Source: Schmidtea nova
Lineage: Eukaryota
Length of the DNA: 64,000 nucleotides
Reading direction: 5' to 3'
Assembly (NCBI GenBank): GCA_044892505.1
Contig: CM097882.1
Span: forward strand, 315,580,001 to 315,644,000
In this document: positions 1 through 64,000 of the stretch, piece after piece
How the letters are laid out: every line of letters begins with the position of its first letter
Numbering within the stretch: position 1 is the stretch's first letter
Made by a program: the position numbers and the translations under genes
The notes under the pieces: generated by a model
Databases searched by the model: none
Seen by the model: the letters and a program-made list of their open reading frames with translations, nothing else
What the model was told of the DNA's origin: nothing

Positions 1-96
1 AATAAATCGGATGAAATACATGAGGGATAAAAATAAATTAAACAAAAATGAAATCTAGTTACCAACTTTTATTTTAGTCCCACGAGTACAGTTTTC

Positions 97-1004
97 GGAT
101 CAGTGAAAAAACCACCAAATTTAGATCAGTGAAAAAAAACCGCCATATTTAGAATAAAAAAAAAATTCGTACAAGATAAAATAAATTTTCTTAATTTCAA
201 GTTTTAAATTGTTGAAGGATTCAACATGTTGAGTATGAACTCCAGTTGTTCGATTAACAAATTCATATTTATGACATACAGTCCTATGAATATATCCTAG
301 GTTTGTTAATCCAAGATAGCTTTTTATTTCATCTGTATGAATCGTCATTCCAGAAATAACATGATCGCAAATGATCGGCAAGAGTGTTGATGCCCTTTTA
401 TCAGCAATTACTTCCGCCCATACTCGGGTTATATGAGGTGCACATTCAACAATACATAAACAATCAGTTTTTGATTGAATAGTTGAGCATTGTTTCGTCA
501 CATGGAATTGTTGTACCAGGTCCACCAAGTTTACGTTCACAATTGTTAGCTTCCTTCATTCTTAAAACTAAGCAATCCATTATTTCTGAATATGCTGGTG
601 AAGAAACATTCAATGATAACAGTATTGACGAACGCGATTGTCCTGCGCACCATCTTAACAATATCTTCAATATCTTTTTAATGTATTTACCAAAAGGCTA
701 AAAAAGATCCTGTGCGTATGTCGGTTCTTTTACCATATTTGTCGCATCCCTTTGATAAGCACCGCCATACAAATGAATCCCCGTATGTTCTACAGGTTTC
801 ATATTTCATATTGCTGTTGCAAGTTCCTGTACAGCACATTTCTCTTTTTAAAAAGCTATTTTCAAACAAATAAATGTTAAATTCACAATCATTCATTCGA
901 ATTAAACTTTCTTCAATACTTTCAATATTCATTAATGAATAATAAATGTATAATAAAATATCAGTGAAAAGAAACAGCCATATGGCTGTTTTTTTCACTG
1001 ATCC
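97..1004 (-). mobile_element. Merlin (IS1595/ISXO2-like DDE) DNA transposon with frameshifted transposase
   Basis: TIRs GGATCAGTGAAAAA (97) / TTTTTCACTGATCC (1004); 8-bp TSD CAGTTTTC/CAGTTTTG. ORF pieces 687-998, 464-670 and 121-540 give CDETML, TIHTDEIKSY and TVCHKYEFV..TGVHTQHVES motifs. Confidence 0.9.
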
Positions 1005-1739
1005 CAGTTTTGGATCAGTTTTCCGATATCAACAATTTAACGAGTCGGGATAACGATTAATCAATAGTATTAATAAATAAGATTATTTAGTTGTCAGTTA
1101 TAAACTAGTTTCGTTAGATTTTAAAAAGTGGGTAACTGAAAAATTATAATTATTGCACTTATTTGACTGACTGGGCTAGTTCCTTATATACTATTTTTTG
1201 TAATAAAACTAGCCAACCAGAATCGATGTGCCCCCGCAAAATTGTAAGATTAATTAATTAATTTAATCAATCATGGTTTCTATTTCGTATATAATTTTCT
1301 TATTTTTTATAATTAATTTTCTAATTCTACTAAATTGTTTATTAATAAATTTTATTGTTTCATTTTTTATTATTATTTTTTGTTACATTTCAAGGGCTTC
1401 CACTTTTATTCCTTTATTGTTTGTTTTTCCCTTCATTAAATTATTATAATATTATTTTTCTTTTCCAATTACTCAATTCATTTTTTCTTTTCCTATTAAT
1501 TTCATTACATATCCCATTTCTTTTGCGCTTTTATAAATTAATTTACATATTTTTTCAAATTTGTTACTCATATAAGCCCAATACATAGTATAATATTATG
1601 GTCAGTGGGGGCAAGAGAAAAGTTTCTTTAAAATTATGTAAGCAGAAATAATTGAAAAGATATCTCTTATTAATTCAACAAATAATAAAAAAATATACAT
1701 AAATACATTCAATAAATCAATAATGAAACAAAAACGATT

Positions 1740-2280
1740 TCATTTTTTATATGTCCAGATTCTCCTGGGCATTGAAATATGCACGCAATAAACAAATAGT
1801 ATCAATTGTTGTATTACTGAGGCTGGTCCTAATTTTTTACATATTACTCCTGCTGATGAAAAAGCTCTTTCAGACTCAACAATTGTCGGTTTTATTGTCT
1901 GAAGAACATCTGAAAGGGTTGTGTGCCGTTCTTGTATACGAAAAATTAATCCATCTTTTAGTTCTCTGCTTAATGTCAAAAGATAGTCGAAAGCCGGTGT
2001 TAGATATTTTCCTCGGTGTTGTTTGTCTTCTATGACAGTGATTTCTTTTTTAACAAATTTTATTAAATGCGCTGTTAACTTCGTTTAATTTAATTTTTCT
2101 CTTTAATTGCTAATTGCAGCCTGTTTTTCATTGTTAATAGAGGTGCTAGTTCAAACGCTTCAGCTGTCTCATCGTCAGATGACTCATTTGATTAATTTGT
2201 CGATTCCACCACATTTTGTTCAACCGTTCGGCACAATAGTCTTTCTCCCACCCTTTAATGAGAATTTGTCCTCGAAATCT
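1740..2280 (-). pseudogene. hAT transposase C-terminal (dimerisation) fragment
   Basis: TIKPTIVESERAFSSAGVIC matches the hAT C-terminal S/T-x-x-ERxFS motif; frameshifted. Confidence 0.75.
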
Positions 2281-2932
2281 ATTTTTATACAAACTTTGTA
2301 GAAAAAAAATTTAGAATAATTTCCCTTTATTGGGAATCTAATTGATTTAAATTAAAAATATTTTCATCAAAAAGTAAAATTTAAAAAAATTTAGAATAAT
2401 TTCCCTTTATCTAATTAATTTAAGTTAAAAATTATTTTTAAAAATTTTCTCCCTTGGAAATTTATTTTTGATTTTCCCTAATGGGAAATTTTATTTTCAA
2501 TTTATCAATATTCTTATTTAATGGGCAATTAATTTTTCTTTTGCTGGTGTGTTGGTTAGATGTTCAACTGAGATCATTTTGATTTTATATGTTAGGGTGA
2601 TCTCGCCAACATAAAAATATCTCCCCGCTGACACACATGATGTATCCCTAACTACTCATCATGTTGGTACTGTGTCAACGTTGTGAAATGACAAGGCAGG
2701 TGAGCAACCTCGCGGTTACTATTCCCTTGTTTATTCACGGGTCCAAACACTACCGATAGAAGGTTTACGTGGATTTGTTTCGGTCCTTTTATACGCCCCT
2801 TTTAACTTTTCTAGAATAACTCAATTTTGGATACCTGTAGAATAAAATGAATCGGTTCGCTTTACTTTACTATTAATTTTACAATCATCCCACAGACAAT
2901 CAAATCAATTCAACTCGGTAAGTATACATTTA

Positions 2933-3181
2933 TTATTCACTCAATAACACTGAGGGATTTATCACTTCTAATAGTTGTCGTTCGGTCAATCCACTCAGCA
3001 AATCGACCTCAATGCCGATTCTTTCCGCGTAAGCCCTACGCTCTCGACATCTTTTCGCTCCTAGGCGGTTTCGGCGCTTCATTCTCTTTGAGCCTTCCAG
3101 TGGCGTCGATACTGTTGGGGTGGTCGTCGTTGAGCTGGAATCCGCCTCTGTCTGAGTACTTGTCGTTTTTTCTGGGTCCAC
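2933..3181 (-). CDS. Small protein with bZIP-type basic region
   Basis: KRMKRRNRLGAKRCRERR fits the N-x-x-A(G)-A-x-x-C-R basic motif; no clear leucine zipper. Confidence 0.55.
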   Translation of the reverse strand: MDPEKTTSTQTEADSSSTTTTPTVSTPLEGSKRMKRRNRLGAKRCRERRAYAERIGIEVDLLSGLTERQLLEVINPSVLLSE

Positions 3182-3328
3182 TGGCCATTGGTGACTTCCT
3201 CGCCACCAGATTTCATCATTTGTTTTGCAATGTCTTTGTTAAACATGCATATGTACTACAAAGTCTTTGTCAGTCATGCTTTATTAATGTATGTGTTTTG
3301 ATTTGCCATACATAGCAATAAGATACAT

Positions 3329-3583
3329 TTATTTAATATTTAAATAATAAACAACACATAATAGACAAAGTTTATACGCACAATTAAAATGTTCACCATA
3401 GAGACATGTTATATTCGTTGGAAAAACTGTATTCTTTATTGAATATGGTATTAATCGAAAAGTTGGAAAATATTTCTTCAATATTATGATTTTCCATTCA
3501 TTAGGCACATAAAATATTTGAGAAACATCAAGTACTTTCAATAAACATGTTGAACAAAAGTATCTTGTAAGTAATGGTTCCAA
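3329..3583 (-). CDS. Hypothetical Cys-containing Polinton small protein
   Basis: 84-aa ATG ORF with CxxC motifs, co-oriented between the protease and the bZIP-like ORF. Confidence 0.35.
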   Translation of the reverse strand: MEPLLTRYFCSTCLLKVLDVSQIFYVPNEWKIIILKKYFPTFRLIPYSIKNTVFPTNITCLYGEHFNCAYKLCLLCVVYYLNIK

Positions 3584-3732
3584 AAATATTATTTGAATTA
3601 ATTATACATAATTCTTTGATAACATTTTTATGACAGGAAATATTAATAAAGTAACAAATTTTTACAATACATTTATTTAATTATAACGTTTACACATTAA
3701 CCACGCAAGACAATGTTGACCACAAGTAATAG

Positions 3733-4005
3733 TTAATGGATGTTGAAATGGAACTTTATTATATTCAATAGGGGCACCAATTGATGATAGTTTTTGACTA
3801 AAAGTGATGGATAATAGTATCCCAATGTATAGAAAACAAATATATTGTCACTTTTTACATAGACTGCAATCAAATGTTCTCCATCGAGAGTAGATGATTG
3901 TGTATTGACAACTATGGCTTGATTTATATCCAAATATGGAATTTTATCAATTGGGTACACTCCAACAAATTCATTTCCCAATATTTGAGCACCTATTCGT
4001 ATTAT
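3733..4005 (-). pseudogene. Adenain-like cysteine protease (Polinton PRO), truncated/frameshifted
   Basis: FVGVYPIDKIP..IVVNTQSSTLDGEHLIAVYV matches the GVYPxD..IVNTD..GEHW motif. Confidence 0.85.
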
Positions 4006-4153
4006 CTGTAAGGAAATAAATCAATAAATTTTTATAAAAATCAAATACTTACTCCATGACATTTTTAAAACCTAATTCACTGCATTTATACTAATAATGA
4101 ATCATTCAAGTATTCTTTGAACAAAGTTCAAATCAGTATTCTTTTAACAAAGT

Positions 4154-5354
4154 TCAAATCAGTATAGTTCTATTTGCAGTAATTTGTACTTCATTTTCAA
4201 ATACTCCGTATATTATAACATGTACCGGTTCAGTAATAGCTTTTTCAAACTTAATATCTAAACGCAAATTTCCATTTTGAGGCAATTGACTCTGATTCAA
4301 ATCAAAATCAGGAGCGAGAACAAAAGTTAAGAACGGATATTTAGTTTTAAATCCATCGAGAGTTATATCGCAATTCATATTTTTATCCAAATATCCCATA
4401 TTTCTCACAATTGACTGCATATATGTAGCACAACAATTATTATTATCGAAATCCTGAGTAAATGTTTCTCTATAATCAGTATTTTTCGATAAAGTAAGAG
4501 ATGTAACACTAAAATGTTTGAAAATTGAGCTTGAAGCAGTATATGATCCATTGTATTGAGTTTCACTTTAAAAAGTGACGAGAATGAAGTTAGACATTCT
4601 TCTATCGCCACATATTTGTTCCTTATAGAATGATGAGGCACCTTTGGCAATTGCAAATTGTACTATTTCTTTCAATTTTAATGAGTATATTGCATGTTTA
4701 GAATTAAGTCCAATTTGATGACCTGCTATTCTTACCAATAGTTTCGCATCAATTAATTGACATTGGTGCTCCGGCAATACAATTTAGTGATAGAGCAGAA
4801 TCCGATCTTTTCAACCTAATGTGAACATTAATACCTGGAAGTAAATATTTCGGCTAATCCATAAAGTCTAGTTGTAATGATGAACACATTGTAAATGTTT
4901 TTGAACCTATTATCCATTTTTTCCTATCTTCATCACTACCATAACCCAAAGGCGTAAGACATGTATTTTTTGTATCGGAATTATAATTAAAAATAGTTTC
5001 TATTATTGCCTTGTGAGCATAAGTATTGTTTCCACCCTCAATCTTTATATTATTAAATCCAAGAATTGCATCTGTAAAAAGTGTATGAAACAGAAAGTTC
5101 TTTGGAGTTGTAGTATCAGCATCAGCATCAGCCAAAGCTTTTTTATCTTTATCTACAACCTTGATTTGAACAGTTAATAAGGTATCGTTCAAATCCAAAT
5201 ATTCCGTTTTAGAACCATTAATGGAAAACTCAACATAATTTCTACTATAAGTCAATGAATTCATAGGAAAACCCTCTTCGAATGCCCCAAATTCAATCAC
5301 CGCTTGTGGCGATGGTCGATCAAATATACATAATTCAGATTTTCCACAAATCAT
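4154..5354 (-). pseudogene. Polinton double jelly-roll major capsid protein, fragmented
   Basis: N-terminal CGKSELCIF..PQAVIE and C-terminal GNLRLDIKFEKAITEPVHVIIYGVFENEVQITANR motifs; several frameshifts. Confidence 0.88.
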
Positions 5355-5482
5355 TTTTTAAAGATAGTCCCATGTCCTTTCATTCGTTTGTTTATATGCC
5401 TTTTACGTTTAGGGGCTTCTTGATTAGTAGCCTGTTTTGGCTCTGGTTTGGGATGAAGTTTAATTATTTTCGGTATATTTAT

Positions 5483-6987
5483 TCATACCTTGAAAATTCC
5501 ATTTTGAGCATATATTGCTTTCGCTAATCCCAATGTTTTGACGATATTTCTGTCAAAAGTAATTTCATTAATATCTGGATTCAAACTGAATTTGAAGTAA
5601 GTATCATCCATCATTTCCAATGATTTAAAAATACTTCCACAATTTTGAATCAGATATGATTGCATTTCATCCAGTTTCGATATGACTAAGTTATCGTTAA
5701 ATGTATATATAAATGCAGTATCATCCTTATACTCTATCTTTATTATAATTTTTTCAAGTCTTTCTCCAACTTTGATATATTTAGGTAACGGCATCTTGTA
5801 TGTATCCGTAGGACTTACAATACTCTGTTTCGTTAATCCTAATCTTTTCGCCATTGCCAAAGTATCAAATGTTAAAGTGAAGGGATAATGATCACAGGTG
5901 AAATAAATAAAATTCTTATCGTTAGATATTTGAGCAATATCATCGACAGGATTAGATATATCAACTTCATCTAGCTGATTGTCAATTACCAAATTTTTAT
6001 ATTTTGAATGTAAAGTTTTCATTTTGTACTGAATTTCAGAATTACTATAAAATGGAAATGGATTATACATATTATTGTAATTATGTTGCAATAATTACGC
6101 TAATGTTACTTAAGGTAATGTAAAGATTACGATTTGGGTAATATTGAGTTGAGGATGAATGTGGGTTGTGAGATAGAGATTTGCAGAGCCCGAGAGAATC
6201 ACCGATTTATGTTGGGACAGTCGGGGTGTCTGTTGTGTGCTTGTGTGCGTGCGTATGTATATTTGTTCAACAAAAATAACCTTTAAAAAAATCAACTTTT
6301 ATTTAAGAAAGGATAACAGAACTATAAAAACTACTCACATGAATATTGCATAAATTGTACAACATATTTTCTTTAATTTGAACGTTTCTTTTGGATTTGT
6401 AATTTATTTTCTTTAGATATTCAATCTTATTAATCTTTTTTCTTTAGATATCCGATCTTATCAATTTTTTCCAATCTTATTACTGTACAATTATTATTAA
6501 TCTTCTTAATCTTTTAATCAATTTTCTTTGGTTATCTTTGTAATTCCAATTCTTCGCTTTATATTTAATTTCTATTTCTCAATCAATTCCCTATTTCTAA
6601 GGGTTATTGTATATCTTTATTAAAATTATTATTTTCTATATTCTGTTTTTTTAATTCTTATCCTCAATTAAAAAATAAATAAAATGCACAAAACAAATAT
6701 AAAATAGGGGTCGTCCCTTGTCAACAAGGACGCCCACGACTACAAAAGCGGTTGCAATAATCATAACATTAATGGGATAATAACAATGATAAAAATGACG
6801 ATAATAATCGTAATCATAATCAAAACAATCAAATTGTACAACATTAACAATACACAAATGTAAAGTCTAAGAGAGCGACTTCCAATCACAATTCAAGTAT
6901 ATTGGATTCTGAAAATCAACCATGAATTTACTGGCTTGATTGTTAGGATGAATAAGTGGACAACTATTACTCGGGAAAATTGTATAG
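5483..6987 (-). pseudogene. Polinton minor capsid (penton) split by a solo LTR
   Basis: The 5' part at ~6853-6987 (FYTIFPSNSCP..ASKFMV) and the 3' part at 5483-6068 are collinear with the uninterrupted homologue at 63610-64000. Confidence 0.8.
6076..6849 (-). mobile_element. Solo LTR (Gypsy-type) inserted in the penton gene
   Basis: TG...CA ends; ATAC at 6065-6068 and 6850-6853 is a candidate TSD, though the left end is not perfectly clean. Shares the CCCGAGAGA...TCGGGGTGT cassette with the 44-kb LTR. Confidence 0.7.
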
Positions 6988-7905
6988 AAATTTACTTTAC
7001 TAAATCTTTTGCTGATATCCATATTGGAGTTTAAAATCCATGCCACTTGACATAGTATTGTTTATCCTTACTTACCTTTTTGATTTTAAGATTGTTTGAA
7101 TTCTGAATACTTTAGGTGGAGGAATCACCTGTAATTCCTGCTCGTAAAATGTACCAGCTACTTCATTATTTTCATGATCTTTAATCACATACATGATAGG
7201 ATTTTGTTTTGTATTAATTTTTGATATTTTAAATACTTCATCACTCCAATTTGTGTCGAAATTTTTAATAAACGGTGATGCACTAATTTTAGATATACGC
7301 ACATGACCACTGACTTTATATTTAGGTTTCTTTAACTTTTTCTTGTTTTTTCGATAACCATAAATCAATTTCATTTTTAGATGAAATATCCACTGGTCTT
7401 AATCCATTTAAACCTCCATGTGATGAATGATTATAAATATGTATAATTTTCGGTAAAACATTTATCCAAGTTTTATTACATTGATGGACAAAATACTTTT
7501 TGAGTCTATCCCGCAGTGTTCGATTAAATCTCTCTACATGCGCTGCCTTGTATTGTGAATGCAGAATAATGATTTATTTTTAAGATAATCCATTATTTTC
7601 TTTACTTTACTGTTGTAAAATTCCTTACCTAAATATTGTCAAATAAATATTAATTATTGATAATACCTAAATTAGTTTTTAGATTGTTTGGATGTCCATC
7701 AACAAATAAAGTTTTTATAGCTTCAGCCATTTCATCAGCAGACTTTGTCTTAGTTGGAATAGCACGTGAGTAACGACTAAAAACATCTATACATGTTAAA
7801 ATATAATTGCATCCTTTGCTGATCTTTGAATATGGGATCATTTCCATTAAATCCATTTGCCATAAATCGTCAATTCCAAATGTTTTATATGCTCTTAGAG
7901 AAAAA
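6988..7905 (-). pseudogene. Polinton integrase with C-terminal chromodomain; contains 38-nt intron 7629-7666
   Basis: DLWQMDLMEM, YILTCIDVFSRY, KTNLG|KEFYN after splicing, AHVERFNRTLR and chromo-like KQYYVKWHG; N-terminus deleted. Confidence 0.88.
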
Positions 7906-8182
7906 TAGTCATTCTTTTCATGCTTGGTGCCCCAAGTAATGATGTGAAAAATGCATGAATTCGAGGAATAGTTTTTTTGTTAGATTTTTGTTTTGGTTTC
8001 ATTTTATGAAAAATTAAATTTTTGTTGGAAATATTCGTTACAAGTTTTTTCGATGACGTATAACTGGTTTTTGGTATTTGTCTTTCTATTTTCTTTTTGA
8101 GTATTTTTCGAATTTTTTCGAATTTTGGTTGTTTAAAATTTTTAGAAATCTTTTTATGTTTTACACAAGTCTTAAAATACAT
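7895..8182 (-). pseudogene. Basic Polinton core-like protein (homologue of 61976-62513), 3'-truncated
   Basis: KTSYTSSKKL and IHAFFTSLLGAPS align with the copy 2 ORF. Confidence 0.6.
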
Positions 8183-8194
8183 TATTGATTTGAT

Positions 8195-8830
8195 TTATAT
8201 TTTACTTTGTTTATAAACCATTGCCCCTTCCTTATTGAATATATCAGTTCTAACTCGTAATTCATCACTGCATTGTTGTGTGAAATCGAGAAAAATATAT
8301 CCATGAGGGCCTCTGGATTCATCCTGAAACGCGCTGATCAAGAAATTGGGATTATTCGGATACGCCTGTCTTGCAAGAAAATCAACAACTGTAGCATCTC
8401 TAGGATTCTTGAAAACAACCAAATAATGTACATTCAAATTGACGTGTTCGATATGCACCGCCTTGGTGAAACAGGTTTTGTGTGATAAAAATAAAAATAA
8501 CACTGACATGTCTAGTAGACATTGTCTACTGATTTGTGTGAATAAATTATTGAAATTCTTTTCTTTATTTGCTTCTTGATACAAACCATCAATAACAATT
8601 ACATCTCCCCTCTTTAATCGATTTGACCAATTTTTATCAAATTCCTTTACTATCTTCATATTTTTTTATTTACAAAAATTATCTTCAGTCAGTCGGCGTT
8701 CTTCATCAGCACCTCGATGCCAATAAATATTGTTAAATTTAGATTTAAAAAATTTGATTTTAGTAATTTGCAAACAACCACTAGGGCCTACAATTTGATA
8801 TACAGCATCATTTCTTAATTCCATTTTCAA
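8195..8830 (-). pseudogene. A32/FtsK-like DNA packaging ATPase
   Basis: Walker B VIVIDGL, NLFTQISR, NLNVHYLVVFKNPRD and HGYIFLDFTQ; Walker A broken (QIVGPSG then deletion). Confidence 0.9.
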
Positions 8831-8924
8831 ATTTAAATAATATTGCTATTGTTTATATTAATCAATTAAATGGACTTCATTAAAATATGTATGTATATAG
8901 TTGGGTTTGATAAGTAATTGTTAA

Positions 8925-9363
8925 ATGTTGTCAAATATAAATTATATAGGTAAATTAGATGTTTCCAAAAAGATTTTTCCCAAATGGAAAGCCACAACAA
9001 ATAGTTGATAGAATTGAAAAATATACGTTTATATTTTTCAAGTCCGGCAAATGTAGGATAATGGGTTGCAAGAACCCAATTATTAGAAATGACTTGGAAT
9101 ATAATATCAATGATATTCAAATTCAATCAATTACAGTAACAATTAACATCTGTTTTAATATTAACTTATACAAACTGGCAAAAAAAACTAATTGTATGTT
9201 TGAACCAGAACTTTTCCCAGCTTTAAGGCTTTTACAACATAATCCGATGTGTGTCAACATATTTTCTAGCGGTAAAGTTGTTGTGTTAGGACTTAAAAAT
9301 CTAGAGTACCAATCATTTATTAACAATCTTGTTATTGAAAAAACTGGATTGGTCGAACGCTGA
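8925..9363 (+). CDS. Element-encoded TATA-binding-protein-like protein (one 5' frameshift)
   Basis: IFFKSGKCRIMG, IQSITVT, FEPELFPAL and VNIFSSGKVVVLG match the two TBP core repeats. Confidence 0.85.
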
Positions 9364-9423
9364 TTGGCCCAAATTTATATAAATATGTATATTGAAAGTT
9401 ATTTTATCATTATATTTTTAAAA

Positions 9424-9789
9424 ATGAAACTGCTCGACATTAATGGTATATTTATTATTATACTTATTTCTTTATTATTATCATCATTTTTAGAATTGTC
9501 TTTGGAGATAGTAATGAATAAAATGGACGAACTATTCCCGCAACTCAAAATTGAAATGACCTACACCGCTCCGTAGCTATTGGCCTATAAACTCATAGGC
9601 CATACAGGAATCCATATTTTTCAAATCATTAAAGATCATTGGATCAATCCAGATGAAGAGATACCAAATGTGGCAAAGCCATATCAATTTCCATACAAAT
9701 GCGGAGCTTGCGGAGAAAGAATGAGTAAATATTTCATTTGGGTTCTGAGAAACGAGCTCCAAACCTACGATTTTTCAATATATAAATAA
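9424..9789 (+). pseudogene. Conserved Polinton orphan gene with YxCGxC motif (one premature TAG)
   Basis: Homologous to 60003-60497; the TAG at 9574-9576 aligns with Glu in copy 2. Possible 48-nt in-frame intron near the 5' end. Confidence 0.7.
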
Positions 9790-9880
9790 ATGTTTTCATT
9801 ATGTTTTTCTTTAATAGATGACTTTTAAATAATAATTAAAAAAGAAAGAAAACACACTAAATAATCTATAATAATACACT

Positions 9881-10030
9881 TGCATGATTAACACAGTCAC
9901 ATGCACTAATAGTGCATGATTAACACAGTCACATGCACTAATAATGCATGATAAACAAAAACACATGCACTAGTAGTGCGTGATAAACAAAAACACATGC
10001 ACTAATAGTGCATGATTAATTAAGACATAC
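9881..10030. repeat. About 32-bp tandem repeat (TGCATGAT(T/A)AAC...CATGCACTA)
   Basis: Four to five adjacent copies visible. Confidence 0.85.
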
Positions 10031-10039
10031 AATAATAAT

Positions 10040-10801
10040 CATGCATTAATAATGAATGACACGTGATTCATTATTATTATTACTATCTACAATCAGTATT
10101 TGTGGCCCTGAAAAGGACCGTTGGTGCGTTATCATTGATTGAATTTGTTGAATTGATTGTAGGGCAAACATTAGTTTTGATATAATGACAATCAGAATTT
10201 CGGTATATATGCTTAAAATAATAATAATAAATAAAATGACAAAATATAATAAAATGGCAAAAAAAACACTTATATTTCTGATACATATTTTGGTTATATA
10301 CAATCAATATTTGTGGCCCTGAAGAGGACCATTGGCGTGTTATCATTGACTGAATTTGTTGAATTTATTATAGGGCAATCATTAGTTTCTGATATAATGA
10401 CAATTAGAATTTCGGCCGATATGCTTAAAATAATAGTAATAATAATAATAATCATAATTATCTTTTTTCACCTTTGATCTTTTTTTATTATTAATATCAA
10501 TAATTCCCATAATGAATGACTAGATCAAAATTTCTTTAAATAAGTACACGATATTTCGACACAGCCTTTATCAAGTGTGTGTAAATACATTTTTTGATAC
10601 ATTATATTTTGGTCATATACAATCAAATTTGTGGCCCTGAAGAGGACGGTTAGCGTGTTATGATTGATTGAATTTGTTGAATTGATTGTAGGGCAATCAT
10701 TAGTTTTTGATATAATGACAATCAGAATTTTGGCAGATATGCTTAAAATTATATTAATAATAGTAATAATAATATTAATAGTAATATTAATAGTAATATT
10801 A

Positions 10802-10855
<54 letters not shown>

Positions 10856-10950
10856 ATGACAAAAAAAAACAAATTTATATTTCTGATAAATTATATTTTG
10901 GTCATATACAATCAATATTTGTGGCCCTGAAGAGGACCGTTTATGCTTTC
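10040..10950. repeat. Four dispersed-tandem copies of a ~130-bp unit separated by AT/(AAT)n spacers
   Basis: TTTGTGGCCCTGAA(G/A)AGGACC at ~10099, 10312, 10628 and 10919, each with conserved downstream sequence. Confidence 0.85.
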
Positions 10951-11173
10951 TCATTTTTTTCTTTTTTAGTTTGTTTGAATTGATTGTTAGGCAATCTTTT
11001 TTCGATCATATACTGTTAGCTGGACAACCATCAGTTAGCTTTGCAGTCATCTATTAGCTGGGTAATCACATTTTAGTATCTTTAAAAAATAATAATAATA
11101 AGTAAATTTACCCAAATAAATATTTTATCTGTATGTGCAGAATCGGACATATTGTTAGATCAACTGGAAATCT

Positions 11174-11175
<2 letters not shown>

Positions 11176-11245
<70 letters not shown>

Positions 11246-11267
11246 TATTAATAATAATAATAATATT
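11176..11267. repeat. (AAT)n microsatellite
   Basis: Direct observation. Confidence 0.95.
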
Positions 11268-11271
11268 AACT

Positions 11272-11675
11272 CTATAATTGATCGTTATAAGCGAATTCTG
11301 GAATAATATAATTTGATTCCTCATGATTCAGAAAAATATTATTCGATTCCTCATCTAAAAAATTAAAATGCCCATAAGTCAAGCTCTTATTCTCTCCAAC
11401 CCAAACCCTTTTATTGTCATTATTTGTTAAAGCTACCTTTTCTGTTCTAAATGTGAACAATTGATGGTTTCGTGATTGTTTAACTTTCGCTATATTTATT
11501 CCGTGATAACAATCTACATATGATTGATGCGTAATTGGTGTTCCTTCCAATGTGACACCCTTTGCTTTATTTACTGCATCATCATCCTCTCCCAAAAGAC
11601 TATAACATTTTAGTCTGAAGAATATCCATTCTTTATAAGCCTTCCCTTTTGCTCTTGTCCTTTAAACAATTTACA
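11272..11675 (-). pseudogene. Protein-primed family B DNA polymerase, C-terminal fragment
   Basis: KEWIFFRLKCYSL, KAKGV and KVALTNNDNKR motifs; truncated 5' by the LTR at 11677. Confidence 0.88.
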
Positions 11676-11676
11676 A

Positions 11677-12529
11677 TGAAGGTTTATCAATCAAATATTT
11701 GTGTAAACAAGAACAATCAAGATTATGGATTGAATTAATCCTTGCTGTTTGTGACAGCCTGCAAGAAATCGTTGGCTCCTGTGTAGCATTACGATCACTA
11801 AGAATTTAAACAAAGATGGGCAAGCAAGAGGGTATGATTTTGAGGCACTCAGAGGATACTAAAGTAAGCTTCTTTACTTTAAACCCGCTTGTTATTTTTT
11901 TAAAAAAAATATTAAGCCGAAAAGGATAAATTTATCCTTCACTAATTTTCAAAAACTAATAATAATTTCGCAAAAACTATAACAACTAATAATTTACCGT
12001 TTCTCTTTCGAAATCTGCAAATATCAATCTTCCCACAGAAAATGTGATCGAAGTATTTATATTAATCTCCCTGTCCTCAACTCAATGCAATACTACTAGA
12101 AATAATTGAATTTTTCTTCTGACTGACGAATTTTCAGCTTCAGCGATAATATAAAATTGCAAAATACGCTTCTCTATGAATTTGATTTTCCTTTCTCCAC
12201 TGTTTATTTAAACAAAGTTTATCGCTTGATTGGTTTTTTTTGTAACCTTAATTTCTTCCTCTTATTATCGTCCTTCTCAACTGTCCTTTTTATATGTAAA
12301 TTAAATTAACTGAACTATATTTAGTAACAAGAAATTACTATTTTCCTAATTTATTAATAATTACCAAAGATAACTCAATTCTATTTTTGGTAATTGTTTT
12401 TTCAAGATAACTTATTTTTAGTAAATCTTTATTTTAATTAACTATTTTGAGTAATTTAATATTACTATATTTAAATATTACTTATTTTAAGAACCTAAAC
12501 ACATTAAGGCCAAGGGCCTGACCCTAACA
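11677..12529 (-). mobile_element. 3' LTR of the accessory-rich Gypsy element
   Basis: On the minus strand the purine tract TAGGGGGTAAGAC precedes TGTTAGGG (12529). Ends ...CCTTCA (11677) exactly where PolB resumes. Confidence 0.7.
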
Positions 12530-12815
12530 AGTCTTACCCCCTAAAAGATTTTCGTCTCGAAAACAAGATTAAACAACCAGGCTTTACACAAACAGCATTA
12601 ACATAAAACATAAAAATTTAAAATATACACCATAGCGTAAAAAGAACTTATCAAAAATCAAATGTCACTTTATATTTATACATCACATGAATAAAATAAA
12701 TTTCAAAAGGTCTATTAAAAGTCAAGATCAGGGTCATATGAATCACAAAAAAAATCAAGTCTTCTGTATTTACAATATTTGCTTTGCGACGTTGTTGATA
12801 GGCAACTTGCATTGA

Positions 12816-13300
12816 TTAGGCATCCAGGTCATCGAGATCTGGCTCGGGAATCTTGTACAGATGTACTTCTGTTGTGCTATAACCATTAGCGATTGCATAT
12901 TGCTTTTTCAATACTTGCTTTCTCTTCTTCAGGGTATCTAACTCAAAGCTTACTGCCATTGCTTTGTTATCTAACGCGCTTGTTAATATAAGCGATGATA
13001 CTACATACGGTATTCCGTCCACGTCATAAACATCTTTTTTCATTGTTGTTTATAGCCATTCTTGTAACCGGTTGGCAGTCGTAATCTTTGGCTCTAGGTT
13101 TCCATAGAGGATCGGGGCGTTTATACCACATTGGTTCAAATCCATCTAAACCTACGATTTTCAACATCTTTTTCCGAACTTCGGGTTCAGACTTAACCCT
13201 TATTGCCTCTTGTAATTCCTTAATTGGCGGTTGAAACTCGACTTCCATTATATCATCATCGACTTCGGCAAAAACTTTCTTAGTAGTAATCTTTTACTTT
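12816..13300 (-). CDS. Hypothetical accessory ORF(s), overlapping frames
   Basis: ORFs 13024-13248 and 12816-13043 have protein-like composition; possibly one frameshifted or spliced gene. Confidence 0.4.
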
Positions 13301-13910
13301 AAAAATATCATGAAGGGATCATACATGAATCACAATGTAGAAAATAGTTTCCTCAGCTTATCCTTCAATATTTTGAATTTTCCAAAACAAGAATTATTTT
13401 CATTTTTATGTCAACAAATCTTGATAATTATTTCAATGGTTTTAGTTGTATTTTATATTTTAAGTCTGATTAAAATAAAATTTATGACAAAAATTCTCAT
13501 TATTTAAATTATAATATTATATGCATTACAGTCGCATTTTGATACAAGCTCATCTCAATAAATAATTTAGAAAAAAATTTGTATACTTTCGGTTTCTTAT
13601 TTTGAATTCGTTTTTATAGAAATAATAAAATAAATTTTAAATAAATAAATATTTATTAAATTCTATTTTAGTTAATAGTCTATATAATTATTTTAATTAA
13701 TTAAAATAATTGAGAGTGTATTAAATTTTTAATAAATAATTTTTGAAATCTTCTGTTAAAATTTATAAAATAATTGTAATAATTTTTTGGTTGTTTAACA
13801 ACCTTCTTCAGCTTCATCTTGGATTTATCTCTTTTTACCGGTATTATCTTCTTAAGAATTCTTACAACCTTGCCTGTTTCCTGTTTGTTTTTACCGGGCA
13901 TAATACCTGA

Positions 13911-14681
13911 TTATTTCTTTTGCTGATAGGCAGCGCTAGTAGATGGTTGTTGTTGTTCGGCTTCGCTGACGCATGTTTCGTATTCATCTTCTTCACCTAT
14001 CGATATGATTGAGGGTAGTTGGAGATCTTCTGGTGTCTTCTTCCTTCTTTTTGCATGGTGTTGCTCCGATGTAGATGGTGATTCGGGTAACTTCCACTTC
14101 TGTTCAACAATCTCTGCCGTAGTTGTTGACCTAAATTCCTCCTGAGGTACACTGATATGGTCTAACCATTCATTTCTGATGTGTAAATATATAGCACGAA
14201 TTGCTAATGCCTCATTTGTAACCACAAAATTCCTTGGTTCTCCCGGCACTGTACGCAAAAATGTCTTCGCCAGGAATCCCAATCTATAATAGCCGTGAAT
14301 CTTAGGGACTCCCCGGGATTCTAACAATTTATTCGTGGATAAATCACGGATGCCTAATAATCTCTGCACTGGTAGATTGGCTACCTTGAATAAATCCTTT
14401 ACTAGAATGCCTACCACTATTTTCTTGTCACAGATTTTCCGTATCAAATGGTGACAATCCTCCTCGTCGAAGTTTCCTCGGATTTTCTGTTCGTTCAACT
14501 TATATTGGTGCGTCTGGTAGTGTTTAACTGGATCTTTGGGGGTCACTACTGCACTCAATAAATTATTCCCTCTTATATCCAAGATCGCTATCTGGATAAG
14601 CGTTTTCTTCATATCAATTCTCGATTTTGCAAATCCGGCCGACACAAAAACTGTGGCCTCATCTTCTTCCACTTTCGACAT
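13911..14681 (-). CDS. REX4/ISG20-like DEDDh exonuclease-fold protein lacking catalytic residues
   Basis: Collinear with the REX4 pattern (IAILD.RG..L, VTP..PV..YQT, KKIVVG, IRDLS, EALAIRAIY..W), but ExoI DxE reads SAG. Confidence 0.72.
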   Translation of the reverse strand: MSKVEEDEATVFVSAGFAKSRIDMKKTLIQIAILDIRGNNLLSAVVTPKDPVKHYQTHQYKLNEQKIRGNFDEEDCHHLIRKICDKKIVVGILVKDLFKVANLPVQRLLGIRDLSTNKLLESRGVPKIHGYYRLGFLAKTFLRTVPGEPRNFVVTNEALAIRAIYLHIRNEWLDHISVPQEEFRSTTTAEIVEQKWKLPESPSTSEQHHAKRRKKTPEDLQLPSIISIGEEDEYETCVSEAEQQQPSTSAAYQQKK

Positions 14682-14696
14682 ATTTCTCCTTACAAA

Positions 14697-15290
14697 TCAT
14701 CTGCTTTGTTGGAAATCCTCTTCATTAACATTATAAATCCATGTAGGCTCATTTCTACTCACAATCGGGTAAGGTTTCTTGTAATCTAAGATTTCTACAG
14801 CAATAATGGTATTAACTGCGGATGCCTGTAACATGATGTTACGTTCTCTACCATCAGCATGATACACCTCCAATGTGCAATGTTTATCCAATTCCACTGG
14901 TAGTTCCATCCCAGCCATAAACACTGTAATCGGTCTATTTATAGCATGGAGCCATATATTTCCTAACTTTGGGCATGAGCCATATTCTCTGCATATGTCC
15001 GCTACTTTTATTCTACCTTGGTTGTTCACAACTGTCACCATCATTTGCCTTCGAGGCCCTCCTGGAAATTTATAATCATTTGGGATATCCACCCTTCTCG
15101 GGTAGTACCAATAATTTGAAGTGAGGTGATTCATCTTCGCCGCCACCGTGGTTCCTATGAACCTGTAAACATACACCTCTTTGTATGTGCTATACACTTC
15201 TATATTACTTCTATTTTGGGAATTGTACGTTATCATAAGGTGTTGTTTGTTTGATTTTGTCGGGACTCTTAATTCTTCTGTAGAATTCAT
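14697..15290 (-). CDS. Hypothetical 197-aa accessory protein
   Basis: Intact ATG ORF whose stop lies 16 nt before the exonuclease ATG. Confidence 0.65.
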   Translation of the reverse strand: MNSTEELRVPTKSNKQHLMITYNSQNRSNIEVYSTYKEVYVYRFIGTTVAAKMNHLTSNYWYYPRRVDIPNDYKFPGGPRRQMMVTVVNNQGRIKVADICREYGSCPKLGNIWLHAINRPITVFMAGMELPVELDKHCTLEVYHADGRERNIMLQASAVNTIIAVEILDYKKPYPIVSRNEPTWIYNVNEEDFQQSR

Positions 15291-15452
15291 GGTTTTCTAA
15301 AAAGTAAAAATAATTAAAAGATTTTATCACTTTCATGATAGACCCTCCCAGGGTAAACCAAGTCGACATACACTGATGTCTGATTTTACAGTTGCTCTTT
15401 TGAGCCCACATTATTATCTACATAATTATAAATACTAATATCAAATAAATAA

Positions 15453-16511
15453 TTATATATTTACACTACCTATTCTCTGGTGAGATTTTCCCCTATACTT
15501 AGTCTCGTAGTAGTTTTCCCAATATCGTTTGTCCCTTAAAGTTAATCTAAACATCCAAAGGGTTGCTATTACTAATGCTAAAACCATACTGGTTACTCCC
15601 CCTATTATAACTACAAATAGCCAATTTGGCATTTTATCTTGTAACATCCCCCTAAGTTCTCTTTGACAGGTACAATTTGTTTTAAGTTTATTTACACGGG
15701 GTTGTATTTTACTCACTACCTTTCTTAGATCAATCAAAGCTATTTGAGTTATTCCTTCGCACCCAGGAATTTTTACTAAACTGGCCCTCCCTCGTTTGAT
15801 AGTTAGTTTTTCCATAGCAGGTGGTACCAGATCTAATAATTCATGATGTACTGTGTACCAACCAATTTTCTCTGAAAACTCCAAATATGTTATATTGGCT
15901 TTCGTTACCACTTTTGGTCGTATTGTCCATTTTCGATCTTGATATGATTGGTTGAGTACCAATATAAATATATGAGCGCGATTCTATTATTTTTCATCCA
16001 ATACTCATGCGCGAATTTTACCGTCTGCCCATGATAAGAAATCTCTACTTTTTCCGTAAATACTGCTGTTTTCAAAATCCATCCCGCTTTGTCATCACAA
16101 TTTCACCCGTCTGCAAAAATGTATGGATCCTCAAAAAAAGGTCTTGATTTCCAAGAGATATCCGGTGTTTGGCATTAGTCCTGCGATTACTTTCACTCGA
16201 TCCCATTTGTTTAAATGGAAAGATATACCTTTCTCAGGTGTTATCAGATATAAATCGTATCGGTGCCACTCTATTCTCTTTAAATAGAACCTGAATGCCA
16301 TATCAGTTCGTTGATATCATATATCTGGATGTTGACTCGACTCTGGTACAAACTTCTCGAATGCTTGACCTACCATCATGACGCAGCTGATTACTGTTAA
16401 AAATGTAATAGTTTTAGGAATCTGTCTAGATCGTAACGAGTATCGTTCTGGTTGACCCTTTAGGATACTTTTATATGATTCCAAAGTTTTCTTTTTCGAT
16501 TTCTTATTCAT
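15453..16511 (-). pseudogene. Type I membrane protein with FN3-like segment, frameshifted
   Basis: Hydrophobic signal-like stretch TITFLTVISCVMMVG; manual translation gives VKVIAGLMPNTGYLLEIKT (FN3-like); C-terminal TM WLFVVIIGGVTSMVLALVIATLW and a Tyr-containing tail. Confidence 0.55.
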
Positions 16512-16568
16512 TTCGAATTCGTCTGTTTCTGATTTTGGCTTCTCTTTTTCCGATGGAGCTATCTTTTT

Positions 16569-17660
16569 TCATCTATTTGCGTGAAGCACGATTGGCTCTG
16601 CTTTCTTGTTTGCTACTGACTGTAAGATCAAATTTGTCTCTGTGGCCTTCAATATTTGATATGGCCCTTTATAATTCCTCATAAGTTTCGGGGGCAAACC
16701 TTTTTTGTTATAATGTCCTTCTAACATGACATAATCTCCCACTAAGAATCCATGTTCTTTCGCTTTGCGATCGTGGTATTCTTTCATTGTTTCCTGATTA
16801 TAACGGATTTTTAAACCTGCTTTTTCCCAAGCTTCCTGCATTCTTTCTCTCATTTCAAATAAGTAATTCCCTTCTTCACAATTTTGCGAAGCTTTCGGAT
16901 AAAATATGAGATCTACTGGCATCTTGCTATGCCTTAGGTACATTAGATAAAAAGATATTTCTCCTGTGACTGAATGAACCGCATTCCTATATTCAAACAA
17001 ACATGACGGTTCACATATGAGCTCACATATGATGACAACATATTTGCCAAGGTTCCATTGAACCTCTCCACCAACCCATTCGTTTGTGGGTGGTATGGTG
17101 ATGTGTTTAACTTTAATATACCAAAATAATCATTTATGCTTTTCAGCAAATTGCTCATAAAATCCTTCCCTCTGTCGGTAAGTAATTTTGATGGAACCTC
17201 ATACCTAAATACAATCTTCTCGACAAATATTCTGGCAATTGTGTCTGTCTTATGGTTCGGAATAGAATATGCTTCTGGCCACTTTGTTAAGTATTCGTAG
17301 AAGACTAGTATAAACTTGTTTCCCATCGTTGATTCCTTAAACGGCCCAAGTACATCCATAGCCGTCATCTCCATAGGTGAGGATGGTACTGGCATTGGCT
17401 TTAGGGGTACATGAGGTTTCTTACCTGTATTCCGCCTTGTTACACATACTTTGAACGTTTGACACCACTTTACATCATCTTTCATATCTGGCCAAAAGTA
17501 TTTTGTTTTTAATCTGGACAATGTATGTCTTGCTGAGAGATGTCCTCCCAATGCTCCATCGTGGTATTTTAATAATAACGACTCTCTATACTTCTTTGGC
17601 ACTAATATCACATTGTCTCTCGTTTCCACATATTTAATTAAACCTTCTTCCAAGATAAAT
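16569..17660 (-). pseudogene. Gypsy integrase (zinc-binding, DDE core, GPY/F), one frameshift
   Basis: HDGALGGH, YFWP, AMDVLGP, LLTDRGKDF, PYHPQTNGLVERFN, YKGPY. Confidence 0.95.
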
Positions 17661-17666
17661 TTATCT

Positions 17667-18077
17667 TTATATTTCATCGATCGATCGGAAAGCATTTATG
17701 CAATCCTCTGGTGGGATTATCAATGGTACCGGGATAAGCTTAGCTCCCAGAAACGCTGTATAGCTGTTTGTCCCACAGTAATACTCAAATGTCGCTCTCT
17801 GTATTCGACATTCCCTCACCATGGTCCTATTAAACTCTGTTTGTTGATAAACATGGTATTCTAAATCATCCCGTTTTGCAACTTTATCTGGATATGCTTC
17901 CTTGCATTCCACTGTGTCTACTAATGAATAAATTTGTGCTAGTATCGGTTCACTACAATCATATGCTGTTAAGGAATTTGCCTGTCGCAATATTCCCATC
18001 ATTACTAATAACATCATCATCCAATTAGCGAATCCCCCCGTTCCCCGTGGATTATTTGGAATATTTTCTGTCAACAA
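17667..18077 (-). pseudogene. Env-like class III (gB/chuvirus-type) glycoprotein N-terminus, truncated
   Basis: Signal peptide then LTAYDCS..YSLVDTVEC..C.I....YYCG.NS, the AYDC pattern of chuvirus-like glycoproteins in invertebrate LTR elements. Confidence 0.7.
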
Positions 18078-18119
18078 TTTCTCGTTTATCTCATATTTTC
18101 CTTTTGATTCATTTGTCTC

Positions 18120-20531
18120 CTAAAACTTGTGTTCAGTCATCCATGTTTCAAAATTCACTTCTATGATATCGGTCAGCCTGTCTAAGGCTCCTTGAATTCC
18201 TGACGAATCGTCCTTAAGTATTATTAAGGTGTTTTTAAACATTAGGGCTAAAATCGTTATCATTTTCCCTTTTGTCAACCCTTCTTGCATAAATTGTCCT
18301 GCTACTTCAAACAGTTCTTGTTCCGTGGTGCCTCCCGGAATTTTTTTCATTGCCTTTTTAATCTTGTCTGTAATTTTCTCAACATTGTTAACTTTGTCTT
18401 TCTTGATTTGCCACTCGGGCTTTATCAGTCGTAATATTTGGTTCAATCTCCTCCACGTTTCCGTTTTACCACTAAAATCTCTTGCCCCTTTATCAATTGG
18501 GCTTACTATCCCTGCCAAGGCCTGCCTGTTTACGCTTTGTCTCGTAACTGGCCTTAGGAGTTCTCTTGGAGGCGGGTTCATTTGACTCTTTCTTGGTCTC
18601 CCCCTTCTCTCCTTTCTCCTATTTTCAACAAATCTCGGGCTCATCCTATCCCTTGATGGCCCAATTCCCTGCGAAGTACTAGCTCCGATGTTCGTTTCAT
18701 TTCGGTTTAATCTTATACTTTCATCTTCCATAGGTGGGATTATCTCGACCAACTCATCCTCGGAGTTGTCAAATTCTCGTAAATATCGGTCTATTTCAGC
18801 ATTTAAATCTACAGTTTCCCCTGTCTGTTGGCGGGTATCAGCACCTGCCTGTTGTTGCTCGGGAGGGATCTCATCCTTCTCCAACTCAGCATCATCTGGC
18901 AATCTCAGCGTTGACCATTGGTCCTCTGGAAGTTCGACCAATAATATCAGTACAATAGTTTCCTCTCGCGGAAAACATCCTACATCTACCAAATATTCGT
19001 CGTAATCAACCTGACAACCATGTATCATTATTATGAATGACTCTTACTATTGTTGATACTCGTTTCCTCAGTTTCTTTACTTTATGGAAACACGAAAATT
19101 GTTGTATCATGTGTCCTTTCCTGGGTATCCTGATATCCAACATTACTGGACCTTGTCTATTATCCTGGTGTCTAGTAGCATGCCCATTTTTAATTACTAG
19201 CGTCTTTGCTTGCGTTTGAAATGGTGATGTCCCTTTCAATAAGGGTACCACCAATGGCATTACCTCTCTCAGAGTATCTACTGGGATTCGTAACTCCAGT
19301 ATCCAATCCATTATCATCTTAATGGCTTCCCCGTCTCTCGGGTTTTGCATCAGCTCTATCCCCAACCTTTGTGGTATCGCTGATATTTGATTTAATTGCT
19401 CGATTTCCATTTCAGTTATTGTTAGGACATTGTCTGAGTCCACTACTGTAACAGTTTCCTTGTGAAACTTTGCTTTTACTAGCATTTGTTTTCCTGGTAT
19501 TATACCACAATCTAACAGGGTTTCTCTCTCCAATAATTTCTCTCCCAACAAATATAGTTCGCATTTCAGTCGAGGTTTTACCTCAGCGACTTTCTTGACT
19601 AATGCTTCGACTTTTTCACTTGGGTTTATTGTATATCTATAAAAAAACCTTTAGGTAGGACTACAAAAACTATGGAATCCTCTAGATTTCCTTTTTGCTT
19701 CCAACTTAATCCTACGTTTCGAAGGATTTCTCTCAATACCGGATGCTATTCGTCATTTCGGTTTAATTCCAATACTATGTCCATTACTTTATCAACCTCA
19801 TTCTCATTAATGGGGTTTAATCTGATATCTTCCAGCCTCTGTTCTACTTCTCTTTGCCATACGTTCCTGTGACGTAATAGCATTTTACAGTCATCGATGG
19901 GGTTACCTTCCTCTTTCGATGCTTCTCTAACTTTTATTGGTTTGCTACCACCATCATCTCTCTGGGATGATGTGGCTATTAAGACTTCCGGCTCACTGAC
20001 AGAAGCCCATCGTTTTTCCAAAACCTCTGTTGGATACTCACTGTTAACCACTGGATCTATGTCCATGGCTTTACGAGTTTTACTAGGTGAAACCGGTAAA
20101 CCTTCTTTTTCTCTGTTGGCCTCTGGCTCTATGACCATAGCCTCTCGATTTTTACTGGGTGAAACCGGTAAACCCTCATAACAACTTTTGACCTCTGATT
20201 CCCTGACCATGGCCTCTCCCTCTTTGTTCTCCTGTGGACTCTCTTGAAGCATCAATACGTCAAGTTCTGTTACAATATCATTATTCGTATTACGCTGTGC
20301 ACAACTATCTTTGTTTCGCCATCTTCTGGCTGACAACATGTAAATCTCGGCTTCATCTTCGCCATACTCATCAATTTCATTTGTCGTTAGCCTTGCTAAC
20401 CTATTTCTCTCTTGAATTTCCAATTCAAGCTGTTGTAAATAAGTTAATTTATGATCTGAATGCACTGCAAATGTAGTCTGTTTCGGTCGACTTTTACCAT
20501 TATTATTATTATTCCCGTTATTGTTATTCAT
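18120..20531 (-). pseudogene. Multidomain accessory ORF (~800 codons): low-complexity N-term, CARD-like, two ubiquitin-like, Bcl-2-like
   Basis: ORFs 19746-20531, 19006-19551 and 18120-19028 join through one stop (19746-19748) and two frameshifts (~19645, ~19030) that fall inside recognisable domains. Confidence 0.65.
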
Positions 20532-20546
20532 TAACTGATTTTGTGG

Positions 20547-20960
20547 TCACGAACGCATCATATGACCAAGTTTTCCACACGTATGACATTTAATTTTACC
20601 CCCCGAATTCACTTCGTCCCTCTTTATATTATTATTATTTGCAAAATTATCACTCTTATTCTGAAAATTTTTATTATTATTACTCTGAAAATTTCTATCG
20701 GGGCTTCTTTTTCTTTTATTATTATTGTTAAAATTATTACTTGAGTTATTCCCCCCAAATCTAGTTTTACAAACTGACGCTACATGTCCCTTGCGTTTAC
20801 ATTTCTCACAACTCAAGTCCGAAAATCTGCAGTTTGCCGCCACATTATTGTTTCTCCCGCATTTGGTACATGATTTCCCCTGTGGAATTATTTCTACTCT
20901 TTTTTATGACAATTAAAACACTCAATATCGGACTTATCTATAATACTAATTCGCGACTGT
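20547..20960 (-). pseudogene. Multi-CCHC zinc-knuckle (gag nucleocapsid-like) segment
   Basis: CEKCKRKGHVASVC, CHTCGKLGHMMRS, CTKCGRNNNVAANC and a truncated ECFNCHKK. Confidence 0.8.
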
Positions 20961-21599
20961 CTCTGTCTGTCTGTCGCATGTGACTTATTGTTCTATGTTA
21001 TTTAACGTTGTTAATATTGAATTATTCATTCATGTAAGTATGTATATAATAAAATGTATTTATATCATATAGATAGATGCTATTAAGATTTTAATAATGA
21101 TAAATATCCTAAAGTATTACATATAATAAAAATAATAAAAATAATAAAATTATTTAAATAAAATTTGAATTATTAAATTCAAATAGCTTACTATAGGAAA
21201 CTATAGTAAGCTAAAAATAATCAATAAACAGATTGATTATCAAATGGGAAAAAATTAAACAAATAAACTAGGAGAGATTTAAAAAAACCGAGAATTGGAT
21301 AACGGAGATTATATCATACTGAGATTTTGAAATTCTCAATATTCCAAGAGAATTTTAAACTAGAAATTAGTCCTTGGATCTTTGGGAACATACCTACTAC
21401 TGTTACTCAGATTTTAGAAACTTAAAATTGAAATACCTAAAAAATAAAGAATCCCCAACCTCTATTTCCCAACTCTATTCCTCAAATCAAAAAAATTAAT
21501 TTAGTTGATCTATCAGGAAAAAATACTCCAAACCTGAAAACGAACAGAAACGTATTCAAATCCACCTGATCACTCCGAAACTCTATAATCCCCCTAAAG

Positions 21600-21827
21600 T
21601 AACTTTTGTAAAATTGCATATTTGACATTGGTGATAATAGTTGTGTTTAGCGTTAATAATTAATTTATTTCATTATTGGTTGTCTTATTTTATTGTATAC
21701 ACTCTAGCACTACAAAGCATACACCCCGAGTGTCGGTACACAGTTAACGCCAGACTCTCTCGGGCTCTTACATTCTTCTAGAGTCACAAAACAGAATATA
21801 ACCTTAAACACACATACGTAACATAAA
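21600..21827 (+). mobile_element. 3' part of an LTR of the 6/23/44-kb family, opposite orientation, running into a gap
   Basis: GCATACACCCCGAGTGTC...GACTCTCTCGGG is the reverse complement of the cassette in the other LTRs. Confidence 0.65.
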
Positions 21828-21988
21828 NNNNNNNNNNNNNNNNNNNNNNNNNNNNNNNNNNNNNNNNNNNNNNNNNNNNNNNNNNNNNNNNNNNNNNNNN
21901 NNNNNNNNNNNNNNNNNNNNNNNNNNNNNNNNNNNNNNNNNNNNNNNNNNNNNNNNNNNNNNNNNNNNNNNNNNNNNNNNNNNNNNNN
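21828..21988. other. Assembly gap (N run)
   Basis: Direct observation. Confidence 1.
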
Positions 21989-22427
21989 TTTGTGTGTAAC
22001 GCTGTTTTCGCTAACTCATAACCTTTTCATTTCTTAAGATAAAAAGCCCAAACAAAAAGTGTTTTAAAGATCTTTTCAAAAGCTTTTCAATGGTGTGAAG
22101 TACGTATTATCTCATTCCCAATTATAATGAATGTTTTCTACATGACAGTGTTTTTAGAAATATTTTTATTATACAGCTGAAATATATTTATTTCGAAAAA
22201 TTCCGTCTTTTTTGACGGGTAACACACTAGTTAGTGCTAATTGCGAAATTATTTGACTTTTCTATGCTACTCTCAATTAAACAAGCTTTACGAGTTAATT
22301 TATTTCATTCATATTGTGGAACTCCATTTTAATAATTCTGACAATTATTTAAATCAGATTCGATTTCGATTTCTTCACTAGGCTGCCATTCATCAACTAT
22401 TTGAAAATCATCCCATTCACCAGTTTG

Positions 22428-22790
22428 TCAAGCTTCTTCCACCGCTTCTTCCCTCACATCATGTTGATTAATAATAATAACATCGTCATTATCATCAGAT
22501 TCGACTATAATTATGACGTTATCATTAAGTTTTTGTTTTTTACTAGGTACGTCTATCACACCATTGTTAAATAATTTTTTAAATAGAATTTTTTTGTTTA
22601 TAATAAATGATTTTAAATGATGCTTGTGGTCATTATAAAAGATTTTATTAGGGGTTGTGAGAAGAGCTTCACAAAATGGACATAAATAATACTTTTTGGT
22701 ATAATTATTTATCGAGTAATATTTTTCCATTGTTGAATGGCAATTTGCATGCATTTTTGATGTGCAGTAATTTTTAAATAGATCACCTTA
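22428..22790 (-). CDS. Hypothetical protein with C-x4-H-x2-C...CPFC zinc-finger half
   Basis: YCTSKMHANCHS...YLCPFC followed by an acidic tail. Confidence 0.35.
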
Positions 22791-23003
22791 AATTTTTAAA
22801 AAATATTTTAACATAATAATAATAATAAACATTTTATTCACGAAAAAATAATTTTATTAGTTTAATATTTATTTAATTTATGGATAAATTTATTTTTGAA
22901 TTTCTTTATTGAATATAGATAGAAATTATTTTTTATCTATAGTCAATGAAGATTTCAAAATTATTTATTTTACTTCTTTTTTAACTATAAAGTGTCTGTA
23001 TTT

Positions 23004-23058
<55 letters not shown>

Positions 23059-23067
<9 letters not shown>

Positions 23068-23828
23068 AAAAAGGTATATATTCACTGTTCAATATTAGTT
23101 TTAGTTGTTTATATATGTGAATGTGAAGAGGAATAGTAGGTCCCGAGAGAGTCTGACGTTAACAATGTGCCGACACTCGGGGTGTATGCTGTGTCGTGCG
23201 GGTACAGTGATAATAAACCAAATAAGAAAATAAACTGATAAAATATATTAATAACCAACAAAAAAATTTAAAGTCTAACTTCGGTAATCTTCACGTCATC
23301 TTTATCCAATTCTTTATTTTGTTGACTTGCTATTAACGCTTGGATTTGAGATTGGATTGGGCCAAATTGAGATTGAGGCAAATTGAGATTGGATTGGGCC
23401 AAATTGAGATTGAGGTAAAATTGAGATTGGATTGGGCCAAATTGAGATTGAGGTAAAATTGAGATTGGACTGAGCCAAATTGAGATTGAGGCAGAATTGA
23501 GATTGGATTGAGCCAAATTGAGATTGAGGAAAAATTGTTGTAGTTATATAATTTCTAATTATCAATTTTTTTAAAATTTTTGGAATTCCTATAGTAATTC
23601 TGATTATTACTATAGGAATTGATTTAATTTTTATTTGAATTAATTTTTTTATTATCATAACTCTAAATTATAATAATAATAATAAAAAATTGCACACACC
23701 AACAAAAAAAGGGGGGGGGTCCCCGGTGACCGCAAAGGCACCGTCCATAACAATGACGGCGCTTACAACAACGTACTCGAATATCACTAATCATAAAATA
23801 AATTAGGCAATAAAATATGTCATTCACA
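23059..23828 (-). mobile_element. Solo LTR inserted in a (TA)n microsatellite
   Basis: TG...CA ends flanked by (TA)n on both sides; internal AAATTGAGATTGG repeats (23340-23530); two cassettes shared with the 44-kb LTR. Confidence 0.8.
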
Positions 23829-24023
23829 ATATATATATATATATATATACAGTTGAATAACCATAGTTCACTGAAAAAAATTCGAGTTATAGAAATAATA
23901 ACTCCAAAATGTGTAGAGTACACGTTAAACAATCTATTGACAGTAAATATGTACATATTTTGAGTATCTATAAACAAAAAAATAACATAACATTATTATT
24001 TATTGTTTTATAAAACATTATTT

Positions 24024-25575
24024 TTATAAAAAGTCAGTAATTTTAGTTTGCCTTCCATTAAACAATTCTTTATCCATAAAGTTCTCTAAAGTTGATAACG
24101 CGCGATACACTTCGTCTGTAAGATTCGTTTTTGAACACAAATATTCACTACACTTACTTAAAAAATAACGCATTTCTTTGTTTGTAGGTGGAATCGGCGC
24201 TGTAAAGGCATTTTGGATGCTAGAAAAGACATTGTCATTGTCATTGTCATCTTCATCTTCCTCTTCGTGATTTTTAATCATGTTTAAAATATCGGAATCT
24301 GTTGGATAGTCCGTTATAACCATGTCTTCATCTACAGACAAAAAATCACCAAGAGACACTGTATTGCCGACATTTTGTTGATTATAAATGTCAAACACGG
24401 ATCTCAATTCTGACAGAGGCATATCATCTTCACTACAATTGCTTTCGCCGTGTTTTTTGAAGCCAGCCTTTGTGAAATAATTTTTTATTGTTGCTTGCTG
24501 TACATCGGTGTTCCACGCTTTCGACAAGTTTGTAATAGCATCCCATAAAGTAATATTTCCCGTCTGATTGTCTTCTTCTAAGGCAATTAAAGTTTTTTCT
24601 CAGAATTCTTGTTCTATAGTGCAATTTCATATTGTTGATAATTCCTTGGTTCATAGGTTGTAATTTTGGCGTCATTTTTGGTGGGAGAAAAACTACAAGA
24701 ATCGAATTAAGCTGCTTCGTAATTTTTGGATGTGACGGACAGTTATCCACAAACAGCAATATTTTACGTTTTTCGGCATTAAATTTCTTGTCTAAACTAG
24801 AAAGCCATTCTTCATAAACTGCGCTTGTCATCCAAGCCTTTTTGTTACTTCTGTATATCACTTGTAAAAAACGTTTTCCTTTGAAGCAACGCGTATTTTG
24901 GGATTTTCCAATTACCAACAGTTTTAGTTTTCGGTACCACACATATTGGCTCCCACCATGACGGTGATTCTTTCTTTGCTGTGCTTTCTGCCGAAGCACT
25001 TTTCGTCTTTAAAGGTTAACGTTTTATCACGCAAACATTTAAAAAATAAGCCCGACTCATCCGCGTTAAAAATGTCTTTTTCATGATAAGATGCTATAAT
25101 TTCCGGTAAAATATTGTTGCGCCACTCTTCACAATTATGTTCATTGACATCTGCACTTTCACCACACAGAACCTATTGAATAATATTATGCCTCTTCTTA
25201 AACTTATCTAACCAACCTACACTGGCGACGAAATTGGTGTGTCCCAGACTCTCAGCAAAATAAAGTGCCTTTTCCCTAATAAATAGGCCAGACATTGGTA
25301 AATTCTTTTCCCGAGCAATTTTAAACCATTCCAAAGTAACTTTTTCAATGTCTTCGTAGGTACAGTTTTTAAAACGTTTGCGATCAGTAGTAACACCATT
25401 TTCGGCCTTCTTCATAATTTCTTCGCGGTTTTTTATAATTGAAGAAAGTGTATTTGGAGTAATCCCAAAGTCTTTAGCAATCACTTTTCTTTTTAATACC
25501 TTTATCAACTTCACTTATCAACCTCACTTTGTCAGATAACGACATCGTATTTAGTTTTGTTTTCTGGCCACTCAT
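24024..25575 (-). pseudogene. Tigger/pogo (CENP-B-like) transposase, frameshifted
   Basis: HTH (AKDFGITPNTLSSIIKN), ASVGWLDKFKKRH, IFNADESG, YRSNKKAWMT, LLFVDNCPSH, LQPMNQG. Confidence 0.92.
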
Positions 25576-25878
25576 ATTCGCAATTGGGATGGCAGAAGAA
25601 AGAATGTGTTTAAACTTAAAAATTTGATTGATTTATAACTCTTACTATAAAAAATTAATATCTATATAAATCTCCCAGAAGCTATAATGATATTATCAGC
25701 AATTATATTCATACAGTAGCATATTAGAAAAACGAATGGATTTAATTTTATAAATTCTTTACCTAATAACCAGTTCGTCTATTATTTGTTTATTTGTATG
25801 CAGAAACAAAATTTCTGTGAAATTATATTATTTTTAATGCGATTAACTATTATACTTACAGCCACATATTTGTTAATA

Positions 25879-28800
25879 CTGCCCTCCTTATCAAATAGAC
25901 CGTAACTGCAAAAATACACTTAGGAGATAAATAACAAAACGTGTTTTCAATTCTGCCAACCAGTTAACCTAAACCAATCATCCATTTATATTTGTTTGCA
26001 TCTAGGCCTAGTGATGCAGTTTAAAATGCAGTTAGCAAATTCTGACTTAATTGGCTTAATTGGTTAATATTGCAGATACGGTCTATTAGCTAATAATGGT
26101 ATAGCATACTGGCTATGTATTTACTTAGCAATAAAGCAGTAACTGACAATGAATCACACATTTACACTAAAACTCATTTAATAACAAAACAGAAATACAG
26201 AATACACAGAAATACTGCTTGTATAGTTTCAAAACATTATCAAACAAAAGCATAAAAGCTTAAGAAACAGGTAAGAAAGTTCCTGCAAGGTCTGCAATAA
26301 TTGGCGCTGATGACTATTTATAACTAAGTAATGATTGCACGGAATAATACTGTTAACGAAAAAATACCCAAGTATTATTACCCAAGAATGACTGACTTCA
26401 AATCAAGAGTCCTGACGATTGCTACATAACTTTGCCTAAAGTACAATACTGACATACCGTTCTCATAAAATATTACATGAAGTTAAAATGCAACAATGTA
26501 CAGCACAAAACAAAACGAAAAACGTGGTTCACAGTCTGCACAGCATTCTTGCCTAGCGATAACAGACAACGTTCAAGTATTAAAAAGGCGATAACTGGCA
26601 TCAACACCCAAATAGAATAGTTGACAATAAACAGCGTCAACTGACAATGTTGAAATGCTAAAAGTGATTTATAGCTAACGACAAGGGTAAAATAAACCAG
26701 CTGACAATAAACAATAACAGAACTGCATGCAGTTACCACAAAAATGAAATCCACTGACAAAAGCAAACTATAATAATATAACACAGAAAAATGCATGCAG
26801 GAAACAATGTCATTCAGCAACTACCAAGTCGGGAACATTTGCGACAGGTAAATCCTGCCAAAACTTCAGTCGAGTGTTGACCATCAAACCACCAAGTTTG
26901 TTGAGTATGTCATCCTTTTTAGCCTGAGGGACACCCCTGGCTTGCGATCTACATGGAGGCTTGGTAACACCACCTTTCAAGCATGCAGCTGTCAAGAAAT
27001 TCAGCTGTTTATCCTTATCATTAAATGCCGTTTTATAGGCAAGACTCCTGCTGCCGCGAGTTGCAGTCACCATTACCATATCACTCAGGTAAGGTCTCGG
27101 AGTGGTACGGTTAATTTTATAAGTAGATGATGCATCTGGCCAGTCAAAGAAATTAGAAATTTGCATTTCCTTCACAGAAGTTTTACTATTTGCGTCCTGA
27201 ACGCAACAGACAAAGTCGTTAAAATCATACACTTTTCCAGCCTTTTTCATGCTCTGCTCAACCTGGTGATGAAAGTTATCGGTGCTCATAAACGTGTGGC
27301 CTGGTTCAAAAAATTTTAGCTCAATTCTGTGAGCAGAAATTTCCGCACTGTTAACAAGATAGACAAGGTAAGAGAATAAAGTCCAGTTTTTGTTCTGGCT
27401 GGCACAGTTGTCCAACCACAATGTAATTTCTTCAGCATCTCGCTGCGTCAAAAAGAATGCATGAAACGCACTTACTAGATCTTCCTTTTTACGGCCTGCG
27501 ACAGCCTCGTGACACAACACAGCAACTGACTTAGCAACTGGTTTGTCACCGAGTGGAACAAAACTTTCATTGAACGCAATTATACGCCGAGTGAAAAGTA
27601 CAGTTTTAAATGATTCCATGCGTGGCAGCATAATGACCTTTTGTAAGTCAGCCGAAAAAAATACATGTTTTGAGTCATCAGTCGTTGGTGTAGTACGGTC
27701 AGCTCTATATGCCTGCCTACTGTCATCAGCCCTCTTGATGTGAGTTTTCCACTTTGTACACATTTCACAACTTAAATCCAAATTATTTTTGGTGTGGTTA
27801 TTAGAATGAATGTTGAAACTTTCACAAACTTCACACTCTTCATGGCCTAATTTGGCAAACGAAATATCCATACTTTTAACTTCACTGCGATAAACCTCGT
27901 ATGAACAATGTATGCCAGGATTTTTCTGCAGGAAATCCCGGTGCATACAACCAACAGTTATGTCAGAGGGCAAGTATCGTTTGTTAGGTGCATGCTCACG
28001 ACGATAATGTGAAACACATGGACCAAAGGATTCAACATGGGCACGCATTGCAATGCGGTCAAATTTCTTATGAAGGCCAGAACCTCGGCCATCTCGCTTC
28101 GGGACAGCAGAGCCTGGACTGAGTGAATGCAATGCTTTCTGCACAACCGAGTCATTGTTCCCAGCAAAACCCAGAGTGGTAAGATAGAACAGTTTGCAAA
28201 CTGAAACCTCTTCACCCTTATCGTTACGCATGAAGTAATGAAACGTATTAGAACGTTTTGATTCACCTGGTGTCGTTTTGCGATCAACAGAATGGCGCTT
28301 GACGCCAGAACAAATAAATAAATGTCTTTCAAACCAGGTTAAGCTCCAAAAATCTGCATTCAGCTTTATGCGCTGAGCCTCATCAATTTTCGTGCAACAT
28401 TTACGCTTGCAATTATCAGAGCATGGCACACGAATGGCGTGAGTTTCTACCATGTTCTCATGTTGTGCTTTCTTGCGCGATTTCGGAGACATCGTGTGAC
28501 GTTTTCTCTTGGTCAGTCCGGTTTTTGGTAGAGGTTGAGCATGACCAGGAACACAAGATCCGGTTATTGGAGACATTCTGGTAACAGTATCAGTATTGTC
28601 AAAAATGGGTGCTTCGGCAGATTCTGGATTAACTGCAGCATCACCAGCCTCGGGAGTTTCAACGTTCATCAAATCTGACACTGCTATGTCGCAGTAGAAA
28701 TCATACGATGCAGTGTCATCTGTCAATCAATCAAAAAAAATCAACAAATAAATTAGTTTGTCTTTAAGTAGGATATTAATTTATAATCACAGCAGTAAAA

Positions 28801-29843
28801 TGCGCTAAAGATGATTATACAGCGACTGTGATCTAACAGTACCAGTAAATTGTAAGCAATAAAACACTACGATGAAGTATTTAATACCTGCTGATGCCGG
28901 CACTTCGCAGTGGACTGCTGAGTGGATATCGCAAGATGGAGTGTCAACCGTGTCAGGTAGTGGAGTTTGCGACGTTGACGGTGCTGCCAAATTACGAACC
29001 ATGGCAAATTTTCGTGATTCTTTGCTCATTGCACAAGAGTCAAAGTTCAACCATCGGCGTACCTTGCTAGTAGAAGTTTCATTTTCTATGTTAGCCAAAA
29101 TGTCTCTTGTGTTTTTTCTTCGTTTAGCATTCGATGTGGTGTCTTTTGGTCCAGCATTCTCTTTCATTTTTTTCAAGGCTAATTCAAGAATTATTGCTCC
29201 TCGCTTCATTTTCACTCTACAATATAACAATTATAGTAATTACGAATCTTCCATACTACAACACAGGCGACCAGCATATTAATGTACAAGGTTTGGTACC
29301 AGATATTGCTGAATTAATATCTTAGAATAGGTCAATCCGACAGGAAATAACGCACAGGCCAAAGTTCCGGTACGGCTACGCCGTGTCCGAATTTCTTTTA
29401 CGGTTTCTGTAACGTACGTCACTATATCGATAGGCCTAATGAAATGTTCATCAACAGTGCATATAGGCCTACTTCAAACCAGCAAGTGGGAAAAATGAGG
29501 ATTACACAATAAAATGTTTACCTATGAATATTCGTAAAGTTTATTATATACACAAAACCAAAGAGGAAATGCAATTCTGCGCATGCGCGTAAGCCACCGT
29601 ATCTGCAGCCACAATTTCCAATACCAACCAATCGAACCGTAACTGCTGTACGGTTTTATTGCTAAGCATACCACCGCCATGAGCAGATACGGTCGATGTA
29701 AGTAATCAAATTTCTAAGGCCTCGGACTAGATACGGTCTTATCGCTAAGCAGAATGAAGGTTAATTGCAACTGCATACAGTTGACGCCTCTAACTCGATT
29801 TTTGTAGTTTTGTCAGTTACGGTCTATTTGATAAGGAGGGCAG
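25879..29843 (-). mobile_element. Sola1-type DNA transposon, full length
   Basis: 30-bp TIRs CTGCCCTCCTTATCAAATAGACCGTAACTG (25879-25908 / 29814-29843); 4-bp TSD AATA on both sides. Confidence 0.85.
26810..29209 (-). CDS. Sola1-type DDD transposase, two exons (29209-28888, 28719-26810), ~743 aa
   Basis: ADLQKVIMLP, WLDNCASQNKN and PGHTFMSTD triad; GT-AG intron 28720-28887 keeps the frame. Confidence 0.82.
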
Positions 29844-30027
29844 AATAGCTCTCGGTATTAAAACCAATAAATACTTTACAATCGGTTTATGTCAGCAATA
29901 TTTGAAGAGATTCGTTACAATAAAAAGAAATATACATTTTGGGAAGTACGCGGTAAAAAAATCGAGATAAAGCGACTATTTTATATGTAAAATTTGACCA
30001 AATTGACAAATTTTTACTTCGAGTTAT

Positions 30028-31993
30028 GTGGCCGTCCATAAAGTACGTCACGCTATTTTTGACCATTTTTAACACCCTCTCCCCCTGTCACAAACTCACA
30101 AATCTCGGACCCCCCCAAAGTACGTCACACTTTCGAAAAATTTTTTTTTTTCAATTAACACCTAATAAAAATTTAATCTAAAACACACTTCACTATTAAA
30201 GTGTATTCAGATATAAAATTTTCACTAAACAGAACTATACCATTATTAAAATGACTAAGTAGAATAGTTAATTGTCAACAGTTGTCACAGTAATTCATTG
30301 AAGCTCTGTGTTGTCCTTTTTTTTCTTCAACATTGTTTGTGAGGCAAAGTATATGTGACATACTTTGCAAATTCGATCAAGTAAGCTGGTCTGCAAAGAT
30401 GGGCAATAAAGATCATATAGTTTTACTTTGAAAACTCCAGTTGATTTTGGCATAATGTCATCAAATTTGAGAGTTTGTGTCACAAACAATGAAGGAAATT
30501 TATGAGAATCTGCATCTGCTCTTTCTGAAGCCTTGAGTCCATCAGTTGTTTGGTTGATTGGGATTGGAGGAGGAAAGAATCTCGAAGGTAAAACGTTGAA
30601 ATACGAGCTTCGTACTTTGTCGCAACATTTCATGTCGTGACATTTCACAATTTGAGTGAGATATTGGCTGGTGCGAACATGATTGTCAAACCATTCCTGA
30701 TCCTTCGATATCAGCCCTGCTGCATCCAATTCAGATCTATCAGGGTCGATATATTCTGCAACTGTTGGAAATTGGTCAACAATCACCTGTGACCAGACTT
30801 CAGCCAAAGTTGCACCTGCAAACTTGAAGTTTGTTCTTTCCATATCCTCATTGATTGTTCTGCCCTGCGAATCAAGGTGACTGCCACAATGTTCAAGTGG
30901 CAATATGACACTAGACAGTTCTCTGCTCAAAGGAGCCATTCGACATTCAACGCGATTTAAAGCACTTCTTCCCGGTGCATTGGTTGCAATGAATAAGGCA
31001 TCTAGATTATTTTTCGCAAAGTGGTGGATTGCAACTTCAATGACTTTTCGATAGTGAGGATTTTCGTCTGGCCCACCATCCACTGTAAAAACGACAATAG
31101 GCTTGATGCCCTTGTCTCTTTCATCTCTTGTTATTGCATCAAATTCATCCAAATCCAATAATCTTTCAAAGTCTAAGCCATGAGCAAAAGCAGAAGATGA
31201 CGAATGCTTCCCTGATCTTATTGCATTATATGTTGGACCCGAATAGCTTACAACTTCCGGTTTTCCTAGACCATCTTTTTCAATGCGGATTCCGGCATAA
31301 ACTGATGGAATAAGTTTGTGTTTGGCTGCAACAACCCAATCATGGTCTGGTAGACATATTCGATATTCCACATGCATTAGCAATGGTGCCTGCTTATTCG
31401 CTGCGGTCAATCCTATTGGAACTCGTGCTTTGTCATCCTGGCTAATGAAGCATACTTCGTTAGGTCCGAGCACTGATGATAATTCTTCTAAATGTCTCAA
31501 TGTGGCTCTGCAGAACTTTCCATCGATGTGTTTGGAGTGAGAATCGTTCTGGGATCGGATTAGCCTGGCTGGCACTGAGGAAACGTGTCTTTTCCCTTCT
31601 AATGTCGAACTTCGTCTAGGTAACAATTGAGTGTAGACGGTGCTCCGGCTGACATGGAATCCATCAATGTTAAGTTTCTCTGTCAATTGGTCTAGTGTTC
31701 TAATACTCCTGTATAATTCACTCTGTCGTTTTTCATGTGCAGCCGACCCATGTAAAGCGATGTCGACAATTGCTTTGAGAAACAATGGTTGATCAATTTT
31801 TATTGCAGGACGACCAGTATTTTTAAAGCTATTAAATTCTACTAAAAAAATGAAAAAAATTAGAAATAAGAAAAAATAAAATGTGACATCACACATGGCC
31901 TGACCCCCCTCCCCCTCCCCCTGTCACAAACTGTCACACTTTCTTACATCCCCTCTCCCCTTCTGGAGCGTGACGTACTATATGGACGGCCCC
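30028..31993 (-). mobile_element. Zator-type DNA transposon
   Basis: 27-bp TIRs G(T/G)GGCCGTCCATA(A/T)AGTACGTCACGCT; 3-bp TAT duplication on both sides. Confidence 0.8.
30295..31896 (-). CDS. Zator/TP36-like DDE transposase (N-terminus apparently missing)
   Basis: SQDDKARVPIG, LPDHDWVV, TVDGGPDENP and NRVECRMAPLS motifs; open for more than 500 codons. Confidence 0.75.
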   Translation of the reverse strand: MCDVTFYFFLFLIFFIFLVEFNSFKNTGRPAIKIDQPLFLKAIVDIALHGSAAHEKRQSELYRSIRTLDQLTEKLNIDGFHVSRSTVYTQLLPRRSSTLEGKRHVSSVPARLIRSQNDSHSKHIDGKFCRATLRHLEELSSVLGPNEVCFISQDDKARVPIGLTAANKQAPLLMHVEYRICLPDHDWVVAAKHKLIPSVYAGIRIEKDGLGKPEVVSYSGPTYNAIRSGKHSSSSAFAHGLDFERLLDLDEFDAITRDERDKGIKPIVVFTVDGGPDENPHYRKVIEVAIHHFAKNNLDALFIATNAPGRSALNRVECRMAPLSRELSSVILPLEHCGSHLDSQGRTINEDMERTNFKFAGATLAEVWSQVIVDQFPTVAEYIDPDRSELDAAGLISKDQEWFDNHVRTSQYLTQIVKCHDMKCCDKVRSSYFNVLPSRFFPPPIPINQTTDGLKASERADADSHKFPSLFVTQTLKFDDIMPKSTGVFKVKLYDLYCPSLQTSLLDRICKVCHIYFASQTMLKKKKDNTELQ

Positions 31994-32122
31994 TATGAGA
32001 AAATTCGAGCTATGGAAATTCGATTTATGGAGCCTAATTCATATGGAAAATGCTATCTAAACGTATGAATTTCTAAAAAAATTCGAGTTATATTAATATT
32101 CGAGATATAGAAGTTCGAGTTA

Positions 32123-32167
<45 letters not shown>

Positions 32168-33154
32168 GATATAGACAATATTTTTTTATTAATATTTTAA
32201 CATTAAACTAAAAGAATAATATAGCTGACATATTTAATATTATTATTGTACAAAGACATGAATATAGTTGCCATCTTTATTAATATATAACACAACTAAA
32301 AGATTGACATAGACAATATTTTTGATTAATATTAACTACTTTATTAATAGAGTTTGAAAAAAATATATTTAAAAGAGTTTATTTTTCATATATAAATAAA
32401 TTTATTTTCATTATTTTAAAATGAAATTATTTATATATATGAAAAATATTTTAATAAATATACTGAAATATAAAATATTTTTATTAATATAATGCGTTTT
32501 ATGTAAATCATTTTTAATTAATATAGTTTAAAATCATTTTTAATCTATATTACCTAAAATTGATTTATATCTATCTATTTTAAATAACATTATGCTTCAT
32601 AATAAAATAAAATTGGATAAATAAATAACTTCTTACATTTAATCTTTTTAAAGAAATTTGTTCCAGCATCATCATTAGCGGTAGCATTAGCATCATCATC
32701 ATCATTTGCATGAGCATGGGCATGAGCATGTGTATCATTTGACTCAACAGTATAGTCAATATCGACATTAAAATTTCCTAAAAATAAAAAACATTTTAAT
32801 GAAAAAATAAATTAGAATTTTAAATTATTACTCTTTCGACCATTAAATTTCATTTGAATACAATCCTCGGGATTCGTTATAATAATACAATCGTTATCTA
32901 AAATAAAAATATTTTTAAAATAATAAAATAAAGATGAATTAAAAAATTTACCATTTTCAGCAGAGGGCTTAATTGTTATTATCTTTTCTAAAATGTTTTT
33001 GTAAAAGTGAAAATGTTTATAAAGAAAACACATACTTTATTCTCTGGCCAATCAAAATCCAGATAGGATAGGAAAGATATTACGTTACAGTATTTTTTGG
33101 AATAACTTTCGGTGTGGTATTTTAAAATTATTTTATGAAAAATGAAATAAATGT

Positions 33155-33574
33155 GTGCTTAAAACGATTTTAGGTAGGAAAAATAGTGTCATAAACAAAG
33201 ACATTTTTAAACAAAATTCTAATTTAATTTTTTCTTTAGAATGTATTTTAAAATATTTAATGTCTAATATCGAATTATTAACTGGTTTCGATATATACAA
33301 TGTATTGAAAACCATGCTTATGGAAGATGATCAACATAATGATTGTAGTGACGACAACAGTAACGAAGACGAATCTAATGATGAGGGAGTTGATGAAGGA
33401 ATTGAGAAAGGAATTGATGAAGAAGTTGATGAAGAAGTTTACGATAAATCTAATGTTAAAATTGATGAATCTATTGATGAATCTATTGATAATAATATTA
33501 ATAAGCATAATGATGCTATTGATAAATCTGAAATTTATTGTGGAGACGATGAGTGTACATGTAATCAACAATAA
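33155..33574 (+). CDS. Hypothetical protein with acidic tail
   Basis: Open frame with protein-like N-half and D/E-rich C-half, followed by AATAAA. Confidence 0.35.
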   Translation: MLKTILGRKNSVINKDIFKQNSNLIFSLECILKYLMSNIELLTGFDIYNVLKTMLMEDDQHNDCSDDNSNEDESNDEGVDEGIEKGIDEEVDEEVYDKSNVKIDESIDESIDNNINKHNDAIDKSEIYCGDDECTCNQQ

Positions 33575-35645
33575 ATACGATGAATGTACATGTAATCAAC
33601 AATAAATATTAATGTTTTATTCATTTTATAAAATCAATACAAATATTTATTTTCTAAAAATCAATACAGTTGCTAATAATGCAGTACTACAAAATGTCAA
33701 CTTTAAAATATTTTTGATGATTTCTTTTGCTTTTTGAATATCTTGCTGTTTTTTGCAAAGAGCTTTTAAAGTTTCCCAGTCACCATTTTTATTAATCCAT
33801 GGCATATTTCTTTATGAATTATCTAATTAATAGTTAACATTATTAAATTATTAAAACAATTACCTCAACAGACCATTTGAAATATTGATCATAAAAAGAA
33901 TCAGATCTCTCTGTACATGAAAGCCACTATGATATTTGACCATTTCATAGATGATTCAAAAAGAGGACAAAATACCATTTTAAAATTATAATCCTTTTCC
34001 CAAATTGATTGATGAATAAGAATACATGAATAATCAATCGGATTTTCTTTTGTTATATTCATTTGGTTCGGCTATATGAAATCTACGACTGAAATGTGAA
34101 ATAAAGTGGTTTCCGGAAGAATTGATCCGGTCACCACTCAATCCGCAGTCGGGACTCATACCGCCGCACCATCCGGACACGTTTAGGTTAAAAAAAGTGC
34201 CAATTCAACTAAATATGACGCAATATTTTTTCATTGGTTATAATTGGATATTATTTTGGTCAGAATGGTAAGAAAAAAAATTGGGCGGCCGGGGAAACTT
34301 GGTTTATATATAATTATGTAATCAAAAATATATTTTTGAATAACTTTTTTGTTTTTTGATATTTTTTGAAGCGGTAAAGAAATTTAATCTAATTAAATGA
34401 TTTGCAATTAGTTAATATTGGGTTGGTTGAAATCAAGCAAGTGGTTGTGAAATTGTGGGCCAAAAGAATTTGAAGTAAAATTAATATAAAATGGAATAAA
34501 TTTTTTCGTCTTTGATATTTTTCAAAAAAGTAAAAGGATTCCATCTAATTTAGCTATTTCCTATTAGAAAATATATAGTTTGTCAAATTGTGACAAATAT
34601 TTGAGCGGCTAAAAATTGTGCCAAAAATACTGTTTTTTGACCATAACTTTGTCAGATTTTGTGATATTCGACACTTTGATACCTTGTTCGTGTCTAAAAT
34701 TAAATTTCCAATCTAATGGTCTATAATTTATTGTATGAAAAATTTAAAGTTGCCCTATTGATTTTGCAAGTGGTCAAAATTGCCGAATAACTATAAATAT
34801 ACCAATTATTGAGATAACTTTTTTGCTTTAAAATATAATTATATAAAATTTTGAACCAACTTCTTCCAAATGTTATTCTGCATTATAATAATACCATTTT
34901 AGTCGCCTGCAACAAATATTTCATAATGTAAGCCGGTAAATTACCATTATTTGGCCGACGCTAAAACGGATGTGTCTAATTACTTTTTTGTTATAAATAA
35001 TAATTAAAATATTTTAACACCATTGAATTTGAAATAAAATTTAGAACCGATATCACGTGTCACTTTATTATTATATGTTAAATTAAAAAAAATATGTCGA
35101 AAAATGATAATATCGGTTACAAAATTTTCCCACCAGAGCAACATTTTGGCTAATACCTTTTTCTGTATAAATAATTATAAAATAGTTTTAGCACCAATAA
35201 ATTGCAAAAAAAATTTTAGGACTATAATTATATATAAAGTTTCAAAAAATATGTAAATTAAAAAAATATATAGTAAAAGTCAAAATCCCGTTTCCCAATA
35301 TTTTCCCTCCAACGCAACATTTTCATTAATAACTTTTTTGATATTAAACATTGCAAAATAATATTGACACCAATAGATAGATTATAAAATTTTGGAATAG
35401 AATTATATCGGATCATGTAAATAAAATCAAATTTTCATGGTTAAAAATCAAATCCCGATTGCATACGGTTAATTTGTTATGTAAAAAAGTCGAAATGTGT
35501 TTATAATTAATATATTTAAGTGTTTTCTTGTATGCATGTTATTTTAAGAGTAAATCTAGCTTTAACTTGTTACAAGGTCATTTTCTTTTTTATTTGACAT
35601 TAATCCATTAATTAACGATACAATAAATTTAGATTGATTCATGTT

Positions 35646-36060
35646 AATAATTACGATTAGTATTTATAAATATATCATAGTTTATATGAATGAAAAACAT
35701 ACATTTATTTCATGTAATAATAATAATTTATTTGGCATGCAATCCAAGTGCAATGGAAATGCAATACAAATACAAATGAAGTTCTTTGTTAAACGGACAT
35801 AGAAAAATTTTGGAATTGTCTTTGTTAATGGGTGTATTTCTTTGTTTCGATATAGGAATAATTACGGTTAGTATTTATAAATATATCATAGTTTATATGA
35901 ATGAAAAACATACATTTATTTAATATAATAATAATAATTTATTTGGCATGCAATCCAAATGCAATGGAAATGCAATACAAATACAAATGAAGTTCTTTGT
36001 TAAACGGACATAGAAAAATTTTGGAATTGTCTTTGTTAATGGGGGTATTTCTTTGTTTCG
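35646..36060. repeat. Tandem duplication of about 205 bp
   Basis: TAATTACG(A/G)TTAGTATTTATAAATATATCATAG... occurs at ~35648 and ~35859. Confidence 0.9.
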
Positions 36061-36077
36061 ATATAGGAAAATTTTTA

Positions 36078-36254
36078 TGAGTCATACATAGATGTACCAT
36101 GCAGATGGTCGCCATTTTGGATTACCTTGATGAGTCATTGTCTTTGTTTCAATGACCTTAACCTACTTTCAACTAATCAAATCGTAGGAAAATCGATGAG
36201 TCATCGTGAGCTCACGATCTTTGGATAGATGTAATATTCTGCAAAGATGAGTCA
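36078..36254. promoter_or_regulatory. Cluster of four AP-1-type TGAGTCA sites
   Basis: TGAGTCA at 36078, 36131, 36197 and 36248. Confidence 0.5.
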
Positions 36255-37122
36255 TCGTGGGCTCACTTCTACCTACTATTGATAATCCCCTCGCATATCG
36301 TTGAGACTCGACTTTGCTCGATGCACTACACTATTTGGTTCAGTTGCTGAGGATTTCTGGTTTGACTTAAGACATGAATTCAAGAGTCTCTTAATTATAT
36401 TTATCCTAAATTCGGATTGTTTATAATTAGCATACTTCGGTACCCCCGTCCCTCTTGTTGGGTTCGTGACTGATATTGATTACTCGGGTCAATTATTTTG
36501 GAAAGTTTTTGTTGTATCGCCGTACTGTGGCTAGCATATGTTTAAATCGTTTCTACTGTCCATATATGCAACCTCAAACCCTCCCCTTAACATATTTTCC
36601 CATTGTCGAAATTAAATCAAAATTTGTGAAACCCCTATAATATTTATTATTTAGTGAAACAACGCAATTTTGAGGTCATGGTGGCTTCTCCTGAACCTTG
36701 CGGCTCGTCACCACATAGCAATAGGTCATGAGGCGAAAGTTCATAAAACTTGTTAGGTAGAAAGTTTTCCTAAATAACTTCTGTTTGTGGATAGAATGAA
36801 TGCTGACATGCTAATTCTAACTCACCGATGTTCAAATAAACTAGACTATAAAATTTAAATTTATGCTTGCAATTTTACAATGTTCTGTTCGTGGAAGATA
36901 CCTAAACCAAAAACGAAAATTATGTCGAAAAATTTCTTATTTATTATTGCCAAATTCACTTTACAAATATATAAATCGGTTATATATGAATTCATAAACA
37001 CTAAAACTTCTAAAGAAATGATTTAAATTACAAATCATTATTATTACATTCGATACAAATAAAAATTAAAACCCAAGATAATCACTTTATTTTTCAACAA
37101 AAAATGAAAACAACATAACGAA

Positions 37123-37345
37123 GCGAATTAAATTACGAGTCGAATAGGGGATGTAATAAATTCCAAATCGAAATCATTGGGAGGTAAATATCCATCTGTA
37201 TATCCATCAAATATCTTGATTGACTAAAAAACTAGCGAATTAAATTACGAGTCGAATAGGGGATGTAATAAATTCCAAATCGAAATCATTGGGAGGTAAA
37301 TATCCATCTGTATATCCATCAAATATCTTGATTGACTAAAAAACT
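37123..37345. repeat. Tandem duplication of about 110 bp
   Basis: AGCGAATTAAATTACGAGTCGAATAGGGG...AAAAACT occurs twice. Confidence 0.9.
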
Positions 37346-40300
37346 GAAAAAACGTAACCGGAATTGGAGATTGTTAATGCGATTTACCAACAGAATAAGA
37401 TTTAATGGTGAGATTCCAGTAATCTAAAATTAGAAACTGAAATCGATAATGATATAGAGCAACCTGCTATAATAAACGACGGCCAATGATAACTCGGCAT
37501 GGCTAGTAAATTTTCAGTTCTACAAAATATTTAAAAATATAATTAAAATTGAATTTAGAAATCTATATTGTATAATTAAAATATAAAATATCCTCATTTT
37601 GGATTTAAATCCACATATTCTTAAGTTTTGTTATATAATTTTATATCCATCAATTTTCTATATTAAAATTAATGGTAAATTGGGTAAAATTTAAAATGTT
37701 GAGTTTAATGTCACGCGCATTTACAAATTGATATATTTTTCCTTTTTACCTCTGGTGCAATCTATGTACTAAAACACAAGAAAATGCTTTTAATTAAATC
37801 GTGACCTACAATTAGGTGCGGCTCGTACCACGTTTATTTCAGACTCTATTATTCGGGTTGTCCTACCCTATTAATTACATCCAAGATTAATACTACTCAC
37901 TATATACGATACTCGTGCACTTTAATTAACTATAAAAGAGAAATACAACATTACGCAAAAATAGATTCATATTTTATTACACAAGTTTCTTTCGTGTTTT
38001 GGTTCATTTTGCCGTGCCAACGATTTCTCTATTGTGCTTTCGTGGCGTTGCGATCTTACCAATCACATGAAACTTCTCCGGGTTGTATCTGTTATAAGAA
38101 ACTCTCCGGTATCTTGGCACTGTACATTCCAGACTGCTGAAATATGTTGGTAAACTTTGATAATCGCAGTCAACAGGTATCTGCCAATTTTGGCTATCCT
38201 ACGAAACGATTTGTTCATTCCGACGTTCGAACCACGTGAAATCTGGCGCGTAATTCATTTTATGCTCTCTTTGATGAAGATGTCGTTCCGCCCGGCCAAC
38301 CTTTAGATATGGGATCGGCGATACAATGGTTGAAGTCAGGACGAGTATTGACTCCACAATACCCTGCAGAGACTTCTTGTATAGACACGCTTGATCAGTT
38401 GCAAGCTGCGATTGGTTATCCCTCTATTTAATATATAAATACGTTTTATAGCAGTACGTTCTTTTGACTTACGTCCTTACTTTCGTTTGTTTATTCTATG
38501 CGCTACAAAAACCGATAACCTGAGCTTTCCTCTCAATACTACTTCCTCGTTAACTGAATTAGGGATACATATATCAGGTTTCCGGTTATTTTAACATTAC
38601 ATATTTCGCATTCACTAATAATTTGATCTACTCGCAACGGGTTGTCCAAATATCCAAATGAAATCTAATGCACTGTCTGTCATCAATCCAAGTCGACTTG
38701 CTGATTGCTTATCATTTTCCTACAATTTTCGTCTCATATTTCTAGAATGTTCTGATTTATCACTTGCATGATTAGACAGTAGAATCCGTCGTTTATTTTG
38801 TACAACTCTTAGTGTAACGTTCGTAATTTTGAAAATTTTTGACAAAACTCGAACTATACGACATACCCGTGCCCGAATTACAATACAAAATTACTATACA
38901 AATTACGAAAATTACTATACGAATGTCTCAGGTTCCAACATTTCCTTTTACCTCCGCTCTCAGACCTTATTCTCCTAAATTCACAATATAATTTTGAGGG
39001 CGAGCATCAGGATCCCAGTTCTAACTCTTCGATTTGGTGATTCTGATGCATCGGGAACTTGTGGCTGGGTAGCCTACAGAGCTCAGCCTAATGCAATTTA
39101 TTTTCGGGTGAAATATATTAGGGATTAAACAAAATAAAATTTATTTCGTTTCCACGAGATGATATACAATTTCAGATATCAAACAGCCAAATTATTTGTG
39201 ACTAAACTGATTGCAAAATGGTTAGAGTAGCTGGTTAAATATTGGTTTACAGTGAAAATAAAGGGTTGTTAAACTTACTTTACGGGTTCTTTATATACTT
39301 ATTTTCTGTAACAGTCAACCAATAAGAATTGGTCCGCACATCAAAATTGGTAACTTTTGATTTTCCCCAAGTGTTTTTGGTTATTTTAAACTAATTTCTG
39401 ATTTATTTTATTTTTTATTTTTTATTCTTTCTCTTTAATTCCTTTGTATTTTTTACTACTATTTCACGTTTATTTTTCTTAGCGTCGTTTCTATCTTTAT
39501 TATTTCGATATTTTTAATTTCAAGGCACATTTTTCGATTTTTCTAGTTCAATTGGTAAATACCATATTTATTCACAAATTTTTTAACTATTTATATTACT
39601 TTTCGCAAAACATTTTTATTTTCCTCTTATATTCACACTCTGAAAATGTAATTAGTCATTACTGATCCGTTTGCTGATGCACAGCAGATTCATAACATAA
39701 CCATTGCTGATCACACACAAAACGAATGCAGATCTAAGGCTGATTTCATCAAATTCTTTTCAGGTGCATTTCAGAGTTTTTGCTCTTATATACGCCATAG
39801 TATACTCTGCTGAAGCATTGTCGATAAATTTCAGGTCACTTGCAGGAACAATACAGACTCCATTCAGACCCATGCAAATACTTGTAGATGCAGTTTGTAT
39901 ACATACTCTCCGCTTTCCGCGATGGGCTAATGTAGTGATTTTATATATAAATATGTTTTGTTTAAAAGAGAAGAATTTATATGTGTAGGGACATTTATAA
40001 TTAGTTTCTGTGTATTAGTTTCTGTATAAAATTTATGAAATATAAATAATAAAGAATTACTTCATTTCTTATTTTAAGTAGTAAAAATTTCATCCTTCCC
40101 ATAATATTAAATAAAATTAAGTAATATTAACTGTGTGGGCGGAGGAATGGGCATGTTAGGTTGGTTCAGTGAGTAACGACTAACACGAAATATCTGACTC
40201 CACAAGATATTAAATTAAAAATGATACTGGTTGTTAGTAACAATATTTATCAAAAGTAAATAACGAATGTTTTGTGAAATATTTATTTAAATGATATTAT

Positions 40301-41899
40301 AAAAATGAATTATAACAAGAAAAACAATTCCCAAAAATAAAGGTATTGATTGTATGTACTTACCACTAATCAACCTAATATAGAATTAAGTGGCGATAGA
40401 TCCGCGCAAAGATAACAGGAAAAGATTTTTTGAGATAATCTAAATTTCCACGATCACAGTCAACCAAGAGATCGATTGACTCGTTTTTATTACAGTATTT
40501 TCTTTGATTTTAAGTAAAGCTGATTGGAATAGAATTGTATCAAAAGTAGATACTAGTACTCCGTTATATTATGAGTTTAGGAATAAAATAGTATATTAAT
40601 AAACACTAATATTTTTACATGTTGGGTTGACCAATTAACCAGAGAAGATCCAAAATTTAGGAACAAATACAAATAAACGTACCAGTAAAATAATGTAACG
40701 CCTAGAATGAGGTATTAAATCTGAAAATAAAATTGGAAAATATACTCAACATGCATCCAATTTATAAAATAAAATCAGAAATCAGAAGACCCGAGAGGGA
40801 TAAGGAGAACCTACAATAAAATTAACATAGATTAATAAAATAAAAGTACTTGTAATTGGTTTCATTAACTGAACTCCGATCCAGTAAAGCGGAAACCTGA
40901 GATATAAATAAAATTACGATACATAAACATAAAAAATTTACATATTTTCAAAACATAGACCAATTCTGATTGGTCCAGTAAGAAAGCCGATCAATATAAA
41001 TACTGAGACTAAAACCAGTTAAAAAACACCAAAAAACAAACATCAAACTAGTCTACTAGACGAACTAAAGCGACAAAACGACTACAACAATTTTACGATA
41101 TCGCGATTAGATTTGATTGAAAACTTGAAAGAACTACGTAGTAATTTTTAATTTTTTTGTATTTATGTAAATTTGTCCCATGCTTTTATTCATTAAATGT
41201 TTTTATTTCAATTTAGTTTTCATTTATTATCTAAAATCAAGAGGGCGCCCTCTGTGGCATCATGCCGCGAGGGTGAAAGCCGTATGGGTGGGGCTATTAG
41301 AGCTGCACGGTATGGTGAGTGTTTTTAATAAACTTTGGCTAAAAATAGCCGGGAAATGTGGAGGGTGCACATGTGGAGATATCGTAATAAACATGCTATA
41401 TGATTCTATTAACCGGGGATGAGGGGTAATGGTGGTTGATCCGGAAAGGAGAGGATAACCGTGGTGTCGGCGAATATTTCAGGAACAGGGCCATAACATT
41501 CGATTCTAACGACAGTGATTCGACTTGTGTACAAAGCACGAGTCGTATTAGTCACTCACATTACTACAATAAAAGTCAACACAGCAGTAAACTTTTTTAA
41601 ATATAAAAAGTTCAATCAAAACAACAATGTTAAATATTTATCGACTCTGCTGGGACATGCTCAAACGAGAGGAGTGTAGATCACATATGGATGTCCGAGA
41701 AAACATTACTGAGATTTGAGGTTGGCCAGAATAGTACAAATTACATTTGATCACATCTCTTTGGATAATCGACTTCCGGAGCTAACTGATTACTTTGTGA
41801 TGCAGGAAAAATCCAAGCGTGAACCACTGTAGTAAAGACAGGCATCCACCAGGAGTGAAAAGAAATTATTCTATTACATAAATATGATCAATGTCTCGA

Positions 41900-43480
41900 A
41901 ATGGTACTAGGTCAAAATGTCTCTGGACAAAATGCCCCTGGTCAAAATGTCCCAGACAAAATGTCCTAGGTCAAAATGTACCAGAAATATAAATAACAAC
42001 AATAAAAACTAAATTTAAATAATTTATTATTATTTTATTTATCATATTTATCATATTTATTAACTTAATTTCGTGTGTGTTCTACACAAATTAATAATAT
42101 GTTTTGTTATTTACCAAAGCTAAACAACAATTTAAAGAATCCAAACCCGTTCGCATAGTTTTATACCAGTTAAACGACGTTAATGTTCAGAATACGCGAA
42201 ATGTCTGTTAGGTATTGCAGATGATCACGATTGTTGTAATCAGATACCACTGTAAACAATGCATCATCGATTCTTTGATACAATTTCTTTTTTCCGGTTG
42301 TGGATGACCAAGCTCTATCATCTGACTACGGAAAACGGTCATACTGTGCTATTCCATTTGCAGCTTTCTTGCAAGATTAGCAGGTGAAAAATGTGCGATG
42401 CATTAAATGCATTATGTCAACCTTCGACTGAGTTGTTGCTTCGAGGAAGCTTATTCACAATTCGATCTAATTGATTCCAGAGAGCAATGGCAAACCTCGG
42501 CTGAGCTCGTGTGTTTCTTCTCGTTTGACCAATAAAGTTATCTTAAAAGTAGTCAATCAGAGAGTCCAGATCACGATATCCGTCTTCTTCGATGAGAGCC
42601 TCGTATACCTCAATTAGATTGTCCTGTTGCACAAATGCCAAAGCCAAGAGACGTTGGACTTTGGTTGCAAATGCAGGATCATTGTTGTAAGTTGCAACAA
42701 GTCCATCAGCTTGTAATCAGCGCCATATTCATTGCTCGAAGTGAAACATGCACCCTGTCACGATCATGTTAGGAAAATGATGTTGAAATGCTTTGATGGC
42801 AGCTCCTTCAAAATCTGTAACGATGGATACAGGATTTAATCCAGTTGTCAAGGCAGTAAGTCGAGTAAGGAAGTGACGGTAAACATCGTCTGCTCGTCCA
42901 GGCAATGAAGCGTAAACACAAGGAAATACGCGATCACGGACTAAGTCATCTGATCGAAGCCTCTTGGAGTTACACGAAACTTACCATCTGTCAACCAGTG
43001 TGTACAACGACTGAGAAATTGAAGATCTATATCCGCTGCAAGCATTAGCATTTCGTCTTCTTCGATGCGTAGAAAATCATTTCCTTCTTGAGTCATTCTG
43101 TATGGAGTTATTTCGTCTTCAATATTTCTTGTGCGAATACGATGATGTCGAACATCACGAGCTTTGATATTTCAACTGGAACTTCCATAACTGTTGGTTG
43201 GAAGATACATCTAGTTGGCTCTTCTGTTTCGCGTGCTTGTCGTTTCATAGTTGATCTTGCTGCCTCTACAGTTATTTGTCCATGTTTTGCAGCATAATCG
43301 TGATCATCGGTCTCTTAGCATCATTTTGTGTATGAATTCTCATGCCATAACTTCGATCTTCACAACACCAAATTTCTTTTCCATTACTGCCGTCTCGGTG
43401 CTTTGCGAATAAAAAATTTCCTACAACGAGTTTTCATGTTTGTTTCTGAGAAGTCATAAATTCTAGCATGGTTTTCATAT
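41900..43480 (-). mobile_element. MULE/Mutator element remnant with FLYWCH-MULE transposase pseudogene
   Basis: GGTCAAAATG/GACAAAATG subterminal repeats at 41908-41980; manual translation gives GCMFHF, DYFxDNFIG and LPRSNNSVEG with many stops. Confidence 0.8.
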
Positions 43481-43678
43481 AATAATAACTGTTTAAATAA
43501 AATTTATTATACTAAAACAATTCAGATTTCAATAATCTGTTAATTAAATTATTACTTAAATCAATTAGAGGTTGAATGTTATTGCTAAATTTAATCGAAA
43601 TCAACTTACTAAAATACACATATTTTACAAATATAAATGGTGTCAAATTTTTCGAAAACTCAGATATATATATATATA

Positions 43679-44433
43679 TGTTTTTGTTGATTTATGTATA
43701 GTTACTTTTGTTAAAAAATGTTATTTCTTTTGTATGTTTGTGTATGAGAGGAAATTATCTAAGAGCCCGAGAGAGTCTTACAATATCAGTGTGCAGACAC
43801 TCGGGGTGTATGCTGTGTAATTAGGTGCCTGTATGTGGTGTACGAATTTACAATAGTTAAAATAAAGACTGAAAACAAATAAACAACTTTCAGCAAACAA
43901 CTCTATTTTTAAAACAAACAGTTACTCACGTATCCTGAGTACATTGATAGGGAAAAGGTAAATTGATGTATTGCTGATTTGTTTCACAATAGATTAAATT
44001 GTTGTATGGCTGATTTGTTTGTAAATAGATTAAATTGTTGTATGGCTGATTCGTTTGAGAATTGAGTAAATTGTTGTATTTAAATATCAACAGGTTTGAT
44101 ATGTTTGGATAAAGCAATGGATAAAGTAATGGATGTTAAACACTATGTTAAGTCAGAACATATAATAATAGAAATTGTCAGATTAATGTCGAAAATAATT
44201 AAAAAATCAATATTCCTAATTTTTTTAATTTGGCTTACTATAGCATTATATACTATTAGTAAGCCAAATTCAAATTTTAAACTAAAATTATAATTAAAAT
44301 AATAATCTACATGCACGCAAATAAAAAGGGGGTTCCCCGGTGACCGCAAGGGCACCAACCATTATAATGCCGGCGCTAACAATGATAATAACAATAATAA
44401 TCATAAAAATAGCAACTAGATATAACCTTTACA
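43679..44433 (-). mobile_element. 3' LTR of a Gypsy element
   Basis: PPT AAAGGGGGAAG precedes TGTAAAGG on the minus strand; distal end abuts (TA)n; ~38-bp internal repeats at 43960-44080. Confidence 0.85.
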
Positions 44434-44599
44434 TAACTTCCCCCTTTAAAACCGGAGGTTAACATTTGAACGAAAAATTTACAGATTACCAACGTAAATT
44501 TTAAAGATTAACCTATTTTTAATGTTTTTTTTGTTTTGTTTTACAACCATTAAACAATAAAAGTTACAACATTACACAAAAAATAAAAACTGTACAATT

Positions 44600-47500
44600 A
44601 GCTATGTTGTGCATGTGTTTTGCTTGTGTGTATTTCTTTTTTTATTTAAAGCATTCGCTGTATCGTTTTATGTATAGGAGTGTGATTATTGTGTCTTTGT
44701 CGAACAGTATTATTGAGTTTTTGGAGTTGAATGAGATGTGTTTGTGGTTTGGTTGTGTTTTTGTTTGTGTCGGCGCTTTTTCTTTTGTGGGGTTGTTTGA
44801 GATGTTTTGATTGTTGTGATACGGTTTTATTCGTCTTAGATTGATTCTTGTTTTGATTTTGTCTTTTATTATTGTTGCCACATTTTTGTTAATTTTCAGT
44901 AGTTTGAATGGGCCTTCGTATTTTAGTTCGAAACCTCGAAATGTAGTCTGTCGTTAGAACTACTTTTCCATCCATTTCGGAGTTCGCTCTCTTTTTTAGG
45001 ATTCCTTTTAATTTCTTTTCTACTCTTTCGTTGTTTGTGTTGGTTGTTTGTTTGTTTGTTTCTGCGTTTTCTGCTGTGTTATTTTTAAGTGTTGGGAGAT
45101 TTGATTCTCTGCCAAAGACTTTGTACGAAGGGCTTTCGTTCGATCGAGTTGGGAGTGTTCCTTAATCCTAGTAAAATTATCGGAAGTTCGGACAACCAAT
45201 TTATGTCGTTCGCTTTGGTTCTGATACTTTGTTTAAGTGTTCTATGCAGTCTTTCGACTTTTCCATTCGCTTGTGGGTTGTAAGCGGTTGTTCGGTTCCG
45301 TTTTATTTCGTATTTTTTACATAGAGCACTGAATATTTCTGATTCAAATTGCCTTCCTTGATCTGTTATTAGTATTTTGGGTTGTCCGTAGCGAGCTATC
45401 CAATTTAGCTCGATGTTGTTACATATATTCTGTGCGGATATTTCTTTTAATGGGACAATTTCGAACCAGTTTGTCTTTCTGTAGATGATTGTTAGTAAGT
45501 AGTTGTACCCGTTGTTTGGTGGTAGCGGTCCTACTATGTCAATGTGAATCCACTCGAAAGGTTGACTGCTTGGAAAGTTTACTTTTTGTGCAATTGGTTT
45601 TTTTTGATATTTTGCTGATTTGGCACTTTTTGCATGTTTTGACGAAATCTTTGATTTCTTTCCTCATGTTTTGTCATATGTATTTGTTGTGGATTATTTC
45701 ATAGGTGGCTCTGCTTCCTGGATGACTGATGTCATGTATTTTCGAAATACACGTTTTTCTAAACTCTTTTGGTAAGAGTATTCTTGGTGTAGTTTTGTTG
45801 CTGACATCGTACCAGAGGTCACTTCTTTTCTCTAGTTGCAGACTGTGTTTTATTATTTTAAGGTTTCTGATTGTTTGTTTTTGATATGTTCATTTTCAAT
45901 CAGTTCGTCAAATTCGAGTGCATTTATATCTGTTCCTATTCTTGAAAGGGTATCTGCTGCAATGTTTGCGGCTCCGGCTATATAATTAATTGTGCAATTA
46001 AATTGTGATATATAATTTAATTGTCTTATTTGTCGTGGTGATGGGTTTTTCATTTGTATCGCGTTTGTTAACGGTTTGTGGTCCGTATAGATTTTGAAGT
46101 TTCTTGCTTCCAGTAGGTGCTGGCAGTGTTTGATGGCTTCATGTATCGCGAGTAGTTCTCGATCAAAGGTTGAGTACCGTGTTTGATGTGTTTTTAGTTT
46201 TTTTGAGAAAAACCTGATTGGTTGTTTGTTGTATTCGTTATCTTGATATAAGGTTGCGCCCATTGCATATCCAGAGCAGTCTGTTGCTAGGTTGTAGTCC
46301 AGTTCTGGATTTGGATATCCGAGTAATGTTGCTTGAGATAAGCTTGTTTTTGCTTTTTCAAACTGTTTGGTTGTTTATTCGGTCCAGTTTATTTTAATAT
46401 TTCTTCTTGTTTTGATCAGGTCGTTTAATGGAGCTAACATTTCGCTGCAGTTAGGGATGTAAGCATGGTAAAAGTTTACCATTCCCAAAAATCGTCTTAA
46501 CTCTTTGTTTGTATTTGGCAGTTTGAACTCTTGTATTGTGCTTTTTTTCTTGTCTATTGGCTTTGTGCCTTTTTCGTCCAGTCTGTGTCTAAGAAAAAAT
46601 TTTTTTTTTCAAAAATTCGCATTTTTGAATGTTTATTTTGAGATTTGCTGAGTTCAGCGTTTCAAACAACTTTTCTATGTCTTTTAAATGAATAGTTTTG
46701 TTTGGACTTGCTATGAGTATGTCGTCCAAATATGCTATGGTGTTCTGATTATTTTTCAGAGTCATGTCCATAAAGCGTTGAAATGTTGCAGCTGCATTTC
46801 GCAAACCAAATGGCATTCTGTTGTATTCGAACATGCCAATTGGTGTTATGATTGTTGTTTTTTAATGTCTTCGTTCCTGATCGGTATTTGGTGATTAGCC
46901 TTCTGTAAATCTATTTTTGTGAAGAGTCTTGCACCTTTTAGTCTTTTTATTATGTCTCTGTCGATAGGCAGTGGTTAGTTGTCTGGTTCTGTGATTTTGT
47001 TGAGCTTTCGGTAGTCACCACAAGCTCTCCATTCCCCGTTTGCCTTTTGTTTGAGCATGAGTGCAGAGGACCAATCTGAGTTCGAGTGAGTTACTATTTT
47101 GTTTTCTAGTAACTCCTTGAAAATTTCGTTTGTAATTTTTGTTTTTTGTGGATCTAGTTGTCTCACCTTTGCATGCACTGGGTTTCCGTTTTTTATAATT
47201 GCATGTTCGGTTGAGTGATCCGCGTTTTTGTCGAAGGTTACTGGTTCGATGAGTTTTTCGAATTTTCCCAGTAGTTTATTTATTTCAGGGTCATGATTCA
47301 ATTTTTGTTTTTGTTTATTGTTAGGTAGACCCGTTTGAATAACGCCTATGTCTATTTTTGAATCGGTTGTTGCATGGTTTTGACTGTTTCTTTGTCTGTG
47401 TTCGTGTTTTCAGTTAATGTTTTGTTTCGGCAGTCTACTGTAAGGTTGTAGTGTGCCGGAAAGTCAGCTCCTATTATGGATTGTTGAACATCAGCGATTA

Positions 47501-48260
47501 TGAATGTCCAGCTGTATTTTTTTTTAATTGATTGTTAAAGTTAGTGTGTGTTCGCCAAATGTTTTAATGTTTGTACCATTTGCTGCAGTTAAATGTTTTT
47601 CTGCGTTTTTTGAGTTTTTGTGCCGGTGATGGGGTAATAAGGATATCACAGAACCTGTGTCAATTAGAAATTCTGTGTTGTTTGAGTGCACCATGAATGT
47701 ATTGTTTTTGTCACCAAATGTCTGTGCTATCATCGGTGACATTTTTAGTTTCCATGCTCTGTTTTATTAAATTCGCAGGGTTGTACGCATTTAAATGCTT
47801 TCCCCCCGAATTTATTGTGGAAATAGCAGAGATTTTTGTTTAGGTAATTGTTTCTTGAATCTCTTTCTGGGCTTATGTTTCGGTAATTGTTGAATCGATT
47901 AGGGGAGTTTGACCGATTTCTGTAATTGTTGTTTGGTGATTGACTTCGGCTGTAGTTTTGTCTATTGTATTCTGAAGGTTGATTGTGGCATTGTCTGTTT
48001 TGACCGTCTGATGGTTGGTCTCTGTTGTAGTTGTATCTGTTGTAACTATCGTATGATTGGTTTGAGTTAAGGTTTTGTTTGTTACATCGTTCTTTTATTT
48101 CGGCTAGTTCAGCTTTTATTTGTTTGTTTTCGACTTATTTCGTCGAATTTGCCGATTAGGGTGTTCATTAGTTTGTTCATGTTTTCGTTTTGTTCGGTAT
48201 TTTTGTTGTATGAAGGGTTATTGTAGTTTGTTTTGTTTTTGTTGTAGTTTTGGGTGCTGA
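44600..48260 (-). pseudogene. Gypsy gag-pol remnant (PR, RT, RNase H, IN), frameshifted, 5'-truncated
   Basis: FLIDTGS, WRACGDYRKLN, MPFGLRNAAATFQ, YLDDILI, ELLAIH..TDHKPL. Confidence 0.95.
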
Positions 48261-50602
48261 ATATTTTGCACAATTCACTCAGACATGCATTAAAAGAACT
48301 GACCATAGATATTGAAAATATTGTCTTAAAAATCAACTGTCATTTTAGTCTTTCAGCAAAACGTCGAGATGAGTTTCATGATTACTGTGAATTTTTGAAT
48401 GTCGCGTTTACTGATTTTTCATGTCATGGTTATCGTTACGAACTTGTCTAGAAAGGTTATTACGTGAATGGCCGGCATTAATATCATATTTTCATAGTAA
48501 TATTGGTGATTTATCTGTATCTTTGAAAAAGGCTTTGCATTTTAAAAATGAAGAGATATCAGTTAAAATGGAGATACATTTATTTTTCGCCAACCACCTA
48601 CTTTAAATTTTTGAAAATTCGATAAACTTTTTAGAAAATAATAGCACCACACTTATCGACTTGTACGCGATTCTAAATGATTTTAAGCAACAACTCACTT
48701 CTAGAATTGAGAATACTTTTTTTGGGTATTAAACTGCGAAAAATGAAGGATTTATCTTTATATGAAAAGCAACAGTTTGAAAACGAATTTTTAAATGTTT
48801 ATAAAAAAGCTTTGTCTTATGTAGAAACAACATTTGATTTCGATGAAAATTCTTTAATCGTTAAGTTATCAAAATTACAAATTGATAATTCATTAACAAA
48901 ATGGCCAAATTTTGAAATATTTTCAGAAATAGTTGAAAGATTAAATATTTGGGATCATGTAAAAAAATGAACTTTTTTAAACGCATGTAAAAAATGACTT
49001 CTCGACAAAAAAAATTTATTTTATTAAAAATATTATATTTATAAAAAATTACAGTAGATATGTTACAATAGATATGTTACAATAGCACAAATTTTTTAAA
49101 ATATTAAGGAGTTTGAATTTAATCATTATTGACCACATCCCAATCATATTTGAGTATCTCAGAAATCTTTTGATAGCTTTTTTTTTGTAAATAGTCCGTG
49201 AAACAGAACTCCATCAGCAAATTATTTCTTCCCACTGTATTTAAGCCTTTCATTTCTTTTAGCTTCATTTTAAGCTTATTGTTCCAACTTTCAACATTTT
49301 GAGTATGTACTCCTGTCACTGGGCACACAAAGTGCAGTTTGTGACATACCGTCGTGTGTTCATAATCGTTAAGCAACCGCAACTCTCTGTAAATGGCCAA
49401 TTCATCCGAATGGATTGTAGTACCATTCCTCACTACACGTGCAATAATTGGCAATAGGATTCGTTTAGAACGGTTGCTTACTACTTCAGCCCACCCAGTA
49501 GCGGTCGATGAACTAGTATCAACGATAACCAATGCATAAATTTGCGTGTGCGGACTTCTTCCACGGTTGCTCTTCGCCTTGAAATTAAGCATCGTTTCAT
49601 CGCAATGGCAAATGACATGGATCCCACCTAATCGAAGTGGATACACCCTAAAATAATTAGTGATTCGATATATTAATAAATTTCTTTGATAAACTAGGAC
49701 GAGAGATATGCACAAATTTCAGAATTTCACTCTGATTTAATCCGTTGGACCAATAACATAAAATTTTTAAAAATGGTTTCGGCTTGATGGTCAGCTTCTC
49801 CAAGTGGCTCCCTTTACGAACACTAACACTTGTGGTGAAAATGGAACAATGCTTATTGGTGCAAACCCATTTCATTTTGAGCCAAGCAGCTTTACATTTC
49901 TTTAGTTTCATCGTTGATAAACACGTTGAGCACGTCTGTTCATCTCTTCAAATGCGTTTGTTGAACATAAAGCGTAGAATTTCTGTTTCATTCATCAAAG
50001 TTATCATTATCGATAATATTTTCAAAATGCATCGATTTTTTTAAAAAAAGTAATATTTATTTTTACATGATCCAATATTTGTAATATAAACATGGACAAA
50101 CTTTTTGAAGAAGTTGTGTTTATTAACGAACATTTGAAATACATTACTAAATCGCCTGATTGGTAAACTTAATGTACTACCACCGATAAATGGAACATTA
50201 TTTTTTCAAAATACAACATCTGATAATGAAAATGTATTTAAAATCTTATCATATATTTTAAGCATACCTGCTTCATTGTCATTTATTGAACGTGTATTTT
50301 CAATTATGAATAATAAATGGACTGATGAAAGAAATAGGTGTTCTTCTGAATTTATTAGAGCAGAACTTCTCATTAGCGTCAATTCGCAAAGTAGTTGCGT
50401 AAAATTTTTTAAAATAATACAAAATGACATTGAATTATTAAAATGTGCAAAGAATGATAAAAAATATAAGTTTAGTCATAATAAATAAAAACTGCTGTGT
50501 AAAAAATCTTTAATTTACAAATATACTGAATTGTTTTTTATTCATTATTTTTTTGGTTATTGATTTGTCCTACTTTGAGCCTCTCAATATGTGGCAACCC
50601 TA
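48260..50602 (+). mobile_element. hAT element 3' half, interrupted by Merlin
   Basis: RWLSLRTCLERLLREW-like and SIPAS..IERVFSIMNNKWTDERNR motifs; terminus GTGGCAACCCTA at 50602; the reading frame continues across the Merlin TSD. Confidence 0.85.
48952..50073 (-). mobile_element. Merlin DNA transposon (second family), frameshifted transposase
   Basis: TIRs GGATCATGTAAAAA/TTTTTACATGATCC; perfect 8-bp TSD AATATTTG; CDETMLN, TIHSDE and TGVHTQNVESW motifs. Confidence 0.93.
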
Positions 50603-51833
50603 GTTATATATCGGTTTAATATAAAAATCACAAAAGTAACAAGAAATAATGGTATAAGCAAAGAAATATCAAAATAAGTAATTGTGCAAAAATTAATTAA
50701 AATTTTTCAAAAATTTAAAATTAATATTCATTGGAGGAAGTGAGTATGGTTGAATGCCAAATCAAACGACAAATCCAAAAATAATAATAAAAATTTAGTA
50801 AGGGGTCCCCAGAGAAAGTTATATAGTAAAAACAAACTAATTAAAATTAATTAATCGCTCAATAGGAAGCCTGAGCGCAGTAGAGTCCCGTGAGATCAAA
50901 GGCGGGAGATTGCGCAGGGCAATTAAGGAGAATCCACCTGAGCGCAAACATAATAATTTGTTGATGGACCAATTAAGTTTTTGATTAAATTTAAATTTCC
51001 ATTTGCTATATGTATAAAATGCAGCGCAAAGTAAAGGATGAGGTCAGAAACTGGCAGATTAACTAACAGAAAGATATTGAAATTTATTGAAATTAACCAA
51101 GAGAAAGAAAAGAGAGAACTTGTGTAATTCGAAAAAGACAATAAACAAAGTGAGGAAAGATATTTTGTAACCGTCCTAACGAGAGGATCAAATCCTAATA
51201 AGAAAGAAAGTGCAAATTGTTGAGAGTTGCTGGGGTCATGGAGGGGTTAGATGAAAAATGTTCTAACAATGACTAGGGATCCCTCATCCATGATCATACA
51301 TAAAATTGCAATTATACACTCAAGCGCCCTTGACTATTTCCCTATATAATCAAGTTGGTGATGCGCAGGGTGGTTAAACAATGATGGGCAGGTGAGCACT
51401 ATCGCTAGTACTACTCCCCATTTATGTTTACGGGTTCATTGCTGCCGTTAGAAGGACTTACGCTTTGATCATTTGCTATGTACTCCACAATAAACTTTCG
51501 GGAAATTTATCTTTGACCTCACTCATTCTGCATGAAGTTTTCTAACATAATGCTCACTTAATTATTTATTTACCTTCCTTATGTATCTTGTGTTATACAT
51601 TTATATTTTTTGTATTACAGGTATCTAATTATTCATTATTGCGTCACGAATATGATAAACTTAACACCATAAAACTGCTTGGTCGATTTATGGTTAAAGC
51701 ATGTTTAAAATAATAATACGAGCGAATGATTATTATGTCAAGAACGTGATAGATTTAATAACACAAAACTCAAAACAAAAACCACTGATAAACATTAAGA
51801 TTTTTATTTAGGAACGATCATTGTTAGAAAATG

Positions 51834-52338
51834 TTATCGCCGAAATAGGCTGTGTAGTTCGCTGTTGATTGGCATCCGTCGCAGTCGAGCCCAAGAAAAT
51901 TGGGGTTGCCCATCCTGACATTCCTTGCCAAACGGTTTCCTCGGCAGAAACGCTTGTAGTCCCAATTGGCATAACTCTCGGCGAGGGATATGTCCCCAAT
52001 AAATTATTCGACTCGGTCGCCCTCCCGCGTCATTTATCACAATGACTATTCGTCCAAATTTGTTCGAATAAGGCCTTTGGGAAATTGGCCAATTTGGTCC
52101 TCCCCGGTAGAGTATCTGATCGTTTCCTCTAGCCTATATGGAAAACGGGCATTTTCGACCAAACCCGTGCCTCCACTTGTACATTTGAGCATTGATGGTT
52201 CACAATATTGGTGCAGGTAGCTCCTTGAGTTGAGAGGTCGTTCCACTCTCTACCCTTCCTTGTTCCCACTTTCGAATTTGGGTTAATCTTTCCATAACAT
52301 CAGCTGTTGACATCTGCATCAGTTTATCAAACATAAGA
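51834..52338 (-). pseudogene. Orphan ORF (~167 codons, two in-frame stops) downstream of an LTR leader
   Basis: Manual translation MFDKLMQM...LYRGGPNWP...GRIVIVINDAGGRPSRIIYWGH...SLFRR; GC-richer than flanks. Confidence 0.45.
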
Positions 52339-52432
52339 ATATAGGATTTAACGGAAAAAAATTGTCGGAAGATTTACTGATACCGCGTATAACAACAAAA
52401 ATTGGTTTAAAATATGATTAACTTTATTTATC

Positions 52433-52702
52433 TTCGCCGTGATCTACCACGGTCGGAATAAGGAATTCATGATTAGTCCTGTGCTATGTACAGCATTCAG
52501 GAAGCATAAAATTTATTCAAAAATTCTCCGCGCTATATACAGCGATCGGACTATAAATTAGGTAATTCCGCGCCATGTACGGCGATCGGTCTATTTTTAA
52601 TTTTTTCAATTTAGTTTGGATTTTCCGTCGCATGCTAATGCGATCGGAATTTATTGATCGTACTACTATGCATGTGATGTGATAGTTCCGAGTGAAATCG
52701 GA
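52433..52702. ncRNA. Array of covarying bulged stem-loops (candidate cis-acting RNA element)
   Basis: Four hairpins with loop ATNTAC and different but fully paired stems, plus two variants. Confidence 0.55.
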
Positions 52703-53017
52703 CTTTGACCCTAGTTGAAAGTTATCATTCTAGCGAAATTATTTGAATTAATTCTATTTGTTATTCGCCTTTATCGATTCTGGGGGGTTTAATTTTTTGC
52801 TCATTTTACTAGTTGTTCTGATGATGAGTCTGCCCTGCCCTGGGGTGTCCCTCATTATCAAGCCGCTCTCCGCATTCTCACCATTCAACCCTCGACGCTC
52901 ATCCTCTGTGCAACCTAGCATTAACCAAATTAGTTATCATCAGTAAATTGTCTAGATTAGATCGAATTTCAGACATTTTATTAAACAGAAATTTTAAACT
53001 AAAATGACTACTAAAAA

Positions 53018-53730
53018 GGTTGAACCGCCATGTGAGACCGTGAAGCCCCACAACGACGACTCGGGCTCCATTGCCGCGTGAGCAGCCTAGGAAGCATAAC
53101 TATATGCATTAAATGAATAATATCAAAAACATAATTACTATAAAGTTATAATACATGGAAATCATGAGTACATAAAATTATTATTACACAATTAAATAAC
53201 CAATAAAAATAAAATGTTACGTTCCGTACTTGTTTTGAATTGAATGTGTCTTCGGAGTTGAAATTAAGAATGTTTCTCGAAATTAGTGAATAAACGTTTT
53301 GTAAGTTGACAAAATAGGTTTTTCAAAATTCCTTTTTTACGGTTAAGTTGTGATTTTCGGATCGGTATTTATACTGATCCGTCTGGTTGGATTGACCAAT
53401 CAGGATCAGACCGTCCATCAAAGTATTTTTATTATTTTATTTAAACCTAAACATTAATTTGTTTCCTTTTCCGGTTTCTCGCTGAGTGGTCCTGATTTTT
53501 CGAGTAATTAATTAATTATTTGCACTATTATTTTATTTAATTCTATCTTTTCTTATTTCAGGCCCCCTTTTGCTGTTGTTTACCGGTTTATTTTCAAAAT
53601 TTCCTTTTGCTGGAAACTTATCAAATATTATTTGTCATTTTATTCTTATTTTTAATTTGTTTTTATTGTTATTTTTATGTTTATTATTTCCTTATTATCT
53701 TATACTTTCGTTCATTTATTGTGATTTTAA
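53018..53730 (-). mobile_element. LTR-like segment with candidate tRNA-Gln-like PBS
   Basis: Minus strand ...GTCTCACA followed directly by TGGCGGTTCAACC; TATAAATAC and CCAAT boxes at ~53385-53400; distal end uncertain. Confidence 0.5.
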
Positions 53731-53899
53731 GTGATTTGGCGGGCCCAACAGAGTGTACATCCTATTGATTAAAACAATTTGGGATAAATTGTAATTTGTG
53801 GTGATCATCAAATAAATTGTTCTGTGTTGGGTTTCATTGATTTTCGATAATTAAAGGACACGAGGAGTCAGGTCATTGAACCGATCTTAAACAACACAA

Positions 53900-55030
53900 T
53901 AAAGCATCAACTTAGTCAATGTATGCACCCACTAGTTAAAGTATACTTTAACTAAACTAATCAGAGAAAGTATACACAAATAAATTTATGAAATTGTTCT
54001 CTATTTAGTGTATACACCTTCTACTGTAGATTAGTTAAAATATTTCAATGGTTTGTTTATTATCTACTGTCATATATGATAAATATTTTTACAATTTATT
54101 TATTAATTTTTATTAAATTTATTTATTATTTATTAATAAATTAGTTTTTTTCATAATCTTAAATTTCACAAGATTTCTATTTGTAGTAGAAACAACTAGC
54201 ACGAGTCTTTAAAATTTTGAGGTTAGAATCATTCAACTAATACTATCACTAATGCGAATCAGTGAGTGTATACTTTCACTAGTTAATGAATGCATTGACT
54301 AGATACAGTATGTATCATTTAAAATAATGTACTTTCACTAAGACAACAAGTGAAAGCATGCATCAACTAGTTAGTGTATATGTTACAGTTAAAGCATCAA
54401 CTTAGTCAATGTATACACCCACTAGCTAAAGTATACTTTAACTAAACTAATCAGACAAAGTATACACAATGAATTTATGAATACTTCCACTAGTTAGTGT
54501 ATACACCTTCTACTTTAGATTAGTTAATGTATTTCAATGGTTTGTTTATTATCTACTGTCATATGATAAATATTTTTGCAATTTATTTATTAATTTTTAT
54601 TAAATTTATTTATTATTTATTAATAAATTAGTGTTTTTTTCATAATTTTTACAGATATTTTTACAATTTATTTATTAATTTTTATTAAATTTGTTTATTA
54701 TTTATTAAATTTATTTATTATTTATTAATAAATTAGTGTTTTTTTCATAATCTTTTTCGTAAATTTCGCAAGATTTCTATTTGCAGTAGACACAATTAGC
54801 ACCTGTCTTTAAAATTTTGAGGTTAGAATCATTCAACTAATACTATCACTAATGCGAATCAGTAGTTTTATGAATACATTGACTAGATACAGTATGTATT
54901 ATTTGAAATAATGTATACTTTCACTAAAACAACAAGTGAAATCATGCATCAACTAGTTAGTGTATACACTCACTGCAAATTATGCTTTAACTGTAACATA
55001 TACACTCACTGCAATTTATGCTTTAACTCT
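53900..55030. repeat. Two diverged ~490-bp direct repeats rich in GTATAC/ACTAGT palindromes
   Basis: AAAGCATCAACTTAGTCAATGTAT... occurs at ~53901 and ~54390. Confidence 0.85.
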
Positions 55031-55031
55031 A

Positions 55032-55078
<47 letters not shown>

Positions 55079-55386
55079 ATTAGTTTACTTTATTTATAAT
55101 AGGTATATATTTATTATCACTCTATTTTTAAATGAGGCTTCCAAATTCGAAGATCTCTGTACTGATTTAAACAGATAGTATGATAAAAATAAATTTTGGT
55201 GTTAAATAAATTTTCTCGAACTAATATTATTATTCATATAAGACATCAAGTTTGAAACTTCCAAATTAAATATTTATGTGATCCTCTAACTTCTCTTCAT
55301 TTCTGTTGCCACTGGAAATTCAATACCTATAAACTAAAAATAAAATTAATTGATCAATTTTTTGTCAAAATTTGTTTCGAATGTAA

Positions 55387-55531
55387 NNNNNNNNNNNNNN
55401 NNNNNNNNNNNNNNNNNNNNNNNNNNNNNNNNNNNNNNNNNNNNNNNNNNNNNNNNNNNNNNNNNNNNNNNNNNNNNNNNNNNNNNNNNNNNNNNNNNNN
55501 NNNNNNNNNNNNNNNNNNNNNNNNNNNNNNN
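55387..55531. other. Assembly gap (N run)
   Basis: Direct observation. Confidence 1.
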
Positions 55532-55579
55532 AATTCAAAAAAATGATGTGTATTTGACTTCAATTCAATTTTTTTCCAG

Positions 55580-55966
55580 GATGCTATGATAGACATAATG
55601 AAAACCGTTGGAAAAGAATTATCAGATGAAATAATGGACCTATGGAATGTAAGATATTTGAATTTCTTTCTTGACATATAGAATTATTCATCAGGAATAC
55701 AATTATCAAGCAACAGAGGAGGCAAAAATCACCAAAGATTTCGATCGATTTGACATGATTTTACAAGCATATGAATATGAGAAGAAAGAAAAAAAACCAA
55801 AGTTTTTGCAGGATTTTTTCGATAGTACTGAAGGTGGACAAATCTTTTTATTTCAGAAATTTTATTTGATACAGGTAAATTTAGCTCTGATCTCGTTAAA
55901 GGATGGGTGCAGGATTTATACGAGAAAAGAAAACGTTTGATCGATGAAATGGAGATAAATAATTGA
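55580..55966 (+). CDS. HDDC2: Host HD-domain protein (5'-deoxynucleotidase HDDC2-like), last three exons
   Basis: Exons 55580-55648, 55695-55833 and 55875-55966 give ..DLWNEY..ATEEAKITKDFDRFDMILQAYEYE..LQDFFDSTEGKF..; GT-AG introns of 46 and 41 nt. Confidence 0.85.
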
Positions 55967-56707
55967 ATATTGTTGTTGTTTGTTGTGAATAAATTAGATT
56001 TTTGGAATTAGTTCATTTAGTAATTTTTAAAAAATAATTCGTAATTATTATATTGATTGCCGCAATACTACAGAAATTGATGACCTCCAGTGTGTCAAAT
56101 ATATTGTCGGCGTTTTTATAACTTGCATATAAATGAGAAGATTGTTTTAGTGGTTTAAATGAACAAATGATGTGAGATAAACCCCGTTTCATGTTGCCTG
56201 AATGTTTACAGTACGTGAGAGACATAGTATGCTTCTCATGGCACTTGGCGAGTTAATATACGGAAATAAATTAAACCAGGTGTTCTTAAACTTTAGGCAG
56301 CGAGGATACATTTTAAAAGTGGCAATTTGCGAATGACCTGATTAGTAAATATTCAGTTCTAGCACACCTTGGTAAATTTGCCACTTGATATAGTAATATA
56401 GGATACTTGCTACTTAATGATCTTTTTGAAAACAGTATATTTATATAAACTAATATTTTGACTTAAATCCCATTGGTAGATTTTTCGTTTATTTGAAAAG
56501 TTAAAGTGACAAACAAAGGTAGTCTTTGATCAAGACTTTAAGAACCTCTGGTTTAAACCAGTTGTTCCTAAAGTACCGTGTGTCAAGACTTTAATTCAAA
56601 TTCAAAGAATGGTTAAAATAATTACAGCAAAATCATATAAAGACATTTTTTTAATTTGCTAATTTTTCTGATATTTGACTACAATTATTTTTTCAAAACA
56701 AATTTTT

Positions 56708-57001
56708 ATGACACATCGATGACTCACAAAAAAATTTTTAAAATTTTTTTTATTTGACTAAACGCTTAGTCATCGATGACTCGTCCAAAATTTTTATGAC
56801 TCTTCCAAAAATAAGAATTTTTTTTTTAACTTTCAATTTTTATTATTTGAAATTTTTTTTTGGTTTGTATGACTCATCACTAACTCAGCTATGTTTTGAG
56901 AAGTTATTTTTTAAAAAAAGTTTAAATCGGTGACTCATCACATCGATGACGCATCGATGACTCATTTCAAATTTGAATTAAGTGACGTCATCGATAACTC
57001 A
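56708..57001. promoter_or_regulatory. Dense AP-1/CRE-type site cluster with CATCGATG palindromes
   Basis: TGACTCA at 56720, 56870, 56931 and 56958; TGACGTCA at 56983; several one-mismatch variants. Confidence 0.5.
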
Positions 57002-57431
57002 TTTCAAATTTAAATAATTTTTTAAAAATTTTAAAAGTACAAGTATCAAGGTCAAATTTGGTATCGTTCGCAAGGCATTTTAGTGACGCACACGATGGTG
57101 ACATTTTTAAAGGTGTCCGATCAAAAGTGGTATCGTTCGCTCTGCATTTCAGTGACGCACACGGTGATACCATTTTTTAAGTTGTCTGGTCAAAAAAAAT
57201 TAAATTTGGACCAAAAATTTCAAGTACCTATGGTATCATTCGAACCACCATCGCTATATGAACACGATACTATATAATTTCATACTTAGTTTTAAACAAC
57301 GACATAGTTAACAAACACATTGCCAAAATAATTAAACAATCCATGTGCACTATTAACAAAGACATTGCAATCCATGTGCAATATTAACAAAGACATTAGT
57401 AATAATAATAAATACAAAGACTAAATAAAAT

Positions 57432-57992
57432 TTATTTATAAATATATTGTTGTGTACGTGTACAAAATTTCGATTCAATATTATTCATAGGAATATTATT
57501 CATAGGAATATTATTCATAGTAATATTATTTTTAGGAATATTATTATTAGGAATATTCGATATTTGCTCTAATCTTATCGACGTTGATAATATCAAGATC
57601 ACTATTATTATCAATAAACTTATATAATGTAATACTAATGCTGTTTTTTTCGTTTTCAATTTCAACTGTTTGATTTTGACATCTGACTTGTTCATATTGT
57701 TTTTTAATAAATGTTTGATTCGGCCATTTGATTCTTTCATAGATTTTAATAATTATTTTGCTAATTATTTTTTCCATTTCATTATTAATCAAATCATTTT
57801 TGAAGGACATTGGTCACATTGTAATCTTATTTGGCTGCATTCAGTGTTTAAGTGAACACATATTTCATTATAACTCGCACAAGTGCTATCTTCTCTTCTA
57901 AACGGATGGGTTGATTGACAAGCTGACAATGCTTGTTCTCCTTCGGTATTGTGCACACATAATAATAATAATATAAGTATAATTAGTTTCAT
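57432..57992 (-). pseudogene. Signal peptide + Cys-rich + TM small membrane protein, frameshifted
   Basis: MKLIILILLLLCV, six Cys in about 40 aa, later hydrophobic LVLHYISLLIIIVILIL. Confidence 0.45.
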
Positions 57993-59117
57993 TTAAAAAT
58001 ATAAAAACTGTTGGGTTATTGGGTCGTTGGTGACTTTATAATTAACAAATTATTACCCTGACTCCAAACGTGCTTTTAATTGATCCACAATAACAACTGA
58101 CAGCAGGAAAATTTTATTGATTATCACACATAACTTCGATTTACAATGAACTGACCAAATTCAAACTACAGCTGATTATACAGTGCTTATTACGACACTA
58201 TAGTGAAGAATAGCACTAGTGTATAATCGATGTTCGAAATCACTCACTGCTGGGGAAAATAACAATTGGTAATTTGGCTGGTTGTTTTCTTTATTTGACT
58301 TGGATTTACTCGCTGAATTTTACTAGCTTTATTTTCTCAAACGCTTGAATAAGCTCCTGCTGCTTATCCCTTAGTTTCTGGTTTCAATTATTGGATTCTC
58401 CTTTTGACTCTTCTTTAACTTTCTCTGGACGTTTTTCTGCTTCAAATTTTCTCCTGTTTTCCTCTGACTTCAGTCTATAAACGCAAATATTCTCCGCAAA
58501 ATATATTCTCTCAAATATTCTGTCTCAAACGTTGTCTCTCAAATATTCTGTCTACAATGTTTCTCTAACAACTTCTGTATACAATGTTGTGTTTTGTTTT
58601 CTGAGATGCTTCCTCCTTTTATACTTCTTCACTTTGTAGCACTTAAAATTATCAGCTGTTGTTACATTTTTCCAACATGATTTTCCATTCATTTTCTCAG
58701 CAACGGAGTTATCTTTGACAGCTGTCAAGATAACCTCTGTTTTCTCCTTTTTGCCGCTTCGGCTTGTTTGCTTTTTGCCCACATTATCTCTGACCGGTTG
58801 TCAAGATAAAATTCTTGTTGTTGTTTTTGTTTTTCCCAACTTTAGAATTTCTTCCTATTTGCACTAGTTAATTAGTGCTGACCTCTATTTTGTTTTGCTT
58901 GTCTGATTTCTTTTCTTTTGTTTCCCCTTCTTATTTCTCATTCCTTTTTATTTCCGTTTTCTTTCCCAGGCTCCAATCAATCGTGTCATTCCCCATGACA
59001 ATTTTCCCCCAAGTAATTTTGTTTATTTATTATATTATTTTGAATTTAGGTATCCTCAACAAAACTAATATAATATAAAAACTAAAATTGTTCATAGTAA
59101 AATTTATTCAATCACAA

Positions 59118-59534
59118 TTATGCATATCGTGCATTATCAACTCTCCAAATGGGAGTAATCACTTCCTTTTTATCAATTTTATATCCTTGAATTATTATCG
59201 TAACGAACCAGTGTTCTTGATCCTTGAATTCGATAGTTTGAAAAACATCATGGAAACGAGTTTTTCTGTTGTTAATATACATCGTTTCTTTACAAATTAA
59301 ATTGACATTGATTTTTGAAAATAATTTATTTAATGCCATAATATCTTCTTTATCAATAATTACAGCTAGACTATCATACAAAGACTTTGTTAATTTTACT
59401 GGATAAGACAAGCGAAACGGAATTTCTTCAACCAAAAAATAAATTCAACTATCATAATACATCTGTACTGGTTTTACCTCAGTCGGGAATATTCTTTCTT
59501 CGCTGACATCAAAATTTTGTTTGCGTGATTGCAT
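59118..59534 (-). pseudogene. Hypothetical beta-rich protein adjacent to Polinton copy 2
   Basis: Protein-like ORF ending WFVTIIIQGYKI..ITPIWRV; the upstream ATG segment is in another frame. Confidence 0.4.
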
Positions 59535-60002
59535 TTTTATAGATTGTGACAATATCTTAAAAATGTCTTTGTATTTATAGTGATGACTGTATGTATTTAT
59601 CCAATCATAATCATGCATTAGTATTGCACACGTTATGCATGTCTTTGTTATATATTTGTTGTATGCATCTATGTAGTTGTTGTTGTGTATTTTTGTATTT
59701 ATTTAATTGCCGCTAATTGTTTTGAAATTCTTTATTCCTATTTAAAACCTAATAAATAAAAAATTTCTTAATAAAATACTCCAAAGTTTAATAAAAAAAT
59801 TAAATACTTCAATGTTTAATAAAAATTATTTTAAATTAAATGAAATACATTTTTAATAAATAAAAACTAAAACTCAAATCCAAAACATTTATTAAACTAA
59901 AATGACTAAACTAAAATGACATTAAACTAAAAATAAAAATGATATAAAACTAAAACTGATTACATTAAAAACTTATTTATTATTATTAAACACAAATACT
60001 GT

Positions 60003-60497
60003 TCATTGTAGTTGTTCGTCTTTTTCTTCTTCTTCGTTTTCAACAACTATGTGACATTCGTCACAATCTGGAGATTCGGGTGATTCGTCGCACCGTTCTT
60101 TATTCAATGCATTCAGCGAACAATCACATTCGATAATTGATTGATCAATTATCGGCTCCGGAGTTGAATTGGGCCAAGATTCCTTTATTTGATCTTCCTC
60201 CTCCTCAACCTTTTCCAATTGTTGAGCATCGTATTGTTTTAGGGTTTTTCGTAAAACCCAAATATGGAATTTTCGGATCCGGTCAACACAATTCCCGCAA
60301 TGATATGCACAGAGGATGTGCTCAGCCATATGAGGCAAATCATTGTTGAGATTTGCGAGATGGTCCATTATGATCTGGTGGAAATCTATACCAGTCAAGA
60401 CCTGAATCTTATACGGGAAGAGTTCTGGTGACGTATAAGTCAGCGTCGGCATGAAGTTTGGGAATATCTCTGCCATTTTTGTATAGACGACTGTCAT
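60003..60497 (-). CDS. Conserved Polinton orphan (YHCGNC) with acidic extension
   Basis: TGI..QII.DH...P..A....Y.CG.C..R..K..IWVLR..L..YD shared with copy 1. Confidence 0.75.
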   Translation of the reverse strand: MTVVYTKMAEIFPNFMPTLTYTSPELFPYKIQVLTGIDFHQIIMDHLANLNNDLPHMAEHILCAYHCGNCVDRIRKFHIWVLRKTLKQYDAQQLEKVEEEEDQIKESWPNSTPEPIIDQSIIECDCSLNALNKERCDESPESPDCDECHIVVENEEEEKDEQLQ

Positions 60498-60846
60498 CAG
60501 CTTTTATAAAAAATAAATAATATTAAAATTGAAAAAAATAATAAGTGTTATCCTTACCACTTTTCAACTTACTTTCTTTTAAGGACATTTTTTAGATATA
60601 AACTATGATAGAATGTTCATACTATATATATAGTATGATAGAAACACTCATCTTGTACAAAATAATACACATTAAACCAATCAGATTCAAGCATGCACAA
60701 CATGTTTTTATTCTCGAAATACACACTCAACCAATCAGAATCGTGTATTTCCATTGCATGAATATTGCAGTAATGAGTCACATGTTAGTATGAAATCAAC
60801 AAAGGCTTTATCGTCGATAATTAATTTTATATCGTTAATAATATTA

Positions 60847-61235
60847 TCAACTATATTTGAATAGTCTGTTTTTTAATCCTAATATGACTAATTTACCACT
60901 TGCAAATATATTTACACACATGGGATTATATTTGATATATCTCAAAGCTGGAAATAATTCTGGCTCGTAAACACATTCTATCAATTTAGATAATTTATTT
61001 AAATTACAAATAAATCCTAAATCTGCAGTTACAGTTATCGATTGTATTGTTAAATCGTAAAACTTTACTTTTCATCACTAATAAATTCCTTGCATCCCAT
61101 TATTCTATATCTGCCTCTCTTAGAGTATATTATAGGATACTTCCCACTTCTATCTACAATTTGCTGTGGTTTCCCATATGAAAATTTCATGTGTGATACA
61201 TCTGTCTTATCCTTATAATTAATGTTTCTAATCAT
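60847..61235 (-). pseudogene. TBP-like gene of copy 2 (in-frame stop/frameshift)
   Basis: GKPQQIVDR, YRIMGCK, IQSITVT, YEPELFPAL, NPMCVNIFASGKLVILG. Confidence 0.85.
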
Positions 61236-61341
61236 TACTGAAAATATTTTTAAATGAAACAAATACAATGACAACTAGTATTTATAACAAATATAAACAA
61301 TAATACTAATTTAATATAATTTTTAAATATGGAATTAAGAA

Positions 61342-61955
61342 ATGATGCTAATAATGATGCAAATTGTTGGTCCGAGCGGGAGTGGAAAAACTTTATTAGT
61401 TTGTAAATTATTACAATCGAAATTATTCAAATCTAAATTCAATAAAATTTATTGGAATAGGGGCGCTGACGATGAACAGGGAATGACTCAAGATCAATTT
61501 TGTAAAATAAAAATGACAATCATAAAAGGTTTCGATAAAAACTGGTCATCTAGATTACGCCAAGGAGATGTGATTATTATTGATGACTTGTATCAAGAAG
61601 CCAACAAAGAAAAGGACTTTAATAATTTATTTACGAAAATCAGTAGACACAAAAGCGTTACAGTTATTTTTATCACTCAGAATTTATTTCATCAGAGCGG
61701 TAGTCATCGAACCCGCAATTTAAATGTTCAATATCTGCTGTTTTTAAAAATCCTAGAGATGCAACAGTTATTGACTTTCTGGCAAGACAAGCTTACGTTT
61801 CTAATCGTAACTTCCTAATTGATGCGTTTCAAGATGCTACAAAATCTCCTCATGGATATATTTTCCTAGATTTCACGCAACAATGCAATGATGATTTAAG
61901 AGTTAGAACTGATATTTTTAACAAGGAAGGAGCCATGGTTTATAAACAAAGTTAA
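61342..61955 (+). pseudogene. A32-like packaging ATPase (one frameshift)
   Basis: Walker A GPSGSGKT, Walker B VIIIDDL, ISRH..VIFITQNLF. Confidence 0.93.
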
Positions 61956-61975
61956 ATTGATTTACAGTACTAATA

Positions 61976-62513
61976 ATGTTAATGAAATCTCGAGTAAAGT
62001 TTGAGCGATTGATAAAAGCTAGAAAAACAATGAAAATGGGTAAGAAAGCGGGTAGAAAATTGAGAAAGAAATCGAGAAAGAAATCAGTTTCAAAAACCAG
62101 TTATACACCGTCGAAAAAACTAATTATGGATAATATTCCCAAGAGTAATCAAATTTCAATTAATATGAAATCTAATCCTAAACAAATACATCATCGGAGT
62201 TTACCATTTTTTAATGCATTGCTTAAAGCCCCCAGTGTTAGAAAAATGGGTATTCTGCAATCGTTTCCTAATTACGTCATTGATGAGTTACTCGCTATTT
62301 TAATTAAAGTCGTTAGAGGTAAAATGAATTTAAGTCCATCTAATCGACGGGTTTTGAACAAGCATAAAACCATTGTTACCACTTCTAAAAACAAAAAATC
62401 GAAAACTTATGCCCAAAATAATATATAAACAACAAGGAGGATTTATCACAGCATTGTTACCACTAGCTTTATCATTATTGGGAGGTGCTGCTTTATTAGG
62501 AAAAAGGTCATAA
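61976..62513 (+). pseudogene. Basic core-like protein with adenovirus pX-like C-terminal GGF-hydrophobic motif
   Basis: The frameshifted tail reads KQQGGFITALLPLALSLLGG, resembling adenovirus pX GGFLPALIP. Confidence 0.6.
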
Positions 62514-62516
62514 ACA

Positions 62517-62738
62517 ATGGGTCAATCATTACCTAATCTAAATTTAAACTTTAAATCTTCTTGTTGTAATGGAGAAGATCTGGACGAACCCAAAAGACGA
62601 CGCCGGTTTCGGTGGAGTCGAAAGGCTAAGGTAAAAAATACAGAAGTCGAAACAACAGACACAAAGTTGGTTATCGGGGCAACCTGCATACAGTCTAAAC
62701 AAACCAATGCTGAAACAGTTTCCAACTCGAGCATATAA
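62517..62738 (+). CDS. Small ORF overprinted on the integrase 5' end (MGQS.., SSCC, PKRRRR)
   Basis: ATG lies 3 nt after the pX-like stop; overlaps the integrase frame from 62569. Confidence 0.4.
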   Translation: MGQSLPNLNLNFKSSCCNGEDLDEPKRRRRFRWSRKAKVKNTEVETTDTKLVIGATCIQSKQTNAETVSNSSI

Positions 62739-63613
62739 AACGTATAGAATCAATGATTTGTGGCAAATGGATTTAATGGAAATGATTCCGTATTCGGCAA
62801 TTAACAAGGGATACAGGTATATTTTACCATGTATTGATGTTTACAGTCGTTTTGCTCGGGCCGCCGCAGGTAAATCTAAATCTGCTAATGACATGGTAGA
62901 GCCAATCAAGGCAATGATGAAAAAGGATCGTCCAACTAATTTACAAACCGATTTGGGTAAGTTTAAAAAGAAATTTAAATATTTAATATATTTTAGGAAA
63001 GGAATTTTACAACAGTAAAGTCGAGAAAGCTATTAAGGGAATAAATCATTATTCGGTATTCTCTCAATTCAAAGCAGCTCATGTCGAGTGATTTAATCGA
63101 ACTTTACGTGATCGCTTGAAAAAATACTTTGTTCACAAAGGCAATAAAACCTGGATTAATGTTTTACCACAAATGATTCACAGTTATAATCATAGTGCTC
63201 ATCGGGGTATAAATGGTAGGAAACCGGTCGAAGTAGTTGATACTGAAAATACTTTGAATGATACGAAAATAAAGAAACCAAAATATAAAATAGGTGATCA
63301 TGTTCGAATTAGTAAAATTAGTGCATCGCCATTCATTAAACATTTTGATAGTAATTGGAGTGATGATGTATATCAAATATCGAAAGTCAACACATTGCAG
63401 AATCTTGTCATGTATACTATTTCTGACTCTGATAACAATATAGTCAGTGGTAAATTCTACGAACAAGAATTACAAGTTATACCCCCACCCACAATATTTA
63501 GAATTCAAAATATACTGAAAACTAAAATGGTGGGTAAGGATAAACAATACTATGTCAAATGGCAGGGATATAAAGAACCATCATGGATATCATCAAAAAA
63601 CCTCGTAAAATGA
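62569..63613 (+). pseudogene. Polinton integrase with chromodomain; 40-nt intron 62957-62996; two stops
   Basis: MEKIWTNPKDDAGFGGV, WLSGQPAYSLNKP, LWQMDL, CIDVYSR, LQTDLG|KEFYN, YVKWQGY. Confidence 0.92.
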
Positions 63614-64000
63614 ATTTTTATATTATTTTACCTAGTAACAGTTGTCCCGATATACTTCCAGATAATACTGCCAGTAAATTCATGGTCAATCTCCAAAATC
63701 CGATGTATTTGGACGGGATTTGGGATGTCGCTCTCTTAGACTTTACATTTGTGTATAATCAATTTCCATTTTACAGTAAATCCGAAATTCGATAAAAAAT
63801 GAAAACTATGCACACAAAATATAAAATTTTGATTATTGACAATCGAGTTGATCAAGTTGATATATCTAATCCTGCCGATGATATTGCTCAATTAAGTAGT
63901 GATAAGCATTTTATTTATTTTACCTGTGATTATTTTCCCTTCACTATAACATTCGATACTTTGACAATGGCGAAAAGAATGTTATTAACGAAACAGAGTA
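63610..64000 (+). pseudogene. Polinton minor capsid (penton) 5' part
   Basis: MNFYIILPSNS..NTASKFMVNL..LDGIWDVAL; ATGA overlap with the integrase stop. Confidence 0.85.

Follow-up and report, generated by a model that had tools for sequence, protein, structure and literature searches.

A dead copy of a planarian errantivirus whose relatives carry selectively maintained extra domains in two genes

A 64,000-nucleotide stretch of the Schmidtea nova genome (contig CM097882.1, positions 315,580,001 to 315,644,000; hereafter the window) contains a Gypsy-like element that an earlier note described as loaded with host-modulation genes. Does this locus preserve one element with an accessory toolkit, and if so, what might the extra parts do? 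The window element is a single copy, decayed, broken and internally deleted, of an LTR element 15.2 kb long. From the zinc knuckles to the start of the 3' LTR at 12529, its parts all lie on the minus strand, in the order in which they had first been noted:

22230..22301, minus strand: Gag fragment (ORF1 aa 189-212; tblastn 92%, blastn 90%)
20957..22229, no strand: secondary insertion of 1.27 kb splitting gag, foreign to the element and partly N-masked; gag is contiguous in sister copies
20547..20938, minus strand: nucleocapsid region of Gag, carrying CCHC zinc knuckles and interrupted by stops (Pfam zf-CCHC 5e-06)
19906..20546, minus strand: low-complexity linker under weak constraint, the internal control (dN/dS 0.56 against an intact copy)
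19690..19905, minus strand: helical domain 1, three predicted helices (model; dN/dS 0.11)
19452..19688, minus strand: ubiquitin-like domain 1 (model pLDDT 76-91; VIA Z 9.4, rmsd 1.9 to the Rad23 UBL)
19167..19437, minus strand: helical domain 2, a repeat of domain 1 with four to five helices predicted (model)
18923..19161, minus strand: ubiquitin-like domain 2 (VIA Z 11.7, rmsd 1.8, 74 aligned to the ISG15 C-domain; dN/dS 0.08)
18104..18509, minus strand: Bcl-2-like domain (dN/dS 0.16)
17682..18020, minus strand: internal signal and first ~95 aa of a gB-type Env, remainder deleted (Pfam Monjiviricetes_fusion 1.8e-12)
16535..17674, minus strand: integrase (H2C2, rve, SH3-like C-terminus) with a frameshift and stops (Pfam; alignment to intact ORF1)
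15498..16412, minus strand: post-integrase type I membrane protein (signal, probably two FN3-like domains, TM, short tail), broken
15291..15330, minus strand: splice-acceptor-like motif (TTAAT, pyrimidine tract, AG), directly before the ORF2 start
14700..15290, minus strand: ORF2 N-terminal domain (dN/dS 0.04)
14140..14696, minus strand: ORF2 DEDDh nuclease-like domain (ISG20/ISG20L2/REXO4-type by profile), catalytic acidic residues missing (dN/dS 0.05)
12819..14139, minus strand: rest of ORF2, with ~0.5 kb of foreign sequence at 13299-13786 (C-terminal part dN/dS 0.06)
12530..12546, minus strand: polypurine tract, the same sequence as 5' of the 3' LTR in intact copies
11661..12529, minus strand: 3' LTR, cut ~200 nt short of its CA end by comparison with intact copies
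11272..11665, minus strand: Polinton-type PolB C-terminal fragment, flank outside the element (81-91% to loci L148-L154)

This copy lacks the 5' LTR and the gag sequence before the fragment, and a deletion at the junction 17682/17674 has removed ORF1 residues 1327-2782, which span most of Env, PR, RT and RH. The polypurine tract and the cut 3' LTR are the only LTR-type hallmarks left. The truncated LTR joins the PolB fragment with an overlap of ~5 nt; the frame of Polinton locus L154 matches Pfam DNA_pol_B_2 at 2e-18. The element had been thought to be inserted into this polymerase gene. That proposal is unsupported, since the copy adjoins PolB through a deletion: its 3' LTR ends early, it has no 5' LTR, and its 5' flank has no match to the PolB upstream sequence of seven Polinton loci.

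A fragmented copy with two foreign inserts, abutting a Polinton fragment, could be taken for a set of separate nested insertions or for a misassembly. Its relatives make this extremely improbable. Open frames of at least 3,500 codons occur in 33 of the 94 scored copies of the same family (family A), each holding all ORF1 modules in a single frame. All 11 modules are present in 11 of 18 retrieved family-A stretches (ten flagged collinear, the eleventh spanning two tandem copies), and the other seven are deleted or interrupted copies; co-occurrence in other copies thus speaks against nesting. In four of four further copies, ORF1 is complete and ORF2 is more diverged. Independent proteins in ENA have the same layout.

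Intact copies are 15.2-15.5 kb long and have two genes, ORF1 of 3,526 aa and ORF2 of 689 aa. ORF1 reads Gag, two units of a helical and a ubiquitin-like domain, Bcl-2-like domain, signal, gB-type Env and TM, followed by PR-RT-RH-IN, signal, probable FN3 pair, TM and a PDZ-binding-type tail. The many ORFs of the first reading are fragments of just these two genes: what looked like a separate membrane protein forms the C-terminal end of the Gag-Env-Pol polyprotein, and pieces of a single ORF2 account for the orphan ORF, the pseudo-exonuclease and the small ORFs. The Pol order is confirmed by Pfam on intact ORF1, with PR and RT catalytic motifs present. Four hydrophobic segments lie at the expected positions; the first signal is moderately hydrophobic in family A, is missed by hydropathy cut-offs and was assigned by homology. 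LTRs of intact sister copies run TG..CA, are 97.5-100% identical and are flanked by 4-bp target duplications, and the primer site is exactly complementary to host tRNA-Trp(CCA) genes.

By its sequence, the family classes as a Ty3/gypsy errantivirus of GAG-ENV-POL order and gB type; published Schmidtea errantiviruses were compared by eye. The env start recognised earlier in the window is borne out by an intact copy, whose Env matches Monjiviricetes_fusion at 1.9e-79. This gB-like Env is flanked by its signal and a TM at aa 1769-1805, between gag and pol. The integrase call likewise stands.

The basic design has largely been published already. The planarian Burro/GYPSM1 elements encode a single very large polyprotein that comprises Gag, multiple zinc knuckles, Ubi/SUMO-like and BCL2-like domains, a mononegavirus-like Env and PR-RT-RH-IN, and tinkering with the host by Burro has been proposed (Arkhipova and Yushenova 2019, PMC6431247). 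The suspicion raised about Burro was therefore right: according to the available part of that description, both Burro and family A have Ubl, Bcl-2-like and Env parts in frame between Gag and PR. They differ in size (15.2 kb with an ORF1 of 3,526 aa in family A, >30 kb with an ORF1 of 4,873-5,140 aa in Burro) and in the two helical-plus-Ubl units of family A. Burro has MATH/TRAF, BIR and ankyrin domains, whereas family-A ORF1 and ORF2 have no such Pfam match at E<=1; these models do match the TRAF, BIR and ankyrin ORFs of a separate LTR family in the same genome. Burro also has, between PR and RT, a dUTPase-like segment, for which Pfam gives no match in intact ORF1. The available Burro text mentions neither a post-integrase membrane protein nor an exonuclease ORF (PMC6431247).

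Gag-Env-Pol gB-type errantiviruses of 14.5-18 kb have also been catalogued in Schmidtea, among the HSV/gB-type elements of Platyhelminthes (Chary and Hayashi, eLife 2026, PMC13524379). Among them, Smed_errantivirus_4 is a close relative, resembling family A in its Gag-Env-Pol order, gB-type Env, length of ~15 kb (14.9 kb listed) and multicopy state; over the first 100 residues of its listed Env, ~71 positions match family A, counted by eye. Also by eye, families A/B, C and D resemble Smed_errantivirus_4, 3 and 1, respectively. The main text, as available, contains no occurrence of Bcl, ubiquitin, Burro, accessory, fibronectin or exonuclease, and the available tables give no primer tRNA for Schmidtea elements, as against tRNA-Trp for family A (PMC13524379).

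Are the extra parts maintained? Between the window copy and an intact copy, dN/dS of the accessory parts is 0.04-0.21, compared with 0.56 for the linker, and the pattern is repeated in 12 other copies. The modules are conserved across copies and families and are under purifying selection, which shows that they are useful to the element without telling which use they have. The same layout occurs in four deep lineages with 44-74% RT identity, whose RT and Env trees are congruent. Protein database searches with Env returned four relatives, all from ENA; the accessory region and ORF2 returned none within the lengths searched. Two ENA relatives, P0004 and P0003, have no Bcl-2 profile match and P0001 lacks a class I motif at its end; the toolkit therefore varies.

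The two ubiquitin-like folds proposed earlier are well supported. Domain 1 has profile matches to IQUB-Ubl (4e-05) and ISG15 (2e-04), and structural comparison places the fold with the beta-grasp at Z 11.7-11.9 and rmsd <2 Å over ~75 residues. The preceding helical domains had been read as a death fold, which we could not uphold. No Pfam or PDB match was obtained; hhalign to five host CARDs gave 0.4%, a comparison confined to CARDs among death folds; and the 613-residue model of the accessory region has three and four to five helices in place of a six-helix Greek key. The helical-repeat profile found nothing significant among PDB sequences (best E 0.14), and no Pfam family was common to two of its 10 members. 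Domain 2 gave middling HEAT-like structural matches (Z 8.4-8.6). A TFIIS-N-like reading, suggested by eye, was rejected (2%, P 0.024). Because ubiquitin-like matches filled the results for the 613-residue model, the fold searches barely probed the helical and Bcl-2-like parts.

The Bcl-2-like domain itself is confirmed by a clade profile that matches Bcl-xL over the BH1-BH2 helices at E 4e-06. Pfam Bcl-2 matches in families C, D and E range from 2.7e-07 (family C) to 4.5e-03; family A alone has no Pfam Bcl-2 match and is tied to Bcl-2 by alignment with these sister families. The model is of low confidence (pLDDT ~55). In the alignment, the NWGR of BH1 is replaced in all six element rows and present or nearly so in most host Bcl-2 rows, and BH2-like tryptophans are retained. 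The Env signal follows the BH2-like motif at a distance of 25-35 residues.

The post-integrase membrane protein and the nuclease-like ORF2 are apparently the new parts: the open-access literature yielded no prior report of such a membrane protein with a PDZ-type motif, or of an ORF2 with live and dead nucleases. The membrane protein has its TM at about 15540-15633 and dN/dS of 0.21 in the ectodomain and 0.11 in TM and tail. In intact copies it ends in [ST]-x-V/L. Across 35 post-integrase frames, 32 end in [ST]-x-[VLI], the three exceptions being broken copies, against a tripeptide background of 2.5%. This ending occurs in all four lineages, though the tails are otherwise unrelated, and in one of two full-length ENA relatives. 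An FN3-like membrane protein had been reported here; the membrane protein is real, as part of ORF1, and its FN3 fold is probable. The top Foldseek matches of the ectodomain are FN3 pairs (E 7.5e-05, from a model with pLDDT 46), its Atlas FN3 families score 0.80-0.84, and VIA aligns 67 residues to FN3 at rmsd 2.3 and a Z of 6.9, a value that common sandwich folds also reach. The ectodomain has no Pfam or PDB sequence match, its profile finds no ENA relative, and its cross-family alignments are unreliable. Viral envelope and accessory proteins likewise carry C-terminal [ST]-x-V/L PDZ-binding motifs on a surface protein, and poxviral Bcl-2-like immune modulators have a divergent Bcl-2 fold without NWGR, as in family A; these belong to unrelated viruses, and the likeness is one of design only.

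ORF2 combines an N-terminal domain without known relative and a nuclease-like domain whose profile matches ISG20L2 (4e-12) and ISG20 (1e-09), with a Pfam RNase_T match in family D (6e-07). Families D, E, F and G have the catalytic D-x-E, D, H and D residues, family C has lost most of them, and A and B lack them. The label pseudo-exonuclease was thus apt for family A, where the enzyme appears catalytically dead; in sister families it appears intact. An acceptor-like motif precedes ORF2 in families A, B, D, E and F. Three runs of unrecorded type yielded contigs but no joint at this predicted acceptor, which has no bearing on expression. Bdelloid Vesta and Juno LTR retrotransposons likewise have an additional ORF on their 3' side that encodes a DEDD-family exonuclease, and small TM-containing ORF3s also occur among them (Rodriguez et al. 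2017, PMC5408684). As far as the available text of that study goes, theirs is an RNase D-like DEDDy enzyme with intact catalytic residues in elements without env, whereas the planarian domain is of the ISG20/REXO4 DEDDh type, sits beside an Env and looks active or dead depending on the lineage.

In our view, the window holds a dead, deleted copy of a recently mobile errantivirus, whose extra domains are kept by selection, likely because they help the producer cell survive and steer particles to neighbouring cells. The polyprotein would pass through the ER membrane four times. Env and the post-integrase protein would be released by signal peptidase, the first signal would stay on the Bcl-2-like domain as a tail anchor, and Pol would be tethered beside Env until protease cleavage. 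The FN3-like surface protein may bind PDZ scaffolds through its tail, and we propose that budding or adhesion would thereby be placed at cell contacts. ORF2 would be made from spliced RNA, using the candidate acceptor before its start; without catalytic residues, the family-A product may serve to bind RNA, and a working 3'-5' exonuclease may persist in sister families. The anti-apoptotic and immune-evading role suggested in the earlier note remains hypothetical: the Bcl-2-like domain has lost the BH1 NWGR, and the death fold is unsupported.

The loss of that groove signature also suits a different explanation, possible if less probable, by which the extra domains serve assembly and processing of the element itself (by aiding folding, tethering it to membranes, supplying signals for cleavage or degradation, or trimming or binding RNA) and do not act on host apoptosis or immunity; the role of Env may then be limited to moving particles inside cells or from one cell to an adjacent one. 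It is consistent with a nuclease that is dead in three lineages and still conserved, with helical domains that match no known family and with the fusion of every module except ORF2 to Gag-Pol at a fixed ratio. But a tail of the PDZ type implies a partner in the host, and apoptosis and ubiquitin-system parts have been captured repeatedly, in the TRAF, BIR and ankyrin family of this genome and, from the available description, in Burro (PMC6431247).

It seems unlikely that the copies are proviruses of a fully infectious virus that passes between animals. An intact Env with dN/dS of 0.02-0.11, many young copies, a second surface protein and exchange of ORF2 between subfamilies by recombination would all fit. 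Yet cell-to-germline transfer also predicts selection on Env, RT and Env trees agree, and the catalogued elements, as far as available, include close Schmidtea mediterranea counterparts (by eye), as long vertical descent predicts.

Returning to producer-cell survival and local transfer, we tentatively entertain a more specific version, in which planarian errantiviruses would be invertebrate analogues of complex retroviruses with a four-pass polyprotein. A Bcl-2 protein anchored by the Env signal would protect the producer cell, and a PDZ-anchored FN3 protein would target spread to junctions. The spliced ORF2 would supply an ISG20-like nuclease, in some lineages an RNA-binding decoy against host silencing, swapped between subfamilies under host pressure.

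Our analysis maps the accessory parts, with evidence of selection, in an abundant and recently active clade of envelope-bearing retroelements from a genus that serves as a laboratory model. The tampering with apoptosis and ubiquitin systems proposed for planarian elements in the available text of PMC6431247 can now be tested for each domain in turn, using a compact element of 15 kb. The PDZ-tailed second surface protein offers a handle on the cell-to-cell movement of elements with non-retroviral Env, and the paired live and dead ISG20-like nucleases offer one on how such elements meet host RNA defence.

Intact copies of the window element's family (family A) contain only two ORFs: ORF1 (~3,526 aa), a Gag-Env-Pol polyprotein, and ORF2 (~689 aa), a separate 3′ gene. 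Searching the S. nova genome with the 3′ part of the element gave at least 43 matches (best 40 of 137 candidates scored), at least 38 of which, the window included, were near full query length at 84–100% identity. For analysis, 18 of the matched loci and then 4 further family-A loci were taken as natural stretches. Full copies measure 15.2–15.5 kb and have ~1-kb LTRs (TG..CA) that agree at 97.5–100% inside any one copy. They are flanked by 4-bp target duplications and contain a polypurine tract, and their primer site is exactly complementary to the 3′ ends of host tRNA-Trp(CCA) genes. A search with the Bcl-2-like segment (best 150 of 359 candidates scored) yielded 94 rows of family A, 33 of them with an open frame of at least 3,500 codons, and 55 rows of sister family B. 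All 11 modules are present in 11 of the first 18 stretches; the other seven are deleted or interrupted copies. Because the modules co-occur and the long frames persist, the ORFs do not derive from separate nested insertions or a misassembly, a possibility that the earlier note had raised against itself. The copies show that the family A retrotransposon was recently able to copy itself, with its accessory parts all maintained.

The tRNA-Trp(CCA) is the primer tRNA for most of these element families, and its genes form a very large tandem array (L170–L173, G000:C3 from ~128.02 Mb, ~282-bp spacing); its pattern has 1,984 genome matches, all on one strand. Family-A insertions often lie in AAT/TTA microsatellites, as seen in the flanks of several copies, and there may be a target preference. 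Head-to-tail element arrays with common LTRs occur at L051–L053 and L056–L060, with two full copies 99.8% alike and four internally deleted 11-kb units.

The window holds the following features:
121–555, minus strand: IS1595/ISXO2-like (Merlin-type) transposase fragment (Pfam, 1.3e-14)
3700–11665, minus strand: decayed Polinton with PolB end, packaging ATPase, integrase with chromodomain and capsid-like ORFs
20960–11660, minus strand: decayed family-A element with short ORFs
24024–25560, 26810–28726 and 30295–31923, all minus strand: by eye, a transposase of pogo/Tigger-like type, broken, together with two long uninterrupted ORFs (638 and 542 aa) of transposase-like look
45094–47283, minus strand: pieces of an unrelated Gypsy pol, 27–39% identical to the family A RT-RH-IN
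61300–64000, plus strand: second Polinton copy, inverted, at the far end, 71–86% alike to the copy at 3700–11665

Pfam matches in the family-A element of the window cover a zinc knuckle, an integrase and the first part of a Monjiviricetes-type fusion protein; none of the remaining short ORFs was matched. The 5′ LTR and ORF1 residues 1–188 and 1327–2782 are absent, the ORFs are broken by stops and frameshifts, gag carries a 1.27-kb insert, and ORF2 carries 0.5 kb of foreign sequence. The many separate ORFs first described are thus an effect of decay. The element had also been placed inside the PolB gene of a Polinton. Its 3′ LTR does adjoin PolB, ending ~200 nt early and joined, with a few bases of overlap, to the last 130 PolB codons. 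However, this boundary is a deletion junction, and in none of seven Polinton loci did the PolB sequence further upstream match the 5′ flank; the element may originally have inserted into the Polinton.

Along intact ORF1, the Pfam matches run from zinc knuckles through Monjiviricetes_fusion (1.9e-79), protease, RT and RNase H to integrase. The stretch separating Gag from Env contains two units, each of a helical and a ubiquitin-like domain. The latter match IQUB-Ubl and ISG15 profiles and form confident segments of the structure model (fold matches with Z up to 11.9, rmsd under 2 Å), so that profile and model make a firm case for both ubiquitin-like domains of the earlier note. Its death-fold domain found no support: the helical domains, which are real and conserved also in three ENA relatives, are modelled with three helices and four to five helices, matched no Pfam or PDB profile, and reached 0.4% in the comparison with host CARDs. 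A TFIIS-N-like reading was not adopted either (2% to TFIIS-N domains). Host TFIIS-N/Med26-domain genes are tandemly expanded at G000:C1:216.19–216.25 Mb and C1:28.80–28.89 Mb, as ~25 near-identical copies at 1.2-kb spacing and an IWS1-like cluster.

The Bcl-2-like domain is borne out at the level of the clade, whose profile matches Bcl-xL (E 4e-06). Family C scores above the Pfam Bcl-2 cut-off and D and E more weakly, while families A and B alone gave no match to it; family A is assigned through alignment with its relatives. BH2-like tryptophans are kept and the BH1 NWGR is lost. The domain ends 25–35 residues before the Env signal sequence.

Downstream of the integrase, ORF1 encodes a second signal, followed by an ectodomain and a TM helix. 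Although poorly modelled (pLDDT 46), the ectodomain shows two sandwiches with FN3 pairs as top matches (Foldseek E 7.5e-05; VIA Z 6.9, rmsd 2.3), and Atlas leads agree with FN3, all below 0.9. The membrane protein proposed earlier is this C-terminal part of ORF1, and its ectodomain is probably an FN3-like pair. Of the 35 frames found, 32 have a tail with [ST]-x-[VLI] as its last residues (background 2.5%); the copies being kin, this amounts to four lineages (ETEV, MTRL, STLV and ETFV) rather than 32 independent events; the three exceptions are broken copies, the window copy among them. One of the two full-length ENA relatives ends in TTLV and the other is not class I. C-terminal motifs of the [ST]-x-[VLI] class bind PDZ domains.

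The middle domain of ORF2 matches ISG20L2 (4e-12), ISG20 and SDN1 in profile searches. The D-x-E, D, H and D residues are kept in families D, E, F and G, lost in A and B and mostly lost in C, in agreement with the pseudo-exonuclease noted earlier. No relatives of the N- and C-terminal parts were found in Pfam and protein database searches. An acceptor-like motif directly precedes the ORF2 start in families A, B, D, E and F. Four young family-A copies (L104, L107 and two more) carry another ORF2 allele, 66% identical with synonymous sites saturated, next to an ORF1 nearly identical to the reference, with the switch near the ORF1 end. This pattern in the sequences indicates that ORF2 alleles are exchanged by recombination.

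Comparing the window copy with one intact copy gave dN/dS values of 0.11, 0.13, 0.10 and 0.08 for the helical/Ubl units, 0.16 for the Bcl-2-like domain, 0.09 for Env, 0.06 for integrase, 0.21 for the ectodomain, and 0.04 and 0.05 for the ORF2 N-terminal part and nuclease, against 0.56 for the low-complexity linker, our internal control. Twelve other copies agree, with noise (up to 0.49) at small dS and no estimate from ORF2-saturated pairs. These are Nei–Gojobori counts with stop and gap codons skipped, and the pairs have one common reference and are non-independent.

At least four deep lineages of common layout (A, B, C and D–G) are present in the genome, with RT-RH identities of 44–74%. RT and Env trees have the same branching (14 rows, midpoint root, no outgroup, the Env tree being flagged for long branches). 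Four ENA proteins with Env identities of 36–45% have parts of the layout: helical and Ubl domains in three, the Bcl-2-like domain in two, and the post-integrase signal and TM helix in both full-length relatives. Two to four aspartic-protease-like domains occur in the polyproteins of the ENA relatives P0003 and P0004, one of them after the integrase in P0004. Family C (L126–L133) has one helical and Ubl unit, a shorter ectodomain and a primer site different from that of family A; an AT-hook-like RGRPRK motif is common to A, B and C.

The earlier note was right to suspect that such domains are already known from Burro, the giant planarian Gypsy elements: Ubi/SUMO-like and BCL2-like domains and an in-frame Env have been described there between gag and pol, with interference in apoptosis as the proposed role (PMC6431247). 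Family A works like a compact Burro, but differs in lacking its size and its MATH/BIR/ankyrin features. A 23-kb LTR element at L142–L145 (G000:C1:54612001–54652000, minus strand; 3.1-kb LTRs 99.8% identical) encodes Gag-PR-ankyrin, RING-TRAF-MATH, BIR and several orphan ORFs, with no RT, Env or integrase frames found in it; its 399-aa BIR ORF turns up again in most of the 150 matches scored, and it has the look of a Burro-like family that is abundant and non-autonomous. For Schmidtea mediterranea, six GAG-ENV-POL gB-type errantiviruses of 14.5–18 kb have been catalogued, and family A shows the testable features of this group; about 71 of the first 100 Env residues, counted by eye, agree with Smed_errantivirus_4, and the main text of that catalogue mentions no accessory domains (PMC13524379). 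In rotifer LTR elements, DEDD nucleases of the DEDDy type are described as extra ORFs (PMC5408684).

We lean towards a host-facing role of the accessory parts. A four-pass polyprotein would be cut by signal peptidase and the element's own protease, the Env signal staying on the Bcl-2-like domain as a tail anchor and Pol being kept at the membrane next to Env. A PDZ-anchored, FN3-like surface protein could steer transfer at cell contacts, and ORF2, made from spliced RNA, might bind RNA in family A and trim it in sister families. That these domains instead have purely self-serving roles for the element seems less likely, and a virus passing between animals is very improbable.

The original observation is real and mostly confirmed, and less novel than first scored. 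In searches of the open-access literature, we found no published account of the post-integrase membrane protein or the ISG20-type ORF2. These are apparently two undescribed parts of the element, and both merit testing.

Follow-up and report, generated by a model that had tools for sequence, protein, structure and literature searches.

Control of unspliced RNA by a protein acting together with an RNA element is a mark of the complex vertebrate retroviruses, among whose elements RxRE and RcRE are located in the LTR. LTRs can also house, or overlap with, accessory genes, as is the case for MMTV sag, foamy virus bet and HIV nef. The available parts of the sources describe Rev, Rex, Rec and Rem as small, spliced, Arg-rich proteins that act on structured elements of intron-containing RNA (PMC2661877, PMC3856414, PMC12789967). 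Among Gypsy retrotransposons, Burro (GYPSM1) of dugesiid planarians shares with the element analysed here a length of ~30 kb, a CCHC Gag, very many copies, an env-like mononegavirus fusion domain between gag and pol, and ankyrin, MATH/TRAF and RING domains; as far as the accessible parts of its published account go, that account names neither LTR-encoded ORFs nor LTR RNA structure (PMC6431247). Burro1 is an abundant, PIWI-controlled transcript according to the accessible part of another report, so that this class of element is expressed in a planarian (PMC8532177). Our literature search found no description of ORFs or hairpins in Burro LTRs, the original Burro paper, its supplements and the Repbase entry (which may note LTR ORFs) lying outside that search, and when Gypsy elements of invertebrates were searched for a Rev-like system, a single paper came up, on foamy viruses.

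The window analysed here is a 64,000-nt stretch of Schmidtea nova DNA. An earlier note on it had described six TAR-like bulged hairpins with compensatory stems, arrayed at window 52433..52702, and all six were found there:

52687-52702 (minus strand): H1, a simple hairpin, weakly kept; all five pairs intact in 19 of 30 copies
52623-52649 (minus strand): H2, A-bulged, with a loop unlike that of the core units; matched in 47 of 87 distinct copies
52568-52589 (minus strand): H3, GUANAU unit with a C-G closing pair; in 61 of 103 copies
52527-52550 (minus strand): H4, GUANAU unit with a U-A closing pair, reading UGUANAUA; in 103 of 103 copies, with double changes at three pairs
52477-52502 (minus strand): H5, GUANAU unit with the most covariation; in 98 of 103 copies (ten with an altered loop), with double changes at four pairs
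52435-52455 (minus strand): H6, GUANAU unit with a G-C closing pair, the last of the array; in 103 of 110 distinct copies

The core of the array consists of the four units H3-H6 (52435-52589), each with a lower stem, a 5' bulged A or AN, an upper stem of 4-5 bp and a GUANAU loop. Loops of the core units are spaced 35-63 nt apart, and a copy carries between two and four GUANAU units. A scan of the 296-nt minus strand for the arrangement stem, 5' bulge, 4-5 bp and hexaloop found five units; two or more were found in 0 of 2000 dinucleotide shuffles, and the remaining 63.7 kb of the window holds two per strand. The folding z-score of the same 296-nt region is -3.45 on the minus strand and -2.95 on the plus strand. 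In predicted folding each unit alone forms a hairpin, with the outer loop bases paired in three units, while in the minimum-free-energy structure of the whole region (296 nt, minus strand) H3, H5 and H6 pair across units instead of locally. Rfam gave no match near threshold, either for the window region or for a full LTR.

Comparison of genomic copies revealed that the hairpins are held far more constant than their surroundings. Among the 46 of 87 distinct copies that hold H2-H6, per-column variation was 0.029 in stem pairs, 0.036 in loops and bulges and 0.142 in spacers, the spacers thus varying about five times more than the stems. Covariation was scored in an alignment (A2) of 94 sequences covering H4-H6, with 22 pairs; A2 includes the ten copies whose H5 loop is altered, which the flank test leaves out. 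Seven of the 110 distinct copies gave no H6 match and were excluded from the pair counts, and those of the H6-less copies that we viewed (L118, L130, L136, L152, L158) have unrelated DNA 5' of ORF-A, an LTR gene described below. In A2, 97.3% of 2068 pair cells are paired, and both sides have changed at 7 of the 22 pairs. The covariation score is 0.189, with slid-structure controls at or below 0.116; the number of double-change pairs was matched by 33 of 500 shuffles, in an alignment whose copies are related to one another. H6 shows no double change in A2, and one of its positions is unpaired in 13 of 94 cells. Divergent families carry other stems, for H6 too, and among them a G-C pair has become C-G while the loop is unchanged.

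Genome-wide, with the pairing left free, one unit pattern gave 2,898 matches, compared with 5 for a control. At a pair where both C-G and T-A are common, only 69 of the genome-wide matches were mixed (31 T.G and 38 C.A) and 97.6% were Watson-Crick. The 97.3% pairing, the double changes and the roughly fivefold lower variation of stems relative to spacers bear out the claim that structure is under selection; the hairpin array is real, conserved, covarying and under selection. It very probably acts as RNA, and its unit, with 2,898 matches to one pattern, is a new covarying RNA motif even if its partner should prove to be a host protein or Gag.

The element-sense (minus) strand had been named as the RNA, which our data support as likely. 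Of 179 distinct units, 124 fold better on the element-sense strand and 37 on the opposite one, and in a conserved neighbouring block (53013..53103) many G.U pairs are near-invariant when it is read in the element sense. Divergent units show nine G.U and two A.C in 188 cells. Clade-level wobble events on the units numbered eight for G.U and three for A.C, which is not significant (p 0.23), the wobble test at one pair genome-wide was neutral (31 vs 38), and the flanking pair of H6 suits the opposite strand in 70 of 103 copies. The element-sense strand is favoured, but not proven, as the functional RNA strand.

According to the earlier note the array lay downstream of an LTR and its primer-binding site (PBS). 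This turned out otherwise: the array sits inside a solo LTR, at LTR positions 1049-1316, and in a full copy it is ~1.9 kb upstream of the PBS. The LTR and its borders are as follows:

51228..53750 (minus strand): solo LTR of a Burro-type Gypsy, TG...CA, 2523 bp, with an internal deletion of ~0.72 kb relative to its 3.26-kb relatives; sharp ends common to relatives
53751..53754: target-site duplication, 4 bp, the same four bases at both flanks
51224..51227: target-site duplication, 4 bp, partner of 53751..53754
51626..51640 (minus strand): internal-deletion junction; ORF-B (198 aa, Arg-rich) removed from the window copy

A DNA search gave 40 scored matches of 82-100% identity from 544 candidates, and the ends of the matches show that the array lies inside one TG...CA unit of ~3.2 kb with a 4-bp target-site duplication. 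Among 40 further loci, 35 LTRs could be delimited, comprising 23 solo LTRs with matching target-site duplications, three LTRs followed by a PBS-like word and nine in 3'-LTR context. Most genomic copies, that in the window included, are solo LTRs. The empty site of one solo LTR (L033:117-3382) is present in three of four sequence runs, which behave like DNA contigs, so that this insertion may be polymorphic. The PBS candidate of the earlier note did not hold up, being internal to the LTR, present as seven variants in 35 LTRs and forming the 3' arm of an 18-bp hairpin. A different word, presumably of tRNA-Pro type, follows the 5' LTR ends, and the PBS is likely to lie directly after the LTR end. 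Two blocks of the LTR stand out by their conservation, the first of which holds the former PBS candidate:

53013..53103 (minus strand): two-hairpin block ending in a T5 run; 90% identity over 35 LTRs vs 47-51% in non-coding spacers; z -2.69
51228..51467 (minus strand): U5-like, near-invariant block at the LTR 3' end; 96.5% identity over 35 LTRs

The two hairpins of the first block (~95 nt) have UCAC-type loops and are G.U-rich, and the block might serve as a packaging signal or as a cassette for a small RNA. A distant LTR family (family D, see below) has another two-hairpin block in the same position after the donor. In the second block, of 240 nt, there is a hairpin capped by a GNRA loop, as well as another TATA-like word; one short stretch of it, common to distant families, reads on the opposite strand as a perfect splice donor.

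Judged from its sequence, the parent element is a Burro-type giant Gypsy of ~29.7 kb with an env-like gene. The window LTR shares 94.6-96.6% identity with the 5' LTR of one full copy, which spans 29,727 bp and has LTRs of 3261 bp (99.4% identical) and a 4-bp target-site duplication. Pfam domains occur in it in the order zf-CCHC, Monjiviricetes_fusion, RVP, RVT_1, RT_RNaseH and rve, and RING, ankyrin and MATH/TRAF domains are encoded as well; the array is present in both LTRs and absent from the internal region. The copy examined differs from Burro in that its MATH/TRAF ORF is 3' of pol. BIR and BCL2-like domains and a single ORF1 of ~5,000 aa were not seen in this one full copy scanned, the coding region of which is in pieces.

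Several observations concern the element and its neighbourhood. A RING-finger ORF of 153 aa (L032:5849-6310, minus strand) lies between the PBS and gag and is followed by tandem repeats. In place of a plain polypurine tract, a GC-rich stretch that is palindromic in part and ends in GTGA comes before the 3' LTR (L003:2880-2910; L177). A decayed Gypsy on the minus strand (44.4-48.2 kb, within window 43800-48250), with RNase H and integrase (Pfam), was considered as the parent element and rejected, there being no LTR in common; it is a separate element, unrelated to the solo LTR. Elsewhere the window contains fragments of an ISXO2-like DDE transposase (49119-49718), a hAT dimerisation domain (50138-50488), a DDE_1 transposase (24433-25008), another integrase-bearing element (13900-20900), a P-loop ATPase (61339-61818) and a chromodomain (63092-63613). 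A Pfam env search found mainly shorter env-carrying Gypsy families with unrelated LTRs, and shorter Gypsy families (L101-L116) have open frames of ~3,400 aa with a mononegavirus-type fusion domain. Near one solo LTR, a 1,201-aa open frame combines Hsp70, ubiquitin and DUF1759 domains (L048:3-3605, plus strand).

Within the LTR, two ORFs lie 3' of the array, ORF-A (159 aa) and ORF-B (198 aa). ORF-B is deleted from the window copy, and ORF-A is left as a remnant:

51834..52313 (minus strand): remnant of ORF-A (159 codons in relatives), interrupted in the window copy by two premature stops

Of 107 loci, mostly selected for their similarity to ORF-B, 74 have an intact ORF-A and 82 an intact ORF-B. 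For each ORF 150 pairs were sampled, and those with dS 0.2-2 gave a median dN/dS of 0.15 for ORF-A (56 pairs) and 0.09 for ORF-B (88 pairs); by this sequence-based measure both ORFs are under purifying selection. With two conserved orphan genes in them, solo LTRs may not be inert. We found no homologues of ORF-A or ORF-B outside the genome in searches that included PDB sequences, the Atlas giving only scores under 0.9. A fold search with the ORF-A model (pLDDT 66) ended without a match (best Z 3.7), and the idea that ORF-A is an SH2 protein, raised by a weak sequence match (E 1.1), is unsupported.

ORF-B has a coiled coil and an Arg-rich motif, and is modelled as long helices, a linker and a helix with the Arg-rich motif (pTM 0.26); in the basic motif, G and R residues stay unchanged even where identity falls to 25%. 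A search with ORF-B produced 9,842 first-look candidates, a figure that is no copy number. Pfam REV matched 4 of 30 ORF-B members below the cut-off (best E 0.0085), and the two matches that were located fall in differing protein regions, both in the family that lacks the array. The basic region also resembles that of bZIP proteins (bZIP_1, one member, E 0.0047, below the cut-off), and it may serve as a nuclear signal or in DNA binding. Inspection of ORF-B by eye revealed no canonical leucine-rich export signal, its amphipathic C-terminal helix having no clear export pattern, and no Cys-rich domain is present.

Which of the two proteins goes with the array can be asked of loci that differ in their gene content. 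When 20 loci were picked solely by the unit pattern, ORF-B was found downstream in 19 and ORF-A in 11, and in the nine loci without ORF-A the array stands directly before ORF-B (38-52% identical). Such retention of the array beside ORF-B in ORF-A-less loci points to ORF-B, not ORF-A, as the partner. On the other hand, a distant LTR family with homologues of ORF-A and ORF-B (family D; 20 loci, L198-L217; 5,417 first-look candidates), whose ORF-B is ~30% identical and keeps a basic motif, though another one, has no such array, showing scattered GTANAT stems in 4 of 17; family D thus keeps ORF-B without the array, suggesting that ORF-B does not need it. Family D provides just one contrast, which is compatible with co-evolution as well as with independence. 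After its coiled coil, family D ORF-B has an xQT word, which we take to resemble a dynein light-chain site. We saw no array in a third distant family (L113/L114, L137-L146), but this family is too decayed to count. An LTR family without ORF-A (L178-L182, L187, L191, L196, L197) was observed to have an array of two to three units immediately before ORF-B.

The LTR also contains candidate signals from which a transcript map can be predicted:

53366..53403 (minus strand): predicted LTR promoter, CCAAT at 53396-53403 and TATA at 53366-53374, with a putative start near 53340; conserved in the LTR alignment, with the same layout in family D
53217..53232 (minus strand): candidate 5' splice donor(s), weak; in the LTRs listed, GT occurs at this spacing from the TATA box
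52314..52316 (minus strand): predicted 3' splice acceptor (CAG), immediately preceding the start codon of ORF-A; all 74 intact ORF-A copies have an AG no more than 2 nt ahead of the ATG
51557..51570 (minus strand): AATAAA, candidate poly(A) signal, conserved

CCAAT and TATA are conserved as a pair (LTR positions 348-385), and the TATA box is centred in a conserved inverted repeat (window 53358-53381). An AG lies within 2 nt before the ATG in all 82 ORF-B copies as well as in all 74 ORF-A copies, despite differing flanks. In family D, a consensus-type donor is present in 12 of 17, a polypyrimidine-TAG precedes ORF-B in all 14 listed and an AATAAA follows ORF-B in 12 of 14. From the predicted start to the array there are 640-910 nt, and from the last loop of the array to ORF-A 89-235 nt. 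Because an invariant AG precedes both ORFs and family D shows the same order, the array is likely to lie in an intron, the first, of a sense LTR transcript. Transcription would likely run from after the TATA (LTR ~380) to the AATAAA past ORF-B, a start and a poly(A) site that together would give an R of ~2.3-2.4 kb, and splicing to the AG before each ATG would then likely reach ORF-A and ORF-B, removing the array.

The idea of a multivalent protein-binding platform, put forward in the earlier note, is still the best class of explanation, and the array probably is such a platform. Three functions had been offered for it, of which control of export or splicing fits best, packaging is possible and TAR-type transactivation is the least likely. 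By analogy with the retroviral systems, we tentatively read the array as a Rev/Rex-like response element, a landing pad for ORF-B that would control splicing, export or 3'-end choice. At a guess, ORF-B would be made first, from spliced RNA, and ORF-B oligomers might then bind the bulge/GUANAU units on unspliced RNA, favouring its retention, export or read-through. A more far-reaching proposal, which we hold to be doubtful, is that an env-carrying giant Gypsy independently evolved a switch of the complex-retrovirus type wholly within its LTR: an R of ~2.4 kb would give rise to spliced mRNAs encoding two orphan regulators, of which the Arg-rich protein would bind an intronic GUANAU array to license unspliced read-through genomic RNA, with thousands of solo LTRs as free-standing regulator genes acting in trans.

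A host RNA-binding protein could take the place of ORF-B and, in a CTE-like manner, set the stability, translation or export of the element RNA; we think this unlikely. Pumilio is the candidate that can be named, because units closed by U-A read UGUANAUA. UGUANAUA is a Pumilio site according to the accessible part of the source (PMC4947167). At least one UGUANAUA unit is present in 101 of 103 copies (in the window H4 and H5, not H3 or H6), the U-A pair of H4 is invariant (103 of 103), divergent loci have U-A closing in 42 of their 47 units, and the lack of the array in family D fits independence from ORF-B. However, H3 and H6 retain GUANAU but close with C-G or G-C (57 of 61 and 103 of 103, respectively), which breaks the Pumilio element, and such retention of GUANAU with other closing pairs favours a reader of loop and structure over a linear site. 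Moreover, PUF proteins read single strands, while bases 1 and 8 of UGUANAUA are predicted to be paired in the units, and the place predicted for the array is an intron. Pumilio elements and NORAD-type repeats, as far as the accessible part of their description goes, resemble the array in having repeated UGUANAUA words in repeated structured units (PMC4947167); they differ from it in that here the word occupies a hairpin loop and is paired at its ends, and that in other units the loop is kept and the word lost.

That the array is a packaging signal, its repeated loops bound by the zinc knuckles of Gag and its intronic place limiting packaging to unspliced RNA, is in our view improbable. The array is ~1.9 kb upstream of the PBS and absent from family D, it would also mark the short unspliced RNAs of many solo LTRs, and the two better conserved structured blocks of the LTR are stronger candidates for such a signal.

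The units could also be imagined to work as double-stranded DNA, as spaced palindromes for a dimeric transcription factor, possibly with ORF-B as a bZIP-like trans-activator. The upper stems do form palindromic half-sites 6 bp apart, and the weak bZIP_1 match lies over the basic region of one ORF-B member, but the arms co-change (97.6% Watson-Crick at the two-state pair), which independent half-sites would not need to do, bulge and loop are one-sided features, and a long distance separates the array from the TATA box upstream of it. We regard action as DNA as very improbable.

The comparison with lentiviral TAR, in which hairpins of the nascent RNA would recruit a trans-activator that raises elongation, holds for the shape and fails for the position and the details. 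Like TAR, the units have a stem, a 5' bulge, a 4-bp upper stem and a hexaloop, they would lie in R by the predicted map, and an Arg-rich protein is encoded nearby. TAR, however, is a single hairpin at the 5' end of the RNA, with a U-rich bulge and a G-rich hexaloop, whereas here two to four GUANAU units with an A(N) bulge are found 640-910 nt from the predicted start, they have no Rfam match, and ORF-B is without the Cys-rich domain of a Tat-like protein, and we regard TAR-like action as very improbable. Functionless local repeats with arms kept complementary by template switching are largely excluded, for although one-step compensatory changes are possible by that route (PMC8794818, in the part of it available) and the units resemble old duplicates of a single ~24-nt unit, the loops and bulges, which switching does not protect, are conserved like the stems (0.036 vs 0.142 in spacers) and the units persist in families with ORF-B just 38-52% identical.

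We return to the preferred reading, that of a response element for ORF-B, and to the systems it most resembles. With MMTV sag, foamy virus bet and HIV nef, ORF-A and ORF-B have in common that they are presumptive regulatory ORFs within or overlapping an LTR; they differ in that here two ORFs are wholly in the LTR, downstream of the LTR promoter, and are present in solo LTRs, and that no homologues of them were found. Compared with the Rev/RRE type of system, there is no sequence homology, the RNA element consists of separate small hairpins and not of one branched fold, the protein gene is wholly in the LTR and has no recognised export signal, the element is a Gypsy and not a retrovirus, and the function is a predicted one. 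What the putative pair would share with Rev/RRE, Rex/RxRE, Rec/RcRE and Rem/RmRE, so far as the available parts of the sources describe these, is a structured element on intron-containing RNA together with a small, spliced, Arg-rich protein of the same element (PMC2661877, PMC12789967). If ORF-B does bind the array, the two would constitute a new RNA-protein pair, small and easy to test, and would be convergent with Rev and Rex.
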